DNA of 64,000 nucleotides from Dehalococcoidia bacterium. Lineage in GTDB: Bacteria > Chloroflexota > Dehalococcoidia > Lucifugimonadales > UBA1123. The position numbers and the translations under genes are program-made. Shown here piece by piece: positions 1 to 64,000 of this stretch. The notes beneath the pieces were generated by a model. The model ran no database searches. It had not been told where the DNA came from and saw only the letters and a program-made list of their open reading frames with translations. Numbering within the stretch: the stretch's first letter is position 1; the number at the start of each line of letters is the position of its first letter. Where the stretch lies: assembly GCA_965249365.1 (NCBI GenBank), contig OZ252229.1, forward strand, positions 2,117,893 through 2,181,892, in the 5' to 3' direction.

Positions 1-228
1 GTCGGGTACCTCGTTCTGACCGAGTCGGTGCTGAGCTTTCTTGGGGTGGGAATCCCACCACCGCAACCTTCGTGGGGGAACATCGTCGCAGGCGGCCGAG
101 ACTACATCGCAACCGCTTGGTGGATATCCTTCTTTCCAGGGGTGGCCATCCTGCTTGTCGTTTTCTCAATGAATTTCTGCGGTGATTGGCTTAGGGACAA
201 GCTTGACCCTCTCCTCAGGCAGAACTAA
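1..228 (+). CDS. ABC transporter permease, C-terminal fragment (DppC/OppC-type; 5' end outside window)
   Basis: Frame-1 ORF open from base 1 to the stop at 228. The tail LSFLGVGIPPPQPSWGNIV..DYI..AWWISFFPGVAILLVVFSMNFCGDWLRDKLDP is the typical C-terminus of peptide/nickel ABC permeases. Confidence 0.8.
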   Translation, partial: VGYLVLTESVLSFLGVGIPPPQPSWGNIVAGGRDYIATAWWISFFPGVAILLVVFSMNFCGDWLRDKLDPLLRQN

Positions 229-260
229 ACTCGCGTTCTTCCTGCTGTTATGCTGAGGAG

Positions 261-292
261 TCCGCCCCTCCACGGCGGGCAGGCGCGGCGGA
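261..292. repeat. REP-like hairpin element. The 32-mer tccgcccctccacggcgggcaggcgcggcgga is identical to 53803-53834.
   Basis: Exact 32-nt match read at both loci. It has an internal inverted repeat ccgcc...ggcgg and sits inside a larger intergenic block (about 229-420) of GC-rich hairpins. Confidence 0.7.
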
Positions 293-470
293 CGACGAAG
301 CATCTCCAGCTCGAATGGACATGATAGTCGTGAGATTCTTCGCCTGCGGCTCAGAATGACAGGTCGGGCAGGGAGCCCGAATCTCGCCCGCACTCACCGT
401 CGTGGTGAGTCAATCGTCAGAGCCTGCCCCCGCGGAGGCGAGGATGGTGGATTTGGGCGGGCATGTTCTG

Positions 471-499
471 TTGGCAATCTAACTTGGCGGCGATAGAAT
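471..499 (+). promoter_or_regulatory. Putative sigma70-type promoter (TTGGCA-17 nt-TAGAAT)
   Basis: The hexamers and the 17-nt spacer were read directly. It lies about 45 nt upstream of the ATG at 543. Confidence 0.4.
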
Positions 500-542
500 G
501 GTCAGCAGGACCCGGGAAAGCTCATTCACAGCGGAGTAGCGT

Positions 543-2240
543 ATGACAGGATCCGGACTTGTATCCGGTGGTGACCTGATCGCCAGGTCACTAAAGCTTG
601 AAGGCGTCACTACGGTCTTCACGTTGGCCGGCGATCACATCCTTCCCTCACTCGATGTCATGGCCGACGCCGGATTCCGGTTCATCGATACGCGCCACGA
701 GCAGGCGGCGGCGCACATGGCCGACGCATGGGGTCGGATCACCGGCGGGCCCGGCGTGGCGATGTACACGACACCCGGATTCGCGAACGCGATCCCAGGA
801 CTGGCTAACGCGTCGCACTCGGAGAGCCCCCTCCTCTCAATCAGCGGCTGCGCGGAGCTGCACGAGCTGGGCAGGGGAGCGATGCAGGAGATCGACCAGA
901 TCGGTATGGCCAGCCCGGTCACCAAGGGCTCTTGGATGGTCACCGATGCCCGGCGAATCCCGGACATCATCGCGACGGCGTTGCGTGTCGCCTACGAGGG
1001 ACGGCGAGGGCCGGTCCACCTCACGATTCCCGTCGATATACAGCAGCAGCTCGTGCCGGTCGACGAGGTCTCCTTCTACCAGCCTAACGAGTACCGCGGC
1101 CTCGGCGCGCCGCGGGCGTCCGATGACAGGATCGGGGACGCAATCGATGTACTGAGACACGCGGAGCGCCCCCTGATCATCGTGGGAAGCGCCGGCGCAT
1201 ACTCGGACTCCGGAGAGGCCCTTGAACGCCTCGTCGAGACCACGGGTGTCCCGATCATGACCGAGGGCGACGCCAGAGGCCTGATCTCGGACGCGCATCC
1301 CCGCTGCTACGGTTTCTTCGACTCGGGCCTCAATCGCGCAGCGCGGCTCCTGCGGGACGCCGATGCAATCGTCCTGATGGGCCGCAAACAAGACCTGATC
1401 GTCGGATATGCGATGCCACCCACAGTCTCGTCTGATGCGAGGATCATCCAGATCGACCCGTCCGCGGCAGAGATAGCGAGAAATCGGGGCGTCGCGGTCG
1501 GCATCGTTGGCGATGTCGAGGCGGTCGCGATGCAGCTCGCCGAGGAGGCCGTCAAGTACCGGTGGACGCCCCTTACCGCCTGGCTGAAGCGGCTGAACGT
1601 GGAGCGCGAGGCGCAGGCGGAATCGCTTGAGTCGCTCGCGCAACCCGAGTCACCGATGCACGCTACTTACGTTCACAAGGCGATCAGGAACCAAATCAGA
1701 GCCGACGACTTTATGGTGTTCGACGGCGGCGACTTCTGCCACTTCGGGCGCGCCTATGCGCCGGCGCTGTCGCCGAAGCGATGGTGGTACCTGCCAACGT
1801 CCGGGATGCTCGGGCAGTCCCTCCCTACGGCCCTCGCGGCCAAGGCCGCCCATCCCGACCGGAGGGTCTTCGTCTTTACCGGCGACGGGGCGTTCGGGTT
1901 CAATGGGATGGAGTACGATACGGCCGTCCGGCACAACCTGCCGATCATCGGTATCATGGGAAACGACTCCGCCTGGGGAATCGACAGGCAGATCCAGCTC
2001 GGTGTCTATGGCAAGCCCGTCGCGACCGACCTGCTTCCTTCCAGGTATGATCAGGTCGTCCGTGGCCTGGGAGGATACGGGGAGCTGGTTGAGCATCCGG
2101 ACGAGCTCGGACCCGCCGTCGAGCGGGCGATCAAGCTCGACCGGCCCGCGCTCCTCAACGTCATGGTGCAAAACGCGATTAGCCCGCGCGCCGAAGTCGC
2201 GATCAACAGGTGGAAGAGCCACTCGCCTCTGCCAATGTAA
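543..2240 (+). CDS. Thiamine-pyrophosphate-dependent enzyme (acetolactate synthase large subunit / oxalyl-CoA decarboxylase-like)
   Basis: 565-aa ORF. It has the N-terminal TPP pyrimidine-binding pattern (RHEQAAAHMADAWGR) and the C-terminal TPP motif GDGAFGFNGMEYDTAVRHNLP..GNDSAWG. A GGAG Shine-Dalgarno precedes the ATG. Confidence 0.85.
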   Translation: MTGSGLVSGGDLIARSLKLEGVTTVFTLAGDHILPSLDVMADAGFRFIDTRHEQAAAHMADAWGRITGGPGVAMYTTPGFANAIPGLANASHSESPLLSISGCAELHELGRGAMQEIDQIGMASPVTKGSWMVTDARRIPDIIATALRVAYEGRRGPVHLTIPVDIQQQLVPVDEVSFYQPNEYRGLGAPRASDDRIGDAIDVLRHAERPLIIVGSAGAYSDSGEALERLVETTGVPIMTEGDARGLISDAHPRCYGFFDSGLNRAARLLRDADAIVLMGRKQDLIVGYAMPPTVSSDARIIQIDPSAAEIARNRGVAVGIVGDVEAVAMQLAEEAVKYRWTPLTAWLKRLNVEREAQAESLESLAQPESPMHATYVHKAIRNQIRADDFMVFDGGDFCHFGRAYAPALSPKRWWYLPTSGMLGQSLPTALAAKAAHPDRRVFVFTGDGAFGFNGMEYDTAVRHNLPIIGIMGNDSAWGIDRQIQLGVYGKPVATDLLPSRYDQVVRGLGGYGELVEHPDELGPAVERAIKLDRPALLNVMVQNAISPRAEVAINRWKSHSPLPM

Positions 2241-2263
2241 CCGATACGGAGACCACTGCCAAA

Positions 2264-2842
2264 GTGTTCAGGTCGATCTTCGGAGGAAAGAAGAAGCAGT
2301 CTCAGGACCGCGTCCGCGCGGACGACTCGATCCGCTCGGCACGGGCGGGGGATGTCGTACTGATCCCCGGATTCTGGGACGACGGGGAAGACGCTTACCT
2401 GATCGTCGAGGAGATCAACCGCGTCGAGTCGGGATATGGCGAGTCGCACGAGGTGATCGGTGTCGACGGCGACCGGTCCGCGACAATCGAGTGGACCGAT
2501 CACGACGGGCTTCACATCTCGGCGATTCGGCAGGATCGGCCGATGGGTCTCTCGGTGTTGGGTGTCGACAGTGAGACGTTGACAAGGTGGGATACAAACA
2601 AGTCGCTCGACAACACCGTCAACTACGACGGACACGTCTACCGGTACCGGAACAGCTTCGAGTCCATCTATTTCAAGGGTGCAAGTCTCGAGGGCGAGGG
2701 GAACTGGACGTGGGAATTCGTCAGGGATGACGACGAAGGGGCTATCACGGTGGTAAAGTGGGGGGGCGTACCATTCGAAGTGTACGTGTCAGAGGCAATC
2801 TCGCCCCACATCGTCACGGTCTACACGAAGGGAAAGGGTTAA
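2264..2842 (+). CDS. DUF4178-like protein
   Basis: The ORF ends at 2842. I prefer the GTG at 2264, which has GGAG upstream and avoids the 31-nt overlap produced by the track start at 2210. The family call comes from remembered sequence character and from the adjacent DUF350 gene. Confidence 0.55.
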   Translation: MFRSIFGGKKKQSQDRVRADDSIRSARAGDVVLIPGFWDDGEDAYLIVEEINRVESGYGESHEVIGVDGDRSATIEWTDHDGLHISAIRQDRPMGLSVLGVDSETLTRWDTNKSLDNTVNYDGHVYRYRNSFESIYFKGASLEGEGNWTWEFVRDDDEGAITVVKWGGVPFEVYVSEAISPHIVTVYTKGKG

Positions 2843-2843
2843 A

Positions 2844-3731
2844 ATGGCAGACGCGTTCCTCAACGTCATTGAGACGATCCCGCGGGGACTCGTCTATGTA
2901 GTGATCGGAGTCGTGGTGCTGGTCATCGCCAGGCTGGTTCAGGACTTCCTCACCCCGTATAAGATTCAGGACCAGCTCAGCGACAGGGACAACGTCGCGC
3001 TCGCCCTGAGCATAACCGGCTACTATCTGGGAGTGATCATCGTCTTCCTCGGCGGAATGTACCAGCCGTACGTAGTGATCGCCGACAACAACCTCGGGTT
3101 CACCACGGCGTATTGGCAGGAGGTCGGACTCGTCTTCGGTTACTCCGTCGCCGGGATTATCGTCCTGAACATCGCCAGGATCGTCGTCGATAGGCTCGTG
3201 CTGCACGGGTTTAGTACCGAGAATGAGATCGTCACCGATCACAACGTCGGTACCGGCGCCGTCGAGGCCGCGGTCTACGTGTCGTCCGGACTGGTCATCG
3301 CCGGAGCGATCTCAGGTGAAGGAGGAGGCCCCGAAACCGCGCTGGCCTTCTTCGCCTTGGGCATGGTCGCCCTGATCATCTACGCGCTGGTGTACGAGTG
3401 GACCACTTCGTTCGACATTCACGACGAGATCGAGAAGAACAATGTCGCCGTCGGGGTCGCGCTGGCAGGGAACCTGATCGCGATCGGGGTCGTGGTGTTC
3501 AAGGCGGTATTTGGGGACTTCGTCGGATGGGGTGAGAGCATCGCCGGATTCCTGACCTACGCGATAGTCGGCTTCGTCCTCTTATACGCCGTAAGGTTCC
3601 TGGCTGACCTCGTCCTCTTTCCCGGAGTCAAAATCTCGGACGAGTTGGTAAATGACCGCAATGTTGGCGCCGCGTTCATCGAAAGCGCCGCGGTTATCAG
3701 CGTCAGCCTGATCCTCTTCTTCGCGATCTAG
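2844..3731 (+). CDS. Integral membrane protein with repeated DUF350-type modules
   Basis: 295-aa hydrophobic ORF. It has four repeats of the pattern D.(L/I)...(D/N)NVA/G followed by a TM helix (QDQLSDRDNVALAL, ENEIVTDHNVGTGA, HDEIEKNNVAVGVA, SDELVNDRNVGAAF). Confidence 0.6.
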   Translation: MADAFLNVIETIPRGLVYVVIGVVVLVIARLVQDFLTPYKIQDQLSDRDNVALALSITGYYLGVIIVFLGGMYQPYVVIADNNLGFTTAYWQEVGLVFGYSVAGIIVLNIARIVVDRLVLHGFSTENEIVTDHNVGTGAVEAAVYVSSGLVIAGAISGEGGGPETALAFFALGMVALIIYALVYEWTTSFDIHDEIEKNNVAVGVALAGNLIAIGVVVFKAVFGDFVGWGESIAGFLTYAIVGFVLLYAVRFLADLVLFPGVKISDELVNDRNVGAAFIESAAVISVSLILFFAI

Positions 3732-3747
3732 CCCCCGGATCTCTGGA

Positions 3748-3768
3748 GCGCGGGCGTCTCGCCCGCGC
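3748..3768. repeat. GC-rich perfect hairpin (gcgcgggcg-tct-cgcccgcgc) between convergent genes; REP-like, possible bidirectional terminator
   Basis: 9-bp stem and 3-nt loop read directly. There is no T-tract, so terminator function is unproven. Confidence 0.4.
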
Positions 3769-3842
3769 GCGGAAGCTTAGGAGGCGGAACGTCAGGTCGC
3801 TGGGGTGCGAGAATCTCGCCCGCGTGGGGCTTGAACAGACCG

Positions 3843-4646
3843 TTAGCCTCGCCGAAGAGTTCCGCCGCCGCCGGTGAATCCACTCCCGGACCTGCCGAAC
3901 GAGCTCCCCCTCGAGCTGCTGCCCCATGACGACCGAACGCCTGTCCCGCTCGACTTGAAAGCGCCCGACGATCTCTGGTTGCTCAGATAGCTCTGCCTCG
4001 AAGAGCTGACACTCCGTCCCGCCTGATCGTAGGCGGACCCCCGGAACGACTTCTGGTTCTGGAAGTAACGCGTGTTCCGCGATACCTGGTTCCGGTAGTT
4101 GGCCGAGTTCCGGTATCCGGATCGATTTCGGCTGATCGTGTCGTAGTTCTGCCTCGGCGTCCTGTAGGAGTAGTAGCCGCCGACCGGCATGACCGCTCTC
4201 AGTAGCAGATAGCTGAACAGGAAGTTTCCCGCTCCGAAGCTGCTGCGGTAGTATGAGTTGGCCCCGTACCCTGTCATCTCGTGTGTGTCGTGGGCCTCGA
4301 CGATCGAAAACAGCCGATCGTCGGTCGCATCCTCGATCACGCCCGACGAGTTGAGGTCCTCCCATCCTTCCAGGACCATCTTCTCCCCGTCCTGCTCGAC
4401 GCGAATCAGCACGACCCCGTCGCCCTCGTAGATCGCGTTCACCCGTCCCTCAAAGGTCGACGCGCTATCGGACTGCTTGAACGCCTCTTGGACTTCGTCG
4501 AGGTTTATTCGTCCGGCCGCCCCGTCCGTCGCCGCCCAGGCCTCGTAGGTCGGACCCTCGTCGCAAGCCGCGGCAACCGGACCGGCGATCAGCGAGACCC
4601 CGGCGATTGCAGCGATGGTCGTCTTGTTGACTCTACGTCTCTTCAT
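3843..4646 (-). CDS. Lipoprotein with small N-terminal domain and long N/Q/S/R/G/Y-rich low-complexity C-terminal tail
   Basis: 267-aa ORF with a signal peptide and lipobox-like GPVAAAC. The last roughly 130 aa are compositionally biased (YRNSANYRNQVSRNTRYFQNQKSFRGS...SSSRGSSFGRSGSGFTGGGG). It lies 18 nt downstream of the SecA-like gene on the same strand. Confidence 0.7.
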   Translation of the reverse strand: MKRRRVNKTTIAAIAGVSLIAGPVAAACDEGPTYEAWAATDGAAGRINLDEVQEAFKQSDSASTFEGRVNAIYEGDGVVLIRVEQDGEKMVLEGWEDLNSSGVIEDATDDRLFSIVEAHDTHEMTGYGANSYYRSSFGAGNFLFSYLLLRAVMPVGGYYSYRTPRQNYDTISRNRSGYRNSANYRNQVSRNTRYFQNQKSFRGSAYDQAGRSVSSSRQSYLSNQRSSGAFKSSGTGVRSSWGSSSRGSSFGRSGSGFTGGGGTLRRG

Positions 4647-4664
4647 GTCACCACCGGGTACATT

Positions 4665-7568
4665 CTAACAGGTCAGGAGCTTGCATAGCTCGATCGGAAG
4701 CTCCTCGACCGGGCCAACGTCCACAATTGAGGTCCCCCCGATTTCAGAATCCGCGACCAGCGAGTCGATGACCGAGTCGGCCGCCATGGCACGGAGCTCT
4801 GCACCGGCGGTCCGGGCTTCCTCCGAGAATCGAGTCATCGCAGCCGCGTGGGAGTACGCACCCAGCGAGATGGACAGAGCCATGTCTTGGAGCAGGGCGA
4901 GGTGGTCTGGCCAGCGTTCGTCGACCGCGTTCAGGAATAGCTCCGACAGCCTGCGGCCAAACGCCTTCGGACCGAAGATAGTTCGATGATGAAACAGCCT
5001 GGCCTCGACCTCCCGATCGAGGATCTCGATGACCTCCGCCGGAGTGAGCTCCGCCGGTCCGGGCAGGGGAATTCCGAAGTCGTCTTCCAACGACATACGG
5101 ACCGACTCGTATCTCTCGTCATAGTCAATGCTGATTTCATACAAGGGGGCGGTTCGATGACGCACCCACTCTTCGCGACGCGCCGCAAGGTAGTCCGAAG
5201 CTGCCTCCCGGCCCATCAGCGACTCTCGGAACGCGTAGTACCCCCGGGATTCCCGCTCGATAACCGCCGAAAACTCCGAGGTCCAGGCGTCCGCGGCGCG
5301 GTCCTGTGACTCCGCGTCCTCTTGCGCCTTGACAAGCGCTGCCCGCACTTCTGGTCCCGAGACGCGGTCATGTGCCCGTCCCGGCATTGCCATGATGTCT
5401 CGCTGATGCCTGGAGAACGCCAACACCGGGTCCCCGATGTAGACAGAGGCCTTTGCAGCTCCTGTTCCGCCCTGACGCCCGGTACGGCCTCTGATCTGAC
5501 GCTCGACGCGCCGCGACGCCGGGAGCGACGCCATCAGGACGAGCAGCCCGGAGCCGGAGGTCACGCCATCATCCTCTCGCGACTCAACAACTATGTCCGT
5601 CCCACGGCCCGCCATCGCGGTGGCGACGGTGACCGCGCCGAGCCCTCCGGCCTTCGCCACGATCTCCGATTCCCTGGACGTGGTGGCGGCGTTCAGGACC
5701 TCGTGTTCCACCCCTCGTTCGATGAGAGCCTGGCTGAACGCGAGGGACAGCGCGACTGTGTCGACTACAAGGAGGACGGGTCTGCCCTGGCTGTTCCAGT
5801 ACACGACCTCACTCACGACTTGCCTGGTATGCGTCTCGCGGTCGAAGAACACCTCGCTGTCCTCGTCGACGCGCCGCGAGGGGACGCTTGGGGGAACAGC
5901 GACGGTCGGCGCCCCGTATCGTGCGGCCAAGCGTTCGGCCTCCTCGACCGCAGTGCCCGAAAGACCTGCGATCGTGGCGTACTTTGAGACCAGCGACTGG
6001 ATAGTCGTGCGGGCCAGGGCGTGGCCGCGTCCTCGTCTTCCCACTTCCTCCTTGGCCTCGAGCGCCTCGTGCAGCCCGTCCGTGTATCTGTGGGAGAACA
6101 GCGGACGGCCGTCAAGCGGGTCGACCAACGTTACCTCGTCATCGACGATGACATAGTCCTCATCGAGCTGGTGGAGGACACGCGCGCGCAGAAGCTGAAT
6201 CACCTCGAACGCCGCGGCCAGGTCGTCGAGCCCCTCGGAGACGACTCCCCAACCGCGATCCGTTAGTCTCAGTGTCGACCCGTCCAGGTCGACCACGAAC
6301 ATCAGCTCTGCGTCGAACCCATTCTCATCCTCTGCGATCAGCCTCAGCAGGTCATCCCTGATCCGTCGTGTTGACACGCCCAGCCGCTCCAACTCCGCGG
6401 TCAGCCGTGGGGTGACTCCCCCGGCCAGCAGGACCTCCGCCAGGTCTCGTCGCACGCTTTGGGTCGCTGTCGTCTCGTCGGCACACTGCGTCAGCAGACT
6501 CTCTATCCGTTCCGCCTGACACTCGATGATCTCGGATGCCACGTCCTCCTCTACGCCCTCGACGACTGATTCGGGGGCGGCGTCGCCGGAGATTATCAGC
6601 GGAGTACGGGCCTGGTCGATTAGCTGGTGGTCCACCTCGTCGATGATTGCGATGTCGAATGCGGGACTCACCCGCCTGTCGATCGAAGACGCTATGGAGT
6701 CCCTGAGGTAGTCGAAGCCCACCTCCCTCGCCGTCGTAAAGACGATCTGCCGCGTGTACTGGTGGGTCCTCTCGTCGCGGTCCATGGCGTCAACGACCAG
6801 ACCCGGGAGGATCCCTAACGACTCGAAAGCAGGGGCGAGATGCTCGCAGTCGCGGGAGGCCAGGTAGTCGTTGGCCGTCAGGACGTCGACGCGCCGACCT
6901 GCCGCGGCATAGACCGACGCCGCTATCGCTGACGCCAGGGTCTTGCCCTCGCCGGCGTCCATCTCGACGATCGCTCCCCTTAGAAGTAGAGCCGCGGCCG
7001 CAATCTGCTCAAGCGTTGGAACGAAGACCAGACAGCCTGAGTCGTCGAAGTCCGTCAGGCTCTGGTAGAACCCCGCGGGGAGCAGAATGTCGGCGTGGTA
7101 CTCCGTGCGGCTCCGGGCGAGAGCAATGACCAGCCAACGAAGCACGGACTCAGAACCCGGTGGGACCGGCGCCTGGCTCGCCGCAGAGGCAGCCCAACTC
7201 TCGACGGACTTGAACTCACCAGGCCGTGGTACGCGGTCTCTTGACGCGCGGTAGATCAGCTCGTCGGCCGCCAACCTCAAGGACTTCACTGGCCCCGACA
7301 GATTCTCCGCGTCGAGCAGCACTGCCCCCCAGATTCCGATCCGCCTGCGGATCGCGGTCTCGACGGCGACGATCGCCATGACGATTCGATCCGTGTCCAA
7401 CCCGTGATGTTCGTCGCTCGCCGCGTCCATCAGCCGCGAGCGCAGGTCCCAGTCGGAAGACGCCCCGTTTGTCTCCGCACGGACACGATTCGCGACGTCC
7501 ATCGCCCACGACAGCGTTGGCGGGTCCGTACCACGACCAAGGACGGCGGACATTCGGAGGTTGGTCAT
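4665..7568 (-). CDS. Divergent SecA-family ATPase (SecA paralog with N-terminal extension)
   Basis: 967 aa. SecA signature motifs are present: MDAGEGKTL (Walker A), VLTANDYLASRD, GFDYLRD, IIDEVDHQLIDQARTPLIISG, PPXD-like DEDYVIVDDEVTLVDPLDGRPL..RYTDGLHEALEAKE, LSGTA, VLNA, TAMAGRGTDI and RGRTGRQG. About 190 aa precede the NBD. The ATG overlaps the upstream stop (ATGA). Confidence 0.85.
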   Translation of the reverse strand: MTNLRMSAVLGRGTDPPTLSWAMDVANRVRAETNGASSDWDLRSRLMDAASDEHHGLDTDRIVMAIVAVETAIRRRIGIWGAVLLDAENLSGPVKSLRLAADELIYRASRDRVPRPGEFKSVESWAASAASQAPVPPGSESVLRWLVIALARSRTEYHADILLPAGFYQSLTDFDDSGCLVFVPTLEQIAAAALLLRGAIVEMDAGEGKTLASAIAASVYAAAGRRVDVLTANDYLASRDCEHLAPAFESLGILPGLVVDAMDRDERTHQYTRQIVFTTAREVGFDYLRDSIASSIDRRVSPAFDIAIIDEVDHQLIDQARTPLIISGDAAPESVVEGVEEDVASEIIECQAERIESLLTQCADETTATQSVRRDLAEVLLAGGVTPRLTAELERLGVSTRRIRDDLLRLIAEDENGFDAELMFVVDLDGSTLRLTDRGWGVVSEGLDDLAAAFEVIQLLRARVLHQLDEDYVIVDDEVTLVDPLDGRPLFSHRYTDGLHEALEAKEEVGRRGRGHALARTTIQSLVSKYATIAGLSGTAVEEAERLAARYGAPTVAVPPSVPSRRVDEDSEVFFDRETHTRQVVSEVVYWNSQGRPVLLVVDTVALSLAFSQALIERGVEHEVLNAATTSRESEIVAKAGGLGAVTVATAMAGRGTDIVVESREDDGVTSGSGLLVLMASLPASRRVERQIRGRTGRQGGTGAAKASVYIGDPVLAFSRHQRDIMAMPGRAHDRVSGPEVRAALVKAQEDAESQDRAADAWTSEFSAVIERESRGYYAFRESLMGREAASDYLAARREEWVRHRTAPLYEISIDYDERYESVRMSLEDDFGIPLPGPAELTPAEVIEILDREVEARLFHHRTIFGPKAFGRRLSELFLNAVDERWPDHLALLQDMALSISLGAYSHAAAMTRFSEEARTAGAELRAMAADSVIDSLVADSEIGGTSIVDVGPVEELPIELCKLLTC

Positions 7569-8866
7569 TCGTCGGTTTCGCCCGGCAGCAGCGTTCGCAT
7601 AGGACGTCTCAGTGAAGCCGGGTCTATTCCCGCCTTCAGCGCCGCCAGGATGCCGGCGGCCTCCCAGTAGTTCTCAGCGACGTGCAACTGGCCGGGCGCC
7701 CACGGTAGTGTGGACAGGTCGTTGCGCATGAGGTTGCGGCTCTCACGGACGGTGATGACCCGGATCCCTTGGTGGAGCGCCGCCAGCGTCGGAATCCCCA
7801 GGCATCCGTCTGGGATGACCAGGCAGTCGACGTCCTCGGCGGTTAGCGCGTCGCTCTGGTCCGACAGGGTCTCACCGGTAACGATCCGAGGCGCGCGGTG
7901 GAGGCCCTTGAGAACGCACTGCAGGAACGTCATCGAGACGATCTCAGCCGCCATTCGCGCGTCTACGATCCCGGGATCGATCGCGGCGACTTCGTCCGAC
8001 TCCATCATCGGTGAATGTGCCGCCGGCAGGTCGAGAACCGAGGACACGGCGTGGGTCAGCAGCGCCTCTACACCCCCCCAAGGATTGACCATCTCTCCTC
8101 CACTGGTGAAGTAGTCGTAGTGGTACTCGGTCGGTACTTCGATGACGGTGACCAGGGCGATGGCGTCGTAGCTCCCGCTTCTTTCGCTAAGCATGTTGAG
8201 CAGCGGCGCGAGCCCCTCGACCGTACCGGAGGCGCGCCCAGACGCCGTGTATCCGGCCACTACGTTGAGCGGAGGGTCGATCTCCATGATCTCCGGGCAG
8301 TTCAGCCCGTAGGTCGCCCGCCCCGCGTTCACCGCGTTGACCGAATACTGTCCAAACTTCGGATTGAAGCTTGAGTCGATCGCAACCAGGACCCGATTCG
8401 ACCGCGAAGGGCGGAGCCCGGCAGTGCCCATGAGCAGGCGGGAAAGCACGCTGCCCTCGACGTATAGGCCGTTGGGGGGCAACTCGTTTATGTCCGACGC
8501 GTTGACCACGTTAGGATGAGTGATCAGCGTGTCAGCCACCTCCGCGATCGCGATCGCGGCCGGCGTAGCGTCCCCGGCGTGGCCGCCAATCTCGGCGCCG
8601 ATTCCAGTTGGAACGACGAATACGACGTTGAACTCGGACTGGTCTTCGTACTCCCGGCGTCTGAACGCGAATACCGGCGGCATCGAGTCTACGGAGATGC
8701 CCTGTGCGACTCCGATCTCGCACTCGAAACGCCCATCGATCGATCTGGTGACGTTGAAACGGACCGGCGACTCGTCGTCTGCCAGCGTCCGGCCCACCTC
8801 GTCCGCGATGTCCGGAAACTCGATCGAGTCCCGGCTTATCGAGACCTGGCGCTCAAGTAGCCGCAA
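7565..8866 (-). CDS. Conserved hypothetical protein, DUF3326-like (family name from memory)
   Basis: 433-aa ORF with the motif VVPTGIGAEIGGHAGDATPAA. The TTG start overlaps the upstream gene by 14 nt, and the stop overlaps the SecA-like start by 4 nt. Confidence 0.6.
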   Translation of the reverse strand: MRLLERQVSISRDSIEFPDIADEVGRTLADDESPVRFNVTRSIDGRFECEIGVAQGISVDSMPPVFAFRRREYEDQSEFNVVFVVPTGIGAEIGGHAGDATPAAIAIAEVADTLITHPNVVNASDINELPPNGLYVEGSVLSRLLMGTAGLRPSRSNRVLVAIDSSFNPKFGQYSVNAVNAGRATYGLNCPEIMEIDPPLNVVAGYTASGRASGTVEGLAPLLNMLSERSGSYDAIALVTVIEVPTEYHYDYFTSGGEMVNPWGGVEALLTHAVSSVLDLPAAHSPMMESDEVAAIDPGIVDARMAAEIVSMTFLQCVLKGLHRAPRIVTGETLSDQSDALTAEDVDCLVIPDGCLGIPTLAALHQGIRVITVRESRNLMRNDLSTLPWAPGQLHVAENYWEAAGILAALKAGIDPASLRRPMRTLLPGETDE

Positions 8867-10061
8867 CGGTCATCGCCCCATTGCGGTCAAGGAACTCTCG
8901 GTACTCGTATCGTGAAACAAGTTGGAAGCGGCTCTCGTCGTCCATCATGTAGGCGTCAGGGACGGGAATCCCGTTGAAGGGAGCGGCGCGTGAGTGTGTG
9001 TACGCCCCGGAGTCGAGGATCGCCAGCCGCTCCCCGGTTGAGACCGGAGCCCCGAATCGATACTCGCCGACAACGTCGCCTGCGAGACACGACCGGCCCG
9101 CCAGCGTCACAGGGTGCCGAGAACCCGCCTGCGGGCCCACCACCGCCGGCCTGTATCCGTACTCGAACACCTCTGGCAGGTGACTCGTGGAGGTATCCAG
9201 GACCGCGATGTCCACGCCGTCATGCCTGAACACGTCCAGCACCTCGGTAACCAGAAACCCCGCGTTCTGAACGAGGGTGGTGCCCGGCTCGACGAAAACT
9301 TTCAGCCCGAACTCGCTCGACAGCCAGTTCACGGCCTCGACCAGCGGCCCGGCGTCCGTCTCTGAGCCGAGGTAGTAGCCGCCGCCCAGGTTGATCCACG
9401 TGAGCCATTCGAGCCGCATGAGCACGTCGTTCAGCGAGAAGACCGTCTCGGCAAGCTGCCCGAGGTCGTCCGACTCACAGTTGTTGTGGACGTGAATCCC
9501 ATCGACCGCGCATGCCGCTGCCGGCAGTGGCGAAGCGGACGACAAGGCTGATACCTGGACCCCCAGCTTGGAGCCTGGACGACACGGGTCGATCCGGACA
9601 TCCGAGGCGAACGACACCTCAGGGTTCACTCGCAGCCCGAGCGACGCCCGTCCGTCGTTCATCTGAAGCGCGGACGCGACCTGTGCGTACGAATTGAGCG
9701 TCACGTAGTCGGCGAGTGAGAGGACTTCCGCCATCTCGGCGCCCGAGTAGGCTGGGGAGTAGCAGTGAATCGACTGCCCTCGAGTCGCGACGGACGCGGC
9801 GATCCGCGCCTCGAAGGCGGCGCTCGCCGCAAACCCCTCTACGCAGGGGGCCAGCGCCTCCAGCACCGGTACAAGCACGCTAGGCTTGAGCGTGTATAGA
9901 AGATTGCAGCCCGCTTGCGACGCAATCACAGAGGCGTGGTTGGCGTTCTCCCGAAGCACCGCCGTAGAGTAGACGTACGCCGGCGTCGTTGGAACGTCCA
10001 ATGCCGCCCACGCCTGCGATTCAACCTGTTGATCCAATTCTACGGTCACCCCCAGAACCAA
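8853..10061 (-). CDS. Carboxynorspermidine/carboxyspermidine decarboxylase-like PLP-dependent decarboxylase
   Basis: 402-aa ORF. Motifs resemble the NspC family: LYTLKP (candidate PLP lysine), HVHNNCES, NLGGGYY, EPGTTL, GRSCLAGDVVGEY and FNGIPVP. The start is uncertain (TTG at 10061; alternatives at 10049 and 10037). Confidence 0.7.
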   Translation of the reverse strand: MVLGVTVELDQQVESQAWAALDVPTTPAYVYSTAVLRENANHASVIASQAGCNLLYTLKPSVLVPVLEALAPCVEGFAASAAFEARIAASVATRGQSIHCYSPAYSGAEMAEVLSLADYVTLNSYAQVASALQMNDGRASLGLRVNPEVSFASDVRIDPCRPGSKLGVQVSALSSASPLPAAACAVDGIHVHNNCESDDLGQLAETVFSLNDVLMRLEWLTWINLGGGYYLGSETDAGPLVEAVNWLSSEFGLKVFVEPGTTLVQNAGFLVTEVLDVFRHDGVDIAVLDTSTSHLPEVFEYGYRPAVVGPQAGSRHPVTLAGRSCLAGDVVGEYRFGAPVSTGERLAILDSGAYTHSRAAPFNGIPVPDAYMMDDESRFQLVSRYEYREFLDRNGAMTVAAT

Positions 10062-10076
10062 TGTAGCACAGTTGCG

Positions 10077-11456
10077 TTACACCAACTCCCTTAGCTGGAT
10101 GACCGCCAGTCCCATCTCCGGGCTGCCCCCTTCGAACCTCCGGTATCGCGCAAGCAGGTGATCGTAGCAGTCCAGGACATACCCTGCGGCCTCCGGGTCG
10201 GACTCCTGGAATCTCAACCCTATCCGCCCGTCGAGATTCCACTCGGCGCGGACCTCGAATTCCAGACTGTTCGGTCCGGCCAGGTTTCCGTACAGCTCCA
10301 CTAGCCCGTCGAACTCCTCGTCGTCTCGAAACGGGGCCGGGGATACCAGGAATTCAGGAGTGATCGTCAGCCCGAGCTCGTTGTCGAACACCTGAACCAG
10401 ATCGATCTCCGGGATGAAGCTCTCCATCGCGTAGCAGAGGCCCTCTCCCAGGTCGTCCGGCGCCCTGTGGTAGTAGAACTCCTCGTCGTATGTCGCCATG
10501 CGCACCGGCAACGGACGCTGATCGTTGAGGATCTCGGAGCAGCGCGACCCTCGCTCGAAGAGAAAGGGGATGTTTCCGTTCGTCGCGTCGACCAACAGCG
10601 GTTCCTCGTCGAGTCGAAACTCGAGCGCCAGATGCTGCCAAAATCGCATGGCGTCCTGCGCGCCATGGAAGTCGAACGACTCCAGGACGTGCCTGAGTCG
10701 CTCGGTCGGTAGTGGTCCTATAGCGTCCGGTCCCGCGAAAACGTACCCTGGGTCAAAGCCGTACGCGTCAGCAATGAACCTGAGCGCCTGCACCTTCTCG
10801 GAACAGATACCGCCGCGGCCTTCAATGATGTTCAGGATCGTCTCGTCCCCGGTCTTGTACGGCAGCTTCGGCCCGGAGAACCGCGAGTAGTTCTCGAAGG
10901 GACTGTCCCAAATTGCGCGGGCAACGCGGTGGAGGAACTCAAGCCGCCCCTCTTTCGTACCGAGCAGCGGCTGTAAGGCGCCCTGCGAGTCGTACTCGTC
11001 GGAAAGGGCTGCGTCTACGAAGCTCCGAAACAACGGCTCATTCCGCTCCCAACGCCGGCGATTGAAGCCGGTCCAGTTGCGAGAGTAGTCGCACTCGCTG
11101 CGGTCGATCAAGACGTCGACGAGCTGCACGTCCGTACCTCCCAACGTGGCAGGTATCCACGGCGGAGGCGCACCCGCGTCCAGCGCGTGCGGACCGTCCC
11201 TGAGCACCGTCTTAGGGTGCAAGGGCCCGGGATAGCCGTCGTCCTCGAGCAGGAGGACAAGGTCCCGGAGCGTCTCGAACGCCTCCAGGTCCTCGGGCAG
11301 CAGACGGTTTCCGGCGACCAGCGGTCCAACGTCCTCAACCTCGAGATACAGCCCTGTAAGTTGCCTCAGGGTTAGGTCCGAGTCCTCATCCGCGGTCCTA
11401 AGGACGCAGGACCTCCCGGTCAGGTAGTCGGTCCATCTGAGGAAGAGTGGGAGCAT
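10077..11456 (-). CDS. Transglutaminase-like (Cys-His-Asp papain-fold) protein
   Basis: The ORF runs to 11474. I prefer the ATG at 11456 because of the GAGAGG Shine-Dalgarno. The core pattern RGGICSEKVQALRFIADAYGFDPGYVFAG ... WQHLALEFRLDEEPLLVDATNG resembles the transglutaminase-core arrangement G.C..F/A...GIP.R.V.G / H.W.E / D.T. Confidence 0.55.
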   Translation of the reverse strand: MLPLFLRWTDYLTGRSCVLRTADEDSDLTLRQLTGLYLEVEDVGPLVAGNRLLPEDLEAFETLRDLVLLLEDDGYPGPLHPKTVLRDGPHALDAGAPPPWIPATLGGTDVQLVDVLIDRSECDYSRNWTGFNRRRWERNEPLFRSFVDAALSDEYDSQGALQPLLGTKEGRLEFLHRVARAIWDSPFENYSRFSGPKLPYKTGDETILNIIEGRGGICSEKVQALRFIADAYGFDPGYVFAGPDAIGPLPTERLRHVLESFDFHGAQDAMRFWQHLALEFRLDEEPLLVDATNGNIPFLFERGSRCSEILNDQRPLPVRMATYDEEFYYHRAPDDLGEGLCYAMESFIPEIDLVQVFDNELGLTITPEFLVSPAPFRDDEEFDGLVELYGNLAGPNSLEFEVRAEWNLDGRIGLRFQESDPEAAGYVLDCYDHLLARYRRFEGGSPEMGLAVIQLRELV

Positions 11457-11513
11457 CCCGCCTCTCAGCGACAAGGGTTCCGGTCAATCCGCCAGTTGCA
11501 GGTTGTGGGCCAG

Positions 11514-11542
11514 ATCATAGCTGTGCCCTCAGACGCGGTCAA
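11514..11542 (-). promoter_or_regulatory. Putative sigma70-type promoter for the minus-strand operon (TTGACC-17 nt-TATGAT)
   Basis: The hexamers were read on the reverse complement, about 60 nt upstream of the ATG at 11456. Confidence 0.4.
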
Positions 11543-11642
11543 ACGGCAGACCGCTGATACTTTTCGTTCCCGCGGAGGAAAACGCGGCAAATGTACCGCC
11601 GATCGTGCGCGTGTCTCGAAGCCCTGCCTGCGATATAATCGG

Positions 11643-12383
11643 ATGATGACGTCGACACGTCCCAGCCCTCTCCATACCGCGTTGGTCGCTCTACTCGTGG
11701 CGCTCACTCTGTCGCTTGCCTGTGGGCAGGCGGAGGAGTCCGCCGAGCTTGTCAGCGCGCAGCCGACCGCAGCTCCCACTACACCCTCTCCGACTTTCAC
11801 TCCGATTCCTCCTAGTCCCACTCCACAGCCGTCGCCGACCGCAACACCCGTGCCGCCGACGCCGACGCCGCGCAAACTCGAGCCAACCGTCACGGCCACT
11901 CCCGCTCCGACGCCCGTCACCATCAGGCGCCCCTCCTCGGCGTTTCCGGCCATCGAGTTCCAGATCGAAACTTTCGCGGGCGAGACACTCGCCCTGTCGG
12001 ACCTGGAAGGGCAGGTTGTTGTCCTCAACTTCTGGGCTTCGTGGTGTCCCCCCTGTCGATGGGAGATGCCGTTCTTCGAAGAGATATCCCAGGAGTACAG
12101 CGGTCAGGACGTGACCTTCTTTGGTGTCGCCGTGTCGGACACCCTGGAGAACGCGGCTGGATTCGCAAACATGGTCGGTGTTACATATCCGAACGGGTTG
12201 GATGCGTCCGGGCGGATTGGTAGAGAGTACGAGGTGCGGTCGCTCCCCACGACCTTCCTGATCGATAGGGAAGGGGTGGTGCAGCGACGGGTCGCAAACG
12301 CGGTCCCGGAAGCGATCCTGAGGATCTTTATCGACGGTCAATTGAAGTCGCCCCCGGGTGCAAAACCAGAGGTCTTAAATTGA
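11643..12383 (+). CDS. TlpA/ResA-family thiol:disulfide oxidoreductase lipoprotein with Pro/Thr-rich linker
   Basis: Signal peptide and lipobox (LSLAC), a P/T/S-rich linker, then a thioredoxin fold with WASWCPPCRWEMP. The ATG at 11643 is chosen inside the longer track ORF. Confidence 0.8.
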   Translation: MMTSTRPSPLHTALVALLVALTLSLACGQAEESAELVSAQPTAAPTTPSPTFTPIPPSPTPQPSPTATPVPPTPTPRKLEPTVTATPAPTPVTIRRPSSAFPAIEFQIETFAGETLALSDLEGQVVVLNFWASWCPPCRWEMPFFEEISQEYSGQDVTFFGVAVSDTLENAAGFANMVGVTYPNGLDASGRIGREYEVRSLPTTFLIDREGVVQRRVANAVPEAILRIFIDGQLKSPPGAKPEVLN

Positions 12384-12409
12384 CACCGTTTTTCGGCAAT
12401 GACTATAAT
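12380..12409 (+). promoter_or_regulatory. Putative promoter of rpmH operon (TTGACA-18 nt-TATAAT)
   Basis: Both hexamers are consensus and were read directly. The -10 ends 26 nt before the rpmH ATG, and a GAGAGG Shine-Dalgarno lies between them. Confidence 0.55.
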
Positions 12410-12435
12410 CCCCGTGCTTGAGAGGTCGGTTTCAG

Positions 12436-12573
12436 ATGCCAAAGCGAACATATCAGCCGAAGAATAGACGGCGCGCTCGCGTGCACGGGTTCAGGTCAAG
12501 AATGCGGACACGCGGCGGAAGATCCGTATTGAAGAGGCGCATGTTCAAGGGCAGGCAGAGGCTCACCGTCTGA
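12436..12573 (+). CDS. rpmH: 50S ribosomal protein L34
   Basis: Hand translation gives [45 protein letters not shown] (45 aa). It is below the ORF-track cutoff and sits upstream of rnpA as in most bacteria. Confidence 0.95.
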
Positions 12574-12636
12574 TCCGGACAAACCGGCATCTGTAGCGCC
12601 CCAGGCGACCTCACGCAGCTGTTCTGGGGAGAGTCG

Positions 12637-12975
12637 ATGGACAGGGCGGGCCGCCTCCGGAAAACCAGGGATTTCGAAACGGTACGACGGGAAGGGAATA
12701 GCTGGTCCGATCGAAGACTCGTCCTCGTCGCCAGGCCAACCGGCGCGCCGAGGACGCGGATCGGATTCGCGGTCAGCAGCCGGCTCGGAAATGCCGTTGT
12801 CCGAAACAAGATAAAACGAAGGTTGAAGTCGGCCGCCGCCGAGCTTGCTCCGAAGTCAGGATGGGACCTGGTGGTCATAGCGAGGATCGGATCGAAGGCG
12901 ACAGGCTTTCAGGACTTGAAGAGGTCGTTGAGCCGGTTGATAGTCCGGGGCCGTCTTAACGAGAATCAGCAGTAA
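12637..12975 (+). CDS. rnpA: Ribonuclease P protein component
   Basis: 112-aa basic ORF containing FAVSSRLGNAVVRNKIKRRLK. Its position between rpmH and yidD supports the call. Confidence 0.9.
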   Translation: MDRAGRLRKTRDFETVRREGNSWSDRRLVLVARPTGAPRTRIGFAVSSRLGNAVVRNKIKRRLKSAAAELAPKSGWDLVVIARIGSKATGFQDLKRSLSRLIVRGRLNENQQ

Positions 12976-12980
12976 TCCGT

Positions 12981-13208
12981 GTGGGTGGTATCAGAGTGAC
13001 AAGGAACGTGGCGCTCGGGGCAATCAGGTTGTACCAGGTTGCGGTCTCACCCTACCTGACTGGACTGTGCAGGCATTCGCCGACCTGCTCGAACTACGCA
13101 TATGAGGCAATCGTCAGACACGGACTGGGTCGGGGCGCGTGGTACGCCATGAAGCGCCTCATGCGCTGCCGTCCAATGGGCACTCGCGGCTTTGATCCCG
13201 TTCCATAG
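12981..13208 (+). CDS. yidD: Membrane protein insertion efficiency factor YidD
   Basis: 75 aa. Contains IRLYQ..SP......CRHSPTCSNYAYEAI..HG...G.W.A.KRL.RC.P. Confidence 0.9.
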   Translation: MGGIRVTRNVALGAIRLYQVAVSPYLTGLCRHSPTCSNYAYEAIVRHGLGRGAWYAMKRLMRCRPMGTRGFDPVP

Positions 13209-13261
13209 CTCCCTGTTCTGTACTGAATAGCCAGGATGCCCGGACGCCGGGCATCACCACT

Positions 13262-14449
13262 ATGAACACTTACCACAGCTCAGCTACCAAGACCGTCAAG
13301 CGGTCGCCGGTGGCGCTTATCATCGTACTCATCCTCGCCGCGCTCTTTGTGGGCGCGTGCTCCAGCAGCGGGTGCGAGCGATTCAGCAATCCTCAGGGAT
13401 GGTCTTCCGGCACTGTCAGCGGCGACGACCTCTACATCGGCACGATGGAGGGAGAGGTCCTTGCCGTGGAGAAAGAGACCGGAGATCAGCGGTGGCGCAA
13501 GGCGCTCCCGACCGAAGAAGATCTCGATCGGGGCATCTATGGGGCGCCCGCGGTTACCGACGATGTTGTGCTGGTTGGCGGCTACGACGGCGTGCTGTAC
13601 GCGTACGACCGGCAGGGCGACCAGCTCTGGCAGGAACGCTTTCCCGGCAGGATCGTCGGAGGGCCCACGGTCTACGGCAACCTCGCTCTCGTCGGAACAG
13701 GGTCCGTGGGCCAGTCGCGAGGATCGAGAGGCGCCCTCTACGCGATCGACATCCAGGAAGGCGATCCCGTCTGGAGCTACAACACTTCAGGGCCGATTTG
13801 GTCCTCGCCGGCCGTGGTTGACGGCGTCGCCTACGTCGGCTCACTCGATCATCACGTGCATGCCGTGAACGTATCCGACGGGACCGAGAAGTGGAGCTAC
13901 AAGACCGGAGGCGCGGTCGTCTCCGGATTTGCCGTCCATGACGGCCTGGTCATGTTCGGAGGATTTGACAGCACGTTCTACGCGCTCGACGCTGATTCCG
14001 GAAACCTCGTCTGGGACTTTCACGGCTCGACCCGATGGTTCTGGGCGGCCCCACTCGTGCACGATGGGACCGTTTACGCGCCCTCTCTCGACGGCACGCT
14101 CTACGCCCTGGACGTCCAAACCGGCAGCCTCGAATGGCGATACACGACAGAGGGCCAGCTTGTTGGCACGCCCGCGGTCGTGAATGACCTGATCGCCGTA
14201 CCGGTTGCGGATGGCGGAAACTCGAAGATCGTTCTGATCGAGTTCAATGGCGCTGAACAGGGCGCCTGCCTGATCGGTGATGACGTCCGCACCTCGATTG
14301 AGGTTTCAGGCGACCTGATATACTTTGCCTCAACCGACCACACAATCAGGGCCCTTCGGATCAAGGGCACCGGCAACCCCGACGAGGAGTGGGTGTACGT
14401 GACCGACGCGGACAACCCTTACCCTCACGACCGGGCAAAGGCGTGCTGA
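13262..14449 (+). CDS. PQQ-like beta-propeller repeat lipoprotein (BamB-like fold)
   Basis: 395 aa with a signal peptide and Cys (FVGAC). It carries repeated G.(L/V)YA(L/V)D..(T/D)G...W motifs typical of PQQ-like propeller blades. Confidence 0.8.
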   Translation: MNTYHSSATKTVKRSPVALIIVLILAALFVGACSSSGCERFSNPQGWSSGTVSGDDLYIGTMEGEVLAVEKETGDQRWRKALPTEEDLDRGIYGAPAVTDDVVLVGGYDGVLYAYDRQGDQLWQERFPGRIVGGPTVYGNLALVGTGSVGQSRGSRGALYAIDIQEGDPVWSYNTSGPIWSSPAVVDGVAYVGSLDHHVHAVNVSDGTEKWSYKTGGAVVSGFAVHDGLVMFGGFDSTFYALDADSGNLVWDFHGSTRWFWAAPLVHDGTVYAPSLDGTLYALDVQTGSLEWRYTTEGQLVGTPAVVNDLIAVPVADGGNSKIVLIEFNGAEQGACLIGDDVRTSIEVSGDLIYFASTDHTIRALRIKGTGNPDEEWVYVTDADNPYPHDRAKAC

Positions 14450-14453
14450 TAGA

Positions 14454-15386
14454 TTGGAATTCTTAGAGTTCCTGGCTGACACCTGGAATCTAGTCATCAT
14501 CCAGCCCATGATAAATGGGCTGGTTCTGCTATACTCGTCGCTCTTCTCCAACTTCGGAATCGCTATCATCGCGTTCACGCTGCTGGTCAGGGTTATCATG
14601 ATCCCGCTGACTGTCAAGCAGAGTCGCCAGATCAAGGCGATGTCCGCGCTCCAGCCGCTGATGAAGGAGATCCAGGAAAAGTACAAAGGAGATCGGGGAC
14701 GGGCATCACGGGAGACGATGGCGCTCTACAAGGAGCGGGGCGTCAATCCGATTGGCTGCTTGGGACCCATGTTCATACAGTTCCCGATCTGGATCGGGCT
14801 GTACCAGTCGATCATTCAGACCGTGCCATCCGCCCCCGAAAGTCTCGTCAGCCTGTCTCGACACCTCTACGACTGGCTCCCACAGGTGCACAGCGTCATC
14901 CCGATCGACAGCGGTTTCCTCTGGATGGACCTGGCCAGGCCGGACCCCTCCCCGATAGTCATGCCGATCCTGGTCGGCGTTTCGATGTGGATGATGCAGA
15001 AGATGACGACGATGCCCACGGCCGATCAACGTCAAGCGTCGACCAACAGGATGATGCTTTGGATGATGCCGGCCATGTTCGGCTTCTTTACCTTGAATTT
15101 CCCGAGCGGCCTCGCGGTCTACTGGGTAGTCTCGAACGTGGTTGGTCTGGTGATCCAGGGATTCGTGACCGGTTGGGACCCGATTTTGAACCTGTATAAG
15201 TTTGGTCGCGGAAGTACCGAAGAGATCGCAACGGCCTCTGCGCTTGCACCCGCGCCGACTGCCCCCGCCGAGGAGACGAATGATGCGCGAGATGGAGATG
15301 TCCGCCAGAACGGTGGAAGAAGCAATCGAGGTCGCCCTAAAGGAGCTAGACGCCGCTCGCAGCGACGTCGAAATCGACGTCGTTAG
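14454..15386 (+). CDS. yidC: Membrane protein insertase YidC (short type) with Arg-rich C-terminal tail
   Basis: 310 aa. It has the conserved core ..TLLVRVIMIPLTVKQ..S...M..LQP.M.EIQEKYK.D......E.M.LYKE.GVNP..GCLP..IQ.PI. and the tail RRRSQRRRNRRR. Confidence 0.9.
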   Translation: MEFLEFLADTWNLVIIQPMINGLVLLYSSLFSNFGIAIIAFTLLVRVIMIPLTVKQSRQIKAMSALQPLMKEIQEKYKGDRGRASRETMALYKERGVNPIGCLGPMFIQFPIWIGLYQSIIQTVPSAPESLVSLSRHLYDWLPQVHSVIPIDSGFLWMDLARPDPSPIVMPILVGVSMWMMQKMTTMPTADQRQASTNRMMLWMMPAMFGFFTLNFPSGLAVYWVVSNVVGLVIQGFVTGWDPILNLYKFGRGSTEEIATASALAPAPTAPAEETNDARDGDVRQNGGRSNRGRPKGARRRSQRRRNRRR

Positions 15387-15918
15387 CCGAGGCAAGGCCG
15401 GCATTCTCGGCATCGGCTCCGAACCTGCTAGGGTTCGAGTCACTCTACTGGACTCTCCGTCGGACGTCGTCCGGGCCACTTCCGAGACTGTGGAGACCCT
15501 GATCTCCTTGCTCAACGTAGACGTGATGCTGACGCTGAAGCAGATGCACAACGATGACCTCGACGGACCGGTGTTCGACATCGAAGGGGATGACGCCGGC
15601 CTGCTGATCGGGCGCAAGGGTGAAACACTGAAGACGCTCCAGTTCCTGGTCAGGTACATTGTGAGCCAGAAACTCGACGACAGGGTAAACTTGATGATCG
15701 ACGTCGAGGGCTACCAGGAGAGACGTCACCAGTCGCTGGCAAACATGGCGCACAGGGTAGCCCGCCGCGTCGCCGACACCGGCCGGCCTATCACACTCGA
15801 GCCGATGCCCCCCGCCGAGCGGCGAATCGTTCACATGACCCTTACCAACCATCCCAGGGTGACCACCGAAAGTACCGGCGACGGATCGTCAAGACAGGTC
15901 GTGATCCTGTTGAAGTGA
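15280..15918 (+). CDS. jag: RNA-binding protein Jag/KhpB (Jag_N, KH, R3H)
   Basis: N-terminal MSARTVEEAIEVALKEL, KH-like GDDAGLLIGRKGETLKTLQ, and R3H-like LEPMPPAERRIVHMTL. The start is one of the Met codons at 15280-15298, and every one of them overlaps yidC. Confidence 0.85.
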   Translation: MMREMEMSARTVEEAIEVALKELDAARSDVEIDVVSRGKAGILGIGSEPARVRVTLLDSPSDVVRATSETVETLISLLNVDVMLTLKQMHNDDLDGPVFDIEGDDAGLLIGRKGETLKTLQFLVRYIVSQKLDDRVNLMIDVEGYQERRHQSLANMAHRVARRVADTGRPITLEPMPPAERRIVHMTLTNHPRVTTESTGDGSSRQVVILLK

Positions 15919-15933
15919 TCTCGCAACACTCCC

Positions 15934-16671
15934 ATGAATCCCAGCGACCACATCCGCACCCTCACCTTACGGGGGTCTAATGGTGACAACCTTGTCGCCT
16001 TAGACGTCGTCGCCGACCTATCAGACCAGATCACAGAGGCCCGGTATGACGAGGACTGCTGGGTCATCGTCCTGAACTCTCGAGGCACGGAGTTCTGTCT
16101 CGGCACCCACCCCGGCGCGATACGCGAGTCCGCGTCGACTACTTCCCTTGTAATCGCGGCGCAGATCGCCGCGATCGAGCAACCCGTGGTCTGCACTATT
16201 GAAGGATCGGCCCACGACCAGGGGCTTGAGATCGCTCTCGCCTGCGACGTCCGCGTCGCGTCCGAGGCGGCGACCTTCAGGATGGGCCATGTCCTAGCCG
16301 GACTCATGCCGTGGGACGGAGGAACACAGCGCCTCCCGCGGCTGATCGGCCGCGCAAGAGCGACCGAGATGCTCCTCACCGGCAAGGAGGTTTCCGCCGA
16401 GGATGCGTTGCGGTTCGGGCTGGTCAACGAGGTTGTGGACGGTGGAGAAGTGAACGCCCGTGCCCGCGGAATCGCTGAAAATATCGCCAGACATGGCCCG
16501 ATCGCCCTGCGGTATCTCAAAGAGGCTGTGCTGACCGGTATGGATGGGACACTTCGCCAGGGTCTGCGGCTCGAAGCCGACCTGAGCTTCCTGCTGCAGT
16601 CCACCGCCGACCGGCAGGAGGGAATCGAATCGTTTATCGACAGGCGCGGTCCTACCTACCGAAACGAGTGA
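15934..16671 (+). CDS. Enoyl-CoA hydratase/isomerase (crotonase) family protein
   Basis: 245 aa with crotonase-fold motifs (P.V..I.G.A.G.GLE.ALACD.R.A...A.F, R..G...A.E..LTG.). Confidence 0.8.
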   Translation: MNPSDHIRTLTLRGSNGDNLVALDVVADLSDQITEARYDEDCWVIVLNSRGTEFCLGTHPGAIRESASTTSLVIAAQIAAIEQPVVCTIEGSAHDQGLEIALACDVRVASEAATFRMGHVLAGLMPWDGGTQRLPRLIGRARATEMLLTGKEVSAEDALRFGLVNEVVDGGEVNARARGIAENIARHGPIALRYLKEAVLTGMDGTLRQGLRLEADLSFLLQSTADRQEGIESFIDRRGPTYRNE

Positions 16672-16693
16672 GGTCCCACTCAGAGACGCAGTC

Positions 16694-17422
16694 ATGATCG
16701 CCGACGAATCCACAGTCCTGTTCAGCAAGTCGGGCCCGGTCGCGAACCTCGTCCTCAATCGACCGGAGGTCATCAACGCCTTCGATGTCCGTATGCGCGA
16801 CGATCTATTCTCGGCGCTTGAGGCCGTCAGGGACGATCCCGACGTGGCCTCGATCGTCGTCAGTGGGGCAGGGGACCGCGGATTCTGCGCTGGCGCGGAC
16901 CTCACCGAGTTCGGCACCGCGCCGTCTCAGACGATTGCGCGCCAGGTGCGTTGGGAGCGCGACCTGTGGGGCCTGTTCCTGGCTATCGAAAAGCCGATTG
17001 TGGCTGCGCTCCACGGCTACGTCATAGGCTCCGGCGTCGAGATCGCCTGCCTGTGCGACCTCAGAATCGCGTCGTCCGAAGCCCTGTTCAGGATGCCGGA
17101 GACCGCGCTCAGCATGGTGCCGGCCGCAGGCGGCAGCCAGACCATCGCCAGGACGATAGGTACTGGGCCCGCAATGCGGATGCTGCTTGAAAACCAGGTG
17201 CTCGACGCCCAGACGGCCTTGGACCTTGGGCTGGTCCAAGATGTCGTCGATCGAGCCCGACTCGACTCGGTCGCATTTGAGCTCGCTCTCGGGCTCGCGC
17301 GAATCCCGCCCGCCCTGGTGGCTGCGGTCAAGCGCTCTATTGCCGATGGCATGGACACCACGCTAGAACTGGGATTGGCCATAGAGTCTCGCCTCGCCAC
17401 GGCCATCCTCAATTGGAATTAG
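16694..17422 (+). CDS. Enoyl-CoA hydratase/isomerase (crotonase) family protein
   Basis: 242 aa. Contains LNRPEVINAF, GAGDRGFCAGADL and KPIVAALHGYVIGSGVEIACLCDLRIAS. Confidence 0.85.
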   Translation: MIADESTVLFSKSGPVANLVLNRPEVINAFDVRMRDDLFSALEAVRDDPDVASIVVSGAGDRGFCAGADLTEFGTAPSQTIARQVRWERDLWGLFLAIEKPIVAALHGYVIGSGVEIACLCDLRIASSEALFRMPETALSMVPAAGGSQTIARTIGTGPAMRMLLENQVLDAQTALDLGLVQDVVDRARLDSVAFELALGLARIPPALVAAVKRSIADGMDTTLELGLAIESRLATAILNWN

Positions 17423-17433
17423 CACGGATCCTC

Positions 17434-17495
17434 AGCGTCATTCCGGCGAAGAGCCTGCCGCGGCGGAGGCCGGGGCAGGAATCCACTGACTCGCC
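17434..17495. repeat. REP-like hairpin element (gtcattccggcgaag...ggcaggaatcc type)
   Basis: An imperfect inverted repeat was read directly in the intergenic region. Related gtcattctgag/gtcactctgag-type elements occur near 340-360 (reverse orientation) and 24905-24950. Confidence 0.5.
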
Positions 17496-17639
17496 GCTTA
17501 GCGTACAGTCGCAAATTGGAACTAGCACACTATTGGTGGTAATGTTATTACGGCCTTGCGAGGCCATATTTTTTGGAAGTCCCAGATTAGAAACCTCGCA
17601 GCCGGCGCGCTCACACCGAGGGAGGGCAAGAGCCTAGGC

Positions 17640-19202
17640 ATGAATACTTCGGAGTTTCTGGCGATTTCCGCTGTAATCGTTCCCGACCGGACAGCGCTGG
17701 TCTTCGAAGGAAGACGCACGACGTACGAGGAGCTCCAGTCCAGAGTTAACCGCCTCGCGAACGGACTCGGTTCCCTTGGGGTAGGAGCCGGCGACCGGAT
17801 AGGAATCATCCAGGTCAACACTGACGAGATCGTCGAGATCTACTTCGCCGCGGCGAAGCTCGACGCGGTCTTCGTTCCCATCAACTTTCGTGCGAGGGCC
17901 GAAGAAGTGTCGTTCATGATCGGCGACTCGGGGCCCAAGGTGATTCTCGCCGGGTCTCGCTACGTTGACCTCGTCAACTCGATTTCCGACGACCTTGACA
18001 GCGTAGAGCACTGCATTACGCTTGACGAGGACCGCGAAGGGTGGCTGTCCTACGACGATCTGATCGAGGGCTCCTCCGATGAAGAGAGGTGGCCCATCTC
18101 CGACGATGACGACCTCGCGGTGATCCTATTCACGTCTGGCACGACGAGCTTCCCTAAGGGTGTGATGCTGAGCCACAACAGCTTTTCGTCGTACATCCTC
18201 AGCCAGGTTATGCCCGCCGATCCCGACGTCACAGAGCGAAACATCCTCACCGTCCCCCTCTACCACATCGCGGGAATGCAGGCGATGATCAGCGCCATCT
18301 ACGGCGGCCGAACACTCATCATCCAGCGGCAGTTCGAGGCGAAGCAGTGGATGACACTCGTGGAAGACGAGGTCGTCGACCGTGCAATGATGGTCCCAAC
18401 CATGCTGAAGATGCTCATGGATCACGAAGACTTCCGCCAACACGACATGAGCAGCCTCCAGGTGATCACCTACGGGGCGGCGCCGATGCCGCTTGAGGTA
18501 ATCAGGAGAGCAATCGTCGAGTTCCCCAACGCGCAGTTCATCAATGCTTTCGGCCAGACCGAGACCGCGGCGACGATCACCATGCTGCCGCCCAGCGACC
18601 ACGTCCTCAACGGCTCCGCCGAGGAGGTCGAGAAGAAGCTCAAGCGGCTCACGTCGATCGGTAAGCCGATTGACGATGTCGAGGTACGAATCGTCGACGA
18701 GGATGCGGGTGACGTCGTTCTCGGAGAGGTCGGGGAAATCGTCGCGAAGGGTCAGCGCCTGATGAAAGGCTACTGGAACCAGGACTCCGCAACAGAGGAG
18801 ACGATCCGCGGCGGCTGGCTGTACACCGGGGACCTGGGCTACTGGGACGAAGACGGCTACATCTACCTCGCCGGAAGATCAAAGGACTTCATCAAGCGCG
18901 GCGGCGAAATGATCTCGCCCGAAGAGGTCGAGCAGGTCCTTCACTCTCACCCGGACATCGATGAGGCAGCGATCATCGGCATTCCGGACATCGACTGGGG
19001 CGAGAGAGTAAGGGCGATCGTCGTCCCGAGCCCCGGCCGCGTCGTCGACGAGGACGATGTGATCGAGTACTGTCGCCAACGGCTCGCCAGCTTCAAAAAG
19101 CCTGAGTCAGTCGTAATCGTCCCCGAGCTCCCCAGAAACCCAATGGGCAAGGTGCTCAAAAGGATTCTCAAAGAGGAGCACAGCGACCCGGTTGTGGTGT
19201 AA
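17640..19202 (+). CDS. AMP-dependent acyl-CoA synthetase/ligase (fatty-acid--CoA ligase-like)
   Basis: Contains the AMP-binding motif LFTSGTTSFPKGVMLSH, plus GQTE, YTGDLG..DEDGY and the C-terminal PRNPMGKVLKR. The ATG at 17640 is chosen inside the longer track ORF. Confidence 0.9.
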   Translation: MNTSEFLAISAVIVPDRTALVFEGRRTTYEELQSRVNRLANGLGSLGVGAGDRIGIIQVNTDEIVEIYFAAAKLDAVFVPINFRARAEEVSFMIGDSGPKVILAGSRYVDLVNSISDDLDSVEHCITLDEDREGWLSYDDLIEGSSDEERWPISDDDDLAVILFTSGTTSFPKGVMLSHNSFSSYILSQVMPADPDVTERNILTVPLYHIAGMQAMISAIYGGRTLIIQRQFEAKQWMTLVEDEVVDRAMMVPTMLKMLMDHEDFRQHDMSSLQVITYGAAPMPLEVIRRAIVEFPNAQFINAFGQTETAATITMLPPSDHVLNGSAEEVEKKLKRLTSIGKPIDDVEVRIVDEDAGDVVLGEVGEIVAKGQRLMKGYWNQDSATEETIRGGWLYTGDLGYWDEDGYIYLAGRSKDFIKRGGEMISPEEVEQVLHSHPDIDEAAIIGIPDIDWGERVRAIVVPSPGRVVDEDDVIEYCRQRLASFKKPESVVIVPELPRNPMGKVLKRILKEEHSDPVVV

Positions 19203-19205
19203 CTC

Positions 19206-19562
19206 GTGGGCGTCTTCAGCGTGCCAATCGAGGTCGGGGACCCTTCAGGAGCGCAGTTCCAAGAGTTGGAAGCGCTGGTCGATACGGGTGCCACATTCAC
19301 CATGGCGCCCGGTTCGATACTACGGAATCTCGGTCTAGAGGCTGAAGAACGTGGTGCGTTCGAACTCGCTGACGGAAGTCTCCAGGAGTTCGATATCAGC
19401 GAGGCACGTGTCCGAGTGGATGGCCGGGAGACGTCGACGGTCGTCGTATTCGGCCGGGAAGCCATGACGCCTCTGCTCGGAGCATACACTCTCGAACGTC
19501 TGCACCTCGGCGTCGACCCTGCCGGTAAGCGACTGGTCCAAGTCCCCTGGCGGCTTATGTAG
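19206..19562 (+). CDS. Retropepsin-like (clan AA) aspartic protease family protein
   Basis: 118 aa with ALVDTGATFTMAP (the DTG active-site motif) and a size typical of bacterial single-domain aspartyl proteases. Confidence 0.7.
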   Translation: MGVFSVPIEVGDPSGAQFQELEALVDTGATFTMAPGSILRNLGLEAEERGAFELADGSLQEFDISEARVRVDGRETSTVVVFGREAMTPLLGAYTLERLHLGVDPAGKRLVQVPWRLM

Positions 19563-19565
19563 CGC

Positions 19566-20825
19566 CTACGTGATCCTGTCGAATCCGGTGTACGGGCGGA
19601 GCGCCTCGGGGATTTTGACGCTTCCGTCCTCCTGCTGATAGTTCTCCAAAATCGAGATGATCACCCTCGGCAGGGCAAGGCCTGAGCCGTTGAGCGTGTG
19701 GACCAGCCTTGGTCGGGCTCCCGCCTCCGGCCGGTAGCGGATCATCCCCCTGCGCGCCTGGTAGTCCGTGCAGTTTGAGCACGAGCTGACCTCGAGCCAA
19801 CGCTCGGCCCCCGGCGCCCACATCTCAACGTCGTACGCTCTGACCGCACCGCTCGCCATGTCTCCTGTCGCGAGCTCCAGGACTCTGTAGGGGATCTCGA
19901 GGGCGCGGACCACGTCTTCGGCGGCTGTCACAAGCGAGTCGAGCTCGTCTCTGGATCTCTCGGGCTCGACGAACTTGTACATCTCCACCTTGTCGAACTG
20001 GTGCACGCGCATGATCCCTCGCGTGTCGCGTCCCGCGGAGGCCTTCTCGCGTCTCCAGCAGGGCGTATGGGCGACGTAGTATAGAGGCAGGTCGTCTGCG
20101 GACAGGATCTCGTCCCTGTGTAGGCTGGTGATCGCGGCTTCCGCGGTCGGAAGCAGCCAAAGGTCGTCCTCGTCATCGTGGTACATCTCCTCCCTGAACC
20201 CCGGCAGGTGCCCGCTCGCGAGCACCGTTTCGCGATTCACGACGTACGGGAGGTAGACCTCGGTGTAGCCGTGCCGCTCGACGTGCAGGTCGATCATGAA
20301 CGAGATCAGAGCGCGCTGGAGCTTCGCCCCGATTCCGGTCAGGACGAAGAACCGGGAGCCCGCGATCCTGACGCCCCGCTCGAAGTCGATGATCCCGAGG
20401 CGCTCGGCGATGTCCCAGTGCGCCTCTGGCTCGAAATCGAATGTCGGAAGCTCCCCGACGTTCTTGACAACGACGTTCGCCGACTCGTCTGCGCCAACCG
20501 GCGCCGCGTCGTCAGGGATGTTCGGCACCGCCATGAGCAGGTCGCTGAGCTGCTCATCCACGGACCGTTGCTCCTCTTCGAGGGCCCTGATTCGACCCCC
20601 GACCTCGCGCATCTCGGCGATGAGCTCCTGTGGCCGCTCCCTCGTACGACCCATCTCGCGGCTCACCTCGTTGCGCCTTGCACGGAGGGCGTCAGTCTCG
20701 GCGATCAGCAACCGGCGACTCTCGTCGAGGGAGAGAATCTCGTCAATGGAGACGTCCGCGCCCCGCTTCAGCATAGCTTCGCGCACTGCGTCGGGACTTC
20801 TTCGAATCAGCTCAATCGAGATCAT
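19566..20825 (-). CDS. serS: Serine--tRNA ligase
   Basis: 419 aa. It has an N-terminal coiled-coil arm and the class II motifs (FRRE.., TGEMASG, GSGLALPR). Confidence 0.95.
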   Translation of the reverse strand: MISIELIRRSPDAVREAMLKRGADVSIDEILSLDESRRLLIAETDALRARRNEVSREMGRTRERPQELIAEMREVGGRIRALEEEQRSVDEQLSDLLMAVPNIPDDAAPVGADESANVVVKNVGELPTFDFEPEAHWDIAERLGIIDFERGVRIAGSRFFVLTGIGAKLQRALISFMIDLHVERHGYTEVYLPYVVNRETVLASGHLPGFREEMYHDDEDDLWLLPTAEAAITSLHRDEILSADDLPLYYVAHTPCWRREKASAGRDTRGIMRVHQFDKVEMYKFVEPERSRDELDSLVTAAEDVVRALEIPYRVLELATGDMASGAVRAYDVEMWAPGAERWLEVSSCSNCTDYQARRGMIRYRPEAGARPRLVHTLNGSGLALPRVIISILENYQQEDGSVKIPEALRPYTGFDRIT

Positions 20826-20870
20826 GGAGGCATGTCCATTATAATGCGACTACGCCCCAACACCACAAGG

Positions 20871-21245
20871 ATGGCTGACTTGGCACACGCAAACACGACG
20901 GTCTCAGAGTTCGCGGATGAGCTTATCGCGACGCCGCGCGCCCATCTGCGACTCGATCTGAGTCAGGACGATCAAGGCCTTGTCCTGACCTACCAGGAGC
21001 GGGAGCTTCTCAGGTGCTACCTCACTCCTAACGGGATGCTGGCTGGGGGCTTCGTAGCCGAGGCGCTGGGCGTCAAGCTGCCCGCACTGGGCGATTCGGT
21101 GACGGCTCGGGTCTCGACCGGCGTGCTCTACAGGGTCCTGGGAGTCGGCCAGCTCGACTACTCCGAAGAGGCTTCGTACGTCGTCCTGGAACGCTTGATG
21201 GAGGAGGCCGCCATGCAGCGCGGCGCCACCAACCTCTCAGAGTGA
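20871..21245 (+). CDS. Hypothetical protein (possible helix-turn-helix)
   Basis: 124-aa 3' part of the 20178..21245 track ORF. Upstream of 20871 that ORF is antisense to serS. The ATG at 20871 follows AAGG. There is a weak LuxR-like pattern (LTYQERELLRCY...VSTGVLYRVLGV). Confidence 0.45.
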   Translation: MADLAHANTTVSEFADELIATPRAHLRLDLSQDDQGLVLTYQERELLRCYLTPNGMLAGGFVAEALGVKLPALGDSVTARVSTGVLYRVLGVGQLDYSEEASYVVLERLMEEAAMQRGATNLSE

Positions 21246-21316
21246 CCCGCGTTGAATCCGCCCCACCTTCCAACTATAATCTCACCGGGTCGGCCGCGTG
21301 AATACTCGAGGTTCGG

Positions 21317-21748
21317 ATGTTCAATGAGTACGGAGAGTTGGAGCCGGGAGCCGCGTTCTCCAAACACACTTACGACCTCGAATCCGACCTCGTGTCCAAC
21401 TACCTGGACGCTGTCCAAGACCAGAGCTCCCCGCTCAGAGATGAGGATGGCCGGGCGATCGTCCCCGCCATGGCGGTCGCTGCGCTCAGCCTCCGCGGGG
21501 TTGTGCAGGACCTGAGGATTCCGGGCGGGACCCTCCACGTCGGACAGGAGTTTCGATACTCCGCGGCGGTCACTATCGGCTCGTCGCTCGGATGCGAGGC
21601 GACGCTGGTCCAGAACTCGGTCCGAGGCGGCTGGCGATTTCTCGTCGTGGACTGTCGCGTGACCGATGGTGGAGACTCCGAGGTCATGCGCGGAAAGAGC
21701 ACTATCATGATCCCCGCCGGACTGGGGCCGATAGAGACGGCGCCCTAA
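21317..21748 (+). CDS. Hotdog-fold protein, MaoC N-terminal/HadA-like non-catalytic subunit
   Basis: 143-aa ORF lacking the hydratase-2 motif. Its stop overlaps the start of the next hotdog gene (TAATG). Confidence 0.6.
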   Translation: MFNEYGELEPGAAFSKHTYDLESDLVSNYLDAVQDQSSPLRDEDGRAIVPAMAVAALSLRGVVQDLRIPGGTLHVGQEFRYSAAVTIGSSLGCEATLVQNSVRGGWRFLVVDCRVTDGGDSEVMRGKSTIMIPAGLGPIETAP

Positions 21749-22158
21749 TGGAAGCCGGTGACGCGCTGCCAAAGGTCGTCAAACTGATCGACCAGGACAG
21801 GATCGAGAAGTATGCTAGCGCGTCCGGAGACTTCAATCCGATCCACATCGACCACGAGTTCGCCAACGCGAGCCAGTTCGGTGGTACGATCGCACATGGC
21901 ATGATGATCGCCGCGACGATTTCCGAGATGATGACCGGAGCGTTCGGCCGGAGTTGGCCGGAGACCGGTGGGATGAAGATCCGGTTCCGGTCGCCCGTCA
22001 AGCCCGGACAGCGCATCACTGCCCAGGGATCGGTCAAGTCGGTCAGAGACACCGATACCGGACGCCGGGTTGTTTGCACGGTGTCCGTAGAGAAGGACGA
22101 TGGAGAGACGGCGATAGCTGGGCAGACTGAGGTCACAGTCTCCTGGCCGAGGCCCTAA
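21748..22158 (+). CDS. MaoC-like (R)-specific dehydratase, HadB-like catalytic subunit
   Basis: 136 aa with the hydratase-2 motif YASASGDFNPIHIDHEFA. Confidence 0.8.
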   Translation: MEAGDALPKVVKLIDQDRIEKYASASGDFNPIHIDHEFANASQFGGTIAHGMMIAATISEMMTGAFGRSWPETGGMKIRFRSPVKPGQRITAQGSVKSVRDTDTGRRVVCTVSVEKDDGETAIAGQTEVTVSWPRP

Positions 22159-22245
22159 AGGGTAGGACAAGACCTTGCGCTGACGCGGGTGCGGCGCGGA
22201 GGACGAAACGAACACCGCCCCAGAGAACCTGGAAGGAAAAGAGAA

Positions 22246-23262
22246 TTGGCTTCAGAAACCAGATCGGTGAGAATCGCTGTTGATGCTATGGGTGGGGACA
22301 ACGCGCCGTCGGAGGTCATCAAGGGGGCGGTGGAGTTCGCAGCGTCGGGCCAAGGGCAGGTCATGCTTGTCGGAGACCCCGCCGTGGTTCAAGCCGAACT
22401 AGAGTCCCTCGACACCTCCCGACTTCCACTCGGGGTGATCCCGAGCGAAGGGGTGATCGAAGAGGGTGAGTCGCCAGTGATGGCCCTTAGGCAGAAGCCC
22501 AAAGCATCCATTCTCGTAGCCACCGGCATGGTGAAACAGGGGATGGCGGACGCGTGCGTCACGATGGGCTCGACCGGCGCCGCGATGGCCGCCGGTGCCG
22601 TCGTACTTGGTCTCGCGAAAGGCGTAGAGCGCCCCGCCCTCGGCGGACCGGTAGTGGGAGTTGCGCCGCGGACGTGCATCGTCGATGTTGGGACCAACGT
22701 CGACTGTCGTCCGCGGCAGCTCCTCAGCTTTGGCGCTATCGGCGACGTCTTCGCCAGGTCATTCTGGGGCGTCGAGAGCCCGCGTGTCGCTCTGCTGAGC
22801 GTTGGGGCCGAGGCCGGAAAGGGCAATCGGCAGGTTAGGGAGACTACCGAGCTGTTCGAGAAGAGCGGTCTGAACTTCATCGGCAATGTAGAAGCCAACG
22901 ACATCCCAAATGGAAGGGCTGAGGTCGTCGTCTGCGACGGGTTCGTCGGGAACATCGTGATGAAGCTGACAGAAGGACTCGGACAGAGATTGAACGAGCA
23001 CCTCAGAGCCAGCCTGAAAGGTAAGCTGCCAGACGACGAGCTCGACAGCCTGCTGGGCGCGGTCTACGAGATGAGTAATGTAGTCCAGGCGCGCGGCGGA
23101 GGGCCTCTACTCGGGGTCAACGGCGTGAGCGTGGTAGGTCACGGCGCGGCGCGCGCCGATGCCGTGACCCGCGCCATGGAGACCGCCGTTCTCGCGATCG
23201 AAACCAGGTTCGTGCCCCGAATGAACGAGCAGCTCGAAGCCCTTGAACAGACACTGGGGTAG
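22246..23262 (+). CDS. plsX: Phosphate acyltransferase PlsX
   Basis: Contains RIAVDAMGGDNAP, GDP, MGSTGA and GFVGNIVMK. I prefer the TTG at 22246; the track start at 22189 is also possible. Confidence 0.9.
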   Translation: MASETRSVRIAVDAMGGDNAPSEVIKGAVEFAASGQGQVMLVGDPAVVQAELESLDTSRLPLGVIPSEGVIEEGESPVMALRQKPKASILVATGMVKQGMADACVTMGSTGAAMAAGAVVLGLAKGVERPALGGPVVGVAPRTCIVDVGTNVDCRPRQLLSFGAIGDVFARSFWGVESPRVALLSVGAEAGKGNRQVRETTELFEKSGLNFIGNVEANDIPNGRAEVVVCDGFVGNIVMKLTEGLGQRLNEHLRASLKGKLPDDELDSLLGAVYEMSNVVQARGGGPLLGVNGVSVVGHGAARADAVTRAMETAVLAIETRFVPRMNEQLEALEQTLG

Positions 23263-23322
23263 TGAAGTAGGCCGGTTGAGCTCAACCGCCGATCACTGTC
23301 GCAACAGGATCCAGGAGGAACC

Positions 23323-24075
23323 GTGGCCAAATCTGACATTGAGGGACGCTTTGCTCTGGTGACCGGCGCGTCCAAGGGGATCGGAAGGGCTATCGCGCTT
23401 CGGCTCGGTGAACACGGAGTCAACGTCGCCGTCAACTACAACAGCTCCCCGGACGAGGCGAAACAGACTGTTGCCCGTCTCGAGGAAAAGGGCGTATCGG
23501 CGTTTCCCGTCCAGGCGAACGTGAGCGAGGTCGATGACGTCACCACAATGGTCGACACCGTCATCGAGCGGTTCGGCCAGATCGATATCCTGGTCAACAA
23601 CGCCGGAATCATCAGCGACGGGCTGCTCGTGCGAATGTCGGACGATGCCTGGGACAACGTTATCGGCACAAACCTGTCCGGGACGTTCTACTGCTCCCGC
23701 GCGGTGCTCAGGGGCATGATCCGTCAGCGATGGGGAAGGATCATCAACATCGGGTCGGTGGTCGGGATCCGAGGAAACATCGGCCAGGCCAACTACTCGG
23801 CGTCGAAGGCGGGAATCATGGGGTTCACCAAGGCGCTCGCCAAGGAGGTCGCCACCCGCGGCATCACTGTCAACACCGTCACGCCCGGCTATATCAGCAC
23901 CGACACCGTCGACGTGCTTCCCCAGGCTACCAAGGACCGGATCATGACCTGGATCCCGCAGGGTCACTTCGGTGAGGTCGACGACGTTGCGCATCTCGTG
24001 GCGTTTATCGCGAGCCAGAAAGCCAAGTACATGACTGGACAGGTCGTCAGCGTAGACGGCGGGATGGCCATCTGA
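23323..24075 (+). CDS. fabG: 3-oxoacyl-[ACP] reductase FabG
   Basis: 250 aa. Contains TGASKGIGRAIA, NNAGI, S..G..GN.GQANYSASKAG..GFTK and GQV..VDGGM. Confidence 0.9.
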   Translation: MAKSDIEGRFALVTGASKGIGRAIALRLGEHGVNVAVNYNSSPDEAKQTVARLEEKGVSAFPVQANVSEVDDVTTMVDTVIERFGQIDILVNNAGIISDGLLVRMSDDAWDNVIGTNLSGTFYCSRAVLRGMIRQRWGRIINIGSVVGIRGNIGQANYSASKAGIMGFTKALAKEVATRGITVNTVTPGYISTDTVDVLPQATKDRIMTWIPQGHFGEVDDVAHLVAFIASQKAKYMTGQVVSVDGGMAI

Positions 24076-24082
24076 GGACTGA

Positions 24083-24838
<756 letters not shown>

Positions 24839-24904
24839 CAGAGAGCAGTTCAAAGGCACCGCCACCCTTGGAGGTCGCCCAGGCTGTCGCTCTGATGGCA
24901 GGAC

Positions 24905-24950
24905 CCACTGTCACTCTGAGGCGTAGCCGAAGAGTCTCCGGCCTCTGAGT
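24905..24950. repeat. REP-like element (gtcactctgaggcgtagccgaagagtctc type)
   Basis: Read directly. It lies between convergent genes and resembles the elements near 340-360 and 17434. Confidence 0.45.
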
Positions 24951-24977
24951 TGGCACTCCTTTGGCATTGTGCAGTTC

Positions 24978-25928
24978 CTACTCGGGCGGCCTGATGTCCC
25001 GAACGACAGCGTCGATTGGCCCGCCGTCCAGATCGACCTGAACGGTCGCCTCGTTCTCGTAGAACCGCTTCCTCAGGTATGCCAGCGAAAGCCCCGGAAT
25101 CGAAGAGGTAACGGTCCCGGCTTCGGCGCCGTCCACCACAAGTCCGGAGCCCGCTGGCAGTGTCACGCCATCCTCGACAACTAGCTGACAGAGAAACCGC
25201 TGTATACGGTCGTAGGTGTGTAGCCGCGCCACGACTTCTTGGCCGATGTAGCAGCCCTTGTTGAAGCTGATGTACGGCTCGAGATTGGCCTCGAGCGGAT
25301 TGTGGTCCTCGTTCAGCTCGCTCGGGGCCGCGGGGAGGCCCTGCTCGATCCTGATTCGTTGGAGGTCGCCCGGGTCAGACAACACTTCCGCCGACCACGG
25401 CGTCTCCGCGCTGTCCTGCAGGATGACCTCGTACCCGGTCAGCGTCCCGATGTCCGCTCGGACGATTACAGCCTCGCCGTGGGCCGTATGTGCGAGCGGC
25501 CGTAAGAGTCCGGCGTGGCCCAGGAGCCCAGCTCCCGCGAGGAACTCGTCCGCCGCCTCTCCGACGACAACGTACTGAGAGGTCTCGCCCGTGATGTCGC
25601 TGACGCTCACGTCCTCCGCAAACGTGTAGAAATCGATCCACTCCATCACCCGCTCTACGGTTCCGTGGCTCGTCAGCACCAGGAGGGTCTCGCCCTGGTG
25701 GAGGATGCGCAACAGGTCGATCACGCGCCCCTTGTTGGTAGTCAACACCGATCCGATGCCCTCTCCCGGCGCCAGTTGACGCAGATCGTTGGTCGACAGC
25801 CGGTCCAGCAGGTCGATGGCGTCTTCGCCAGAAACTCTGAGCCGACCGACATGCGATACGTCGAACACCGACACGGATTCAGGGGTCCCTTGTTCGAGCA
25901 ACGATCGTCGCTTCGTCTCCGTCGCCAA
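24978..25928 (-). CDS. YgfZ/GcvT-like folate-binding protein (Fe-S cluster maintenance)
   Basis: 316 aa with an aminomethyltransferase-like fold signature, including the C-terminal KGCYIGQEVVAR motif. Confidence 0.8.
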   Translation of the reverse strand: MATETKRRSLLEQGTPESVSVFDVSHVGRLRVSGEDAIDLLDRLSTNDLRQLAPGEGIGSVLTTNKGRVIDLLRILHQGETLLVLTSHGTVERVMEWIDFYTFAEDVSVSDITGETSQYVVVGEAADEFLAGAGLLGHAGLLRPLAHTAHGEAVIVRADIGTLTGYEVILQDSAETPWSAEVLSDPGDLQRIRIEQGLPAAPSELNEDHNPLEANLEPYISFNKGCYIGQEVVARLHTYDRIQRFLCQLVVEDGVTLPAGSGLVVDGAEAGTVTSSIPGLSLAYLRKRFYENEATVQVDLDGGPIDAVVRDIRPPE

Positions 25929-26003
25929 GTTGCGCCTCCCTCTAAATACGAGCGCCGCGTTCTGTGGACGCGGCGCCGCTGTTCGTAATCTGCTGTCGAG
26001 TCG

Positions 26004-26354
26004 CTACACGCTGAACGAGGTCCCGCAGCCGCATGTCGTCTTGGCGTTCGGGTTGTTGAACACAAATCCCTTGCCGTTCAGTCCACCGGAGAACTCCAGG
26101 ATAGTTCCCGCCAAAAAGATGTACGACTTCCGATCTACGTAGAGCGTCAGGCCATGCTCCTCGATGACCTTGTCCTCTTCGAACGGTTCATCCACCAAAT
26201 CGAGGGCGTAAGTGAGCCCTGCGCATCCCCCTCCCTTGACCGAGACCCTGAGGTCCGAGTTCGGCTTCCCGGACTGCTCCGCGAACACGCGTACGTGCCC
26301 AGCAGCCTCTTCCGAGATGTTGATTGTCAGCGGTGCCGGCGCGGTCTGCATCAT
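26004..26354 (-). CDS. Iron-sulfur cluster assembly accessory protein (HesB/IscA/ErpA family)
   Basis: 116 aa. Contains GGCAG and the C-terminal CGCGTSF cysteine motif. Confidence 0.9.
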   Translation of the reverse strand: MMQTAPAPLTINISEEAAGHVRVFAEQSGKPNSDLRVSVKGGGCAGLTYALDLVDEPFEEDKVIEEHGLTLYVDRKSYIFLAGTILEFSGGLNGKGFVFNNPNAKTTCGCGTSFSV

Positions 26355-26566
26355 AACTTCTGACTCCTAGACACACATGAGTGCGTGGGGTAGAGGACGG
26401 TTAATCTACGTTCGATTCTACAAGCAGGGCGAATCTCAGTCAAGGTTCTCGGGACAGACGGGATCATTCATCGACCGAGAATCTGCGAGCCGTCCGCGCG
26501 ATTGACCGACCGGATGCCCCTCCATATACTCGACTCGACGCCGGCTTACAGGTTGAGGAGACATAC

Positions 26567-27379
26567 ATGGGGCAGTTCGATGGCAGGGTCGTGATCGTGA
26601 CTGGCGGCGCGCTCGGCATGGGGGGAGAGACGGCATCGGCGTTCGCCGCAGCGGGCGCGAGCGTTGTTGTGGCGGACATGAATCCTGACGCCGGGCGACG
26701 ACGAGAGTCCGAGATCAGGGACGCTGGACGTCCAGCGCTCTTCGTCGAGGCCGACGTCGCCGAGGCCGATGACGCCAGGAGCGTCGTCGATAGAACGGTC
26801 TCCGAGTTCGGCGGCGTCGACATCCTGTTCAACAACGTCGGTATTCAGCCCGTCGACTCCTACCTCAACGTCGAAGACACCCCTGAGGACATGTGGGACC
26901 GGATTCTTGGCGTCAACCTCAAGAGCTACTTTCTGATGGCGAAGTACGCGATCCCCCAGATTCGTCGGAGGGGCGGGGGAGCGATCATCAACAACGCCAG
27001 CGTCCAGGGCCTGCAATCCCAGCACAAGGTCCCGGCGTACGCGGCCAGCAAGGGGGGCGTGCTGTCCCTCACTCGTCAGATGGCCCTCGACTACGCCCCC
27101 GACAACATCCGCGTCCTCGCCATCTGTCCTGGAACGATCGACACAAACATGGTCAGAACGGTCGCGGCGGCGGAGGGTGGAGACATCGAGGAGACACTGG
27201 CCAGGTACGGTGAGGGTCACCCGATCGGCCGGATCGGCACCGGTCAGGACATCGCGAATCTCGTCATGTTTCTCGCGAGCGACCGCGCCACGTTCATGAC
27301 TGGAGCCCATGTCGTTATCGACGGCGGATACATGGCGCTCGGAGCCTGGGCCGGTGGCGCCGGCGGCGCCCAGGACTGA
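26567..27379 (+). CDS. SDR family oxidoreductase
   Basis: 270 aa. Contains TGGALGMGGE, NNVGI and the catalytic Y..ASKGG. Confidence 0.85.
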   Translation: MGQFDGRVVIVTGGALGMGGETASAFAAAGASVVVADMNPDAGRRRESEIRDAGRPALFVEADVAEADDARSVVDRTVSEFGGVDILFNNVGIQPVDSYLNVEDTPEDMWDRILGVNLKSYFLMAKYAIPQIRRRGGGAIINNASVQGLQSQHKVPAYAASKGGVLSLTRQMALDYAPDNIRVLAICPGTIDTNMVRTVAAAEGGDIEETLARYGEGHPIGRIGTGQDIANLVMFLASDRATFMTGAHVVIDGGYMALGAWAGGAGGAQD

Positions 27380-27404
27380 CTGTTCGAGTCGGACGGCCCC
27401 CCAA

Positions 27405-27470
27405 TCGTTCGTCCTGAGCACTTCGACAAGCTCCGTACAGGCTCCGTCAAAGGACGAAGCCCCGCGCGGC
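27405..27470. repeat. REP-like hairpin element (ttcgtcctgagc...aaaggacgaagcc type)
   Basis: The inverted repeat cgtcct...aggacg was read directly. It belongs to the same family as the B units at 42224-42408. Confidence 0.55.
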
Positions 27471-27512
27471 ATACGGGGAGGGCATTCACGCGTGAACCGG
27501 AGGTCAGGGTCG

Positions 27513-28568
27513 CTAGTTCGGCTTCACCAGAATCCTGAACACGTCCTTCGTCGGAGCGAGCATCCTCGGAAACGCGACGTTCAGCACCTCGTCCAGCGCC
27601 ACGATTTCCGTCACTAGCTGGCGCGTACTGATCTCGCCGGAAGACATAAGCCTGATCGCATCCTCCACGTCCGCCTGGGAGAACGCGAGTGAACCCGCCA
27701 CCTCGATCTCGGTGCTCACGAGGTTGTTGAAGTCGAACCGCGGGGTCGTCGTATAGATCGCGACCAGCACGACACGTCCCCCCCTGCGAGCCATTTTGAC
27801 CGCCTGCTCGGGGGTGGACTCCGCGCCGGCGGCGTCGATCACGATGTCGGCACCGACTCCATCGGTGAGCGCCATTACGGCCTCTATCGCGTCGCCTCTG
27901 GTTGCGTCGATCACCTCGTCCGCTCCCAGCTCCTGGGCGAGGTCGAGGCTCATCTTCCGAGTGTCGGCAGCATAGACGGTTGCCCCGAATGACTTCGCAG
28001 CCTGCATCGCCAGCAGTCCCACCGTTCCGGCCCCGAGCACCAGGACCCTGTCACCGGGTCCCGCGCCGCTCCGCTTCACCGCGTGGACCGCGACCGACGT
28101 GGGCTCGGTCAGCGCTGCCTCCTCGCTCGAGACGTGGTCCGGGAGTTTGACGAGCTGACCGCTGGGCCAGACCAGCCGCTCAGCAAGTCCCCCGTCTATT
28201 GCGAAACCGATCGACGCCATCCCCAGACACTGGGCGGTCTCACCACGGGCGCACCAGAAGCACGTGCCACAAGTTAGAACGCTGTTCAGGGCAACCCTGT
28301 CACCGGGAACGATCGCGGAGTCGTCTTCCCGGACCTCGAGCACTGTGGCGGCAATCTCGTGGCCGGTCACCAGCGGAATCACCCTCCCGGTCACAGGGTT
28401 CGGCTCATCGCCCGAAATGAACACCGGGCCGTACAGATACTCCTCGATGTCGGTCGCACAGATTCCGCAGTAGTCCACCCGGAGGAGCGCCTCGCCAGCC
28501 CGCGGCTCCGGCTCCGGCCAGTCCTCAAGCCTGAGGTCTCTGTTTCCATGATAGACAAGCGCTCTCAT
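27513..28568 (-). CDS. Zinc-dependent alcohol dehydrogenase (MDR; sorbitol/threonine dehydrogenase-like)
   Basis: 351 aa. Contains CGICATD, GHE, the structural-zinc cysteines C..C..C.......C, and GAGTVG. Confidence 0.85.
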   Translation of the reverse strand: MRALVYHGNRDLRLEDWPEPEPRAGEALLRVDYCGICATDIEEYLYGPVFISGDEPNPVTGRVIPLVTGHEIAATVLEVREDDSAIVPGDRVALNSVLTCGTCFWCARGETAQCLGMASIGFAIDGGLAERLVWPSGQLVKLPDHVSSEEAALTEPTSVAVHAVKRSGAGPGDRVLVLGAGTVGLLAMQAAKSFGATVYAADTRKMSLDLAQELGADEVIDATRGDAIEAVMALTDGVGADIVIDAAGAESTPEQAVKMARRGGRVVLVAIYTTTPRFDFNNLVSTEIEVAGSLAFSQADVEDAIRLMSSGEISTRQLVTEIVALDEVLNVAFPRMLAPTKDVFRILVKPN

Positions 28569-28676
28569 GCACGACCCTCCCGGGCACAGCTACTACCGTC
28601 GACCACACAGCGCATCCGCGCCGAGTTTAGGTTCACCGACGGAGTCGAGTCAACACTGGAGATACCCAACTCAGGG

Positions 28677-28705
28677 TTGCGTTGCGAGGCCTATTTGGCT
28701 ATAGT
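28677..28705 (+). promoter_or_regulatory. Putative promoter (TTGCGT-17 nt-TATAGT)
   Basis: The hexamers were read directly, about 120 nt upstream of the ATG at 28826. Confidence 0.3.
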
Positions 28706-28825
28706 TGGGCGAGTTTGAACGGGCCTGCTTTCTCGTTGGCGCGTACTAGCGTCGCCGAGACTTTCGGGCCAATTGTGGCAATGGCCAGGCGCCGTGAAAC
28801 GCTGAATCACAAGGAGCGAAACGGG

Positions 28826-29851
28826 ATGGCTACATCCAACGTCAACGGAGAGTTAGTCCTCGACGTTAGAGACCTCCGGACCTACTTCGTCACACGCTGG
28901 GGCGTGGTGAAGGCTGTCGACGGTGTCAGCTTCCAGCTCAGGCGCGGCGAGACGCTCGGCATTGTCGGAGAGTCCGGTTCCGGAAAGTCCGTAACGAGCC
29001 TCTCCGTAATGCGCCTCGTTCCTTCTCCTCCCGGTCACATCGTGGGGGGCGAGGTGCTGCTGGAGGGCGAGGACATCCTTCAGCTCGACGAGAGTGAAAT
29101 GGAGCACGTTCGCGGTCGGCGGATCGGTATGGTCCTCCAGGACCCGATGACGGCGCTCAACCCGGTGTTCGATATCGAAGACCAGGTCGGCGAGGCGCTG
29201 AAGATACACCGCGGACTCGGAGGCGAGGCGCTGAAGGGCGCCGTTGTCGACATGCTTCGCAAGGTGAGGATCCCGGCCCCTGAGATCAGGATGAGGGACT
29301 ACCCCCACCAGCTTTCCGGGGGAATGCGCCAGCGCGTCGTCGGTGCCATCGGAATCTCCTGCGACCCGGTCGTGCTGATCGCCGACGAGCCGACCACCTC
29401 ACTCGACGCCACGATTCAGGCACAGTATCTCCGACTGCTCAGAGAGCTGCAGGAGTCCACCGGCGTAGGGATCATATTCATCACTCACGATTTCGGAATC
29501 GTGGCCAAGATGTGCGACCGCGTTGCCGTCATGTACGCGGGCCGAATCGTCGAGCAGGGCAATGTCCGCCAGATCTTCAACAACCCGTCTCACCCGTACA
29601 CCGAGGCGCTGATCCAGTCGGTGCCGAAGATGGAGGAGACCGAAGAGCGCCTGTACTCGATTCCAGGCCAGCCGCCGGCCCTTTGGGACCTTTCCGAGGG
29701 CTGCTCATTCGCCCCGAGATGCAGGTACACCGTCGACAAATGCCTGGAAGAGTATCCGCCAATCTTCGATGTCGGTGCTGGCCAGACCGCGGCCTGCTGG
29801 CTCCGTGAGAGTGAGGGAGTTCAGGTCGGCGCGGCCGCGAGCGGCGACTAA
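28826..29851 (+). CDS. ABC transporter ATP-binding protein (DppD/OppD-type)
   Basis: Contains Walker A GESGSGKS, signature LSGGMRQR, Walker [12 protein letters not shown], and an oligopeptide C-terminal domain (CSFAPRC). The ATG at 28826 has an AAGGAG Shine-Dalgarno. Confidence 0.9.
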
Positions 29852-29868
29852 CTGCGAGGTTCTCAACA

Positions 29869-30870
29869 ATGACAAGCCAACGCGAAGTGAACGGCGCGTT
29901 CGTGACCGACGGCTCGCTCCTCCAAGTCCGGGAGCTCAAGAAGCATTTCCCCGTTGGAGCGGGATTCTTGAGTCGAAGTCGGGCCATGCTGAAGGCCGTC
30001 GACGGGATCTCTTTCGGTATTGAAGAGGGTAAGACCTACGGCCTCGTTGGAGAGTCCGGATGCGGCAAGTCCACCACGGCCAAGCTCATCCTCCAACTCG
30101 AAGAGCCAACGGAGGGCACATTCTACTTCCAGGGTCAGGACGGCACCCAACTCACTCGGGATGAGACGCGAAACTACAAAGCCAACGTTCAGGCCGTCTT
30201 CCAGGACCCTTGGGCCTCGCTCAATCCCAGAATGCGCGTCGGCAGTATCATCGGTGAGCCTCTGGAAGTGAACAGCCCGATGACCAAGGGTGAGATACGT
30301 ACCCGAGTCGGCGAGTTGCTCGAAGAGGTCGGCCTCCAAGAGTACCAGGCCAACCTGTTCCCGCACGAGTTCTCAGGCGGTCAGCGGCAGAGAATCGGAG
30401 TAGCCAGGGCCCTCGCCCTCAACCCGAAGCTGATCATTCTCGACGAGCCGGTCTCTGCGCTCGACGTGTCGATTCGGGCACAGATAATGAACCTCCTCGA
30501 GGACCTGCAGGACGAGCACAACCTGACGTATCTGTTGATCGCGCATCACCTCGCCACCGTTCGATATATGTGCGACAAGGTCGGCGTAATGTACCTCGGA
30601 AGGATCGTGGAAGAAGCGGAGACCGACGAGTTGTACGACAACCCGCTGCATCCCTACACCCGCGCCCTGATGTCCGCCGCTCTCCCTTCCCATCCCGACA
30701 TCGAGCGAGAAGAGATCATTCTCACGGGAGAGGTCCCATCGCCGGTCGATCCGCCGGAGGGATGCCACTTCCACCCGCGCTGCCCTTCCCGGTTTGAGCC
30801 GTGCGACGAACAGGTGCCGGTGGAGATCGAACCGGCGCCGGGACACCGAGTGGTGTGCCACCTCTACTGA
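29869..30870 (+). CDS. ABC transporter ATP-binding protein (DppF/OppF-type)
   Basis: Contains GESGCGKST, FSGGQRQR, LILDEPVSALD and CHFHPRC. Confidence 0.9.
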   Translation: MTSQREVNGAFVTDGSLLQVRELKKHFPVGAGFLSRSRAMLKAVDGISFGIEEGKTYGLVGESGCGKSTTAKLILQLEEPTEGTFYFQGQDGTQLTRDETRNYKANVQAVFQDPWASLNPRMRVGSIIGEPLEVNSPMTKGEIRTRVGELLEEVGLQEYQANLFPHEFSGGQRQRIGVARALALNPKLIILDEPVSALDVSIRAQIMNLLEDLQDEHNLTYLLIAHHLATVRYMCDKVGVMYLGRIVEEAETDELYDNPLHPYTRALMSAALPSHPDIEREEIILTGEVPSPVDPPEGCHFHPRCPSRFEPCDEQVPVEIEPAPGHRVVCHLY

Positions 30871-31028
30871 CGGCCGATTAGCAGGTAGAGACTGTCGCAC
30901 AGGGCACACCTTCCGAGCGTGCCCTTGGCTTGTGTCATGATTGCTTGCGTCAGACGGCCGCGCGAGTGTGTGGCCCTGAGGTTGAGGAGAGGAGCACCGG
31001 CGCGGTCGCACTCCCCGCTGCGGTGTGA

Positions 31029-32849
31029 CTACCTCAGCTTGATCGTTCGGACGTTGTTGATCGTGCCGAGGTTCTGGTTCGCGGTCGGACGCATGTCCCA
31101 CTCGGCGATCAGATCGGGGTTGTACGCCGGCCAGACCGGTTCCTCGAATAGCCCCACGCAGTTGGCCCACTTGCGGTTCTCGCTGTAGAACCGAGCTGCC
31201 AGCTCTTCCCGACTCGCCTTGTCTGGCTCACCCGCCATCGCAGCGTAGGCCTCCGCCGCGTAAGGGACCTCCTGACCGACTCCGTAGCCGCCGGCGCTGA
31301 AGCTGCTGACCGCAAATCCGTGCGCCCAGTCGTACGGGAAATTCGACTTGTTCTCGTCCCCGCAGATGGAGATACCGGGGATGCTGATCGTGCGGGATAC
31401 GAGACCCGGACGGTAGGTCGAGTACGGCGAACTGATCAGCTTGACCACGACCCCCAGCTCCTCGGCCCAGGTCTCCTTGATCGCCTCGCCAATTTCGGCG
31501 CCGGTCTCGTCCGCGCCTACCCACAGGCTCATCGAGAAGCCGCCGTCGTATCCGGCCTCGGTCAGAAGTGACCGGGCCATCTCGAAGTCTGTTCCCCAGC
31601 TCCACTCTTCGCGGTATTGGGAGTTGTTGGACGAGAGGTACGGCTGGTGGTTGACGAACCCGGTCTCTCCGAGAAGGTTCTCGACGAGCTCTTCACGCTC
31701 GATGGCCCAGGCCAATGCGTTCCTGACCTTTCGAGATCTCATCATAGACGGGGTGCCCTCGTCATAGTCGGGACCGGTTTCAAACGGGTCTCCCACCCAC
31801 GGCATTCCGGTTTCGCGGTCTCTGGTGAGCTCCTCGCCAGTCAGTGCGCTGAAGCGCTCCCAGTAGTTGCCCGTGAAGGAGATGCCCTGGATAGTGTTGA
31901 ACAGGCCTTTCTTCTGTAGCTCAAGTCCGCTCTCGGTGAGCTTCCGAAAGTCCTTGGCGGAGACCGCGGCTATGTGGGCCTTTCCCGCCTCAAGCGTCGC
32001 CCGACGGGATGCGGCGTCAGGGATCGCCAGCCAGTGGATGCTGTCGACGAACGGGCCCAGACCCAGCGCCGTTCCGTAGTAGTTGGGGTTGGCGCTGAGG
32101 AGGATACCGTCCTCGGGGGTCCAGCGGTCCGCTACAAATGCGCCGACACCCACGTACATGTCGTTCATGCCATCGACGCCAGTGGCGTCGAACACGCTCT
32201 TGGACACGATGCCGGCGGTCTGCCAGAATCGGGAGAACCGGTGGAGCATGCCTCGGGAGTCGTAGCTGCGATAGTTGAGCCTCACCCTGTACGGCTCGAG
32301 AGCGACGATCGAGCGGATCAGCGGCGCGAAGTCGCCGGCCTGCCCGTGAGTGGACTCCGGGTTGGTGACGGAATTGGCGTCGTTGTACGTGAAAGCCACA
32401 TCTTCGGCGGTCATCTCGCCCCAGTCGCCATGGAACATCACCCCCTGCCTCAGCGTGATGTCGCCAAACTCCAGCGAGGGGTCCAGCGTGAAGTCGAGGG
32501 CGAGCATCGGCTCCGTGGATATCATCCCGTTGGCGTCGGCTCTGGAGTTGAACAGCACCTCGGTTATGCCTGACAAGTAGATGTTCTCTGAGCATCCGGC
32601 GGTGCAGAATCTTGGGAGGCCGTTGGGTGAGCCCACACCTGCTACTGCTATGAGCAGATGGCCGGACGGCTTCGGCGCCGAGACGCCGGATTTGGCGGGC
32701 GCCGGGGCAGCGGTGGGCTGCAGAGAGGGGGCTGCTGTCGGCCGGGGATCGGGAGAGGAGTCCTCCGCAGGCTCGTCACCGCCGCACGCGACCGTCAACG
32801 CCAGTAGTGCTGCTAGCGCGAGTGCCGGAGCTATGACTTTGACGGGCAT
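31029..32849 (-). CDS. ABC transporter substrate-binding lipoprotein, family 5 (peptide/nickel)
   Basis: 606 aa with a signal peptide and lipobox (LTVAC). The length and sequence character fit SBP_bac_5. Confidence 0.8.
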   Translation of the reverse strand: MPVKVIAPALALAALLALTVACGGDEPAEDSSPDPRPTAAPSLQPTAAPAPAKSGVSAPKPSGHLLIAVAGVGSPNGLPRFCTAGCSENIYLSGITEVLFNSRADANGMISTEPMLALDFTLDPSLEFGDITLRQGVMFHGDWGEMTAEDVAFTYNDANSVTNPESTHGQAGDFAPLIRSIVALEPYRVRLNYRSYDSRGMLHRFSRFWQTAGIVSKSVFDATGVDGMNDMYVGVGAFVADRWTPEDGILLSANPNYYGTALGLGPFVDSIHWLAIPDAASRRATLEAGKAHIAAVSAKDFRKLTESGLELQKKGLFNTIQGISFTGNYWERFSALTGEELTRDRETGMPWVGDPFETGPDYDEGTPSMMRSRKVRNALAWAIEREELVENLLGETGFVNHQPYLSSNNSQYREEWSWGTDFEMARSLLTEAGYDGGFSMSLWVGADETGAEIGEAIKETWAEELGVVVKLISSPYSTYRPGLVSRTISIPGISICGDENKSNFPYDWAHGFAVSSFSAGGYGVGQEVPYAAEAYAAMAGEPDKASREELAARFYSENRKWANCVGLFEEPVWPAYNPDLIAEWDMRPTANQNLGTINNVRTIKLR

Positions 32850-33000
32850 CTACGGTCGCGAATTCTCGGACTCACGGTGGGGAGGTCTTGACGTCCTTGG
32901 CGCAGTCTAATCGCCGCGGCTCACCAAAAGCAACGGTTTACAGACCAACAACGACCCGCTAGTCTTTCCCGCGGCATGCCGAACAGCAGGGAGGCTGACA

Positions 33001-33645
33001 GTGATCGGATTCATCGGCGGCACCGGACCGGAGGGCAGGGGACTGGCGCTGCGACTCGCGATGGCTGGAGAGGCCGTCATGATCGGCTCCCGCGACGCGC
33101 AGCGTGCTGCCGATGCGGCTGAATCCGTCGACAGCCTCGCCCAGGGCCTAAGTGTTCGCGGCGGACTCAACGAGGCCGTCGCCGCTGAATCAGACCTCGT
33201 ATTCATCGCGGTCCCGTACTCGGGACACAGGTCGACAGTCGAGGCGCTCCGGCCCACGCTAGACGGAAAACTCGTTGTGGATGTCGTCGCCCCCCTGGAG
33301 TTCGGCAGAGGAGGCGCGACGGCGGTCGACGTGCCTGAAGGCTCGGCGGCAGAGCAGGCCCAGGCCGCGCTTCCTAACTCAACGGTCGTTGGAGCGTTTC
33401 ATAACTTGAGCGCCGAAGAGTTGCTGAAGCCAGAGCTGGCGGTGGACTCCGATGTAATCGTCTGCGCCAATGACCGCGAGGCGAAGTCGCAAGTGATGGA
33501 GCTCGCGGAAAAGATCGAAGGGGTCCGTGCCGTCGACGGCGGCGCACTCCACAACTCGAAGTACGTCGAAGACCTGACCGCGCTTCTGATCAACATCAAC
33601 CGCATCTACAGAGTCCACTCGACCATCAAAATCGGAGGGATTTAG
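33001..33645 (+). CDS. npdG: NADPH-dependent F420 reductase
   Basis: 214 aa. It has the N-terminal IGFIGGTGPEGRGLALRLA..G..V.IGSR and overall NpdG-like length. Confidence 0.75.
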   Translation: MIGFIGGTGPEGRGLALRLAMAGEAVMIGSRDAQRAADAAESVDSLAQGLSVRGGLNEAVAAESDLVFIAVPYSGHRSTVEALRPTLDGKLVVDVVAPLEFGRGGATAVDVPEGSAAEQAQAALPNSTVVGAFHNLSAEELLKPELAVDSDVIVCANDREAKSQVMELAEKIEGVRAVDGGALHNSKYVEDLTALLININRIYRVHSTIKIGGI

Positions 33646-33675
33646 ATCCCGATTGAATTGAGGAGCGCCTGAACC

Positions 33676-34893
33676 ATGATACTAACCCTGATGGCGGCGG
33701 TCATGCTCCTGGGTCCCAATGGCGCCCCGGACCTTCAGGTTGCCGGGTCGACAGCGCCCACGGTCAGGGTAATCCGGTCCTCCCATCAGGTTGACTTCCC
33801 TAACCGCTTCGTGCTCACCGTACACGCAGAGACGGAGTCCAGGATCGGCGGCGCGAAGCTCTTCTACACCGTCGGCGATGCCCCGATTCAGATCTTCGCG
33901 TATCCGACTCGTCTGTCCACCGAGGACGGCGTCGTCGCCAGCTTCGAGATCGAGACCGGCCAGCGTGGCTTCATACCGCAGGGTGTCAATGTAGAGTACT
34001 ACTACGTCTTTACTGACGATCAGGGACACGAAAGTCGGTCCGCCAGCTTCACGTTCGAGTACCTCGACGATCGCTACCGCTGGGAGCGACTCGTAGAAGA
34101 CGACTACACCCTGCTCTGGCACGACCGGCCCAGGGCGCAGGTCGAACGGGCCGCGGCCGACGTCTCTTCCCGTCTCGCCCGGGTCAGGAGGCTGTTCGGA
34201 AACACCGACGACTATGACTTCAAGGTCGTGCTGGTCAACAGCCGTCGTGAGAGTCGCAGCAGCTTCCCCTCCGTCAGCCAGACGGCCCAGGACGTCTCAC
34301 TGTACGGCGGATTCGCCTTCTCGGACTACGGCGCCATAGTTCTCGGCGGTCTGAGCACTGACGCATTGATCCACGAGCTGGCGCACCTGATGCTCGATCG
34401 CGCCATGGACTCGCCTCGCGCAAGGGTCCCGGCGTGGCTGAACGAAGGCCTCGCGATGTCCTTCGAGCGGGACGCGCATTACAGGGACTCCGACGTCCAG
34501 ATCGCTCACAAGAGTGGGTCTCTCCTCAAGCTCCGTCACATGCGGACAGTACCCGGCAAACCGGACGACGTCCGGCTCTTCTACGCCCAGTCCGCCGGCA
34601 TCGTCCGCTACCTGCTCGACGAGTTCGGCGATGAGAGCATGTCGGCGCTCTTGGCGAGCATGAACGAGGGAACGGACATCGAGGAAGCCCTCAAAGACGT
34701 GTACGGGCACGACGTCGAGGGGCTCGACCGCGCATGGCGGTCGCATCTTTCCGGCGACCGGTCGATCGGCGACTTCGCGGACCCCGGAACGCTGGGCACG
34801 GCGGCCCTGATCGGCGGCGCTGTCGCGGTTACGGCCTCCGTCGTCGGGGTCCGCTGGCTCAAGCGCGCCCTGCGGTCCGAGCCCGGCGCATAG
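33676..34893 (+). CDS. Peptidase MA-like metallohydrolase with C-terminal TM anchor
   Basis: 405 aa. It has the HExxH motif IHELAHLM, the downstream WLNEGLAMSFE, and a C-terminal hydrophobic helix. Confidence 0.7.
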   Translation: MILTLMAAVMLLGPNGAPDLQVAGSTAPTVRVIRSSHQVDFPNRFVLTVHAETESRIGGAKLFYTVGDAPIQIFAYPTRLSTEDGVVASFEIETGQRGFIPQGVNVEYYYVFTDDQGHESRSASFTFEYLDDRYRWERLVEDDYTLLWHDRPRAQVERAAADVSSRLARVRRLFGNTDDYDFKVVLVNSRRESRSSFPSVSQTAQDVSLYGGFAFSDYGAIVLGGLSTDALIHELAHLMLDRAMDSPRARVPAWLNEGLAMSFERDAHYRDSDVQIAHKSGSLLKLRHMRTVPGKPDDVRLFYAQSAGIVRYLLDEFGDESMSALLASMNEGTDIEEALKDVYGHDVEGLDRAWRSHLSGDRSIGDFADPGTLGTAALIGGAVAVTASVVGVRWLKRALRSEPGA

Positions 34894-34907
34894 CCCCGGC
34901 TCTCGCG

Positions 34908-36041
34908 ATGTCCGCCAGATCTGCCTTCTTCTACGACGATCGGATGACGCGTCACGTCCTGAGCGACACGCACCCGATGAAACCGGTACGCTTGCGGTAC
35001 ACCTACGAGCTGCTCGAGGCGTACCGCGCTTTCGACGGGGAACGCTCGACACTGGAGACTCCAAGAGAAGCCACACCCGCCGAGCTCGGCTGGTTTCACA
35101 CGCCGGAGTACGTCTCTGGCGTCGAGTCGGTCAGCATGGGTGACCCGTCGGTGGACCCCGCCGAGTTCAATCTCGGGCCCGGAGACAACCCCGCCTATCC
35201 GGGAATCTACGACGCAGCTCTCCTATCGACCGGCGCCTCGGTCGCCGCGGCCGATCTCCTGATCGCGGGGAATGTCGATCGGGCCATCAACATCTCTGGC
35301 GGGCTGCACCACTCGATGCCCGACCACGCCTACGGGTTCTGCGTCTTCAACGATCCAGTCATCGCTATCCACCGCTTCCTTCGAGAGGGGATGCGGGTCG
35401 CCTACGTGGACATTGACTGTCACCACGGCGACGGCGTCCAGCACGCGTTCTACTCGACTGACAGGGTCCTCACGATCTCGATCCACGAGTCCGGCGCGTT
35501 CCTGTTCCCGGGAACCGGATACGTCCAGGAGACCGGAGCGGGCCGCGGCCGCGGATACTCGGTGAACATCCCACTCTACCCGTACACGTCCGACGAGGTC
35601 TACCTATGGGCGTTCCGCCAGACAGTTCCGCAGCTTCTCCGCGCTTTCCGCCCGGACGTTCTGGTCACCCAAATAGGCATCGACTCCCACTACAGGGACC
35701 CAATTACCCACCTTGCGCTGACCGTCCAGGGATTCGCCGCCGTTGTTTCCGAGCTGGCTCGGTCGGCTCCGGGCCGCTGGCTCGCCCTTGGAGGAGGGGG
35801 CTACGATCTGCAGGCGGTGGCGCGCGCTTGGACGATGGCCTACGGCGTTCTCTCAGACCAGACGTTCCCGAACGAGATCCCTGAGAGCTACGTGCGGGAG
35901 TACGACGTTGTGTCCCTGAGCGATTCCGATGAGCTGCCGCTGGGAGATCAGTCTCTGAGAGACTCCCGATCGTTCGCCGAGGCGAGCGTACAGTCAGTAC
36001 AGAGGCTCATCTTCCCAACCCACGGAATAACGGACGCCTGA
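34908..36041 (+). CDS. Histone deacetylase-family amidohydrolase (AcuC/acetylpolyamine amidohydrolase-like)
   Basis: Contains GGLHH, FCVFND, VDIDCHHGDG and GGGGY. The ATG at 34908 is chosen; the upstream extension in the track overlaps the previous gene. Confidence 0.85.
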   Translation: MSARSAFFYDDRMTRHVLSDTHPMKPVRLRYTYELLEAYRAFDGERSTLETPREATPAELGWFHTPEYVSGVESVSMGDPSVDPAEFNLGPGDNPAYPGIYDAALLSTGASVAAADLLIAGNVDRAINISGGLHHSMPDHAYGFCVFNDPVIAIHRFLREGMRVAYVDIDCHHGDGVQHAFYSTDRVLTISIHESGAFLFPGTGYVQETGAGRGRGYSVNIPLYPYTSDEVYLWAFRQTVPQLLRAFRPDVLVTQIGIDSHYRDPITHLALTVQGFAAVVSELARSAPGRWLALGGGGYDLQAVARAWTMAYGVLSDQTFPNEIPESYVREYDVVSLSDSDELPLGDQSLRDSRSFAEASVQSVQRLIFPTHGITDA

Positions 36042-36048
36042 GCGGCCG

Positions 36049-36954
36049 TCAGAAGGCTGTATCGCCCAGGGCCCACCCCAGAGCGTCGTCGATGTCGGGA
36101 TGAGCGAACGAGAATCCGCTCGCCACCAGACGTGTCGGGCGCATCCTGAGACTCGATACCACTACTTCCGAAAGGTCTCCCTGCGCGATTCGCAGCGCGA
36201 ACTTCGGCACCGCGAAGAGCGCGGGCCGGCGCACCGCGCGAGCCAGCGCGCGGGTGAACTCGGAGTTGGTAATCGGGTTCGGCGACGTGACGTTCACTGG
36301 ACCCACGATGTCGGATCGTTCCAGCGCCCAGACAGTCGCGGCGATCACGTCGGAGCGCGTGACCCAGCTCATGTACTGTTTGCCTGATCCGAGCGTTCCT
36401 CCGAGGCCGAGCCTGAAGATCGGCAAGACGCGCTTTAGCATACCGCCCGCAGCCGACTGCACGACGCTGATGCGCAGGTTGACCACTCGGATTCCCGCGG
36501 CCGAAGCCGCCTCCCCCGCGAGCTCCCAATCCCTCGTCGTCTCGGCCAGGAATCCTGTACCGGGCGCCGATCCCTCCTCGAGCTCCTCGTCTCCGCGATC
36601 GCCGTAGTATCCTCCGGCGGACGCGCACATGAGGACCGACGGAGGTCGATCGAGCGTTGCGAGTGTCTCTGCTAGAAGCGCGGTAGGCCCGACCCTGCTG
36701 TCGCGAATCCGACGCTTCTGGGCGTCAGACCAGCGCCGGTCGGCGACGTTCTCGCCGGCGAGGTGTACAACGGCGTCGAACCCCTCGAGGGTACCGGGAT
36801 CCACGATGCCCCTCGCTGGGTCCCAGACGGTACCGGCTCCAGAAAACCTCGACGAAGGTCGGAGGAGCCGCCTGACGTCGTGTCCGTTTGTCTCCAGCTC
36901 CCTGACCAGCGCCGACCCAATGAGCCCCGTAGAGCCCGATACCAAGCACTTCAT
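36049..36954 (-). CDS. TIGR01777-type NAD-dependent epimerase/dehydratase family protein (YfcH-like, DUF1731 C-terminus)
   Basis: 301 aa. It has the N-terminal VSGSTGLIGSAL and a C-terminal LSSLRMRPTRL..SGF.F pattern. Confidence 0.75.
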   Translation of the reverse strand: MKCLVSGSTGLIGSALVRELETNGHDVRRLLRPSSRFSGAGTVWDPARGIVDPGTLEGFDAVVHLAGENVADRRWSDAQKRRIRDSRVGPTALLAETLATLDRPPSVLMCASAGGYYGDRGDEELEEGSAPGTGFLAETTRDWELAGEAASAAGIRVVNLRISVVQSAAGGMLKRVLPIFRLGLGGTLGSGKQYMSWVTRSDVIAATVWALERSDIVGPVNVTSPNPITNSEFTRALARAVRRPALFAVPKFALRIAQGDLSEVVVSSLRMRPTRLVASGFSFAHPDIDDALGWALGDTAF

Positions 36955-37067
36955 TGTGGTTTTTCCTCGCTGCCACTAGGATGTCGCTCTACGCCCCGGG
37001 CTCCCACAGCGGACAGCTCTACGGGTCGTTGCGTCCGCCCGCGCTTCCCAGGAACGCTCCCGGCGAT

Positions 37068-37097
37068 TTTACACCAGTGCCGATCCACGCCTATAAT
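37068..37097 (+). promoter_or_regulatory. Putative promoter (TTTACA-18 nt-TATAAT) upstream of def
   Basis: The hexamers were read directly, about 35 nt upstream of the GTG at 37132. Confidence 0.35.
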
Positions 37098-37131
37098 TCG
37101 CTGACGTACCCTAACAGGCGCCCGCTACCTC

Positions 37132-37710
37132 GTGTCCACTCTCGAAATCCTCAAAATCCCCGATCCAATCTTGCGACGGCGCGCCAGAAAGGTGCGCCGC
37201 ATCGATAAGAAGCTGCTCGCGCTCGCCCATGACATGGTCGAGACGATTCGTGAAGCCGGGGGTGTGGGACTCGCCGCGAACCAGGTCGGTGAGCTCAAGC
37301 GGCTGGTGGTGATACAGCTTCCCGAAGAGGAAGAGGCACGCGTCTACATCAATCCGGAGATCCTGAGACGGCGGGGTGAACGCCAAATCGAAGAAGGATG
37401 CCTGAGTCATCCCGGATTCCGTGCGCAGGTCAACCGGTCGGTAGCCGTTCGTTTTGGGGCGCTCGACCACTCTGAGACCGCGATCCGGATCGACGCCGAG
37501 GAGCTCCTCGCCCAGGCTATCGAGCACGAGGTCGATCACCTCAACGGCATCCTCTATCTCGATCACCTCGTGGCGCACACGCAACCCTACGAGGTGGATG
37601 AAGAGGGCAACCGCATCGGCGAGCACGGTGAGTCCGAGGAAGACGCCACGCCGGCGAGTGAGGCCGATTCAGAGATTGAGGACACGCCTGCGTCCCTCAA
37701 AGTTACTTGA
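37132..37710 (+). CDS. def: Peptide deformylase with acidic C-terminal extension
   Basis: Carries the three PDF motifs GVGLAANQ, EGCLS and HEVDHL. Confidence 0.95.
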   Translation: MSTLEILKIPDPILRRRARKVRRIDKKLLALAHDMVETIREAGGVGLAANQVGELKRLVVIQLPEEEEARVYINPEILRRRGERQIEEGCLSHPGFRAQVNRSVAVRFGALDHSETAIRIDAEELLAQAIEHEVDHLNGILYLDHLVAHTQPYEVDEEGNRIGEHGESEEDATPASEADSEIEDTPASLKVT

Positions 37711-37797
37711 ACGCCGACAAATCCAGCGCCGGAGGTTGAGCGTGCCACCCGTCCGGGTGGCGCTTTAGATGTTGCGAAGAGGCGTATCTGGACGACT

Positions 37798-39276
37798 GTG
37801 AACCCATTCGACGATCAGACCAGAGAAATCGCGAGCCAGGCAGCCCGCCTTCTGGCCGGCCGGCGTTCGCCCGCGTACCTCGTCGGTGGCGCCGTTCGCG
37901 ATGCGCTGATGGGCCGGAAGACCAGGGATATCGACATCGCCGTCGAGGGTTCGGCCCATCGTTTGGGCGAGGCAATTGCGGGCGCTCTCGATGGGCACTT
38001 CGTCTCCCTGGACCCGGTGCGGGACATCTCGAGAGTCGTCGTCGATGTCGACGACGGAAGAGTCTGGATCGACCTGTCAAGCATGGACGGAGAGGGAATC
38101 GAGGCAGACCTTAAGGGCCGGGACTTTGCGATCGACGCGATCGCCGTCGACCTTGATGCGGCTTTGTCCGGCCGCTGGAAGTCGATCGATCCCCTCGGAG
38201 GCAAGGACGACGTCGAAAGACGGATCATCAGGGCCGTCTCGCCCACAGTGTTCAGAGACGATCCGTTGCGTCTACTGAGAGGGCTCAGGCTTGCCGCTGA
38301 GACCGGATTCGAACTCGACACTCCGACCGCGTCCCTGATCCAAGACCACGTTTCCCTCCTCTCAACCGCCTCCGCGGAGCGCGTCAGGGAGGAGTTGCTC
38401 AGAACGCTGTCGTGCCCGGGAGCCGGCGCATCTATCAGGCTGATGGATGACCTTGGGCTCCTGTCGGTCGTCATCCCCGAGCTGGACGATGCCAGGGGCG
38501 TCGAGCAGCCGCGAGAGCACTACTACGATGTCTTAGGCCACCTCCTCGCCGCAGTCGAACACGCCGACCAGATCGTTCATCGGCGATTCAACACCGGCTT
38601 CGTACGCGAACTCGTCCCCACGTTTGACGGGTTCCAGGATTACTTTGCGGAACAAGTATCCGACGGTCACAATAGGGGCACTCTGCTCAAGCTGACCGCG
38701 CTGCTGCACGACGTCGCGAAGCCGCAGACGCGTTCCGTCGAACCGTCCGGCCGAGTGCGCTTCTTCGGCCATTCGGAAGCTGGCGCTGAGGTTGTGGCCG
38801 AGGTTCTTCGAAGGCTTCGCTTCGGTCGCCGCGGGATCAGGCACGTGAGGACGATGGTGCTCTACCACCTCAGACCCGGCCAGATGGCGAAGAAGGGTGA
38901 GGTGCCGACCAGGCGCGCGATCAGCCGATATTACCGGGACCTGGGTGACGTTGCGCTGGACACAGTCTATCTCAACATGGCAGACTTTCTAGCGGCACGA
39001 GGCCCGATGATGACTCGTTCCAAGCTGAAGGAGCAGACCATCGTCGTCGACAGAATCCTCGAGGTCGGGCCCCGGTCGCGGCCAGAAGCGCCCGCGCCAA
39101 GGGGACTCCTGACAGGACACGATATAATGCGAGAATTCGACATACAACCCGGACCCGAGATCGGACGACTGCTCAGAGCGGTCGCCTCCGACGAGGCGGA
39201 AGGCCGGGTGGCGACCAGAGAGGAGGCCCTCGAGCTGGCCAGGGCGCACCTCGACTCTGGGGCAAGCCGTGGGTAG
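37798..39276 (+). CDS. cca: CCA tRNA nucleotidyltransferase (PolyA_pol head plus HD domain)
   Basis: Contains YLVGGAVRDALMG...DIDI, RD..INA-like, and the HD motif LLHDVAKP. Confidence 0.85.
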   Translation: MNPFDDQTREIASQAARLLAGRRSPAYLVGGAVRDALMGRKTRDIDIAVEGSAHRLGEAIAGALDGHFVSLDPVRDISRVVVDVDDGRVWIDLSSMDGEGIEADLKGRDFAIDAIAVDLDAALSGRWKSIDPLGGKDDVERRIIRAVSPTVFRDDPLRLLRGLRLAAETGFELDTPTASLIQDHVSLLSTASAERVREELLRTLSCPGAGASIRLMDDLGLLSVVIPELDDARGVEQPREHYYDVLGHLLAAVEHADQIVHRRFNTGFVRELVPTFDGFQDYFAEQVSDGHNRGTLLKLTALLHDVAKPQTRSVEPSGRVRFFGHSEAGAEVVAEVLRRLRFGRRGIRHVRTMVLYHLRPGQMAKKGEVPTRRAISRYYRDLGDVALDTVYLNMADFLAARGPMMTRSKLKEQTIVVDRILEVGPRSRPEAPAPRGLLTGHDIMREFDIQPGPEIGRLLRAVASDEAEGRVATREEALELARAHLDSGASRG

Positions 39277-41191
39277 ATACGGTCGAACCCTCATCTCAGT
39301 CGCGGTCATCGTCGTGTTGGCCGGGCTTATTCTCGGCTTCCAGCGGATCGACATAGGCGACTTCCGTCGCGGCGCCGATACGCCGCTCGGACTCAGCCTC
39401 GGGCTCGACCTGCAGGGCGGAAGCCACCTCGTATATCAGGCTAGCCTCACCGATCCCGGGACCGGCCGCCCGGTCGGCGTTACCCCCGACCAGATGGACT
39501 CGCTGATGCGGACGATCGAGCGGCGCGTAAACAACTCCGGTCTGGGCGAGCCGATTATCCAGATCCTCGGCTCGGACAGGCTGCTCATCCAGCTTCCGGG
39601 CGTCGACGATCCAGATCGGGCTAAAGAGATCATCGGTGAGACAGCCCGCCTCGAGTTCAAGCGCCGAGAGTTCAATGTAGCTCGTGATGTCGATGAGATA
39701 ACCGATGCGGAGGTACTGAGTATCACCGTCGGGTTCATGCCACTTCCTGAGGTCGAGTCGCCTGACGAGGCGGAGGCGACGTCGGAGGCGGCTGAGGAAG
39801 AATCCGCCCCGCAGGCGGCTGAAGGAGAGCCTGAGTCTGATCCCGCCCAGGAGTCTGAGGAAGAGGCCACCCCGCAACCGGCGGAAGAAGAACCGGCTGT
39901 CGGCCCCCTCGTCTTCAAGGTCGAGTTCACGGAATCAGGGGCTGAGAGCTTCCAGTCAATCGTCGACCGCATCTTCGAGAGCTTCGTAATGTCCCAGGCT
40001 GCGATCCAGGCCGGGGACTTCGGCAGCAGGCTCCCCAACTCTGTTGAGCTTACGCTGGACGGGAACGAGCAGCAACGCTTCAGTGTTGGTGTTGGGTCTA
40101 TCCAGAGAATCGACGAAGACGAAAACACATTCGCCATTCTCGTGCCGCCGGATGCCGCCGCTCAGGAGCCGCCGACGTTGGAGGTTGCTCAGGCGAGGCT
40201 TGGGGACAGCCCCACCGTCCAGTTCACTGAGATCCAGGGAACCGTCGATGAGGACACCGGTCTGACCGGTGACGACTTGTCCAGGGCGTTCCCGGCCCAG
40301 CACACCGGGTCCGGTGTGCCGATCGTAAACCTGGAGTTCAACGACCGCGGCACGAGGATATTTGGCGAGCTGACGCAAGACGTCATCGCTAAGGAGCAGG
40401 CGACAGGCCTGCGGGACCAGATCGCGATATTCCTCGATCAAGAGGAGCTGATCTCGCCTCAAGTCGAAGCGGTGATCACCTCCGGGACCGCAATCATCCA
40501 GGGCCGCGACTTCACCGTCGAACGCGTACGCGACATCGCGCTACTGCTCGAGTCTGGCCGGCTCCCGATCCCGATCGAGCTGATCCAGGAGCGGGATGTC
40601 GACGCGATCCTCGGCGCCGACTCCCTCGCGAAGAGCGTGGTCGCCGGCCTCATCGGTCTCGCGCTGGTGCTCCTGTTCATGACGCTGTACTATCGGCTGC
40701 CCGGCCTCGTGGCCTCGGTCGCCCTCGTCATCTACGCCTCGCTGGTCCTCGCCATCTTCAAGATACTGCCGGTTACGCTCACCTTGAGCGGTGTCGCTGC
40801 GGTGATCCTGTCGATCGGCATGGCCGTGGACGCGAACATCCTGATCTTCGAGCGGATGAAGGATGAGATCCGCGCCGGCCGCACGCTGCTGTCGTCCATT
40901 AACTTCGGCTTCGACCGCGCTTGGCCTGCGATTCGCGACGGCAACGTTTCGACGCTCATCACCTGCGCGATTCTGTTCTGGTTTGCCGACCAGCTCGGCG
41001 CCAGCATCGTTCAGGGCTTCGCCGCGACGCTTGCGATCGGAGTGGCGGTCAGCATGTTCACCGCAATCACCGTAAGCCGAACACTGCTCAGGTTCGTGGC
41101 GACGACCAGGCTGACCCGGACGATCCGCATCTGGCTCCCGTCCGGCGGCAGCGAGGTGCCCCAGCAGTTCCTGACTGATACGGCAGACTGA
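39269..41191 (+). CDS. secD: Protein translocase subunit SecD (with acidic low-complexity insertion)
   Basis: 640 aa. Contains LGLDLQGG, and the C-terminal TM bundle has GIGMAVDANILIFERMKDE. The GTG start overlaps cca by 8 nt. Confidence 0.9.
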   Translation: MGRYGRTLISVAVIVVLAGLILGFQRIDIGDFRRGADTPLGLSLGLDLQGGSHLVYQASLTDPGTGRPVGVTPDQMDSLMRTIERRVNNSGLGEPIIQILGSDRLLIQLPGVDDPDRAKEIIGETARLEFKRREFNVARDVDEITDAEVLSITVGFMPLPEVESPDEAEATSEAAEEESAPQAAEGEPESDPAQESEEEATPQPAEEEPAVGPLVFKVEFTESGAESFQSIVDRIFESFVMSQAAIQAGDFGSRLPNSVELTLDGNEQQRFSVGVGSIQRIDEDENTFAILVPPDAAAQEPPTLEVAQARLGDSPTVQFTEIQGTVDEDTGLTGDDLSRAFPAQHTGSGVPIVNLEFNDRGTRIFGELTQDVIAKEQATGLRDQIAIFLDQEELISPQVEAVITSGTAIIQGRDFTVERVRDIALLLESGRLPIPIELIQERDVDAILGADSLAKSVVAGLIGLALVLLFMTLYYRLPGLVASVALVIYASLVLAIFKILPVTLTLSGVAAVILSIGMAVDANILIFERMKDEIRAGRTLLSSINFGFDRAWPAIRDGNVSTLITCAILFWFADQLGASIVQGFAATLAIGVAVSMFTAITVSRTLLRFVATTRLTRTIRIWLPSGGSEVPQQFLTDTAD

Positions 41192-41202
41192 AGGAGGTTC
41201 GA

Positions 41203-42120
41203 TTGGACTTGGTCGGAAAGAGGGGTTGGTTCTATCTGCTCTCGCTGGCGCTGATTCTGCCCGGCGTGGTGTTCCTGATCATCGCGCCCGGACTCAAGGC
41301 GGGAATCGACTTCACCGGCGGCTCATCGCTGACCATCGAGTTCGAGACGGACGTCGACCAGGCTGAGCTGCGAAACAGGGTCGCGCTCGAAGGCCATCCC
41401 GACGCCACGGTCCAGAAGCTCGGTGACCAGACGTACTTCATCAGGACGAAGCAGATTTCGGACGCCGCCAAGACGGTGCTCGTCGACTCACTCGAGGCGA
41501 ACCTGTCTCCCGACGGTCTGAACGAGCTGTCATTCGATCTCGTATCCCCGGTCGTCGCTTCGGAGACAGTCGTCAACGCGTTCTACGCTGTTCTGGCGGC
41601 TGCCTTCGGGATCTTCGTCTACGTCTGGTGGGCCTTCCGCAACGTCCCCAGCCCGTTCCGGTACGGAGCCGCGGCCATCGTCGCGTTGATACACGACGCC
41701 GTCATTGTGATCGGCGTGTTTGCGGTCCTCGGAGAGCTGCTGGACATCGAGGTTGGAACGATGTTCCTCATCGCCATTCTGACCGTAATCGGATACAGCG
41801 TGAACGACACGATAGTCGTCTTCGACCGAATCAGGGAGAACGTGACGACCTATCCGAATCGTGAGCTTTCCGAAGTCGTCAACCTGAGCATCTCCGAGAC
41901 GATTGGCCGCTCTCTCAACACCAGCCTCACGCTCCTGATGACGCTCATGGCACTATTCCTCTTCGGCGGCTCCACGATCCGCGAGTTCCTACTCGTGCTG
42001 CTCATCGGCGTCGTGGCAGGGACTTACAGCTCCATCGGCATAGCGAGCCAGGTGATCATCTCGTGGGAGTACGGAGACATCCGCCGCACCTTCAGAAGGA
42101 TCAGAGGCACCCCGGCGTAG
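41203..42120 (+). CDS. secF: Protein translocase subunit SecF
   Basis: 305 aa. Contains GIDFTGG and SVNDTIVVFDRIREN. A GAAGGAGG Shine-Dalgarno precedes the TTG start. Confidence 0.9.
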   Translation: MDLVGKRGWFYLLSLALILPGVVFLIIAPGLKAGIDFTGGSSLTIEFETDVDQAELRNRVALEGHPDATVQKLGDQTYFIRTKQISDAAKTVLVDSLEANLSPDGLNELSFDLVSPVVASETVVNAFYAVLAAAFGIFVYVWWAFRNVPSPFRYGAAAIVALIHDAVIVIGVFAVLGELLDIEVGTMFLIAILTVIGYSVNDTIVVFDRIRENVTTYPNRELSEVVNLSISETIGRSLNTSLTLLMTLMALFLFGGSTIREFLLVLLIGVVAGTYSSIGIASQVIISWEYGDIRRTFRRIRGTPA

Positions 42121-42159
42121 AGGCGGTTAGCGACGCACCCTACCTGAGTCGGGGATGCA

Positions 42160-42410
42160 ATGGGCACTGGGAGCGCGGGCATCCTGCCCGCATGGGGGTG
42201 GTGGGGTGCATCCTCGGACCGCAGTGCATCCGTTTGTCCTGAGCCCGTCGCAAGGGGCACTGGGAGCGCGGGCATCCTGCCCGCATGGGGGCGGTGGGGT
42301 GCATCCTCGGACCGAAGTTGCAACGTTCGTCCTGAGCCCGTCGAAGGACGAAGCCCGAACCACCGTAGTGCATCCGTTCGTCCTGAGCCCGTCGAAGGAC
42401 GAAGCCCGCA
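42160..42410. repeat. Cluster of REP-like hairpin elements: 2 copies of unit A (gggcactgggagcgcgggcatcctgcccgcatggggg..., 93-nt period) and 3 copies of unit B (gtcctgagcccgtcgaaggacgaagcccg)
   Basis: The copies were read directly at 42162/42255 (A) and 42224/42317/42368 (B). The hairpins are gcgggca-tcc-tgcccgc and cgtcct..aggacg. The cluster lies between convergent secF and an ADH gene. Confidence 0.8.
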
Positions 42411-42413
42411 CTC

Positions 42414-43442
42414 CTACGGCCGCAGGATCACGCGCCCGGTAACCTGCCGTTCCGCCACCATCCGGACGTATGCGCCCACCTCATCCAGAGCCGCAACCGA
42501 TCCAACCACCGGTTCCACCACACCCCCCGCCACCAGCTCGATAGCCCTCTCGATGTCGCGAAGGTTCGCTCCTGTCGAGCCGTAAACGGACGCGTCCCGG
42601 AACATGATCTCCGTCAGATTGATCGACGTCCGACCGCCTGTGACCTCCCCAAGCAGCACCATCCTCCCGTACTGCGACATGCTCCGGATCGAGCTCGACA
42701 TGGTCGCAGAACCCACCGTATCCACAACGACATCCGCCCCCGCATCCTCCGTGAACGCAAGGACGAGCTCCGAGAAATCCAGCTCGTCCCCGAGTATCAC
42801 TCCTCCAGGCGCAAACCGTTCGAGCTCATCCAGCTTGGCGACCGAGGACGTCACCGCGAAGACCTGCGCTCCGAGGCCTGCCGCGATCTGCACCGCGTGA
42901 ACCCCGAGGCCGCCCCCCGCGCCGGTCACGACTACGGATTCGCCCTCCGAGACCCGTGCCCTCGACTCAATCGCCCTGACGCAGACGCCGATCGGGCAGG
43001 CGAGCAGAGCCGCTCGTGACAGCTCGATCTCCGCCGGAACCGGGACCACGCATCTCGCTGGCAGCGCGACATACTCGGCGAAACCGCCGTTGATACCGTG
43101 GCCGACTCCTGACCCGAAGCGGCACCTGTATTGGAGACCCGACCGACACCGGTCGCACTGGCCGCAGAACGCAGTCAGCGAGCTGACGACACGGTCCCCC
43201 TCGGAGACGTCCGAGACACCGGTTCCGACCTGTGCGATCCGTCCTGAGACTTCGTGCCCAAGGACGACGCTGTGGTCTACGCCCCTCCGCAGGAGTCCGG
43301 TCATGATAGCGATGTCGTGGCCGCACAGGCCGGTGGAGTCGACCTCGACGACGACCTGGCCCTCGGCGGCCTCTGGGGTCGGGACGTCCCGGATCTCCAG
43401 GACCGGTTCCGGTCCAGGCTCGCTGACCAAAAGCGCCCTCAA
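42414..43442 (-). CDS. Zinc-dependent alcohol dehydrogenase family (MDR) oxidoreductase
   Basis: Contains CGHD, GHE, C..C..C and GAGGGLG. The TTG start overlaps the upstream stop (TTGA). The 550-aa track ORF reads through into the upstream gene in another register and is not used. Confidence 0.8.
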   Translation of the reverse strand: MRALLVSEPGPEPVLEIRDVPTPEAAEGQVVVEVDSTGLCGHDIAIMTGLLRRGVDHSVVLGHEVSGRIAQVGTGVSDVSEGDRVVSSLTAFCGQCDRCRSGLQYRCRFGSGVGHGINGGFAEYVALPARCVVPVPAEIELSRAALLACPIGVCVRAIESRARVSEGESVVVTGAGGGLGVHAVQIAAGLGAQVFAVTSSVAKLDELERFAPGGVILGDELDFSELVLAFTEDAGADVVVDTVGSATMSSSIRSMSQYGRMVLLGEVTGGRTSINLTEIMFRDASVYGSTGANLRDIERAIELVAGGVVEPVVGSVAALDEVGAYVRMVAERQVTGRVILRP

Positions 43443-44341
43443 TCGGCCACCGAGTCCAGCTTGGCCGGAAGGTTGTCGGCTACCGCTTCTATCACGTCTC
43501 TGAGCGGCCTTCCCCGGTCGATCGTCTCCGGGCTTTCCGAGGCAAACGGCGTCGAGTCCAGCAGCCGGTAGATCTCTGCCGCTCCCAGGTGGAACCCGGG
43601 GGTGACTCCCACAGCCTCGAATGTCTTCGCGATCTCCTCCATCTCGCCGATCCACCGACCCGCGTTCGCCGGGAGACCGGGGACGCCCGACTCCATCGCG
43701 GACAGCGCACCCTGCTGGCTGAACGACAGCTCGGCGATCAGCTCGTCGAACAGTCCGAGCGACTGCGCCGCCGTGAGCATCGCGACACGAAGAGTTGAAG
43801 TCCCCTTCGTCATCGACGCGTAGCACATCTTTATTCCGGAGGCTCTGCCTATCTCGGACCCCAGGTTCCTGACCGCGACGCCCTTGTCGTCCAGCTCGTT
43901 CATGAGCCCCGCGTGCGGCCCGGACGTATAGATTCTGGGGACGGCGCCCCGAGCAGGCGACCCGCCGATAATCCCGCCGTCGATGTAAACGCCACCGGCG
44001 TCGCGGATGATCGAGTCCATCCGTAACGCGGTGGCCGGTGATACGGCGTTGCAGTCCGCAAAGCACCTCGACCCCCCGACCGAGCGGATTGCCCCGGCCA
44101 CTTCGCCTGCGACCGATAGCGCCTGCGCAGGCACCAGGATCGACAGAATCAGGTCCGTCTGCAGCGTCATCTCCTCCAAAGTCGGCACTTCTCGGAATCC
44201 CCCTGCCGCGGCCAGTTCCCTCGTTCGGTCACTCCGGCCCGCCAGGCAGGTGATCACGTCGTAGCCGTGCTCGGACAGCACCTTCCCAACACCGTGCCCC
44301 ATGTCCCCCGGACTGAGGATCGCTATGGTCTTCAAACTCAT
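43439..44341 (-). CDS. NAD(P)-dependent oxidoreductase (6PGDH-type NAD-binding domain plus DUF1932-like C-terminus)
   Basis: N-terminal IAILSPGDMGHGVG. The ATG at 44341 has a GGGAG Shine-Dalgarno. Confidence 0.7.
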   Translation of the reverse strand: MSLKTIAILSPGDMGHGVGKVLSEHGYDVITCLAGRSDRTRELAAAGGFREVPTLEEMTLQTDLILSILVPAQALSVAGEVAGAIRSVGGSRCFADCNAVSPATALRMDSIIRDAGGVYIDGGIIGGSPARGAVPRIYTSGPHAGLMNELDDKGVAVRNLGSEIGRASGIKMCYASMTKGTSTLRVAMLTAAQSLGLFDELIAELSFSQQGALSAMESGVPGLPANAGRWIGEMEEIAKTFEAVGVTPGFHLGAAEIYRLLDSTPFASESPETIDRGRPLRDVIEAVADNLPAKLDSVAD

Positions 44342-44445
44342 ACACTGGCTCCCTACTGATTTGATGGGCGGGCTACGCCGCATTATATGTTAGCCCCCGT
44401 CACCCATCAACGACGCGCAACTACCACCGAGCGGGCGAGAACGCC

Positions 44446-44521
44446 CCCTCATTCCCATTCCTAATTCCTCACTCCTCACTCCTCACTCTTCTTTCCTCTT
44501 TCCTCACTCCTCACTCCCCAC
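44446..44521. repeat. Pyrimidine-rich microsatellite-like tract (cctcact / ctttcct units)
   Basis: Read directly. Its reverse complement resembles the purine-rich module (gaggaaagaggaacgagg) of the 58320-58912 tandem array. Confidence 0.6.
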
Positions 44522-44560
44522 TGCTACAATGTCCCAAACCACCACTCAGGAGCCACGCAA

Positions 44561-45421
44561 TTGAAGATAGGAGCACACGTCTCAACGGCCGGAGGAGTCC
44601 ACACCGCGATCGAACGGGCCGCCGACCTAGGAGCCGAGACGATCCAGATCTTCGCCTCCTCTCCCAGGGCGTGGAGATTCCGCGAGTTCAAACCTGAAGA
44701 CGTCAGCCGCTTCCGCGAGGCATCGGAAGAGACGTCAATCACGCCTGTCTTCATCCACGGAAGTTACCTAGTCAACATAGGCGGCGCACCAGACCTCCTC
44801 CAAAAGTCCGAGACGTGCCTCGTTCAGAACATGGAAGCCGCCGCCGTGATAGGTGCCTCCGGAGTAGTCTTTCACGCTGGGAGTCACAAGGGCAGGGGGT
44901 TCGACGCAGTGATCGAAGACGCCGCCGACGTTCTCAAGCGCGTTCTGGATTCCAGCCCGGAAGGTCCCTGGCTGATAGTCGAGAACAGCGCCGGAATGGG
45001 CGCGCATCTCGGCGCGTCCTTCGAAGAGCTTGCGGAGTTGATCTCCAGGGTAGACAGCGACAGACTTAAGGTATGCCTCGATACCGAGCACTGTTTTGCG
45101 GCGGGGTACGACCTCGCTGACACCGAAGGCATCGCCACTGCGATGGGGGAGTTCGAGCGTCTCGTTGGCCTTGAACGCCTCGTCGTCGTACACGCCAACG
45201 ACGCGAAGGTGGAGCTCGGGTCCGGAGTCGACAGGCATGAGAACATCGGAGATGGTCACATCGGAATCAACGGATTCGAGGTGATCATGAGTAGCCCCGC
45301 GTTTCGGGACGTGCCGTTTGTCCTCGAGGTTCCCGGTCAGGACAAGAAGGGGCCTGACAAGGACAACGTCGACCGTCTCAAGCAGATTCGCGCTCGGCTC
45401 GATTCCGCCGCAGGTGAGTAG
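44561..45421 (+). CDS. nfo: Deoxyribonuclease IV (endonuclease IV)
   Basis: 286 aa. Contains KIGAHVS, HGSYL.N, LDT.H, and HANDAK...GS..DRHE.IG.G.I. Confidence 0.9.
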   Translation: MKIGAHVSTAGGVHTAIERAADLGAETIQIFASSPRAWRFREFKPEDVSRFREASEETSITPVFIHGSYLVNIGGAPDLLQKSETCLVQNMEAAAVIGASGVVFHAGSHKGRGFDAVIEDAADVLKRVLDSSPEGPWLIVENSAGMGAHLGASFEELAELISRVDSDRLKVCLDTEHCFAAGYDLADTEGIATAMGEFERLVGLERLVVVHANDAKVELGSGVDRHENIGDGHIGINGFEVIMSSPAFRDVPFVLEVPGQDKKGPDKDNVDRLKQIRARLDSAAGE

Positions 45422-46139
45422 ACCGAACGGCAATCGGCTGGAGACGCTGCTCGACAGCGGCGTCCTCGGCGGCGGCAATCTCCGGGCAGCCGTCCTCGGC
45501 GCCAACGATGGGCTCGTATCGAACCTGAGCCTCGTGATGGGCGTTGCGGGCGGAGTGGACGATCCAAACCTCGTTCTTCTCGCGGGAATCGCCGGTCTGC
45601 TAGCCGGCGCCTTCTCGATGGCGGCGGGAGAGTACATCTCCGTCGGCAGCCAGCGTGACGTTTACAGGCACCGAATCAGGCTCGAGTCGGCCCGCATGAG
45701 CAGGGACCATGCCTATGGTCGTGTGCTGCTAGAAGGGATCTATAGATCGAAAGGACTCGACGACGATGAGGCCGCGGACGTCGCGGACCGGATCATGGAG
45801 CACCCGGACGTTGCGCTCGAGACGATCGCCCGAGAGGAGCTCGGACTTGCCCCCGATTCTCTGGGTTCCCCCTCGGGAGCGGCGGCCAGTTCATTCGTCG
45901 CGTTCACACTGGGTGCTATCCTCCCGGTCCTGCCGTACCTCGCCGATGCCGGATCGCTCGCATTAGTCCTCAGCGCCGGAGTGAGCGCCGCGGCGCTCGC
46001 GGCAATCGGCGCCGTGATTGGCTCAGGGTCTGGTAGAAGCCCGCTCCTTGGTGCAGGTAGAATGCTCCTCTTCGGAGGGCTGGCCGCAGCGGTCACGTTC
46101 GGCATCGGTAGTCTCATCGGGACCAGGCTAGCCGGCTGA
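45414..46139 (+). CDS. VIT1/CCC1-family (DUF125) iron/manganese transporter-like membrane protein
   Basis: Contains LRAAVLGANDGLVSNLSLVMGVAG and C-terminal TM helices. I prefer the GTG at 45414, which gives an 8-nt overlap with nfo; the track start at 45318 would overlap nfo by 104 nt. Confidence 0.7.
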   Translation: MSRPNGNRLETLLDSGVLGGGNLRAAVLGANDGLVSNLSLVMGVAGGVDDPNLVLLAGIAGLLAGAFSMAAGEYISVGSQRDVYRHRIRLESARMSRDHAYGRVLLEGIYRSKGLDDDEAADVADRIMEHPDVALETIAREELGLAPDSLGSPSGAAASSFVAFTLGAILPVLPYLADAGSLALVLSAGVSAAALAAIGAVIGSGSGRSPLLGAGRMLLFGGLAAAVTFGIGSLIGTRLAG

Positions 46140-46195
46140 AACCCCCGTCGCTGCTTGTTACCATACGACTCAGTCAAATCCAAGGAGGATGCTCA

Positions 46196-46951
46196 ATGGG
46201 TCTCAGGGACAAGGTCTGCATCATCACCGGCGGCGGCAGCGGGATCGGACGCGCCTCTGGGCTGATGATGGCAGAAGAAGGCGCGGTGGTTGTCGCTGTC
46301 GGCAGGACGGCGTCCAAGGTCGAAAACGTGCGGGACGAGATAGTCGGGAACGGCGGAACCGCCGAGGCCTACGGCGTGGACGTTGGAGACAAGGACAGTA
46401 TCACCGAGATGGTTTCCAAGGTGTTGGACAGGTTCGGCAAGGTGGACGTGCTGGTCAACAACGCCGGACACAGTTCGCCCCACAGGATGCTGCTGACCAC
46501 GACTCCCGAAGATCTGCGGTCCGTCTATGAGAGCAACCTCTCCGGATCTGTCTACTGCACCCAGGCCGTCGTCCCATCGATGAAGGAAGCGGGCCAGGGT
46601 ACGATTATCAACGTATCATCCATGGCCGGGCTGACCGGCAGCCCACTTGCCGGAATGAGCTACAGTGCCGCAAAGGCTGCGGTGATCAACTTCACCGGAT
46701 TCCTGAACACCGAGCTCCGCAACACCGGCATCCGGGCCAGCGTTGTCATCCCAGGCGAGGTCGACACCCCGATCCTGGACGGAAGGCCGGTCGTCCCGTC
46801 CGCCGAGGCACGAGAGACGATGGTGACCGCCGAAGACACCGCCGAGGCGATCACATTGATCGCCCGCCTTCCCCAACGAGCTGCCATACCTGAACTCGTC
46901 ATTCGGCCAACGTGGTTGCGTGACACGAGTAATGAGATCAATATAGCGTGA
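46196..46951 (+). CDS. SDR family oxidoreductase
   Basis: 251 aa. Contains TGGGSGIGRA, NNAG and YSAAKAA. An AAGGAGG Shine-Dalgarno lies upstream. Confidence 0.85.
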   Translation: MGLRDKVCIITGGGSGIGRASGLMMAEEGAVVVAVGRTASKVENVRDEIVGNGGTAEAYGVDVGDKDSITEMVSKVLDRFGKVDVLVNNAGHSSPHRMLLTTTPEDLRSVYESNLSGSVYCTQAVVPSMKEAGQGTIINVSSMAGLTGSPLAGMSYSAAKAAVINFTGFLNTELRNTGIRASVVIPGEVDTPILDGRPVVPSAEARETMVTAEDTAEAITLIARLPQRAAIPELVIRPTWLRDTSNEINIA

Positions 46952-47035
46952 GCACAGGCCGTCTTGCTGACTTCCAGGTTTCGGAGTCTGCTGGTTTAGT
47001 TTCAGTTGACGAGGTCGCCTGCCGTTGTCGCTGGT

Positions 47036-47064
47036 TTGACAAAGCTACGGCCGGCTGATATAAA
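47036..47064 (+). promoter_or_regulatory. Putative promoter of ABC operon (TTGACA-17 nt-TATAAA)
   Basis: Near-consensus hexamers with a 17-nt spacer, read directly about 75 nt upstream of the ATG at 47141. A strong AAGGAGG Shine-Dalgarno lies between. Confidence 0.55.
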
Positions 47065-47140
47065 GCGCCCATCCCCGCGAGGGGGCAAGGCTCCGCGTGG
47101 TCGCGGATCGTTTTCGTTTAGAGCTTAAGGAGGACGAACA

Positions 47141-49471
47141 ATGTCGAAGACTTTTGGGATCCGTTCGGTAGTCGTCCCAGCAGTAGCAGCCATGTTGCTA
47201 GTCGGCGCCGCCTGCGGGGGTACGGAGACGATCGAGGTTCCCGGTGAGACCGTGGTGGTCGAGAAAGAGGTCATAAGGACCGTCGAAGTGCCGGGCAAGA
47301 CTGTCGTCCAAGAGGTGGTTAAGGAGGTACAGGTGCCCGGCGAGACCGTCGTGGTGGAAAGAGAGGTAGTCAAAGAGGTACAGGTGCCCGGCGAGACTGT
47401 GGTGGTGGAGAAAGTGGTGAGGGAGACGGTACAGGTGCCCGGCGAGACTGTGGTGGTGGAGAAGGAAGTCGTCAAGACAGTAGAGGTGCCCGGCGAGACC
47501 GTGGTGGTGGAAAAAGAGGTCGTTCAGACCGTTGAGATCGTCAAGGAAGTCCCGGTAGAAAAGCTTGTCACGGTTGTGAAGGAAGTCACGGTCGAGGTCA
47601 TAAAGGAGCCTGAACAGCCTCCAGTGGCCGCGATGGGACCACCGATCTACCAGATGGGGATATTCGAGGAGCCGATCACACGGAACTTCTGGAACTACTA
47701 CGGTGGGCCGGGCGGATCGGTCTGGACCCAGTACGTGCTCGACGGGCATGCCGGCTCAATGTACGGCTACTCCGACAAGCGCTTCGACTGGATCCCCTCT
47801 CTGGCGTCCGACTTCCCAACTCCGTTGACCAGGGAAAACGTGGGCGGCACCGAGTTCTGGACCGCTGAGGTCCCCTTGCTGAAGGGTGTCATGTGGAGCG
47901 ACGGCGAGGAGTTTGACTCTGGCGACGTGGTGTTCACTGTACAGACCGCGCTCGATCTTCAACTCGGATCGAACTGGGCCGCCGTCGTTGACTCGGCGTT
48001 CCTGGATCGCGTCGAAGCCCTGGACAGCCACCGAATCAAGGTCTTCTTCAAGTCCACAGACGCCGAGGGTAATCCTCAGACGCCGGGACTCAGCGTCTGG
48101 CAGTTCGGCCTTGGGTTCATGCCCATACTGGCCGAGCACTACTGGGCGTCGGTTATCGAAGAGGTGAAGAGCGCCGGCGAAATCGAGCAGCAGCACGCGG
48201 CGCTGTTCGCGTACGTCCCGGATGGGGAGCCGACCATCGGCGGCTACGTCTTCAAGAAGTGGGAGCCCGGAGCGTTCTATGAGAAGGACACCGACCCCAA
48301 TTTCTTCTTTACCGGCACTGTAATCACTGAGTACGAGAGCGGCGCGTACGCCGAATCCAATGAGCGTACAGGTCACTCAGCAATGTACTACGGCGAGGCG
48401 AGCGGCGCCAAAACGCTGGAGTACGAAGTCGGCCCGCACGTCGAGTCGGCAATCTTCAGCATCTACGGAAATCAGGACGCCGCCATCCTGGCGCTGACAA
48501 CCGGCGACATCGACTACGTGTTCAATCCGCTCGGTCTGGAGAAGGGATTCCTGGATCGGGTGAAGAGCACCCCGGACTTGCAGGTCGCTGGTAACCCAAA
48601 CAACGGGGTCAGATACCTGGGATTCAACGTTCGCAAGGCGCCAATGAACATCAAGGAGTTCCGGCAGGCCATCGCGACGGTTATCGACAAGGAGTTCGTG
48701 ACCAGCACGATCCTTCAGGACGCCGCAATCCCGGTCTATGCGATGGTGCCCGAGGGCAACGGTTTCTGGCACAACTCGGACGTCCCGAAGTTCGGCCAGG
48801 GGATGAGCAGAGGTGAGAGGATCGCTGCCGCCGTCGAGCTGCTCAAGAGCACGGGCTTCACGTACGAGGAGGAGCCGCAGATCAGTGACGATGGCAACTT
48901 CGTATCGGTCCCCGGCAAGGGCCTCAAGATGCCCGACGGCACGCCCGTTCCCGAGATGGAGATGCTGGCCCCAAGCGCGGGTTACGACCCGATGAGGTCG
49001 ACGTTCGCCATCTGGGTCGAGCGCTGGATGAACGATATCGGGATACCCGTCCGTGCGAAGCTTACCGGGTTCAACGTCATCGTCGGGGAGCTGTTCAGCG
49101 AGACGGTCGCCGAGGACCTCGACATGTGGATCCTGGGTTGGGGACTGTCTATCTTCCCTGACTACTTGGAGAATTTCTTCAACACCCGGCACTCCCCGGA
49201 GATCGGCGCCGGCTACAACTGGGGCGGCTACTCGAATTCCGACTTCGACGAACTGTCCACTGGCCTGCTATCTGAAACGACCATCGAAGGCGCGCGCGAC
49301 AAGATCTACAAGCTGCAAGAGTTCCTTGCGGAGGAGCTTCCATACGTGACGCTCTTCACTACTCCCAAGCTGGACGCATACCGACCGTCCAGGATCGAGT
49401 TCCCGTACACCGCCGTCCTCGGCGGACTCGAGCAGCAGGGCGGCATGCAGCAGGAGGCGGTAATCAAGTAG
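47141..49471 (+). CDS. ABC transporter substrate-binding protein, family 5, with N-terminal tandem-repeat linker
   Basis: 776 aa with a signal peptide and Cys (GAAC). Six VPGETVVVEKEVVK-type repeats are followed by an SBP_bac_5-like body. It heads an operon with 2 permeases and 2 ATPases. Confidence 0.85.
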   Translation: MSKTFGIRSVVVPAVAAMLLVGAACGGTETIEVPGETVVVEKEVIRTVEVPGKTVVQEVVKEVQVPGETVVVEREVVKEVQVPGETVVVEKVVRETVQVPGETVVVEKEVVKTVEVPGETVVVEKEVVQTVEIVKEVPVEKLVTVVKEVTVEVIKEPEQPPVAAMGPPIYQMGIFEEPITRNFWNYYGGPGGSVWTQYVLDGHAGSMYGYSDKRFDWIPSLASDFPTPLTRENVGGTEFWTAEVPLLKGVMWSDGEEFDSGDVVFTVQTALDLQLGSNWAAVVDSAFLDRVEALDSHRIKVFFKSTDAEGNPQTPGLSVWQFGLGFMPILAEHYWASVIEEVKSAGEIEQQHAALFAYVPDGEPTIGGYVFKKWEPGAFYEKDTDPNFFFTGTVITEYESGAYAESNERTGHSAMYYGEASGAKTLEYEVGPHVESAIFSIYGNQDAAILALTTGDIDYVFNPLGLEKGFLDRVKSTPDLQVAGNPNNGVRYLGFNVRKAPMNIKEFRQAIATVIDKEFVTSTILQDAAIPVYAMVPEGNGFWHNSDVPKFGQGMSRGERIAAAVELLKSTGFTYEEEPQISDDGNFVSVPGKGLKMPDGTPVPEMEMLAPSAGYDPMRSTFAIWVERWMNDIGIPVRAKLTGFNVIVGELFSETVAEDLDMWILGWGLSIFPDYLENFFNTRHSPEIGAGYNWGGYSNSDFDELSTGLLSETTIEGARDKIYKLQEFLAEELPYVTLFTTPKLDAYRPSRIEFPYTAVLGGLEQQGGMQQEAVIK
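47234..47533 (+). repeat. In-frame tandem repeat, 6 units of 51 nt (one of 45 nt), encoding (E/Q)VPGETVVVEKEVVK.V
   Basis: Unit boundaries read directly at 47234, 47285, 47330, 47381, 47432 and 47483. Confidence 0.85.
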
Positions 49472-49590
49472 GCTGACGCCTATTGCCGAATGCTCAGTGA
49501 AACCGTAGAGGGGGGGTCGTTGCGATCCCTCCTCTTTGATACCGAACGCCATCCCATCAGTCTCAGGCGGCAGGTGCCGTAGCCCTTCCG

Positions 49591-50739
49591 ATGGCCAGAT
49601 ACCTCCTCAGCAGAACGATCCAGATACTGGTAACCCTTTTCCTGTTTCTGTCGATTGTGTTCATCATCGTGAACGCCCAACCGGGCGACGTCAGCAATTT
49701 TTACGCCCTGAATCCTGACGTCCCTCCCGAGACCCGCGAGAGGCTCCAGCGGCTCTTCGGAGTCGACGAGCCGCTCTGGAAACAGTACACGGTCCACATC
49801 AGAAACACCTTCACCGGAAACTTCGGAGTCTCGTTCAGTCACTATCCCCGGTCAGTCGCGGACATAGTCCTCGAGCGCTTGCCGAGGACGCTGGTCCTGT
49901 TCCTGACGGCGGCTGTTGTCTCCTTCTACCTGGGTTTCCTCCTTGGCAAGATCATCGCCTGGAAGCGGGGCGGCTGGACGGAGTACACCTCGACGATCGG
50001 CGGGGTCACGCTATACACGGTGTTCACTCCCTGGTTCGGTCTGATGATGATCTGGCTGTTCGCGTTCAAGGCCGGGTGGTTCCCGCTAGGAAAATTCCTC
50101 GAGCCCGCCTTGTGGCGCGATGCTCCTACCGACGCCAACACGATCTTCAACCGGATGATGGTCACAGCAATCGTGGTCTCTGTCGTGGTGTTCGTCTCAT
50201 TCCTGGTTACCGCTCGGCTCCGGCACAGGGCCACCGGAGCCGTTAGAGTCGGCTCTTTCGTGTTGGCCACCGCGGTAGTTGTTGGTCTTTGGGACACGAG
50301 CGGTTTGGGCTATCTCGCTCTGGACATCCTCAAGCACATGGTCCTTCCTGTTCTTACACTGACGCTGATCAGCTTCGCAGGTACGATGCTTCTCACCCGG
50401 AACAGCATGCTCGAGACGATGCGGGAAGACTTCGTGATGGCCGCCCGGGCCAAGGGCCTGCCTGAGAGGGACATCCGCGACAAGCATGTCGCCCGAAACG
50501 CGCTGCTTCCGGTGGTAACCAGCTTCGTGTTCAGCCTCGCGTTCGCTATCGACGGATCCGTCATCATCGAGCAGGTCTTCTCCTGGCCGGGAATGGGACA
50601 GACGCTCGTGTCTGCGGCCCTCACGGAAGACCTCCCGTTGGCGGTCGGCGCCTTCGTGTTCGTCGGGATCTTCGTCCTGGTCGCACACCTCGCCGCGGAC
50701 GTTCTGTATGTATATCTGGACCCGAGGATCAGGTACTGA
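49591..50739 (+). CDS. ABC transporter permease (DppB/OppB-type)
   Basis: 382 aa. It has the N-terminal RY...R..Q.., multiple TM helices, and the EAA-loop-like MAARAKGLPERDIRDKHVARNAL. Confidence 0.9.
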   Translation: MARYLLSRTIQILVTLFLFLSIVFIIVNAQPGDVSNFYALNPDVPPETRERLQRLFGVDEPLWKQYTVHIRNTFTGNFGVSFSHYPRSVADIVLERLPRTLVLFLTAAVVSFYLGFLLGKIIAWKRGGWTEYTSTIGGVTLYTVFTPWFGLMMIWLFAFKAGWFPLGKFLEPALWRDAPTDANTIFNRMMVTAIVVSVVVFVSFLVTARLRHRATGAVRVGSFVLATAVVVGLWDTSGLGYLALDILKHMVLPVLTLTLISFAGTMLLTRNSMLETMREDFVMAARAKGLPERDIRDKHVARNALLPVVTSFVFSLAFAIDGSVIIEQVFSWPGMGQTLVSAALTEDLPLAVGAFVFVGIFVLVAHLAADVLYVYLDPRIRY

Positions 50740-51689
50740 TGGCGGGCGAACAGGTTTCCCAGTCCGTACCACCGTCACTCTGGCGCGTCCGTCTCAGTCT
50801 CGCGACACGCTCGGTGCGGGAGAACTGGGCACTGTTCATGGGGACGCGCATCGGGCTCATTGGCCTGGTGATCATCGTGTTCTATGCGGTGCTCGCCGGT
50901 GCCCACCCGGTTCTTATGAACACCGTGTGGGAGGAGCGCGTCTACGATCCGGTGATCGGCTATGCGTTCGACCAGACGAAGCAGCCGGCTCCTCCGAGCT
51001 TCAGGCACCTGCTTGGGACCGACCCTCTGGGGCGCGACATACTTAGCCAGCTCATGTACAGCGCGAGATCGGAGTTCCTGCTCGGACTCGTAGCCGCCGT
51101 CGTGACAGTTACCATAGGGACGATGGTCGGGGCTGTTTCAGCCTACTTCGGAGGAGTCGTGGACACCGTCCTGATGCGCCTCGCCGACATCATGATCATG
51201 ATGCCCGGTATCAGTGTCCTGGTCGTGCTCAGCGCCCTAATCGGGGTAGAGCACCTCGAGCTAGCGCTGATCATCGGCTTGCTTTCCGGTTTTGGGGGTG
51301 TGGGGGTCGTTCTAAAGTCACAGGCGCTGTCGATCGTGGTCAAGCCCTACATCGAGGCGGCGCGGAATGCGGGTGGCGGGCCGGTCCACATCATCTTCGT
51401 TCACATCGTTCCCAACCTCATGCCGCTTGCGTTCCTCTACATGATGTTTACCGTAACCGGGGCGATATTCTCGGAGGCAATCCTCAGCTTTTTGGGGCTG
51501 CTGGACGTACGTATGAGCTGGGGACTGATGATTCATACGACCGAGTCGTCCGGCTACCTGCTCCAGGTGTCGGGATTCTGGTGGCTGATATTCCCTGCCA
51601 GCCTCTCGATCACGCTGCTCTGCTCGTCCTTCTATCTCGTCGGTCGCTCGTTCGACGAGGTCATCAATCCGCGGTTGAGGCGGCTATGA
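50739..51689 (+). CDS. ABC transporter permease (DppC/OppC-type)
   Basis: 316 aa. Contains LGTD.LGRD and YIEAARNAGGGP. It overlaps the previous stop (TGATG). Confidence 0.9.
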   Translation: MAGEQVSQSVPPSLWRVRLSLATRSVRENWALFMGTRIGLIGLVIIVFYAVLAGAHPVLMNTVWEERVYDPVIGYAFDQTKQPAPPSFRHLLGTDPLGRDILSQLMYSARSEFLLGLVAAVVTVTIGTMVGAVSAYFGGVVDTVLMRLADIMIMMPGISVLVVLSALIGVEHLELALIIGLLSGFGGVGVVLKSQALSIVVKPYIEAARNAGGGPVHIIFVHIVPNLMPLAFLYMMFTVTGAIFSEAILSFLGLLDVRMSWGLMIHTTESSGYLLQVSGFWWLIFPASLSITLLCSSFYLVGRSFDEVINPRLRRL

Positions 51690-52681
51690 TCGGCGCCCCG
51701 TTGCTTGAGGTCAAAGACCTCACGATGCACTATGCAACGACGGCAGGGCCGGTGCGCGCCGTCGACGGCGTGTCGTTCTCTGTAAATCGAGGTCAGGCGC
51801 TGGGACTGGTCGGAGAGTCCGGCTGCGGCAAGTCGTCGATTGCGATAACTCTCCTCAAACTGCTGCCCGACAACGCCAGCATCCTCGGCGGTCAGATCCT
51901 GGTCGACGGGACTGACATCGTTCCGATTTCCGAAGAAGGAATGAGACAGTACCGCTGGGACCGCATCTCCATGGTCTTTCAGGCTGCGATGAACTCCCTT
52001 GATCCCGTCTATCGCGTTGGCGATCAGATTGTCGAGGCGCTGGAAGCACATTCCAGGATTGCTCCGACCGAGTCGATCGAACGCGTCCGAGAGCTGTTCG
52101 ACCTGGTCGGTCTCAACCCCGGCTTCATTCTGAGATATCCTCACGAGTACAGCGGAGGGATGAAGCAGCGCGCCATCATCGCCATGGCCCTCGCCTGCGA
52201 GCCCGACATCGTCGTCGCGGACGAACCCACCACTGCCCTCGACGTCATCGTTCAGGACCGGATTCTGCGGGAGATGCAGAGTATCCGCGAGTCGCTCAAC
52301 ATGAGCATGATCTACATCTCTCACGACATGGCGGTGATCGCTGAGGTCAGCGACGTCGTCGGGGTCATGTACGCTGGCAAGATCGTCGAGTTTGGGCCAA
52401 CTGAAGAAGTGTTCAAGAGCCCGATTCATCCGTACACCCATGCGCTGATGTCGGCGTTCCCCAGCGTGACCGGCGAAAAGCACGACCTGGCGACGCTTCC
52501 TGGCGAACCGCCCAACTTGCTCGACCCCCCGACCGGTTGTCGATTCCACCCGCGTTGTCCGTACGCGACGGCAGAATGCATGTCCGAAGAACCGCCGATC
52601 GTCCGCGTCGGCGAGCATTGGGCGGCCTGTTGGAACCCCGTCTCTGGCGAATCGCCTCCCAATGGTCAAGGCGGAGGGTAG
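51686..52681 (+). CDS. ABC transporter ATP-binding protein (DppD-type)
   Basis: Contains GESGCGKSS, YSGGMKQR, VVADEPTTALD and CRFHPRC. The ATG overlaps the upstream stop (ATGA). Confidence 0.9.
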   Translation: MIGAPLLEVKDLTMHYATTAGPVRAVDGVSFSVNRGQALGLVGESGCGKSSIAITLLKLLPDNASILGGQILVDGTDIVPISEEGMRQYRWDRISMVFQAAMNSLDPVYRVGDQIVEALEAHSRIAPTESIERVRELFDLVGLNPGFILRYPHEYSGGMKQRAIIAMALACEPDIVVADEPTTALDVIVQDRILREMQSIRESLNMSMIYISHDMAVIAEVSDVVGVMYAGKIVEFGPTEEVFKSPIHPYTHALMSAFPSVTGEKHDLATLPGEPPNLLDPPTGCRFHPRCPYATAECMSEEPPIVRVGEHWAACWNPVSGESPPNGQGGG

Positions 52682-52685
52682 GGAG

Positions 52686-53708
52686 ATGGTCCATACCGAT
52701 AGTCAGGAGGCAGCCACCGCTAGTCGCCCCCTCATTGATGTCTCCGGCGTCACGAAGCTGTTCCCCGTGTCGGCGAGCTTCCTCCAGCGGACGCGCAGCT
52801 TTGTCCACGCAGTCGACGACGTGTCGTTCGAGCTGGGGCGTGGAGAGAGCTTCGGCCTAGTAGGGGAATCAGGGTGCGGAAAGACTACGACTGGCAAGAT
52901 GCTCGTTCGGCTCGTGGACCCGACCGAAGGGACAATTATCTACGACGACGGGGAGACCGATCCGACCGACATTGCGTCGCTCAAGGCGAGATCGCTGAAG
53001 GCGTTCAGGCGCAGAGCGCAGATGATATTCCAGGACCCCTACGAGTCCATGAATCCACGCAGGACGATATTCGACACGATCGCCGAGCCCCTGAAGGTCC
53101 AGCGAATCGGCGGGCCGCTCGAACGCATCGAAAAGGTCACCGAGATGCTCGAGCACGTGGGCTTGACGCCTCCGAGGACGTTCCTGTTCAGGTTCCCACA
53201 TGAGCTGTCCGGAGGGCAGAGGCAGCGCGTTGCGATCGCGAGGGCGCTGGTCGTGGAGCCGTCATTCGTCGTCGCCGACGAGCCGACCTCAATGCTCGAC
53301 GTCTCGATCCGGACGGGAATCATGCACCTGATGGAAGACCTCGCGGGCCGTCTCGGGGTCAGCTACCTGTATATCACGCACGACCTGGCGGTCGCGAGGT
53401 ACATGTGTACGCGGATAGCAGTGATGTACCTGGGAAAGATCGTCGAGATGGGCGACACGGAGGACATTCTACACTCCCCGAAACACCCCTATACGAAGGC
53501 GCTCCTGTCCGCAGTCCCGATCCCGGACCCGAGCATCACCCGTGGCGAGGTGCAGATCAAAGGGGGCGTTTCGATGCCGGTCGACCCCCCGGCGCGCTGC
53601 CGGTTCTACGATCGCTGCCCGGTCGCCGACGACTTCTGCCGCGACAACGACCATCCCCCGCTCGAAGACAAGGGTGGCGGCCAACTGGCCGCCTGCTACA
53701 AGGCCTAA
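52686..53708 (+). CDS. ABC transporter ATP-binding protein (DppF-type)
   Basis: Contains GESGCGKTT, LSGGQRQR, VVADEPTSMLD and CRFYDRC. I prefer the ATG at 52686, which follows a GGAGGG Shine-Dalgarno; the track start at 52662 is possible. Confidence 0.9.
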   Translation: MVHTDSQEAATASRPLIDVSGVTKLFPVSASFLQRTRSFVHAVDDVSFELGRGESFGLVGESGCGKTTTGKMLVRLVDPTEGTIIYDDGETDPTDIASLKARSLKAFRRRAQMIFQDPYESMNPRRTIFDTIAEPLKVQRIGGPLERIEKVTEMLEHVGLTPPRTFLFRFPHELSGGQRQRVAIARALVVEPSFVVADEPTSMLDVSIRTGIMHLMEDLAGRLGVSYLYITHDLAVARYMCTRIAVMYLGKIVEMGDTEDILHSPKHPYTKALLSAVPIPDPSITRGEVQIKGGVSMPVDPPARCRFYDRCPVADDFCRDNDHPPLEDKGGGQLAACYKA

Positions 53709-53802
53709 CGTCGCCCGTCCCGATTCCGGCTGGTCCAGCCGTAGGGCCGATCCTACGAGGGTGTCTCACTAGTGCTTGAATCCCCGAATGCTCGCCCTTC
53801 GA

Positions 53803-53834
53803 TCCGCCCCTCCACGGCGGGCAGGCGCGGCGGA
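53803..53834. repeat. REP-like 32-mer identical to 261-292
   Basis: The exact match was read directly. It lies between the convergent ABC operon and the Ldh_2 gene. Confidence 0.7.
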
Positions 53835-53921
53835 GGCGAACGGTTTCAAAGCTAAGATTCGTTCGTGGTGAGCTCGTCGAACCACGGTTTGGCGACCAAG
53901 GTCGACCTATGAGACAGGCTC

Positions 53922-54977
53922 CTACGCGTTGCGGAAGAGCGCCTCCTCCACCCCAAACTCGTCCGCCAGCTTCCGCAGACCCTCCCACGTAGCGTCCTCC
54001 ACGTAAACCCCATCCCGCAGTAGTTGCAGTGTCCTCAGGTGCTCCAGTTCCCCCGGGTAGAACACCTCGTCGAATCCCGCAGCAGGCTCTGAGCTCTTGA
54101 GGTACTGAGCGAACTCGGTCACCTCAGCCTTGAACTCCTCTTCGTCACGGAATGCGGAAACGTTGAACGCAGCCATGAAACAGCCGTCGTTGTGGCGACC
54201 GGACGGATCGTGCCCGAAACCGAGGCCGGTCAGGATTCCTGACAGTATCTCGACCATCACCGAGAGGCCGTATCCCTTGTGTCCCTCAGGGCCTCCAAGC
54301 GGCAGCACCGCGCCGCCATTCCGAAGATCGTTCGGGTCGGTCGTGGGATTGCCGTCCTTGTCGATAATCCATCCTTCTGGGACCGCGGACCCTCGCGCCA
54401 CCGCAACGCCCAGCTTGCCCGCCGCAACCGCGCTCGTCGCCATGTCGATGAACATCGTCCCTTCGAGGTTTGAGGGCATCGCGATACAGATCGGGTTCGT
54501 TCCAAGCCGGGGTTCCCGGCCTCCAAACGGCACGACCGCCTTTGACGACCTTCCGGAGTCGGCGGTCATGATCCCGATCAGTCCGGCTTCTGCGGCCATG
54601 ATCGGGTAGTCGGCTACCCGCCCGACGTGGCTCTGCCGAAACACCGTCGCGGCAGCCACGTTGCTGGCCTTGGCCTTCTCGATCGTCGTTCTCATCAGGC
54701 ACTCGGACACCACGTACCCAAAACCCCAGTGTCCGTCCACGACGGTGGTCGTCGGCGTGTCCCTCAACACCTCGAACTCGGCGCCTGGGACGATGTGCCC
54801 CCGTTTCACCCTGTCGATGTAGGTGGGAATCTGGATGATTCCGTGAGAGTCGTGACCTGCGAGATTCGCCCCGATCGAGTGGTGGGCGATGATCTCCGCC
54901 TCCTCCTCACTCGCTCCGGACCCGACAAGGAGCCTGGCCGCGATCTCTGTAAGGCGGTCAGCGTCTACGGTGGGCAT
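53922..54977 (-). CDS. Ldh_2 family (malate/L-lactate/ureidoglycolate dehydrogenase type 2) oxidoreductase
   Basis: 351 aa. Contains DSHGI, and the GG.KGYGL pattern appears as GPEGHKGYGLSVMVE. Confidence 0.8.
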   Translation of the reverse strand: MPTVDADRLTEIAARLLVGSGASEEEAEIIAHHSIGANLAGHDSHGIIQIPTYIDRVKRGHIVPGAEFEVLRDTPTTTVVDGHWGFGYVVSECLMRTTIEKAKASNVAAATVFRQSHVGRVADYPIMAAEAGLIGIMTADSGRSSKAVVPFGGREPRLGTNPICIAMPSNLEGTMFIDMATSAVAAGKLGVAVARGSAVPEGWIIDKDGNPTTDPNDLRNGGAVLPLGGPEGHKGYGLSVMVEILSGILTGLGFGHDPSGRHNDGCFMAAFNVSAFRDEEEFKAEVTEFAQYLKSSEPAAGFDEVFYPGELEHLRTLQLLRDGVYVEDATWEGLRKLADEFGVEEALFRNA

Positions 54978-55003
54978 GGTTTAGTCCTCCGATGGTAGAA
55001 CCG

Positions 55004-55984
55004 CTAGCTTGGCACCGGCGCCTCAGCGGGAATGAGTCCCTCCGCCTTGAGCTCGTCCCACATGTCGGCGGGAGTCTCGAAACCGGCCATCTCGACGTTC
55101 TCCTCCACCTCAGCCGGTGTCCTTGGACCGGGGATCGTGGCGGCGACAGCCGGGTGCGCGAGGCCGAACTGCAGCGCCGCCGCCTTGAGCGGCACACCGT
55201 GTCTGTCGCAGACGGCCTTGATCTGCTTCGCGGTCTCCAGCACCTCCGGCGGCGTTCGCTGGTAGAAATACGTCGTGTCGGGACCGAGGTCCGAAGCCAG
55301 CACGCCGCTGTTGTATGGCCCGCCCAGGATGATGCTGATCTGTTTCTCCTCGCACATCGGGAGAAGCTCCAGAAGTCCCGAGTGGTCGAGGAGCGTGTAC
55401 CGTCCTGCTAACAGGAAGCAGTCGAAGTCGCCCTCGCGAGCGAATCTGGCGGGCATCTCCCACTGGTTCATCCCCGCGCCAATCGCGCCGACCACTCCCT
55501 GCGATCTGAGCTCGGCGAGGGTAGGGTAGGCTTCGGTGACCGCCTGCTCCCAGTGGTCGTCGGGATCGTGGATCAACGCGATGTCCAGCCTGCCGAGACC
55601 CAGCCGCTCCAGGCTCTCCTCGACAGACCTAAGAACGCCATCCCTGCTGAAGTCGAACACCACGTCGAACGGAGGACTCTGGCTGAAGACATCTTCAGGT
55701 GAGTCGGTTCGGTCGAGAACACGCCCGACCTTGGACGACAGAGTATAGCTGTCCCGGTCGATCTCTCCGAGCGCTGCGCCGTAGAATCTCTCGCTCCTCC
55801 CTGTGCCGTAAAAAGGCGCGTTGTCGAAGAATCGGATCCCTAGGTCGTACGCGTGCTTCGTTGTCGCGATCGCATTCCGCCGACCGCTCTCGCCGGACAT
55901 GCTTCCGAGCGGCGCGCCGCCCATCCCGAGCCGTGTGACACAGAGGTCTGTCGTTCCGACCTGTACGAGTTCAAGCGGGTCCAT
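55004..55984 (-). CDS. Aldo/keto reductase
   Basis: 326 aa. Contains FDNAPFYG.G.SE, LD...IHDPD and G..GA. The length is typical of AKR11/13-like enzymes. Confidence 0.85.
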   Translation of the reverse strand: MDPLELVQVGTTDLCVTRLGMGGAPLGSMSGESGRRNAIATTKHAYDLGIRFFDNAPFYGTGRSERFYGAALGEIDRDSYTLSSKVGRVLDRTDSPEDVFSQSPPFDVVFDFSRDGVLRSVEESLERLGLGRLDIALIHDPDDHWEQAVTEAYPTLAELRSQGVVGAIGAGMNQWEMPARFAREGDFDCFLLAGRYTLLDHSGLLELLPMCEEKQISIILGGPYNSGVLASDLGPDTTYFYQRTPPEVLETAKQIKAVCDRHGVPLKAAALQFGLAHPAVAATIPGPRTPAEVEENVEMAGFETPADMWDELKAEGLIPAEAPVPS

Positions 55985-56060
55985 CGACTTTGCCTCCCGG
56001 GTGATGAAAGGCCGCCGGGCAATCGCACCGGCGGCCTTGTGTTCTCTACTGTCGCAAAAC

Positions 56061-56990
56061 CTACTGTCTCGGAGGCTGCGGAGGAGCCGGGTTGACCATG
56101 TCCATTCCGAGCGTGCCCGGGAACATCACCGCGATCTCCTCTACCGTCCAGCGCCCGCTCTTCTGCAGCGTACGCGCCGGCTCTGGGTTATTCATCAGCG
56201 AGATCTCGCCGCCGGTAACGTGGAAGATGTAGCCGTTGACGTCCTTCGCCTCGTCCGACGCAAGCCAGGTCACAAACGGAGCAATATCTTCCGGCTCACG
56301 CCGAAGCTCGAGCGTCCTCGGAGCTGCGGCTCCCTGGATCCCAGACGCGGCGCGGATCTGCCGAGCGGTGTCCGGAACAGTGGCCGTCATGCGCGAGTTC
56401 GCCCCTGGCGAGATGCCGTTGACGCGGGCGCCGTAGCGGCCCATGTCCCGCGCAACCGCGCGTGTGAATCCCGCGATTCCGTCCTTGGCCGCGCCATAGT
56501 TCGCCTGACCGGAGTTGCCGTAAAGTCCAGACGTTGAGGAGAAGGTAATGATGCAGCCGCTCCGCTGCTGCCTGAACAGGATGCAGGCAAACTTGGACAC
56601 CGTGAACGTGCCCTTGAGATGGACGTCGATCACCGCGTCCCACTCGTCCTCGGTCATGTTGAACAGCATGCGGTCCCGAAGGATTCCCGCGGGCGTAACC
56701 ACGATGTCGAGCTTGCCGAATTTGTCCAGTGCGGTCTTCACGATGTTTTCGCCGCCCTCCATGCTGGCGACGGAGTCGTAGTTCGCGACGGCCTCGCCTC
56801 CGGCGGCTTTGATCTCCGCGACTACCTCGTCAGCCGGCGCCAGCGACTGTCCGCTGCCGTCAACCGCGCCGCCGAGATCGTTCACAACGACCTTCGCGCC
56901 CTCAGAGGCGAACATCTTTGCGATGCCCGCGCCGATACCGCGCCCGGAACCGGTGACGATAGCAACTTTGTCTTTGAGCAGGTCTCCCAT
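56061..56990 (-). CDS. SDR oxidoreductase resembling the dehydrogenase domain of multifunctional enzyme type 2 ((3R)-hydroxyacyl-CoA dehydrogenase-like)
   Basis: 309 aa. Contains VTGSGRGIG, VVVNDLGG...DG.G, ANYDSV, AGILRD, and G.SGQANYGAAK. Confidence 0.75.
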   Translation of the reverse strand: MGDLLKDKVAIVTGSGRGIGAGIAKMFASEGAKVVVNDLGGAVDGSGQSLAPADEVVAEIKAAGGEAVANYDSVASMEGGENIVKTALDKFGKLDIVVTPAGILRDRMLFNMTEDEWDAVIDVHLKGTFTVSKFACILFRQQRSGCIITFSSTSGLYGNSGQANYGAAKDGIAGFTRAVARDMGRYGARVNGISPGANSRMTATVPDTARQIRAASGIQGAAAPRTLELRREPEDIAPFVTWLASDEAKDVNGYIFHVTGGEISLMNNPEPARTLQKSGRWTVEEIAVMFPGTLGMDMVNPAPPQPPRQ

Positions 56991-57029
56991 ATTGAGGTCT
57001 CCCGTCGAACTATGGCGTTGTTGGGTCAG

Positions 57030-57085
57030 TGTTGTCCTCTCTCCCTTGACGGGAGAGGGTTAGGGTGAGGGTGATTCCTCTCCCT
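57030..57085. repeat. REP-like hairpin element (ctctccc-ttgac-gggagag followed by ggttagggtgagggtga)
   Basis: The inverted repeat was read directly between the two SDR paralogs. Confidence 0.5.
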
Positions 57086-57118
57086 GGTGTCTCGGTCACA
57101 TCACTCTTGGTTCGCGTC

Positions 57119-58042
57119 TCACTGACGCGGCGGCTGAGGGGGAGAAGGATTCGGCAGCGCGCGTGTGATGTTCGCAGGCACCATCTCCTTGAGCTCGTCG
57201 AGGTTCCACTGACCGTTCTTGAAGATCGTCCGGACCCTTCTCGGGAGCGATAGCAGCGTAATGTTACCGCCGTAAACGAGGAACGTCTGCCCGTTGACGT
57301 TGGACGCGAAGTCGCTCGCGAGGTACGCGATGAAGGGTGCGATGTCGTCCGGATCCATCGGTCCCTGCTGTGAAGGTGAGGTATCGGTCTCAGAACGCGT
57401 TGACCGCATCTGCCTCGCGACATCCGGCACGGTTGCGGTCATTCTCGATGAGGCCCTTGGGCAGATCGAGTTGGCTGTGACGCCGTATCTGCCCATGTCC
57501 CGGGCCACAACCTTGGTGAATCCGGCTATCCCGGACTTCGCGGCGGCGTAGTTGCCCTGGCCGGTGTTGCCGAACAGGCCGGACTCTGAGGCGAACGTGA
57601 TGATCCGTCCCGATCGCTGCTGCCGGAACAGGATCGCTGCGTACTTGCAGACGGTGAACGTACCCTTGAGGTGGACGTCGATCACGTCGTCCCACTCGTC
57701 CTCGGTCATGTTGAATATCATCCGGTCGCGCAGGATTCCCGCGACGGTGACCACGATGTCGAGCTTGCCGAAACTGTCCAGCGCCGATTGTACGATGGCC
57801 TCGCCACCTTCCATTGTCGCGACCGAGTTGTGGTTGGCTACGGCGTCGCCGCCGGCAGCCTTGATCTCGTCAACCACCTCGTCGGCTGGGCTGCTCGAAG
57901 CGCCGGTGCCGTCGACGTTCCCGCCGAGGTCGTTCACTACGACCTTGGCGCCCTCTGCCGCAAGCTGCAACGCAATTCCGCGGCCGATCCCTCGGCCCGA
58001 GCCGGTCACGATCGCGACCTTTCCTGTTAGCGTATCCGCCAT
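57119..58042 (-). CDS. SDR oxidoreductase, paralog of 56061-56990 (MFE-2 dehydrogenase-like)
   Basis: 307 aa, colinear with and highly similar to the neighbouring gene by eye (same motif set). Confidence 0.75.
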   Translation of the reverse strand: MADTLTGKVAIVTGSGRGIGRGIALQLAAEGAKVVVNDLGGNVDGTGASSSPADEVVDEIKAAGGDAVANHNSVATMEGGEAIVQSALDSFGKLDIVVTVAGILRDRMIFNMTEDEWDDVIDVHLKGTFTVCKYAAILFRQQRSGRIITFASESGLFGNTGQGNYAAAKSGIAGFTKVVARDMGRYGVTANSICPRASSRMTATVPDVARQMRSTRSETDTSPSQQGPMDPDDIAPFIAYLASDFASNVNGQTFLVYGGNITLLSLPRRVRTIFKNGQWNLDELKEMVPANITRALPNPSPPQPPRQ

Positions 58043-58319
58043 TGATCTCTCCCAGTTTCAAAGCATACGCAGCCGCTTTCGGCTGCGTTTTGTGTTGAGT
58101 GAACGAACGCGGTGACTCCCCGATTCGAAGCGCCCACAGTGTACAAGAAACCGCCAATCCGTCACAACAGCCGCGAGCTGTCCGGACTGGTAGGAATGCC
58201 ATCGTTTGTCACGAGTCCCTATTCCAGCCCATCGGGCGAGAGGAGTGAGGGGGGTCGCCCTCCGGGGCGCGAGGAAAGAGGAGAGAGGAAAGAGGAACGA
58301 GGAACGAGGAACGAGGAAA

Positions 58320-58912
58320 GAGAGGGGTTGGTTGGGGATGAGGTTGATTCCGTGTGACTGTTAGTGGGTCGCCGCGGGCGGGGCGATGGAGGCACTGGGA
58401 GCGCGGGCGGCCTGAGGAACGAGGAAAGAGGAACGAGGAAAGAGAGGGGTTGGTTGGGGATGAGGTTGATTCCGTGTGACTGTTAGTGGGTCGCCGCGGG
58501 CGGGGCGATGGGGGCACTGGGAGCGCGGGCGGCCTGAGGAACGAGGAAAGAGGAACGAGGCGAGAGGGGTTGGTTGGGGATGAGGTTGGTTTCGTGTGGC
58601 TGTTAGTGGGTCGCCGCGGGCGGGGCGATGGGGGCACTGGGAGCGCGGGCGGCCTGAGGAACGAGGGAGGAAGAGGAACGAGGAAAGAGAGGGGTTGGTT
58701 GGGGATGAGGTTGATTCCGTGTGACTGTTAGTGGGTCGCCGCGGGCGGGGCGATGGAGGCACTGGGAGCGCGGGCGGCCTGAGGAACGAGGAAAGAGGAA
58801 CGAGGAAAGAGAGGGGTTGGTTGGGGATGAGGTTGATTCCGTGTGACTGTTAGTGGGTCGCCGCGGGTGGGGCGATGGAGGCACTGGGAGCGCGGGCATC
58901 TTGCCCGCTTGG
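58320..58912 (+). repeat. Noncoding tandem array, 5 copies of a unit of about 122 nt, preceded by a purine-rich lead-in from about 58271
   Basis: Units start with gagaggggttggttgggg at 58320, 58442, 58562, 58687 and 58809 (periods 122, 120, 125, 122). Each unit contains gtgggtcgccgcgggcggggcgatgg, ggcactgggagcgcgggc and a gaggaacgaggaaagagg tract. The last copy ends in the full hairpin gcgggcatcttgcccgc. Confidence 0.9.
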
Positions 58913-59055
58913 GGGTGGGGCGGTGAGGAGTGAGGGTCTGGCGTGGGCGTGTTTGAATTGTGAATTGTGAATAGTGAGGGTGGTCCGCGGGCGGAGTCCC
59001 TTTGGCGTTTTTTTGGGTTGGCGATCTTGGGTTGGGGCGCGGCAGTACGCGGCGG

Positions 59056-60189
59056 TCAGTAGTAGTCTTCGGGGTAGTACTTGTGGAGGTCGCACTGCGG
59101 ATGTCCGCAGTTCCGGTAGAGGAAGTAGGGTTCGGGTCCGAAGATGATCGGCTGCAGCTCGTGCTCTTCACGTGAGGGAGGGCCGGGGTCTTCGGGTTCG
59201 GCCTGTTCCTCAGCCTCTTTAGCGGCCCTGGCCTCTTCGGCCTTGCGTTTTTCTTCATCCTCCTTGGCGCGCTTCTTCCGCTCCTCGCGTACCTGTTTGC
59301 GTCGGGCCTCCTTGAGGGGCAGCTCTCTTTTGATCCTGGCGGTGATCTCCTCCACGTAGGGTTCGATGTCCTTTGGGTCGTAGTGGATGTCCTCCCACAT
59401 GGAGTAGTCGGGTTTGTGGACGGGCTCTTCAGGGTCGGGGAGCTCTCCTGCGGCTCGTCTGGCCTCTTTCTTGAGGCGGTCGCGCTCGAAGATGGGCGCA
59501 AGTACCTCTTCGAGTCGGGCCCATCCGCCGTCGTCGGGATCTGAATGTTGGTCGGCAGATTCGGTTTGAGGACCGGAGTCGGTCGGCGCGCCAACAGGGT
59601 CGGCGGTGTCGATGGTGGCGACCGATCCGGGAGCCGGGGCTGCCGAGTTGGCCGTGACGCCCAGCGCAGGGACGGGGGCCACGGGAGCGGCGGTGTTTTT
59701 GACTCGGACGGGTGTGGGTCTTGTGACCGGGGCCTTGGGACGCTTGGGAGAGGTCCGGGTGCTTGTGTAGCCGATGACGATGCCTTCGAGTCGGACCATG
59801 AGCTCTGCTGCAGCCCTGATGCGGTGACCTTGGTTGAAGGACCTTAGGTCGCCGTCGATGAGGTTCAGGAGGAATCGGGAGACGTATCGGCCGTCGCCGG
59901 TGTCCTCCTTGATGGCCTTTGAAAGGGCCTTGTCGAACCTGGTGTCACGTGAGCGGGTGGCCGGGTCGTCGTCAGGGGACGCGGGTTGGGAGTACTCTCG
60001 GATGTAGGCCCTGGCCTCCTCGTGACCGAACCTGGTGAGGAGTTCTGCGGCCCGTATACGGTGGCCCTCTTTGAATCCTCCTAGGTCGCCTTTCATGACG
60101 TTCTGAAGGAAGCAGACGACGGTCTCGCCGTCTTTGGTCTGTTCTTTGATTATTTGTGATAGGGACATGATGGTATGCTCTATAGGCAA
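59056..60189 (-). CDS. Hypothetical protein with duplicated N-terminal module, Pro-rich linker and highly charged C-terminal region
   Basis: 377-aa ORF. An internal duplication is visible: KEQTKDGETVVCFLQNVMKGDLGGFKEGHRIRAAELL versus KEDTGDGRYVSRFLLNLIDGDLRSFNQGHRIRAAAELM. It also has a K/E/R-rich coiled-coil-like stretch and the C-terminal NCGHPQCDLH. I recognise no family. Confidence 0.6.
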   Translation of the reverse strand: MPIEHTIMSLSQIIKEQTKDGETVVCFLQNVMKGDLGGFKEGHRIRAAELLTRFGHEEARAYIREYSQPASPDDDPATRSRDTRFDKALSKAIKEDTGDGRYVSRFLLNLIDGDLRSFNQGHRIRAAAELMVRLEGIVIGYTSTRTSPKRPKAPVTRPTPVRVKNTAAPVAPVPALGVTANSAAPAPGSVATIDTADPVGAPTDSGPQTESADQHSDPDDGGWARLEEVLAPIFERDRLKKEARRAAGELPDPEEPVHKPDYSMWEDIHYDPKDIEPYVEEITARIKRELPLKEARRKQVREERKKRAKEDEEKRKAEEARAAKEAEEQAEPEDPGPPSREEHELQPIIFGPEPYFLYRNCGHPQCDLHKYYPEDYY

Positions 60190-60276
60190 CTGGTTATAAT
60201 CTGATTATGCACGTACGGATGTTCTGGTGTCAAGGGTGGGTGAGGAGAGAGAAACGAGGAACGAGAAAAGAGGAAA

Positions 60277-60500
60277 GAGAGGGGTTGGTTGCGCGTGGGG
60301 GAGTCTGAGGGGATGGGGGCACTGGGAGTGCGGGCACTTGTGCGCCGTGGCGTATCCTGCCCGCATGGGGGTGGGGGTTTGTCGAGGAAAGAGGAACGAG
60401 GAACGAGAGGGGTTGGTTGGGGTCTGGGGATGGTTTCGTGTGGCTATTTGTGGGTCGCCGTGGGTGTGCGGATGGGGGCACGGGGAGGGCGATGCGTGGG
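60277..60500 (+). repeat. Two degenerate copies of the 58320-58912 repeat unit (same orientation)
   Basis: gagaggggttggttg occurs at 60277 and 60404. The modules ggggcactgggagtgcgggc, gtatcctgcccgcatggggg, gaggaaagaggaacgaggaacgag and tgtgggtcgccgtgggtg were read directly. Confidence 0.7.
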
Positions 60501-60527
60501 GCCTGTCTCTTGGTCACCAAGGTCGAC

Positions 60528-61037
60528 TTATGAGACAGGCTCGGAAGGGCTCCCCTCAACAAATTCGATCGCACGGATCCCCAACACCTTGACATCCTCT
60601 GGTGGGGCAACCGGAACGCCAACGCCCCCGAGGAGAGGACGGGAAGACGCCAGCGCCTCTCGTGACACCCACTTCCAGCCCTCCGAAAGCCCCGAAGACC
60701 CGCTGGTTGGCCTGCAGAAGTAGATCATGTCGATGTGCTTGTGGAACCCATCGACAGGATCGTGGATGTCCTCGATCATGATCGTGAACGGGGGTGTGAC
60801 CTGCTCAGGGTAAGAAAGTCCCAAGTCCGCCCCAGTAGCTACGACCTCTACCTCCAGACCGGTCTCTTCAAGTGCCTCCCGCGTGACCGCCTGAACGGGG
60901 TCCTCGTTAGGCTCGATGTGCCCTCCGGCCGGAAGCCAGGCCTGTATCTTGTCGTGCCAGTGCAGCGAGACACACCCATTCCAGACAACGAACGCGGTCG
61001 CGGTGAAGTGCCTGGACAACTCCGGCTCGTCGGTCAA
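60528..61037 (-). CDS. NUDIX hydrolase
   Basis: 169 aa with the Nudix box GGHIEPNEDPVQAVTREALEETGL. The TTG start lies immediately after the stop of the upstream gene. Confidence 0.85.
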   Translation of the reverse strand: MTDEPELSRHFTATAFVVWNGCVSLHWHDKIQAWLPAGGHIEPNEDPVQAVTREALEETGLEVEVVATGADLGLSYPEQVTPPFTIMIEDIHDPVDGFHKHIDMIYFCRPTSGSSGLSEGWKWVSREALASSRPLLGGVGVPVAPPEDVKVLGIRAIEFVEGSPSEPVS

Positions 61038-62846
61038 TCAGCCCTCGGTATCTTCGGGCTCAACCGCTTCGACTGCACTCGGCTCCGACTCATCGCGTGC
61101 CTGAGCCGCGCTCTCTTGGCGTTTGCGCCGCTCGCGCCGGTCCATGACGATGGCGAAGACCGTGATACCGCCCCAAACGGGGCTGAATATCGCGACCCAG
61201 ATCAATACTCTGAAGGCCCACTGGCCGACCCACGTCAGCGATCTCACAGCGGACTTGAATGTATTGTCCAGCTCGAACCCGGCAACCACGAACCCGGGTA
61301 CCTCCCGAACGAGTACTCCTATCCGCCGAAACTCCGCGACCTCGCCGACCTCGGAGTCGGCGGTGACAGTCATGGTCGTCATGTAAGGGTCTCTCCGGTA
61401 GTTCTCGTATACGTGATTCGCCCTGGCGGTCGTGACCCCCGTCGACACTACTTGCTCTTCCACCGGGGACCCGTCGCCAAAGTCCCAGATCACTCGAACG
61501 TCGGTCAGGCCCTCCGGCCTCGTGAATGAGCCAGAGAACTCGACGACCTCACGTTCCTCTGTAATTCGGCGTTCATCGGTAAACACCTCTATCACAGGCA
61601 CCTCGGAGACGGTGACGATTAGCGTGTCCAGTCCTTCGGCAATCCCAGCGTCGCCCGTGCCGGTAATCTTGACCTGCACGATGAACGGAGAGTCCTTTGG
61701 GTCGTCGTAGGAGTGAGCGATGGTCGCTGTGACCCGCTCGCTTTCGTTCAAAGTCGGCGCGGTTCGAAACACCTCTTCGATCCCGGAGCCGTCCCCAAAG
61801 TCCCACTCGATACTGAAGTCTTCTATATCCTCCGGAGGCGTGAACGTCGCCCTGAACCGGAGCCGGCTGTGTGCCGCGGCCAGCCTGTCTTCACCAGCGT
61901 CGACGGTCATCGGAGCAGGCGCAAGCGACAACCTGACCGAGACGAGGGAGAAGGCCGCAGTCTCTTCGAGGAACTTGATACGCCCGCTCAGCCTCTCGAT
62001 GTTCTCCTGGACGGACGTGAGCTCCCGCTGCACCTCCAGCGCGTGCTCAACGGACTCGGCCCTGTTCAGCAGCCCGATCAGGGCCTCCTCGGCGGCGAAC
62101 TGGTTCTTCAGCCGCGAGTTCAGGTCAACATACTCGTCAGTAACGTCCTGGCTCGTCGAACGCTCGCTCTTCACCTCGATCCCCATGTCGCGGAGCTGTA
62201 GGACGATGTCGTCCAGGTCCTCCGCAGGGACCCTGATACTGATGAATCCCCTGTGTTTCCGGCTACGGTCAGTTTCGACAACCCATCCGCCGGCGTCGTC
62301 GGCAATGCCTGAGATCTCGTCGATCGCGCCCTGGATGTCGCTGACGACCAGCTCGACGTCTACGGTTCGCACGATGATCCGGTTCTGGCTAACCCGCCGC
62401 GCGACCGGCGAGTCGCTTCCGGTGCCGCCAGGAGACGCAGAAGGTGAGGGCACGGGAGTATCTGTACGCGTGGGGACCGGAGTCGGTGCCGGTGCAGGCG
62501 CGGCCGGCGCCGGCGCGGCGGCTGGTAGCCCCGGAAGCCCAGGACGTCCGGATCGCTCACTGACGACCTTCTCGAGAGCCACCTCTCTGACGACCTCAAC
62601 CTCCCTAACAACCTCCCTCTGAAAAGGGCTGAGCAGCCTGTCAAGAGGACTTAATGCTGACCCAGACAGGGCCATGACTTCCATAGTTTCGGCACCCGGG
62701 GGGGCTGGAGCGCGGTCTTCAGCAGCAAAATTGTCGCCGAGTAGCTGCCAGGCGGCATCCGCGCTTTCCGCGTCTGAGCCGCCGCACGCCGCCATCACTC
62801 CGATTAACAGTATCGAAACGACAACAGATAGTAGTTTTCGGTTCAT
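61038..62846 (-). CDS. DUF4349-type lipoprotein with two inserted PKD-like domains and C-terminal TM segment (copy 1)
   Basis: The ATG at 62846 has an AAGGAG Shine-Dalgarno and a signal peptide with Cys (VMAAC). The DUF4349-like core runs IIVRTVDVELVV...VTDEYVDLNSRLKN...ELTSVQENIERLSGRIKFLEE. There are two WDFGDGS PKD motifs and a C-terminal hydrophobic WVAIFSPVWGGITVFAIVM. The track ORF start at 62999 is an artefact of the duplicated NUDIX fragment. Confidence 0.8.
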   Translation of the reverse strand: MNRKLLSVVVSILLIGVMAACGGSDAESADAAWQLLGDNFAAEDRAPAPPGAETMEVMALSGSALSPLDRLLSPFQREVVREVEVVREVALEKVVSERSGRPGLPGLPAAAPAPAAPAPAPTPVPTRTDTPVPSPSASPGGTGSDSPVARRVSQNRIIVRTVDVELVVSDIQGAIDEISGIADDAGGWVVETDRSRKHRGFISIRVPAEDLDDIVLQLRDMGIEVKSERSTSQDVTDEYVDLNSRLKNQFAAEEALIGLLNRAESVEHALEVQRELTSVQENIERLSGRIKFLEETAAFSLVSVRLSLAPAPMTVDAGEDRLAAAHSRLRFRATFTPPEDIEDFSIEWDFGDGSGIEEVFRTAPTLNESERVTATIAHSYDDPKDSPFIVQVKITGTGDAGIAEGLDTLIVTVSEVPVIEVFTDERRITEEREVVEFSGSFTRPEGLTDVRVIWDFGDGSPVEEQVVSTGVTTARANHVYENYRRDPYMTTMTVTADSEVGEVAEFRRIGVLVREVPGFVVAGFELDNTFKSAVRSLTWVGQWAFRVLIWVAIFSPVWGGITVFAIVMDRRERRKRQESAAQARDESEPSAVEAVEPEDTEG

Positions 62847-62955
62847 CTGACTCCTTTGCTTTGACGCGACGTCGCGCGGGTCAGTGAGTCGAGACTCACT
62901 AGCAGTATAGACGAACGATTCGACCCAAAAGTTCCCGTAGTGCGGCGGGAGTGGT

Positions 62956-64000
62956 GCGGTCGCGGTGAAGTGCCTGGACAACTCCGGCTCGTCGGTCAAT
63001 CAGCCCTCGGTCTCTCCGGGCTCAACCGCTTCGACTGCACTCGGCTCCGACTCATCGCGTGCCTGAGCCGCGCTCTCGTCGCGTTTGCGCCGCTCGCGCC
63101 GGTCCATGACGATGGCGAAGACCGTGATACCGCCCCAAACGGGGCTGAATATCGCGACCCAGATCAATAGTCTGAACGCCCACTGGCCGACCCACGTCAG
63201 CGATCTCACAGCGGACTTGAACGTATTGTCCAGCTCGAACCCGGCAACCACGAACCCGGGTACCTCCCGAACGAGTACTCCTATCCGCCGAAACTCTGCT
63301 ACCTCGCCGACCTCGGAGTCGGCGGTGACAGTCATGGTCGTCATATAAGGGTCTCTCCGGTAGTTCTCGTATACGTGATTCGCCCTGGCGGTCGTGACCC
63401 CTGTCGACACTACTTGCTCTTCCACCGGGGACCCGTCGCCAAAGTCCCAGATCACTCGAACGTCGGTCAGGCCCTCTGGCCTCGTGAATGAGCCAGAGAA
63501 CTCGACGACCTCACCTTCCTCTGTAATTCGGCGTTCATCCGTAAACACCTCTATAACAGGCACCTCGGAGACCGTGACGATTAGCGTGTCCTGTCCTTCG
63601 GCAATCCCAGCGTCGCCCGTGCCGGTAATCTTGACCTGCACTATGAACGGAGAGTCCTTTGGGTCGTCGTAGGAGTGGGAGATCGTCGCCGTGACCCGCT
63701 CGCTTTCGTTCATGGTCGGCGCGGTTCGAAACACCTCTTCGATCCCGGAACCGTCGCCAAAGTCCCACTCGATACTGAAGTCCTCTATATCCTCTGGAGG
63801 CGTGAACGTCGCCCTGAACCGGAGCCGACTGTGTGCCGCGGCCAGCCTGTCTTCACCAGCGTCGACGGTCATCGGAGCAGGCGCAAGCGACAACCTGACC
63901 GAGACGAGGGAGAAGGCCGCAGTCTCTTCGAGGAACTTGATACGCCCGCTCAGCCTCTCGATGTTCTCCTGGACGGACGTGAGCTCCCGCTGCACCTCCA
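62956..64000. repeat. Second copy of a 1962-bp tandem direct duplication (first copy 60994-62955); runs off the window
   Basis: The position offset is exactly 1962 nt (for example, the stop/start junction is at 61035-61040 versus 62997-63002). Near-identity is visible throughout 61038-62038 versus 63000-64000, with scattered substitutions. Confidence 0.9.
63000..64000 (-). CDS. DUF4349-type lipoprotein with PKD-like domains (copy 2; 5' end outside window)
   Basis: The 331-aa visible C-terminal part is nearly identical to copy 1. The few substitutions include TIAHSY/TISHSY, GLDTL/GQDTL and EPEDTEG/EPGETEG. Confidence 0.85.
   Translation of the reverse strand, partial: EVQRELTSVQENIERLSGRIKFLEETAAFSLVSVRLSLAPAPMTVDAGEDRLAAAHSRLRFRATFTPPEDIEDFSIEWDFGDGSGIEEVFRTAPTMNESERVTATISHSYDDPKDSPFIVQVKITGTGDAGIAEGQDTLIVTVSEVPVIEVFTDERRITEEGEVVEFSGSFTRPEGLTDVRVIWDFGDGSPVEEQVVSTGVTTARANHVYENYRRDPYMTTMTVTADSEVGEVAEFRRIGVLVREVPGFVVAGFELDNTFKSAVRSLTWVGQWAFRLLIWVAIFSPVWGGITVFAIVMDRRERRKRDESAAQARDESEPSAVEAVEPGETEG

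Follow-up and report, generated by a model that had tools for sequence, protein, structure and literature searches.

What brings a SecA-like ATPase into one row of genes with a decarboxylase, a DUF3326 protein, a Cys-His-Asp enzyme and a lipoprotein? The question is raised by a Dehalococcoidia bacterium in which ORF calls place five tightly packed minus-strand genes (g1 to g5, 3843-11474) in the window, as we call the whole 64,000-nucleotide stretch of DNA analyzed. A first-pass annotation had reported the five same-strand genes with their junctions, and all coordinates proved exact: g1 and g2 are separated by 15 nt (10062-10076), g2 and g3 overlap by 14 nt (8853-8866, provided that g3 starts at TTG), g3 and g4 share an ATGA overlap (7565-7568), and 18 nt lie between g4 and g5 (4647-4664). 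The packing is not due to chance because the neighborhood recurs in many genomes. The promoter-like sequence that had been pointed out, TTGACC-17-TATGAT, is present on the minus strand at 11514-11542, in the divergent intergenic region 5′ of g1 and 40 nt upstream of its TTG start at 11474, with 10/12 matches. The 10-kb region holds 5 such sites, compared to 1.5 ± 1.0 in shuffles, and we treat this one as a consensus match and not as evidence of function. The earlier domain calls were mostly correct (NspC-like for g2, DUF3326 for g3, SecA for g4), while "TGase-like" holds for g1 at the fold level alone.

The conserved unit extends beyond the five genes

We examined co-conservation in 58 GTDB species genomes that have a g1 homologue with at least 9 kb on each side. 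Near this homologue, the SecA-like gene was found in 47/58 genomes, g5 in 41/58, the decarboxylase in 34/58, DUF350 in 31/58, and DUF3326 in 29/58. A second, independent set consisted of contigs from marine metagenomes with g5 as the anchor. Here the SecA-like gene is directly upstream of g5 in 31/31 contigs, while downstream of g5 an acidic protein, c5, is encoded in 33/33 and a convergent DUF350 gene in 31/33; g1 is upstream of g5 in all listed contigs that extend at least ~7 kb in that direction. One remote contig retains the order SecA-like > g5-like > c5-like at 25%, 38%, and 23% identity. The gene-neighborhood comparison proposed for the quartet of SecA-like, DUF3326, decarboxylase, and g1 genes thus bears out their co-conservation, and the remark that the combination is not known from any described pathway stands for a set that is co-conserved yet undescribed.

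The window clade adjoins the housekeeping genes rnpA-yidD-yidC-jag. This yidC neighborhood is missing from most distant loci, and the cluster persists as its surroundings change. Sister loci additionally carry a PaaK-like adenylating enzyme, DegV, and an RCK K+ channel. We conclude that g1 to g5 belong to a cluster of putative function conserved in uncultured marine SAR202/Dehalococcoidia, and that its core is g1 ... SecA-like > lipoprotein (> c5) facing DUF350 < DUF4178. The "five-gene operon" is therefore not the natural unit: The core takes in the DUF4178/DUF350 pair (2210-3731), which the first-pass annotation left out, and the decarboxylase/DUF3326 pair is mobile inside the cluster.

Both genes of the omitted pair are on the plus strand. 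The DUF350 (YjfL-family) membrane protein (2844-3731; PF03994, E 4.6e-52) has two DUF350 repeats and is convergent to g1-g5; directly 5′ of it and in the same direction lies a DUF4178-family gene (2210-2842, its start probably near 2264). PF13785 was found in 4/6 members of this family (best E 1.1e-10), the window copy being below threshold, and the gene is conserved jointly with DUF350. Where the g5 and DUF350 genes converge lies a GC-rich hairpin with a 9-bp perfect stem (GCGCGGGCG-AGA-CGCCCGCGC, 3748-3768), a tentative bidirectional terminator; it has no U-tract and received no call from the terminator scan. Through this pair the cluster connects with polyamine-linked envelope operons already described, in which DUF350 and DUF4178 occur with a lipoprotein and a polyamine enzyme, and in some with a K+ channel (Ravi et al. 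2024, PMC11237479). The published DUF350 operon groups are defined by a PspA/CesT dyad (PMC11237479), which is absent from the annotated conserved neighborhood families of the g1-g5 cluster.

A decarboxylase/DUF3326 pair may supply an amine

The g2 product (8853-10061, minus strand) belongs to the NspC family, that of carboxy(nor)spermidine decarboxylase, and is a PLP-dependent decarboxylase of fold III with Pfam domains PF02784 and PF00278. It scores 242 bits on TIGR01047 (cut-off 409), which is below the NspC equivalog level. Its best PDB match is the carboxynorspermidine decarboxylase 9eaf (E 3e-64, full length), and the PLP-lysine position (YTLK) and the EPG and CLAGD motifs align with those of carboxynorspermidine decarboxylase. 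The g3 product (7565-8866, minus strand) is a DUF3326 protein (PF11805, E 9e-94) with no sequence relative in the PDB. In related loci the DUF3326 gene constantly adjoins the decarboxylase gene, and the two occupy three positions, always inside the cluster: between g1 and the SecA-like gene, upstream of g1, or beyond DUF350. Within 10 kb, ~40% of loci showed no such pair. The proposal that the decarboxylase supplies an amine is plausible, because the homologous proteins PavA (NspC-like) and PavB (DUF3326) of Paraburkholderia are both required for the symmetric triamine N-(5-aminopentyl)pentane-1,5-diamine (bioRxiv 10.64898/2026.06.12.731819).

A divergent SecA-like ATPase precedes a largely folded lipoprotein

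The g4 product (4665-7568, minus strand; 967 aa) is a divergent SecA-like ATPase with a remodeled N-terminus of ~185 aa. All four SecA domains are found by Pfam (SecA_DEAD, PP_bind, P-loop_SecA, SecA_SW), and the motifs GEGKT, ANDYLA.RD, DE.D, MAGRGTDI, and R.R.GRQG show no variation across 56 members of the family. Nevertheless, g4 scores 400 bits on TIGR00963, half of the cut-off of 800, and is under the cut-off of all four NCBIfam SecA2 models. It aligns to SecA and SecA2 structures in the PDB at ~290 bits, the best being Clostridioides difficile SecA2, tied with Bacillus subtilis SecA. No SecY paralogue was found within 10 kb. The description of g4 as a SecA paralogue with no SecY gene beside it thus stands, with the refinement that it is neither a recognized SecA nor a recognized SecA2. 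The two-helix-finger tyrosine is not conserved across the family, and this makes it less safe to assume that translocation is SecY-dependent in the classical way. Among genomes with a YidC identity of 72-82%, identity of the SecA-like protein is 28-53%. From the scores, this divergence, and the invariant motifs we infer that g4 is a fast-evolving, accessory SecA-like copy with intact ATPase motifs.

The g5 product (3843-4646, minus strand; 267 aa) is a lipoprotein with an ordinary Sec-type lipoprotein signal peptide, a lipobox (...AAAC), and an invariant Cys28. A globular part is followed by a helical region that is conserved and rich in N/Q/S/R/Y, and the C-terminus is rich in Gly/Ser/Arg. 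The AF2 model (pLDDT 77) is confident for residues 35-227; residues 165-227 carry conserved motifs, among them the invariant Gln187 and the nearly invariant Gln198, and are modeled as helices at pLDDT ~90, with low confidence restricted to residues 231-267. What had been called a disordered-tail lipoprotein is thus indeed a lipoprotein, but a mostly folded one in which approximately the last 37 residues alone look disordered. We found no Pfam match for g5 and no fold match in the PDB (best E 0.19). The constant SecA-like > g5 order fits the suggestion that the SecA paralogue exports the downstream lipoprotein, as a dedicated motor and its substrate.

g1 is a predicted cytoplasmic enzyme with a NAT-type fold

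The g1 product (10077-11474, minus strand; 465 aa) has no match in Pfam, even at E ≤ 10, or in NCBIfam, and its family profile has no sequence relative in the PDB. The family comprises 684 homologues, almost confined to Dehalococcoidia/SAR202, and residues C218, H275, and D290 are invariant in an alignment of 43 sequences. The AF2 model (pLDDT 88) has a NAT/transglutaminase-superfamily fold. Its best Foldseek matches are arylamine N-acetyltransferases, N-acyl/malonyltransferases, and the amide synthase GdmF (E 9e-5, TM ~0.4), while true transglutaminases rank far lower (E > 0.04). These fold matches are weak (TM ~0.4, E ~1e-4). The label "TGase-like" therefore applies to the triad and the fold superfamily, but not to any Pfam relation or to the nearest folds, which are NAT-type enzymes and amide synthases.

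The g1 protein has no signal peptide, no hydrophobic N-terminus, and no TM segment, and its N-terminus is modeled as folded β-strands. By this prediction g1 should be a cytoplasmic enzyme; thus, any modification by g1 would be cytoplasmic and not post-export, contrary to the idea that it processes the exported lipoprotein. One g1 subclade has PLP enzymes, a DegT aminotransferase, and an MFS exporter as neighbors, without SecA-like, lipoprotein, or polyamine genes nearby, indicating that g1 is not obligatorily tied to these.

Weighing explanations for the cluster

The explanation we prefer, at somewhat less than an even chance, is an envelope cluster specific to the SAR202/Dehalococcoidia lineage (Chloroflexota) that joins an accessory SecA-like/lipoprotein module, g4 with its constant follower g5, to a polyamine-linked DUF350 module of the Escherichia coli yjfKLMC type (DUF4178, an 8-TM DUF350 protein, lipoprotein, and polyamine enzymes). 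Here g2 and g3 would jointly make a polyamine, as demonstrated for the homologous PavA/PavB. The fold and triad of g1 and the acyl-activating genes in sister loci suggest that it would form a thioester acyl-enzyme and then an amide with the amine, in the cytoplasm, either N-acylating the polyamine or coupling it to a protein or peptide carbonyl. The invariant adjacency suggests that the g4 motor would drive export of g5, possibly in a form poorly handled by the housekeeping route. Finally, the recurrent association of DUF350 and DUF4178 in other phyla points to a membrane role in which the two would act together with the lipoprotein or with the polyamine product.

The order of events in the first-pass annotation was different: After export of g5 by the SecA paralogue, the TGase-like enzyme would act on it extracellularly, by processing it, cross-linking it, or conjugating to its Gln residues an amine that the decarboxylase supplies. 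The invariant SecA-like > lipoprotein adjacency, the Cys-His-Asp core of g1, the two conserved Gln residues in the g5 tail, and the amine source encoded alongside all fit this order. We nevertheless consider it improbable, given the predicted cytoplasmic location of g1, its resemblance to small-molecule acyltransferases rather than transglutaminases, the largely structured g5 "tail," and the subclade of g1 in a small-molecule context. That context, together with the NAT/amide-synthase fold and the sister loci with a PaaK-like AMP-binding enzyme, a fatty-acid-binding DegV, and the RCK channel, would also suit a small-molecule pathway alone, in which the cluster makes and handles an N-acylated polyamine, g5 is a binding or sensing lipoprotein, and the SecA-like protein is its export factor. 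The window has no acyl-activating gene and we can name no acyl donor, so we regard this reading as unlikely.

Two further explanations concern the motor. We see only a small chance that g1-g3 are a metabolic operon (polyamine or small-molecule amide) that merely sits beside the lineage's housekeeping secA, itself highly diverged, and beside a lipoprotein gene with no connection to them. Proximity to rnpA-yidD-yidC-jag and the loci without a decarboxylase/DUF3326 pair are compatible with such synteny, but the cluster is kept where the yidC neighborhood is absent, the pair re-enters it at three positions, and both the divergence of the SecA-like protein relative to YidC and its score at half the equivalog cut-off are unlike an essential housekeeping SecA. 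Alternatively, g4 might not feed SecYEG but serve the DUF350/DUF4178 membrane module as its motor or chaperone, replacing PspA/CesT and moving or inserting the polyamine conjugate or lipoprotein via DUF350. Linkage of DUF350/DUF4178 to the SecA-like gene is as tight as that of g5, the chaperone/PspA dyad of published operons is missing from the conserved families here, the g4 N-terminus is remodeled and its finger-tip tyrosine not conserved, and the acidic, cytoplasmic c5 comes after g5 in most lineages. Yet g4 retains all SecA domains, including preprotein cross-linking and wing/scaffold, the g5 signal peptide is of the ordinary Sec type, and we know of no precedent for a SecA acting with a non-SecY channel; this arrangement, too, we hold to be doubtful.

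Comparison with known systems

With arylamine N-acetyltransferases and NAT-fold amide synthases such as GdmF (transglutaminase-like superfamily), g1 shares the triad, the core fold, and a 15-residue His-to-Asp spacing. In contrast to them, it is ~190 residues longer, with added N- and C-terminal domains, aligns at TM ~0.4, and lacks a sequence-level match in Pfam or the PDB. The pavettamine pathway (PavA/PavB) and g2/g3 both pair an NspC-like decarboxylase with a DUF3326 protein; unlike PavA, g2 has no Rieske domain, and there is no PavC at the g1-g5 locus.

Polyamine-linked DUF350 operons (E. coli yjfIJKLMC, tolC-ygiBC) share DUF350, DUF4178, a lipoprotein, and polyamine enzymes with the window cluster, and their ligand-gated K+ channel is matched in its sister loci. 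In yjfK-L-M-C and ygiB-C, a DUF1190 lipoprotein is paired with a peptide-spermidine ligase (YjfC/YgiC), such that an amide-forming enzyme lies close to a lipoprotein, as a putative one does in the window cluster. The layout of g5 resembles YjfM (lipobox, small domain, hydrophobic stretch, and Ser/Gly/Arg/Tyr-rich tail with a terminal Gly). Homology of g5 to DUF1190/YjfM was not detectable (hhalign probability 1%), however, and none was found between the DUF4178 protein and YjfK; thus, except for DUF350, the parallel is architectural. The window cluster differs in having a Cys-His-Asp NAT-fold enzyme instead of an ATP-grasp ligase, NspC-like and DUF3326 proteins instead of AdoMetDC/aminopropyltransferase, and a SecA-like ATPase, with no PspA/CesT dyad in its annotated conserved families.

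On the reading we prefer, the cluster is like aSec (SecA2/SecY2, serine-rich-repeat glycoproteins) in placing a dedicated SecA by a Ser/Arg/Gly/Asn-rich substrate and adjoining cytoplasmic enzymes able to modify that substrate before export. It differs from aSec in the absence of SecY2, Asp1-3, and glycosyltransferases, and in a substrate that is a 267-aa, largely folded lipoprotein and no giant SRR adhesin. SecA2-only export (mycobacteria, Listeria, C. difficile) runs on a second, divergent SecA ATPase whose motor motifs are intact; it has no dedicated SecY2 and uses the general SecYEG channel for few dedicated substrates, and mycobacterial SecA2 exports certain lipoproteins. The g4/g5 pair resembles such systems, with the substrate range presumed. 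Unlike them, g4 is under all four SecA2 cut-offs and has a remodeled N-terminus of ~185 aa; wherever a locus reaches far enough upstream, the gene for its candidate substrate directly follows it, and its gene is linked to those for polyamine and NAT-fold enzymes.

Organization of the locus

ORF calling recovered five packed minus-strand genes, exactly where the first-pass annotation had placed them. In order of transcription these are g1 (10077-11474, 465 aa), a NAT/transglutaminase-fold enzyme; g2 (8853-10061, 402 aa), an NspC-like decarboxylase; g3 (7565-8866, 433 aa), a DUF3326 protein; g4 (4665-7568, 967 aa), a SecA-like ATPase; and g5 (3843-4646, 267 aa), a lipoprotein. The junctions described for these genes were likewise exact, with a 15-nt gap between g1 and g2, a 14-nt overlap between g2 and g3, an ATGA overlap between g3 and g4, and an 18-nt gap between g4 and g5. 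The promoter-like TTGACC-17-TATGAT proposed to lie in front of g1 is present on the minus strand (11542 to 11514) with 10 of 12 consensus matches. The surrounding 10 kb contains 5 promoter-like sites, compared with 1.5 ± 1.0 in shuffles, and this one sits in the divergent intergenic region common to g1 and a thioredoxin-like gene.

The first-pass annotation treated the locus as a five-gene unit. The neighborhood does recur across genomes, but its conserved unit also takes in a convergent plus-strand pair at 2210-3731, which the annotation missed. The pair consists of a DUF4178-family protein (2210-2842) and a DUF350 (YjfL-family) membrane protein with two repeats (2844-3731; PF03994, E 4.6e-52). 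The DUF4178 assignment is a family-level PF13785 match: four of six family members match the profile (best E ~1e-10), while the window copy is sub-threshold. g5 and the convergent gene downstream of it are separated by a GC hairpin with a perfect 9-bp stem (3748-3768). PADLOC returned no match for any of the seven proteins, and a reading of the cluster as anti-phage defence was dropped for that reason.

The divergent neighbor (11496-12383, plus strand) codes for a TlpA/AhpC-type protein of thioredoxin fold, has a lipoprotein-like signal (…LSLACG) as well as a long linker rich in Pro and Thr, and is kept beside g1 in the close clade. At 12453-16000, as in that clade, the cluster adjoins yidD and the YidC insertase, with a PQQ-like beta-propeller gene inserted; rnpA and jag are also present beside yidD/YidC in close relatives, and this synteny is gone in more distant cluster-bearing genomes. 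Elsewhere in the window, a 122-bp tandem repeat (five copies, 95% matches; 58292-58897) lies where the sequence is strongly G-skewed (GC skew reaching +0.56), and each of its units starts with GAGGAAA/GAGGAAC runs. A 93-bp repeat of 2.1 copies, 16 kb from this array, has the core GGCACTGGGAGCGCGGGC in common with it, and the window also holds a CCTCACT array of 11 copies. Further coordinates recorded with the 122-bp repeat are 42157-42347, 58271-58322, 60242-60280, and 44447-44522. Scanning the window gave no tRNA and no Rfam family, and none of the three tandem repeats matches an Rfam family.

The cluster is conserved across SAR202 and related genomes

The first-pass annotation had proposed comparing gene neighborhoods, and this comparison found the cluster co-conserved across genome loci as well as in metagenome contigs. 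From a profile scan with g1 we kept 80 genome loci out of 173 confirmed relatives, called their ORFs, and clustered the products. All 80 kept loci are Dehalococcoidia, SAR202 or Chloroflexota MAGs, and the closest relative has a g1 with 62% identity to that of the window. The order that recurs in the genome loci is (DegV), g1, (c9, 268 aa), (K+ channel with RCK domain), (decarboxylase, DUF3326), (PaaK-like AMP-binding enzyme), (c13, 221 aa), SecA-like, g5, (c5, acidic, 363 aa), followed by convergent DUF350 and DUF4178 genes, where c5, c9 and c13 are conserved neighbor families. In the window and the genomes nearest to it the cluster is minimal, lacking c5, c9, the K+ channel, the AMP-binding enzyme, and DegV.

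We counted gene presence over the 58 loci with at least 9 kb on either side of g1. The SecA-like gene was found in 47/58, g5 in 41/58, the decarboxylase in 34/58, DUF350 and c5 in 31/58 each, and DUF3326 in 29/58; these counts are a minimum, because ORF calling was crude and the neighborhood was limited to 10 kb. Loss of the SecA-like gene in three loci (L006, L011, and L022) was rejected, since in sister loci the gene sits right where the 10-kb flank ends. The proportions are higher in an independent set of marine metagenome contigs anchored on g5: the SecA-like gene lies upstream of g5 (31/31), c5 downstream (33/33), and DUF350 in convergent orientation (31/33), and g1 is found upstream in every listed contig that extends at least ~7 kb upstream of g5. 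A remote contig retains the order SecA-like, g5, c5 at only 25%, 38%, and 23% identity. The decarboxylase/DUF3326 pair occupies three alternative positions and yet in each of them lies inside the cluster, which speaks for selection to keep the genes linked and against synteny by mere descent. Conservation of the cluster is robust, and the lineage that carries it is abundant and uncultured.

A Cys-His-Asp enzyme and a candidate polyamine synthase

g1 has no Pfam family even at E<=10 and no NCBIfam match, and its family profile found nothing among PDB sequences. Its family comprises 684 members, and C218, H275, and D290 are invariant in 43 of its sequences. The AF2 model of g1 is confident (pLDDT 88, pTM 0.88), and in Foldseek it is closest to arylamine N-acetyltransferases (NATs), N-acyl/malonyl-transferases and the amide synthase GdmF (E 9e-5 to 1e-2, TM ~0.4); for the NATs the probability is ~1.0 and E 9e-5 to 1e-3, with a TM of only ~0.4. 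Transglutaminases and PNGase appear among the structure matches only at E>0.03. g1 thus has the fold and conserved triad of the Transglutaminase-like/NAT superfamily but not a sequence match to it, and the description of this protein as TGase-like with a papain fold holds at superfamily level, the nearest folds being NAT/amide synthases and not transglutaminases. Because NAT and GdmF folds rank ahead of transglutaminases, the nearest chemistry of g1, as judged from the predicted structure, is acyl transfer to an amine.

The identification of g2 as an NspC-like decarboxylase was upheld by the Pfam domains of the carboxy(nor)spermidine decarboxylase family (PF02784/PF00278) and by a match to PDB 9eaf over the full length (residues 25-393, E 3e-64). 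The PLP-Lys, EPG and CLAGD motifs align as well, which places g2 in that family as a PLP decarboxylase of fold III. Its score on the NspC model TIGR01047 is 242 bits against an equivalog cut-off of 409, making it a family-level relative only. g3 is a DUF3326 protein, as first read (PF11805; E 9e-94, 314.6 bits versus a cut-off of 25, 336/337 profile positions), and has no solved relative among PDB sequences. In Paraburkholderia, PavA, which has an NspC-like decarboxylase domain, and PavB, a DUF3326 protein, are both required for N-(5-aminopentyl)pentane-1,5-diamine (2026 preprint, 10.64898/2026.06.12.731819). In our literature search this preprint was the sole functional evidence for any DUF3326 protein. 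Because the PavA/PavB pair is required for a triamine, the comparison supports g2 and g3 as a putative polyamine synthase of two enzymes, in analogy to the dehydrogenase and decarboxylase of the carboxy(nor)spermidine route.

g4 is a divergent SecA-like ATPase

Four SecA Pfam domains (PF07517, PF01043, PF21090, and PF07516) match g4 over their cut-offs, and Walker A, Walker B, motif VI/arginine finger, PPXD, and wing/scaffold are all present, making g4 a SecA superfamily ATPase. By score it falls outside the curated SecA and SecA2 models. On the housekeeping equivalogs TIGR00963 and NF009538, g4 scores 400 and 404 bits (cut-offs 800 and 814), and nine members of its family all score 405-591 bits on TIGR00963. 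On the SecA2 models TIGR04221, TIGR03714, TIGR04397, and NF012136 it scores 349, 348, 361, and 314 bits (cut-offs 725, 930, 1085, and 1100), so it falls below all six. With its domains and motor motifs intact and these cut-offs missed, the original call of a SecA paralog is plausible.

The SecA_DEAD match begins at profile position 81, and the first ~185 residues of g4 stand in place of profile positions 1-80. About 40 representatives at 50% identity have this N-terminal extension in common and form the g4 clade. Across 56 family members GEGKT (Walker A), ANDYLA.RD, DE.D (DEVD), MAGRGTDI, and R.R.GRQG (GRTGRQG) are invariant, while conservation is weak in the N-terminal 160 residues, in the 330-420 insert, and in the C-terminal third, and the finger-tip Tyr is not maintained. 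Genomes that share 72-82% identity in YidC share only 28-53% in the SecA-like protein. This divergence relative to YidC, together with scores at about half the cut-off and the invariable downstream lipoprotein, points to g4 as an accessory, substrate-dedicated SecA.

Four database proteins were considered as canonical SecA. P0260, P0283, and P0389 were ruled out on reading their sequences and are further divergent SecA-like proteins; they fall outside the N-terminal-extension clade, have NAGEGKT or SGEGKT instead of the canonical TGEGKT, and carry ANDYLA.RD, and one of them clusters with a Tara Oceans mesopelagic sequence. SecA-like paralogs may therefore be broader than this cluster. P0379 is canonical, but it belongs to a low-GC organism and was rejected as the secA of the cluster-bearing genome.

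The lipoprotein g5

g5 was first described as a lipoprotein with a disordered tail. The lipobox is conserved, with Cys28 invariant; the tail, in contrast, is largely helical in the model, where the N/Q/S/R/Y-rich region forms four helices (pLDDT ~90) and only residues 231-267 are of low confidence. This region carries the conserved motifs YR.S..Y..Q..RN..YF..QKSF, SS.RQ.Y, SGAFK.S.TGVRSSWG, and GGF.GGGG, and the model matched no PDB fold. In some loci (L030, L034, L036, and L040) two g5-like ORFs lie in tandem 3' of the SecA-like gene. Truncations or frameshifts within the low-complexity tail affect many database copies of g5, probably through assembly errors in long-read MAGs. Directly after g5 in most genome and metagenome loci is c5, an acidic protein of ~360 aa without a Pfam match, which is missing from the window and lost in its clade; c5 might serve as a chaperone-like partner, either for the SecA-like protein or for the basic tail of g5.

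Proposed mechanism and alternatives

Gene order, conservation, domain and fold assignments and intact catalytic motifs come directly from the loci; the literature adds that a DUF3326 and NspC-like pair yields a polyamine and that DUF350 modules accompany polyamine-conjugating enzymes and lipoproteins. On this basis we propose, with slightly less than even confidence, the following picture. g2 and g3 would make a polyamine. In the cytoplasm, Cys218 of g1 would form an acyl-enzyme and then an amide with an amine, with the polyamine serving as acyl acceptor or, alternatively, becoming coupled to a carbonyl of a protein or peptide. g4 would export g5 via SecYEG, as in SecA2-only systems. At the membrane, DUF350 and DUF4178 would act on either the product or the lipoprotein. 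A more specific version, an accessory secretion pathway of SAR202 not recognized before, in which a dedicated, fast-evolving SecA-like motor exports or membrane-inserts a single lipoprotein that the NAT/transglutaminase-fold enzyme has covalently modified in the cytoplasm with polyamine made by the cluster, is in our estimate unlikely.

Other readings, which we consider less likely, compete with this picture. Extracellular transglutaminase action was the first proposal, with the TGase-like enzyme working on the lipoprotein after export, and the superfamily membership of g1 would accommodate it. The g1 sequence has no signal peptide, however, and because g1 would be cytoplasmic, any modification of g5 would come before export, an order that would itself be a rationale for a private SecA. 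The cluster could also reflect mere synteny with a housekeeping SecA: no second SecA-like gene occurs in the 64-kb window (of a 3.34-Mb contig) or within ±10 kb in any of 82 loci, although the low equivalog scores of g4 and its divergence relative to YidC speak for an accessory role.

Two further readings keep the gene content and reassign the motor or the product. The SecA-like protein may instead be the motor of the DUF350 module, whose convergent gene is nearly constant in the metagenome contigs; g5 follows the SecA-like gene in the same contigs. A purely small-molecule acyl-polyamine pathway would leave the lipoprotein out of the chemistry. A g1 subclade at 44-46% identity (L001, L027-L029, L033, L051, and L074) occurs without SecA-like, lipoprotein or polyamine genes, beside a 2-hydroxyacid dehydrogenase, two PALP (PLP) enzymes, a DegT aminotransferase, PhyH, an MFS transporter and an S9/DLH hydrolase. 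Because this lone subclade sits among such metabolic genes, it suggests a small-molecule role for the g1 enzyme family.

Significance and comparison with known systems

SAR202 bacteria rank among the most abundant bacterial groups of the dark ocean and of sponges, most of them as yet uncultured; that they conserve a cluster which encodes a SecA-like motor of its own points to a specialized envelope function in their cells. Its parts are each of a known kind, namely an accessory SecA, NspC/DUF3326 polyamine synthesis, a NAT/TGase-fold enzyme, and a DUF350/DUF4178 module. Our literature search found no description of this gene combination or of this SecA-like clade, no paper informatively linking SecA with SAR202, and, among the papers listed, no link of SecA2 with Chloroflexota or Dehalococcoidia or of NspC with SAR202. 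The cluster unites three poorly understood things: a large undescribed SecA-like clade, a DUF3326/NspC-like polyamine-synthesis pair that has only just been tied to chemistry, and DUF350/DUF4178/lipoprotein modules, which in E. coli have counterparts (yjfKLMC, ygiBC) with peptide-spermidine ligases.

Comparative genomics has described one operon type with DUF350, DUF4178, a lipoprotein, and a spermidine-synthase-like protein, and a second with DUF350, a DUF1190 lipoprotein, DUF2491, a K+ channel, and a glutathionylspermidine-synthase-like ATP-grasp ligase (Ravi et al., PMC11237479). The second appears to match E. coli yjfIJKLMC, whose genes have the same domains. Two features of the DUF350-centered polyamine operons (PMC11237479), DUF350 itself and DUF4178 next to it, are found in the present cluster. 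Unlike the published DUF350 polyamine/PSP operons, its annotated conserved neighborhood families include neither member of the PspA and CesT/Tir dyad; published variants without the dyad have other replacements, and a lipoprotein of the DUF1190 or Ctha_1186 type counts among the features of these published operons (PMC11237479). g5 resembles E. coli YjfM in layout, with a lipobox, a small domain, a hydrophobic segment, and a tail rich in Ser, Gly, Arg, and Tyr whose last residue is Gly. Profile comparison (hhalign) of g5 with YjfM gave a probability of 1% and thus detected no homology to YjfM/DUF1190; a homology of the DUF4178 protein to YjfK/DUF2491 was likewise not upheld, since hhalign found no similarity. 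The parallel is therefore best taken as architectural, with DUF350 and, at family level, DUF4178 as its sole anchors. The only plasmid match to the 8-TM DUF350 protein (36% identity; Ensifer sp. PDNC004, NZ_CP070352.1, 802-806 kb) is flanked by AdoMet-decarboxylase-like and membrane-fused spermidine-synthase-like ORFs, with an agmatinase-like gene adjoining, and from these translations, read by eye, is seemingly another polyamine-DUF350 linkage.

Unlike aSec (SecA2/SecY2) loci, the cluster has no SecY2, Asp1-3 or glycosyltransferases among annotated neighbors within 10 kb or conserved neighborhood families. As in aSec glycosylation, any modification of g5 would precede export, and the system, if the proposal is true, would be a polyamine analog of glycosylation-coupled aSec export. 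In the MG1655 RefSeq record, YjfC and YgiC are annotated as peptide-spermidine ligases, and the gene of each adjoins a DUF1190 lipoprotein gene; as Pederick et al. (2023) are cited in PMC11762307, the physiological substrate of these ligases is not known. By analogy, the same proposal would suggest the neighboring lipoproteins as the physiological substrates of YjfC and YgiC. Should the lipoprotein prove to be what is conjugated to polyamine, this logic would be directly testable in the orphan yjf/ygi systems of E. coli.

Follow-up and report, generated by a model that had tools for sequence, protein, structure and literature searches.

The window, by which is meant the whole 64-kb stretch of DNA analysed, carries a gene for a SecA-type ATPase of a lineage-specific family, which may well be an accessory motor and not the general export motor of the cell, a reading that we favour with about even confidence. 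The protein probably performs a specialised task in the envelope and not general export, because the family is confined to Dehalococcoidia, its lipoprotein neighbour is constant, and polyamine genes are usually found near it. Most likely it is an accessory motor that serves a polyamine-linked envelope module.

4665..7568, minus strand: SecA-like ATPase gene, 967 aa (open reading frame and translation, Pfam SecA domains, AF2, Foldseek)

The first-pass annotation had reported at this position a full-length, strongly diverged SecA-type protein of no known SecA2 type, and each of these points held; the strand, which it did not give, is minus, and the reading frame is intact. The motifs that it quoted (VEMDAGEGKTL, IIDEVDHQLIDQARTPLIISG, DYVIVDDEVTLVDPLDGRPLFSHRYTDGLHEALEAKE, AMAGRGTDI, and RGRTGRQG) are all found in the translation. 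Pfam recognises SecA_DEAD (4e-61), SecA_PP_bind (5.5e-13), P-loop_SecA, and, weakly, SecA_SW (34 bits). The structure predicted by AF2 (pLDDT 78, pTM 0.75) follows SecA from end to end, with the best 36 Foldseek matches being only SecA or SecA2 over the full length (TM 0.69–0.76) and the highest TM, 0.76, obtained for SecA in the SecA–SecY complex (6itc). In sequence, the protein is ~28% identical to canonical SecA and lies below the cut-off of every curated SecA or SecA2 model (314–426 bits vs 725–1493). The best result with an NCBIfam SecA model is 426 bits, where 862 are required, and the canonical SecA equivalogs give about half of their cut-offs (TIGR00963, 400 vs 800 bits; NF009538, 404 vs 814), compared with 451–543 bits for other members of the clade and 1017–1262 for canonical control proteins. 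The SecA2 models, with cut-offs of 725–1100 bits, score 314–361: 349 vs 725 for the mycobacterial type (TIGR04221), 348 vs 930 for the aSec type (TIGR03714), and 361 vs 1085 and 314 vs 1100 for the Bacillus/Listeria types (TIGR04397 and NF012136). The best sequence match in the PDB is SecA2 of Clostridioides difficile (292 bits), the distances to SecA1 and SecA2 structures being equal. A defence system was also considered and rejected, as the PADLOC anti-phage models gave only a chance-level match to Cas3e for this protein (E 0.002, 14.6 bits) and none for its neighbours. No RNA elements or tRNAs were found in the 64-kb window.

The chain is composed of the following parts:

7335..7517, minus strand: residues 18–78, counterpart of the N-terminal helical segment of canonical SecA, LSDxxL...AVRRRxG (hhalign, family alignment)
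7014..7334, minus strand: residues 79–185, family-specific four-helix insertion before the Q-motif-like PTxEQ of NBD1 (AF2, alignment)
6579..7013, minus strand: residues 186–330, NBD1 core with Walker A (GEGKT), the DEVD box, and TPLIISG (family conservation, spacing)
6330..6557, minus strand: residues 338–413, four-helix insertion at the base of the PPXD (AF2 helices, column comparison with canonical SecA)
6057..6317, minus strand: residues 418–504, PPXD core with the LDGRP...GLHEALEAKE block (Pfam SecA_PP_bind 5.5e-13, family alignment A1)
5409..5963, minus strand: residues 536–720, NBD2 with TGTA, MAGRGTDI, and RGRTGRQG (Pfam P-loop_SecA, alignment)
4752..5354, minus strand: residues 739–939, scaffold helix, wing domain, and two-helix finger (SecA_SW 34 bits, long helices in AF2)
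4668..4706, minus strand: residues 955–967, family-specific C-terminal motif (ERLPxELxxLI-like) in place of the zinc-binding tail (alignment A1)

The region ahead of the motor had been described as an N-terminal extension of about 190 residues. The Pfam motor match is preceded by 186 residues, but the alignment made with hhalign and the relatives that lack the insertion show that it is not a plain extension. In hhalign, residues 18–78 of the family N termini fall on residues 20–83 of canonical SecA (probability 96.6%, E 6e-10). Canonical SecA already has ~102–107 residues ahead of Walker A, compared with 205 in the SecA-like protein, so that the net gain is a helical insertion of ~100 residues (approximately residues 79–185). 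The four helices of this insertion (residues 92–110, 122–132, 140–155, and 165–174) are modelled mostly at pLDDT 84–91, and its length is 0, about 50, or about 100 residues in different relatives, six of which lack it altogether (L009, L010, L012, L014, L017, and L043) while others have it at about half length. Residues 1–196, used as a query against 1.84 billion representatives, retrieved 20 proteins, which were full-length family members and short fragments. The first ~17 residues do not align with canonical SecA and are variable or absent across the family; the conserved amphipathic N-terminal start (MLxKxFGS) is missing, as had been claimed, in both the family alignment and the canonical comparison.

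All elements of a DEAD-type motor (Walker A, Walker B, and motifs III, V, and VI) are present. The Walker A Lys, the Walker B Asp and Glu, the motif V Arg, and the two motif VI Arg residues are kept in 32 of 32 family members. Walker A and TPLII are separated by 116 residues in 28 of the 30 measurable members (116–117 in 8 of 11 canonical SecAs), and TGTA and MAGRGTD by 117 residues in all 29 measurable members, as well as in seven of eight measurable canonical SecAs. The stretch between TPLII and TGTA, which contains the second insertion, spans 210–256 residues in 30 of 30 measurable members vs 150–184 in 9 of 11 canonical SecAs, the exception being two Opitutae sequences with up to 263. Neither this insertion, found in 30 of 30 relatives measured, nor the conserved operon described below was mentioned in the first-pass annotation. 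An insert of 60–100 residues that follows MAGRGTDI in most relatives is absent from the window protein.

High divergence and the loss of several canonical motifs might point to a decaying, non-functional remnant of a duplicated secA. Such an origin is hardly credible, and the pseudogene reading is effectively refuted by the pattern of conservation, with catalytic residues invariant and the spacing of the motor exact; in addition, the frame of 967 codons is intact, full-length relatives form more than 200 clusters, and both the position in the operon and the start–stop overlap with the preceding gene are conserved.

Outside the motor, the structure prediction that had been proposed as a check of domain integrity shows the fold of the PPXD, scaffold, wing, and two-helix finger to be retained, with low confidence at residues 467–513 and the weakest part in the PPXD tip, and the full set of these domains is recognised by Pfam and Foldseek. 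The PPXD is the best conserved non-motor block, the columns of LDGRP...GLHEALEAKE being invariant in alignment A1. The canonical finger ("DP") and scaffold ("DD..QR") sequence motifs are not conserved in the family although the fold is retained. The canonical finger loop, LRxYxQxDPLxEYK with its bulky hydrophobic tip, is not seen across the family: Tyr occupies the finger tip in 1 of 32 members, with E, T, H, S, R, A, P, and others elsewhere, and neither the finger Pro nor the scaffold Arg is present in any of the 32. The window protein has Tyr at the tip (LGAYSH). The HESRRID block of NBD2 in canonical SecA is also lost. The Cys-rich zinc tail is indeed absent from the translation and from the family when aligned with canonical proteins, and in the C-terminal motif that stands in its place L957, P958, and L961 are invariant in alignment A1, distant members ending in EEILSILA or EDVxxILV. 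In canonical SecA, the extreme N terminus interacts with lipid, the motif at the tip of the two-helix finger with the SecY channel, and the C-terminal tail with SecB, the ribosome, and zinc; all three parts are replaced in the SecA-like protein.

The loss of the two-helix-finger motif could equally mean that translocation through SecY has been abandoned. A SecA-derived ATPase that does not export through SecYEG, being instead a cytoplasmic, membrane-associated remodeller, chaperone, or regulator that works with the DUF350 and DUF4178 proteins of the locus, is possible, though rather doubtful. The motifs that handle the membrane and the channel (finger tip, scaffold motif, N-terminal start, and HESRRID) are gone, and the family insertions, together with the new C-terminal motif, could be interfaces for new partners. 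However, the scaffold, wing, and finger fold is wholly retained, the invariant neighbour of the gene encodes a secreted lipoprotein, and for the PPXD, conserved best of all non-motor blocks, we know of no role except holding preproteins.

The surroundings of the gene include the following features:

11514..11542, minus strand: promoter-like site TTGACC-17 nt-TATGAT upstream of the operon (consensus scan only, given no functional weight)
10077..11474, minus strand: first gene of the operon (g465), 459–465 aa, arylamine-N-acetyltransferase/transglutaminase-type fold (AF2 and Foldseek)
8853..10061, minus strand: PLP-dependent decarboxylase related to carboxynorspermidine decarboxylase (NspC), 402 aa (Pfam Orn_DAP_Arg_deC)
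7565..8866, minus strand: DUF3326 gene, 433 aa (Pfam DUF3326 9e-94)
3843..4646, minus strand: lipoprotein gene, 267 aa (lipobox, synteny)
2844..3731, plus strand: membrane protein with two DUF350 (YjfL-type) units, 8 TM, 295 aa, convergent with the operon (Pfam DUF350 176 bits, two stretches)
2210..2842, plus strand: beta-rich protein of 210 aa (g210), directly upstream of the DUF350 gene (orthologue comparison)

Five tightly packed genes, for the acyltransferase-fold enzyme, the NspC-like decarboxylase, DUF3326, the SecA-like protein in fourth place, and the lipoprotein, are read as an operon. The NspC-like and DUF3326 genes overlap by 14 nt, the ATG of the SecA-like gene overlaps the DUF3326 stop codon (ATGA), and the lipoprotein gene starts 19 nt downstream of the SecA-like gene, which it follows directly and in the same orientation in all 35 family loci. 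The lipoprotein combines a lipobox-bearing signal peptide (VAAAC) with a globular domain and a tail that is conserved and rich in Ser, Arg, and Gly; the lipobox is found in 36 of 37 orthologues, one of which is 53% identical to the window lipoprotein while its adjacent SecA-like protein is only ~31% identical (N-terminal region). DUF3326 lies within 10 kb of the SecA-like gene in 26 of 35 loci, and so does the polyamine pair. The polyamine link is looser than that to the lipoprotein, because in some genomes the polyamine genes are several kilobases off on the other side and in 9 of 35 loci none is present within 10 kb. The NspC-like enzyme scores 242 bits with the NCBIfam model TIGR01047 nspC, under its cut-off of 409.

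The g465 gene is upstream of the SecA-like gene on the same strand in 29 of 35 loci. Its AF2 model (pLDDT 90) matches in Foldseek NAT enzymes and the amide synthase GdmF, then Rad4, cysteine proteases, and transglutaminase 3, and its Cys-His-Asp residues (C218, H275, and D290) are invariant. Its orphan family counts 684 homologues, none with a Pfam domain, the few named ones being "hypothetical", on contigs shared with SecA-like genes. On the opposite side, the DUF350 gene is found in 28 and the g210 gene in 27 of 35 loci. The g210 protein has no direct Pfam match, and it is 35% identical (E 4e-43) to its positional orthologue in locus L082, which contains DUF4178 (PF13785). No Pfam or NCBIfam match was obtained for the lipoprotein, the 465-aa, or the 210-aa protein even at E = 10. 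Distant members retain the SecA-like, lipoprotein, DUF350, and DUF4178 genes, while the surrounding enzymes are swapped (AMP-binding enzyme, GNAT, K+ channel, Usp); the stress genes for Usp and the K+ channel around the SecA-like gene in L010 and L082 would also suit an ATPase not engaged in export. The secD and secF genes are present at 39269–42120, as annotated, and are unlinked to the SecA-like gene.

Phylogenetic analysis, also proposed by the first-pass annotation, placed the family in a monophyletic clade supported by 99 of 100 bootstraps and restricted to Dehalococcoidia/Chloroflexota genomes; its members, where named by NCBI, are called "hypothetical protein". Identity within the class has a median of 39% and a minimum of 26%, compared with 48% and 41% for canonical SecA from seven phyla. 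In the same loci, the SecA-like proteins are 35% identical vs 55% for the lipoprotein, 54% for DUF350, and 57% for DUF3326; the values for g465, the NspC-like enzyme, and g210 are 38–42%. Because of this very fast evolution, the loss of translocation-specific motifs, and the operon of non-housekeeping genes, the gene is probably a paralog that exists beside a canonical secA in the same genome.

It would be improbable that the SecA-like protein is instead the sole, housekeeping SecA, unusually diverged over the whole class. No second SecA was found in the 64-kb window or in the 84 loci checked, a sample of ~2% of a genome. All related Dehalococcoidia loci examined carry the gene, its tree looks vertical, and the locus lies in a stable chromosomal region beside rpmH-rnpA-yidD-yidC in the window and in one distant relative. 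Against this, the protein has changed more quickly than the lipoprotein, DUF350, and DUF3326 encoded beside it, and at a much higher rate than canonical SecA across phyla, residues required in canonical function vary freely, and the genes of the operon look accessory. SecA is, moreover, among the most conserved bacterial proteins, and a regular SecA is listed for Dehalococcoides, which is also of the class Dehalococcoidia. Among the best 120 protein matches listed per query, including the least diverged member (L010), only proteins of the SecA-like or g465 families appear. A literature search for a SecA paralog or SecA2 in Chloroflexi, Dehalococcoidia, or SAR202 found nothing relevant, and the supplements of the SAR202 papers contain no entry for SecA, K03070, or COG0653.

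As an accessory motor, the SecA-like protein would grip and move polypeptide at the expense of ATP on behalf of a client of its own. The lipoprotein encoded just downstream is the foremost candidate, a pairing suggested by gene adjacency; owing to its conserved Arg/Ser-rich tail, the lipoprotein may be poorly handled by the general pathway. The partner of the motor at the membrane would be either SecYEG, by analogy with "SecA2-only" systems, or the 8-TM DUF350 protein encoded nearby. The locus as a whole could be viewed as an envelope-maintenance module tied to a polyamine made and modified locally by the decarboxylase, DUF3326, and the acyltransferase-fold enzyme.

Comparison with canonical SecA (TIGR00963/PRK12904; PDB 1tf5, 6itc, and 2fsf) reveals a common fold of NBD1, PPXD, NBD2, scaffold, wing, and two-helix finger, as well as shared ATPase motifs, motor spacing, and a homologous N-terminal helical segment. 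The conserved amphipathic start, the LRxYxQxDPLxEYK finger motif, the scaffold DDVxxxQR, and the zinc tail of canonical SecA are missing, whereas two helical insertions, a new C-terminal motif, and an operon of non-housekeeping genes are additions. Known SecA2 offshoots belong to Firmicutes and Actinobacteria, with "SecA2-only" systems represented by SecA2 of Mycobacterium (TIGR04221, PDB 4uaq), C. difficile (6t4h/6sxh), Listeria, and Bacillus. The SecA-like protein likely resembles these in being a second, diverged SecA motor with few clients and no dedicated SecY, but it is larger than canonical SecA, not trimmed, and it is found in another phylum with other neighbours. A diverged SecA gene beside a presumed client gene is also characteristic of the aSec SecA2/SecY2 systems of Firmicutes (TIGR03714, 348 bits vs 930); however, genes for SecY2, Asp proteins, or glycosyltransferases were not found among the neighbours in the window or in the relatives.

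A counterpart of the neighbourhood is a described envelope-stress module in which DUF350, a lipoprotein (with the "Ctha_1186 domain"), and DUF4178 are accompanied by polyamine genes, a PspA/CesT-like pair, and a 7TM-spermidine-synthase fusion (Ravi et al., 10.1101/2020.09.24.301986). The 8-TM DUF350 protein, a lipoprotein, and the beta-rich DUF4178-related protein likewise adjoin polyamine enzymes here, but the ATPase is SecA-like and the polyamine enzymes are NspC-like, DUF3326, and NAT-fold. Such operons normally carry a PspA–chaperone pair, whereas no PspA or CesT/Tir-like genes were evident around the SecA-like gene in the window and the loci inspected; an ATPase not engaged in export might fill the PspA/CesT-type slot of the related polyamine-linked envelope-stress operons. 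In a further arrangement, conceivable though not likely, a repurposed SecA fold would have moved the motor off SecYEG and joined it with the 8-TM DUF350 protein, DUF4178, and the Arg/Ser-rich lipoprotein in a self-contained polyamine-linked envelope machine; if true, this would add a third type to the SecA-based systems, one that has a dedicated partner in the membrane. As to the enzymes, a carboxynorspermidine-decarboxylase-like enzyme is paired with DUF3326 in pavettamine biosynthesis as well, where PavA, with such a decarboxylase-like domain, and PavB (DUF3326) are both needed for a polyamine (preprint 10.64898/2026.06.12.731819). This likeness concerns the neighbours and not the SecA-like gene, and the pair in the window has neither a Rieske domain nor a JmjC partner.

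The family is apparently a large and hitherto undescribed offshoot of SecA in Chloroflexota, and among its carriers are groups resembling the Dehalococcoidia that abound in marine and sponge-associated settings. Textbooks present SecA as the universal export motor of bacteria, and SecA2 systems are informative on how a motor chooses its clients. In this family, the ATPase engine is kept exactly, the parts that contact lipid, channel, and chaperone have been rewritten, and two helical modules have been gained; the family is therefore a natural experiment on which parts of SecA serve what. It also offers a first handle on the widespread, uncharacterised envelope modules of DUF350, DUF4178, lipoprotein, and polyamine genes. 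Should the protein prove to be the sole SecA of these genomes, the view of SecA as a tightly constrained sequence would be overturned.

The SecA-like gene (4665–7568, minus strand) is an intact, full-length reading frame of 967 codons. All motifs named in the first-pass annotation are found in its translation: VEMDAGEGKTL, DEVDHQLIDQARTPLIISG, the block DYVIVDDEVTLVDPLDGRP...GLHEALEAKE of the preprotein cross-linking domain (PPXD, the substrate clamp), MAGRGTDI, and RGRTGRQG. Set beside this intact frame, the reading that the gene is dead is extremely improbable. In Pfam, SecA_DEAD is matched at 4e-61, over profile positions 81–289 only, together with SecA_PP_bind, P-loop_SecA, and a weak SecA_SW. 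The marked divergence noted earlier is borne out by the NCBIfam models of SecA and SecA2, all of which match below cut-off (314–426 bits versus cut-offs of 725–1493; two canonical SecA proteins, used as controls, score 1017–1262 bits), and none of which captures the family. Among solved structures, the protein is equally distant from SecA and SecA2 (274–292 bits), with SecA2 of C. difficile at 292, SecA of B. subtilis at 288, SecA2 of M. tuberculosis at 277, and SecA of E. coli at 274 bits. The top 36 PDB matches of its AlphaFold2 model (built on 30 relatives; pLDDT 78, pTM 0.75) are SecA and SecA2 only, the best (TM-score 0.76) being SecA in the substrate-engaged SecA–SecY complex. Judged by these structure matches and sub-cut-off scores, the predicted SecA fold is complete, yet the protein falls outside every curated SecA or SecA2 family.

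Within the full SecA fold, the ATPase and the clamp are intact. The Walker A Lys, the Walker B Asp and Glu, the motif V Arg, and two motif VI Arg residues are invariant in 32 members of the family, which comprises relatives from Dehalococcoidia and Chloroflexota. Walker A and TPLII are separated by 116 residues in 28 of the 30 measurable members, and TGTA and MAGRGTD by 117 residues in all 29 measured, the same two distances as in most canonical SecA proteins; the core block of PPXD shows no variation in the alignment of the close family. The membrane, channel, and partner surface, by contrast, is remodelled. Both canonical termini, described as absent in the first pass, are indeed lost in the family (the start 'llxklfg' and the zinc finger), as are the block GTERHESRRIDNQ of NBD2, one of the two motor halves, the scaffold motif yDDVmNxQRxvIY, and the two-helix-finger motif LRxYxQxDPLxEYK. 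The finger-tip Tyr is kept in a single member out of 32, the window protein itself. Because of the strong conservation of PPXD, an accessory SecA that still translocates, a reading on which we are evenly divided, is favoured over a repurposed motor not dependent on SecY, which is rather unlikely.

The N-terminal extension of about 190 residues proposed in the first pass is better read in two parts: residues 18–78 correspond to the normal N-terminal segment of SecA, and a four-helix insertion comes after them. In the family they align on canonical residues 20–83 in a profile–profile comparison (probability 96.6%, E 6e-10), and the TIGR00963 alignment of the relatives reaches back to profile positions 6–10. 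The insertion (approximately residues 79–185), confidently predicted in the AlphaFold2 model, is absent from the proteins of six fetched loci (L009, L010, L012, L014, L017, and L043), with that of L010 reading 'EAIRRKL-SFRATEEQ' across the site, and is half-length in other relatives. A search with residues 1–196 against 1.84 billion representative proteins returned 20 matches, consisting of full-length family members and short fragments. A second helical insertion, at the base of PPXD (residues 338–413), adds 60–90 residues and occurs in each of the 30 relatives that were measured, and a third insert, after MAGRGTDI, is carried by most relatives and missing from the window protein. The C terminus is about 50 residues shorter than in canonical SecA and bears the family motif ERLPxELxxLI.

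The gene is the fourth in a tightly packed, same-strand cluster of five, with two genes convergent to it.

Features of the operon and of the convergent genes
10077–11474, minus strand: 465-residue orphan, operon gene 1
8853–10061, minus strand: NspC-like PLP decarboxylase, operon gene 2
7565–8866, minus strand: DUF3326 protein, operon gene 3
4665–7568, minus strand: SecA-like protein, operon gene 4
3843–4646, minus strand: lipoprotein, operon gene 5
2210–2842, plus strand: divergent DUF4178 gene, convergent with the operon
2844–3731, plus strand: two-unit DUF350 membrane protein, convergent with the operon

The operon junctions comprise one 14-nt overlap, one ATGA overlap, and gaps of 15 and 18 nt, and a consensus scan marks a promoter-like site upstream. 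The secreted lipoprotein is the invariant operon partner, encoded immediately 3′ of the SecA-like gene on the same strand in 35 of 35 related loci. The 465-residue gene lies 5′ of it in 29 of these loci, DUF350 is found in 28, a DUF4178-like gene in 27, and the decarboxylase/DUF3326 pair, within 10 kb, in 26. Around distant members, the SecA-like, lipoprotein, DUF350, and DUF4178 genes are constant, and the enzymes change (AMP-binding enzyme, GNAT, K+ channel, Usp).

Several other neighbours were observed. In two fetched loci of distant relatives, L010 (5910–9822) and L082 (3226–4299), an RCK-gated K+ channel and an AMP-binding enzyme precede the SecA-like gene, joined in L010 by a tandem universal stress protein, so that the surroundings have a flavour of stress response. 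About 1 kb from the operon, the plus strand of the window (12418–15386) encodes rpmH, rnpA, yidD, a BamB-like PQQ β-propeller lipoprotein, and yidC, and in a distant relative (L083) the cluster is likewise bordered by the rnpA-to-yidC portion. The gene that separates the operon from rpmH (11496–12383, plus strand) encodes a thioredoxin/AhpC-TSA (TlpA/ResA-like) protein, which contains a Pro/Thr-rich linker, and is kept beside the cluster in near relatives. The gene for a 565-residue TPP-dependent enzyme (543–2240, plus strand) runs into the start of the DUF4178-like gene and may share a transcript with it and with the DUF350 gene. Elsewhere in the window, at 58292–58897, a 122-bp unit with purine-rich GAGGAAA tracts is repeated in five tandem copies (95% match; also 58270–58322 and 60242–60280), in an apparently non-coding stretch with the most extreme GC skew of the window (+0.29).

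Among the matches listed, a search with the window protein gave at least 120 relatives of identical architecture, and one with a distant member at least 120 further relatives, all of the family and scoring at least 667 bits. Those named at NCBI are each a 'hypothetical protein' from Dehalococcoidia or Chloroflexota MAGs (MCY4652108.1, HIB13012.1, MCH7652872.1), a few carry the IMG annotation 'SecA', and no publication on this Dehalococcoidia family was found in the literature. In a scan of one genome per GTDB species, the signature context was confined to Dehalococcoidia/Chloroflexota MAGs, except for one unclassified Tara Oceans bin; many of the genomes are closed chromosomes of 3–5 Mb, with a single sponge MAG among the rest. 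Closed genomes with a family member include OY761144.1, OZ242284.1, OZ220685.1, OZ247432.1, OY282442.1, OZ240240.1, and the 3.34-Mb contig to which the window belongs. When canonical SecA of seven phyla and further families of SecA-like paralogs were added to a neighbour-joining tree, all the Dehalococcoidia proteins fell into a single clade (99 of 100 bootstraps), and the longest internal branch carries the subgroup of the window. The presence of secD and secF at 39269–42120 was confirmed, and no second SecA-like sequence was found within the 64-kb window or any fetched locus; that this gene is the sole housekeeping SecA is, in our judgement, quite improbable. Short SecA-like proteins (~630–800 residues) without the C-terminal third, placed apart from canonical SecA in the tree, were also found in Acidobacteriota, Planctomycetota, Proteobacteria, and Fibrobacter genomes (loci L042, L044, L047, L051, L058, L061, L066, L069, L071, L076, and L077).

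The family evolves rapidly. Identity among its members, within one class, has a median of 39% and a minimum of 26%, compared with 48% and 41% among canonical SecA proteins of seven phyla, and the median between family and canonical SecA is 30%. By best-HSP identity to the window in the same loci, the SecA-like protein stands at 35%, the 465-residue, NspC-like, and DUF4178-like proteins at 38–42%, DUF350 at 54%, the lipoprotein at 55%, and DUF3326 at 57%. The TPP enzyme on the flank reaches ~80% identity in near relatives, against 42–53% for the SecA-like protein there.

As to the partner proteins, a lipobox is present in 36 of 37 lipoprotein orthologues, and their tail is conserved and rich in Ser, Arg, and Gly. 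For the 465-residue protein, 684 homologues were found; no Pfam domain is assigned to any of them, and those few that are named are 'hypothetical'. Its predicted structure (pLDDT 90) is matched by arylamine N-acetyltransferases and by amide synthases, followed by transglutaminase-fold proteins. Cys, His, and Asp are invariant in the family, which is possibly one of polyamine N-acyltransferases. The NspC-like decarboxylase scores below the nspC cut-off and is paired with DUF3326 (7565–10061, minus strand). In the pavettamine pathway, a DUF3326 protein and a carboxynorspermidine-decarboxylase-like domain lead to a polyamine (preprint 10.64898/2026.06.12.731819); because the pairing in the window is that of PavA/PavB, it suggests, by analogy, an alternative polyamine route in Dehalococcoidia. 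The literature describes an envelope-stress module in which an 8-TM DUF350 protein, a lipoprotein, and DUF4178 lie beside polyamine enzymes, usually accompanied by a PspA/chaperone pair (10.1101/2020.09.24.301986), in place of which the window operon has the SecA-like ATPase. We infer that these proteins are SecA paralogs forming a family distinct in architecture and operon, and that the member here would be an accessory motor, dedicated to one client or partner within an envelope module linked to polyamines.
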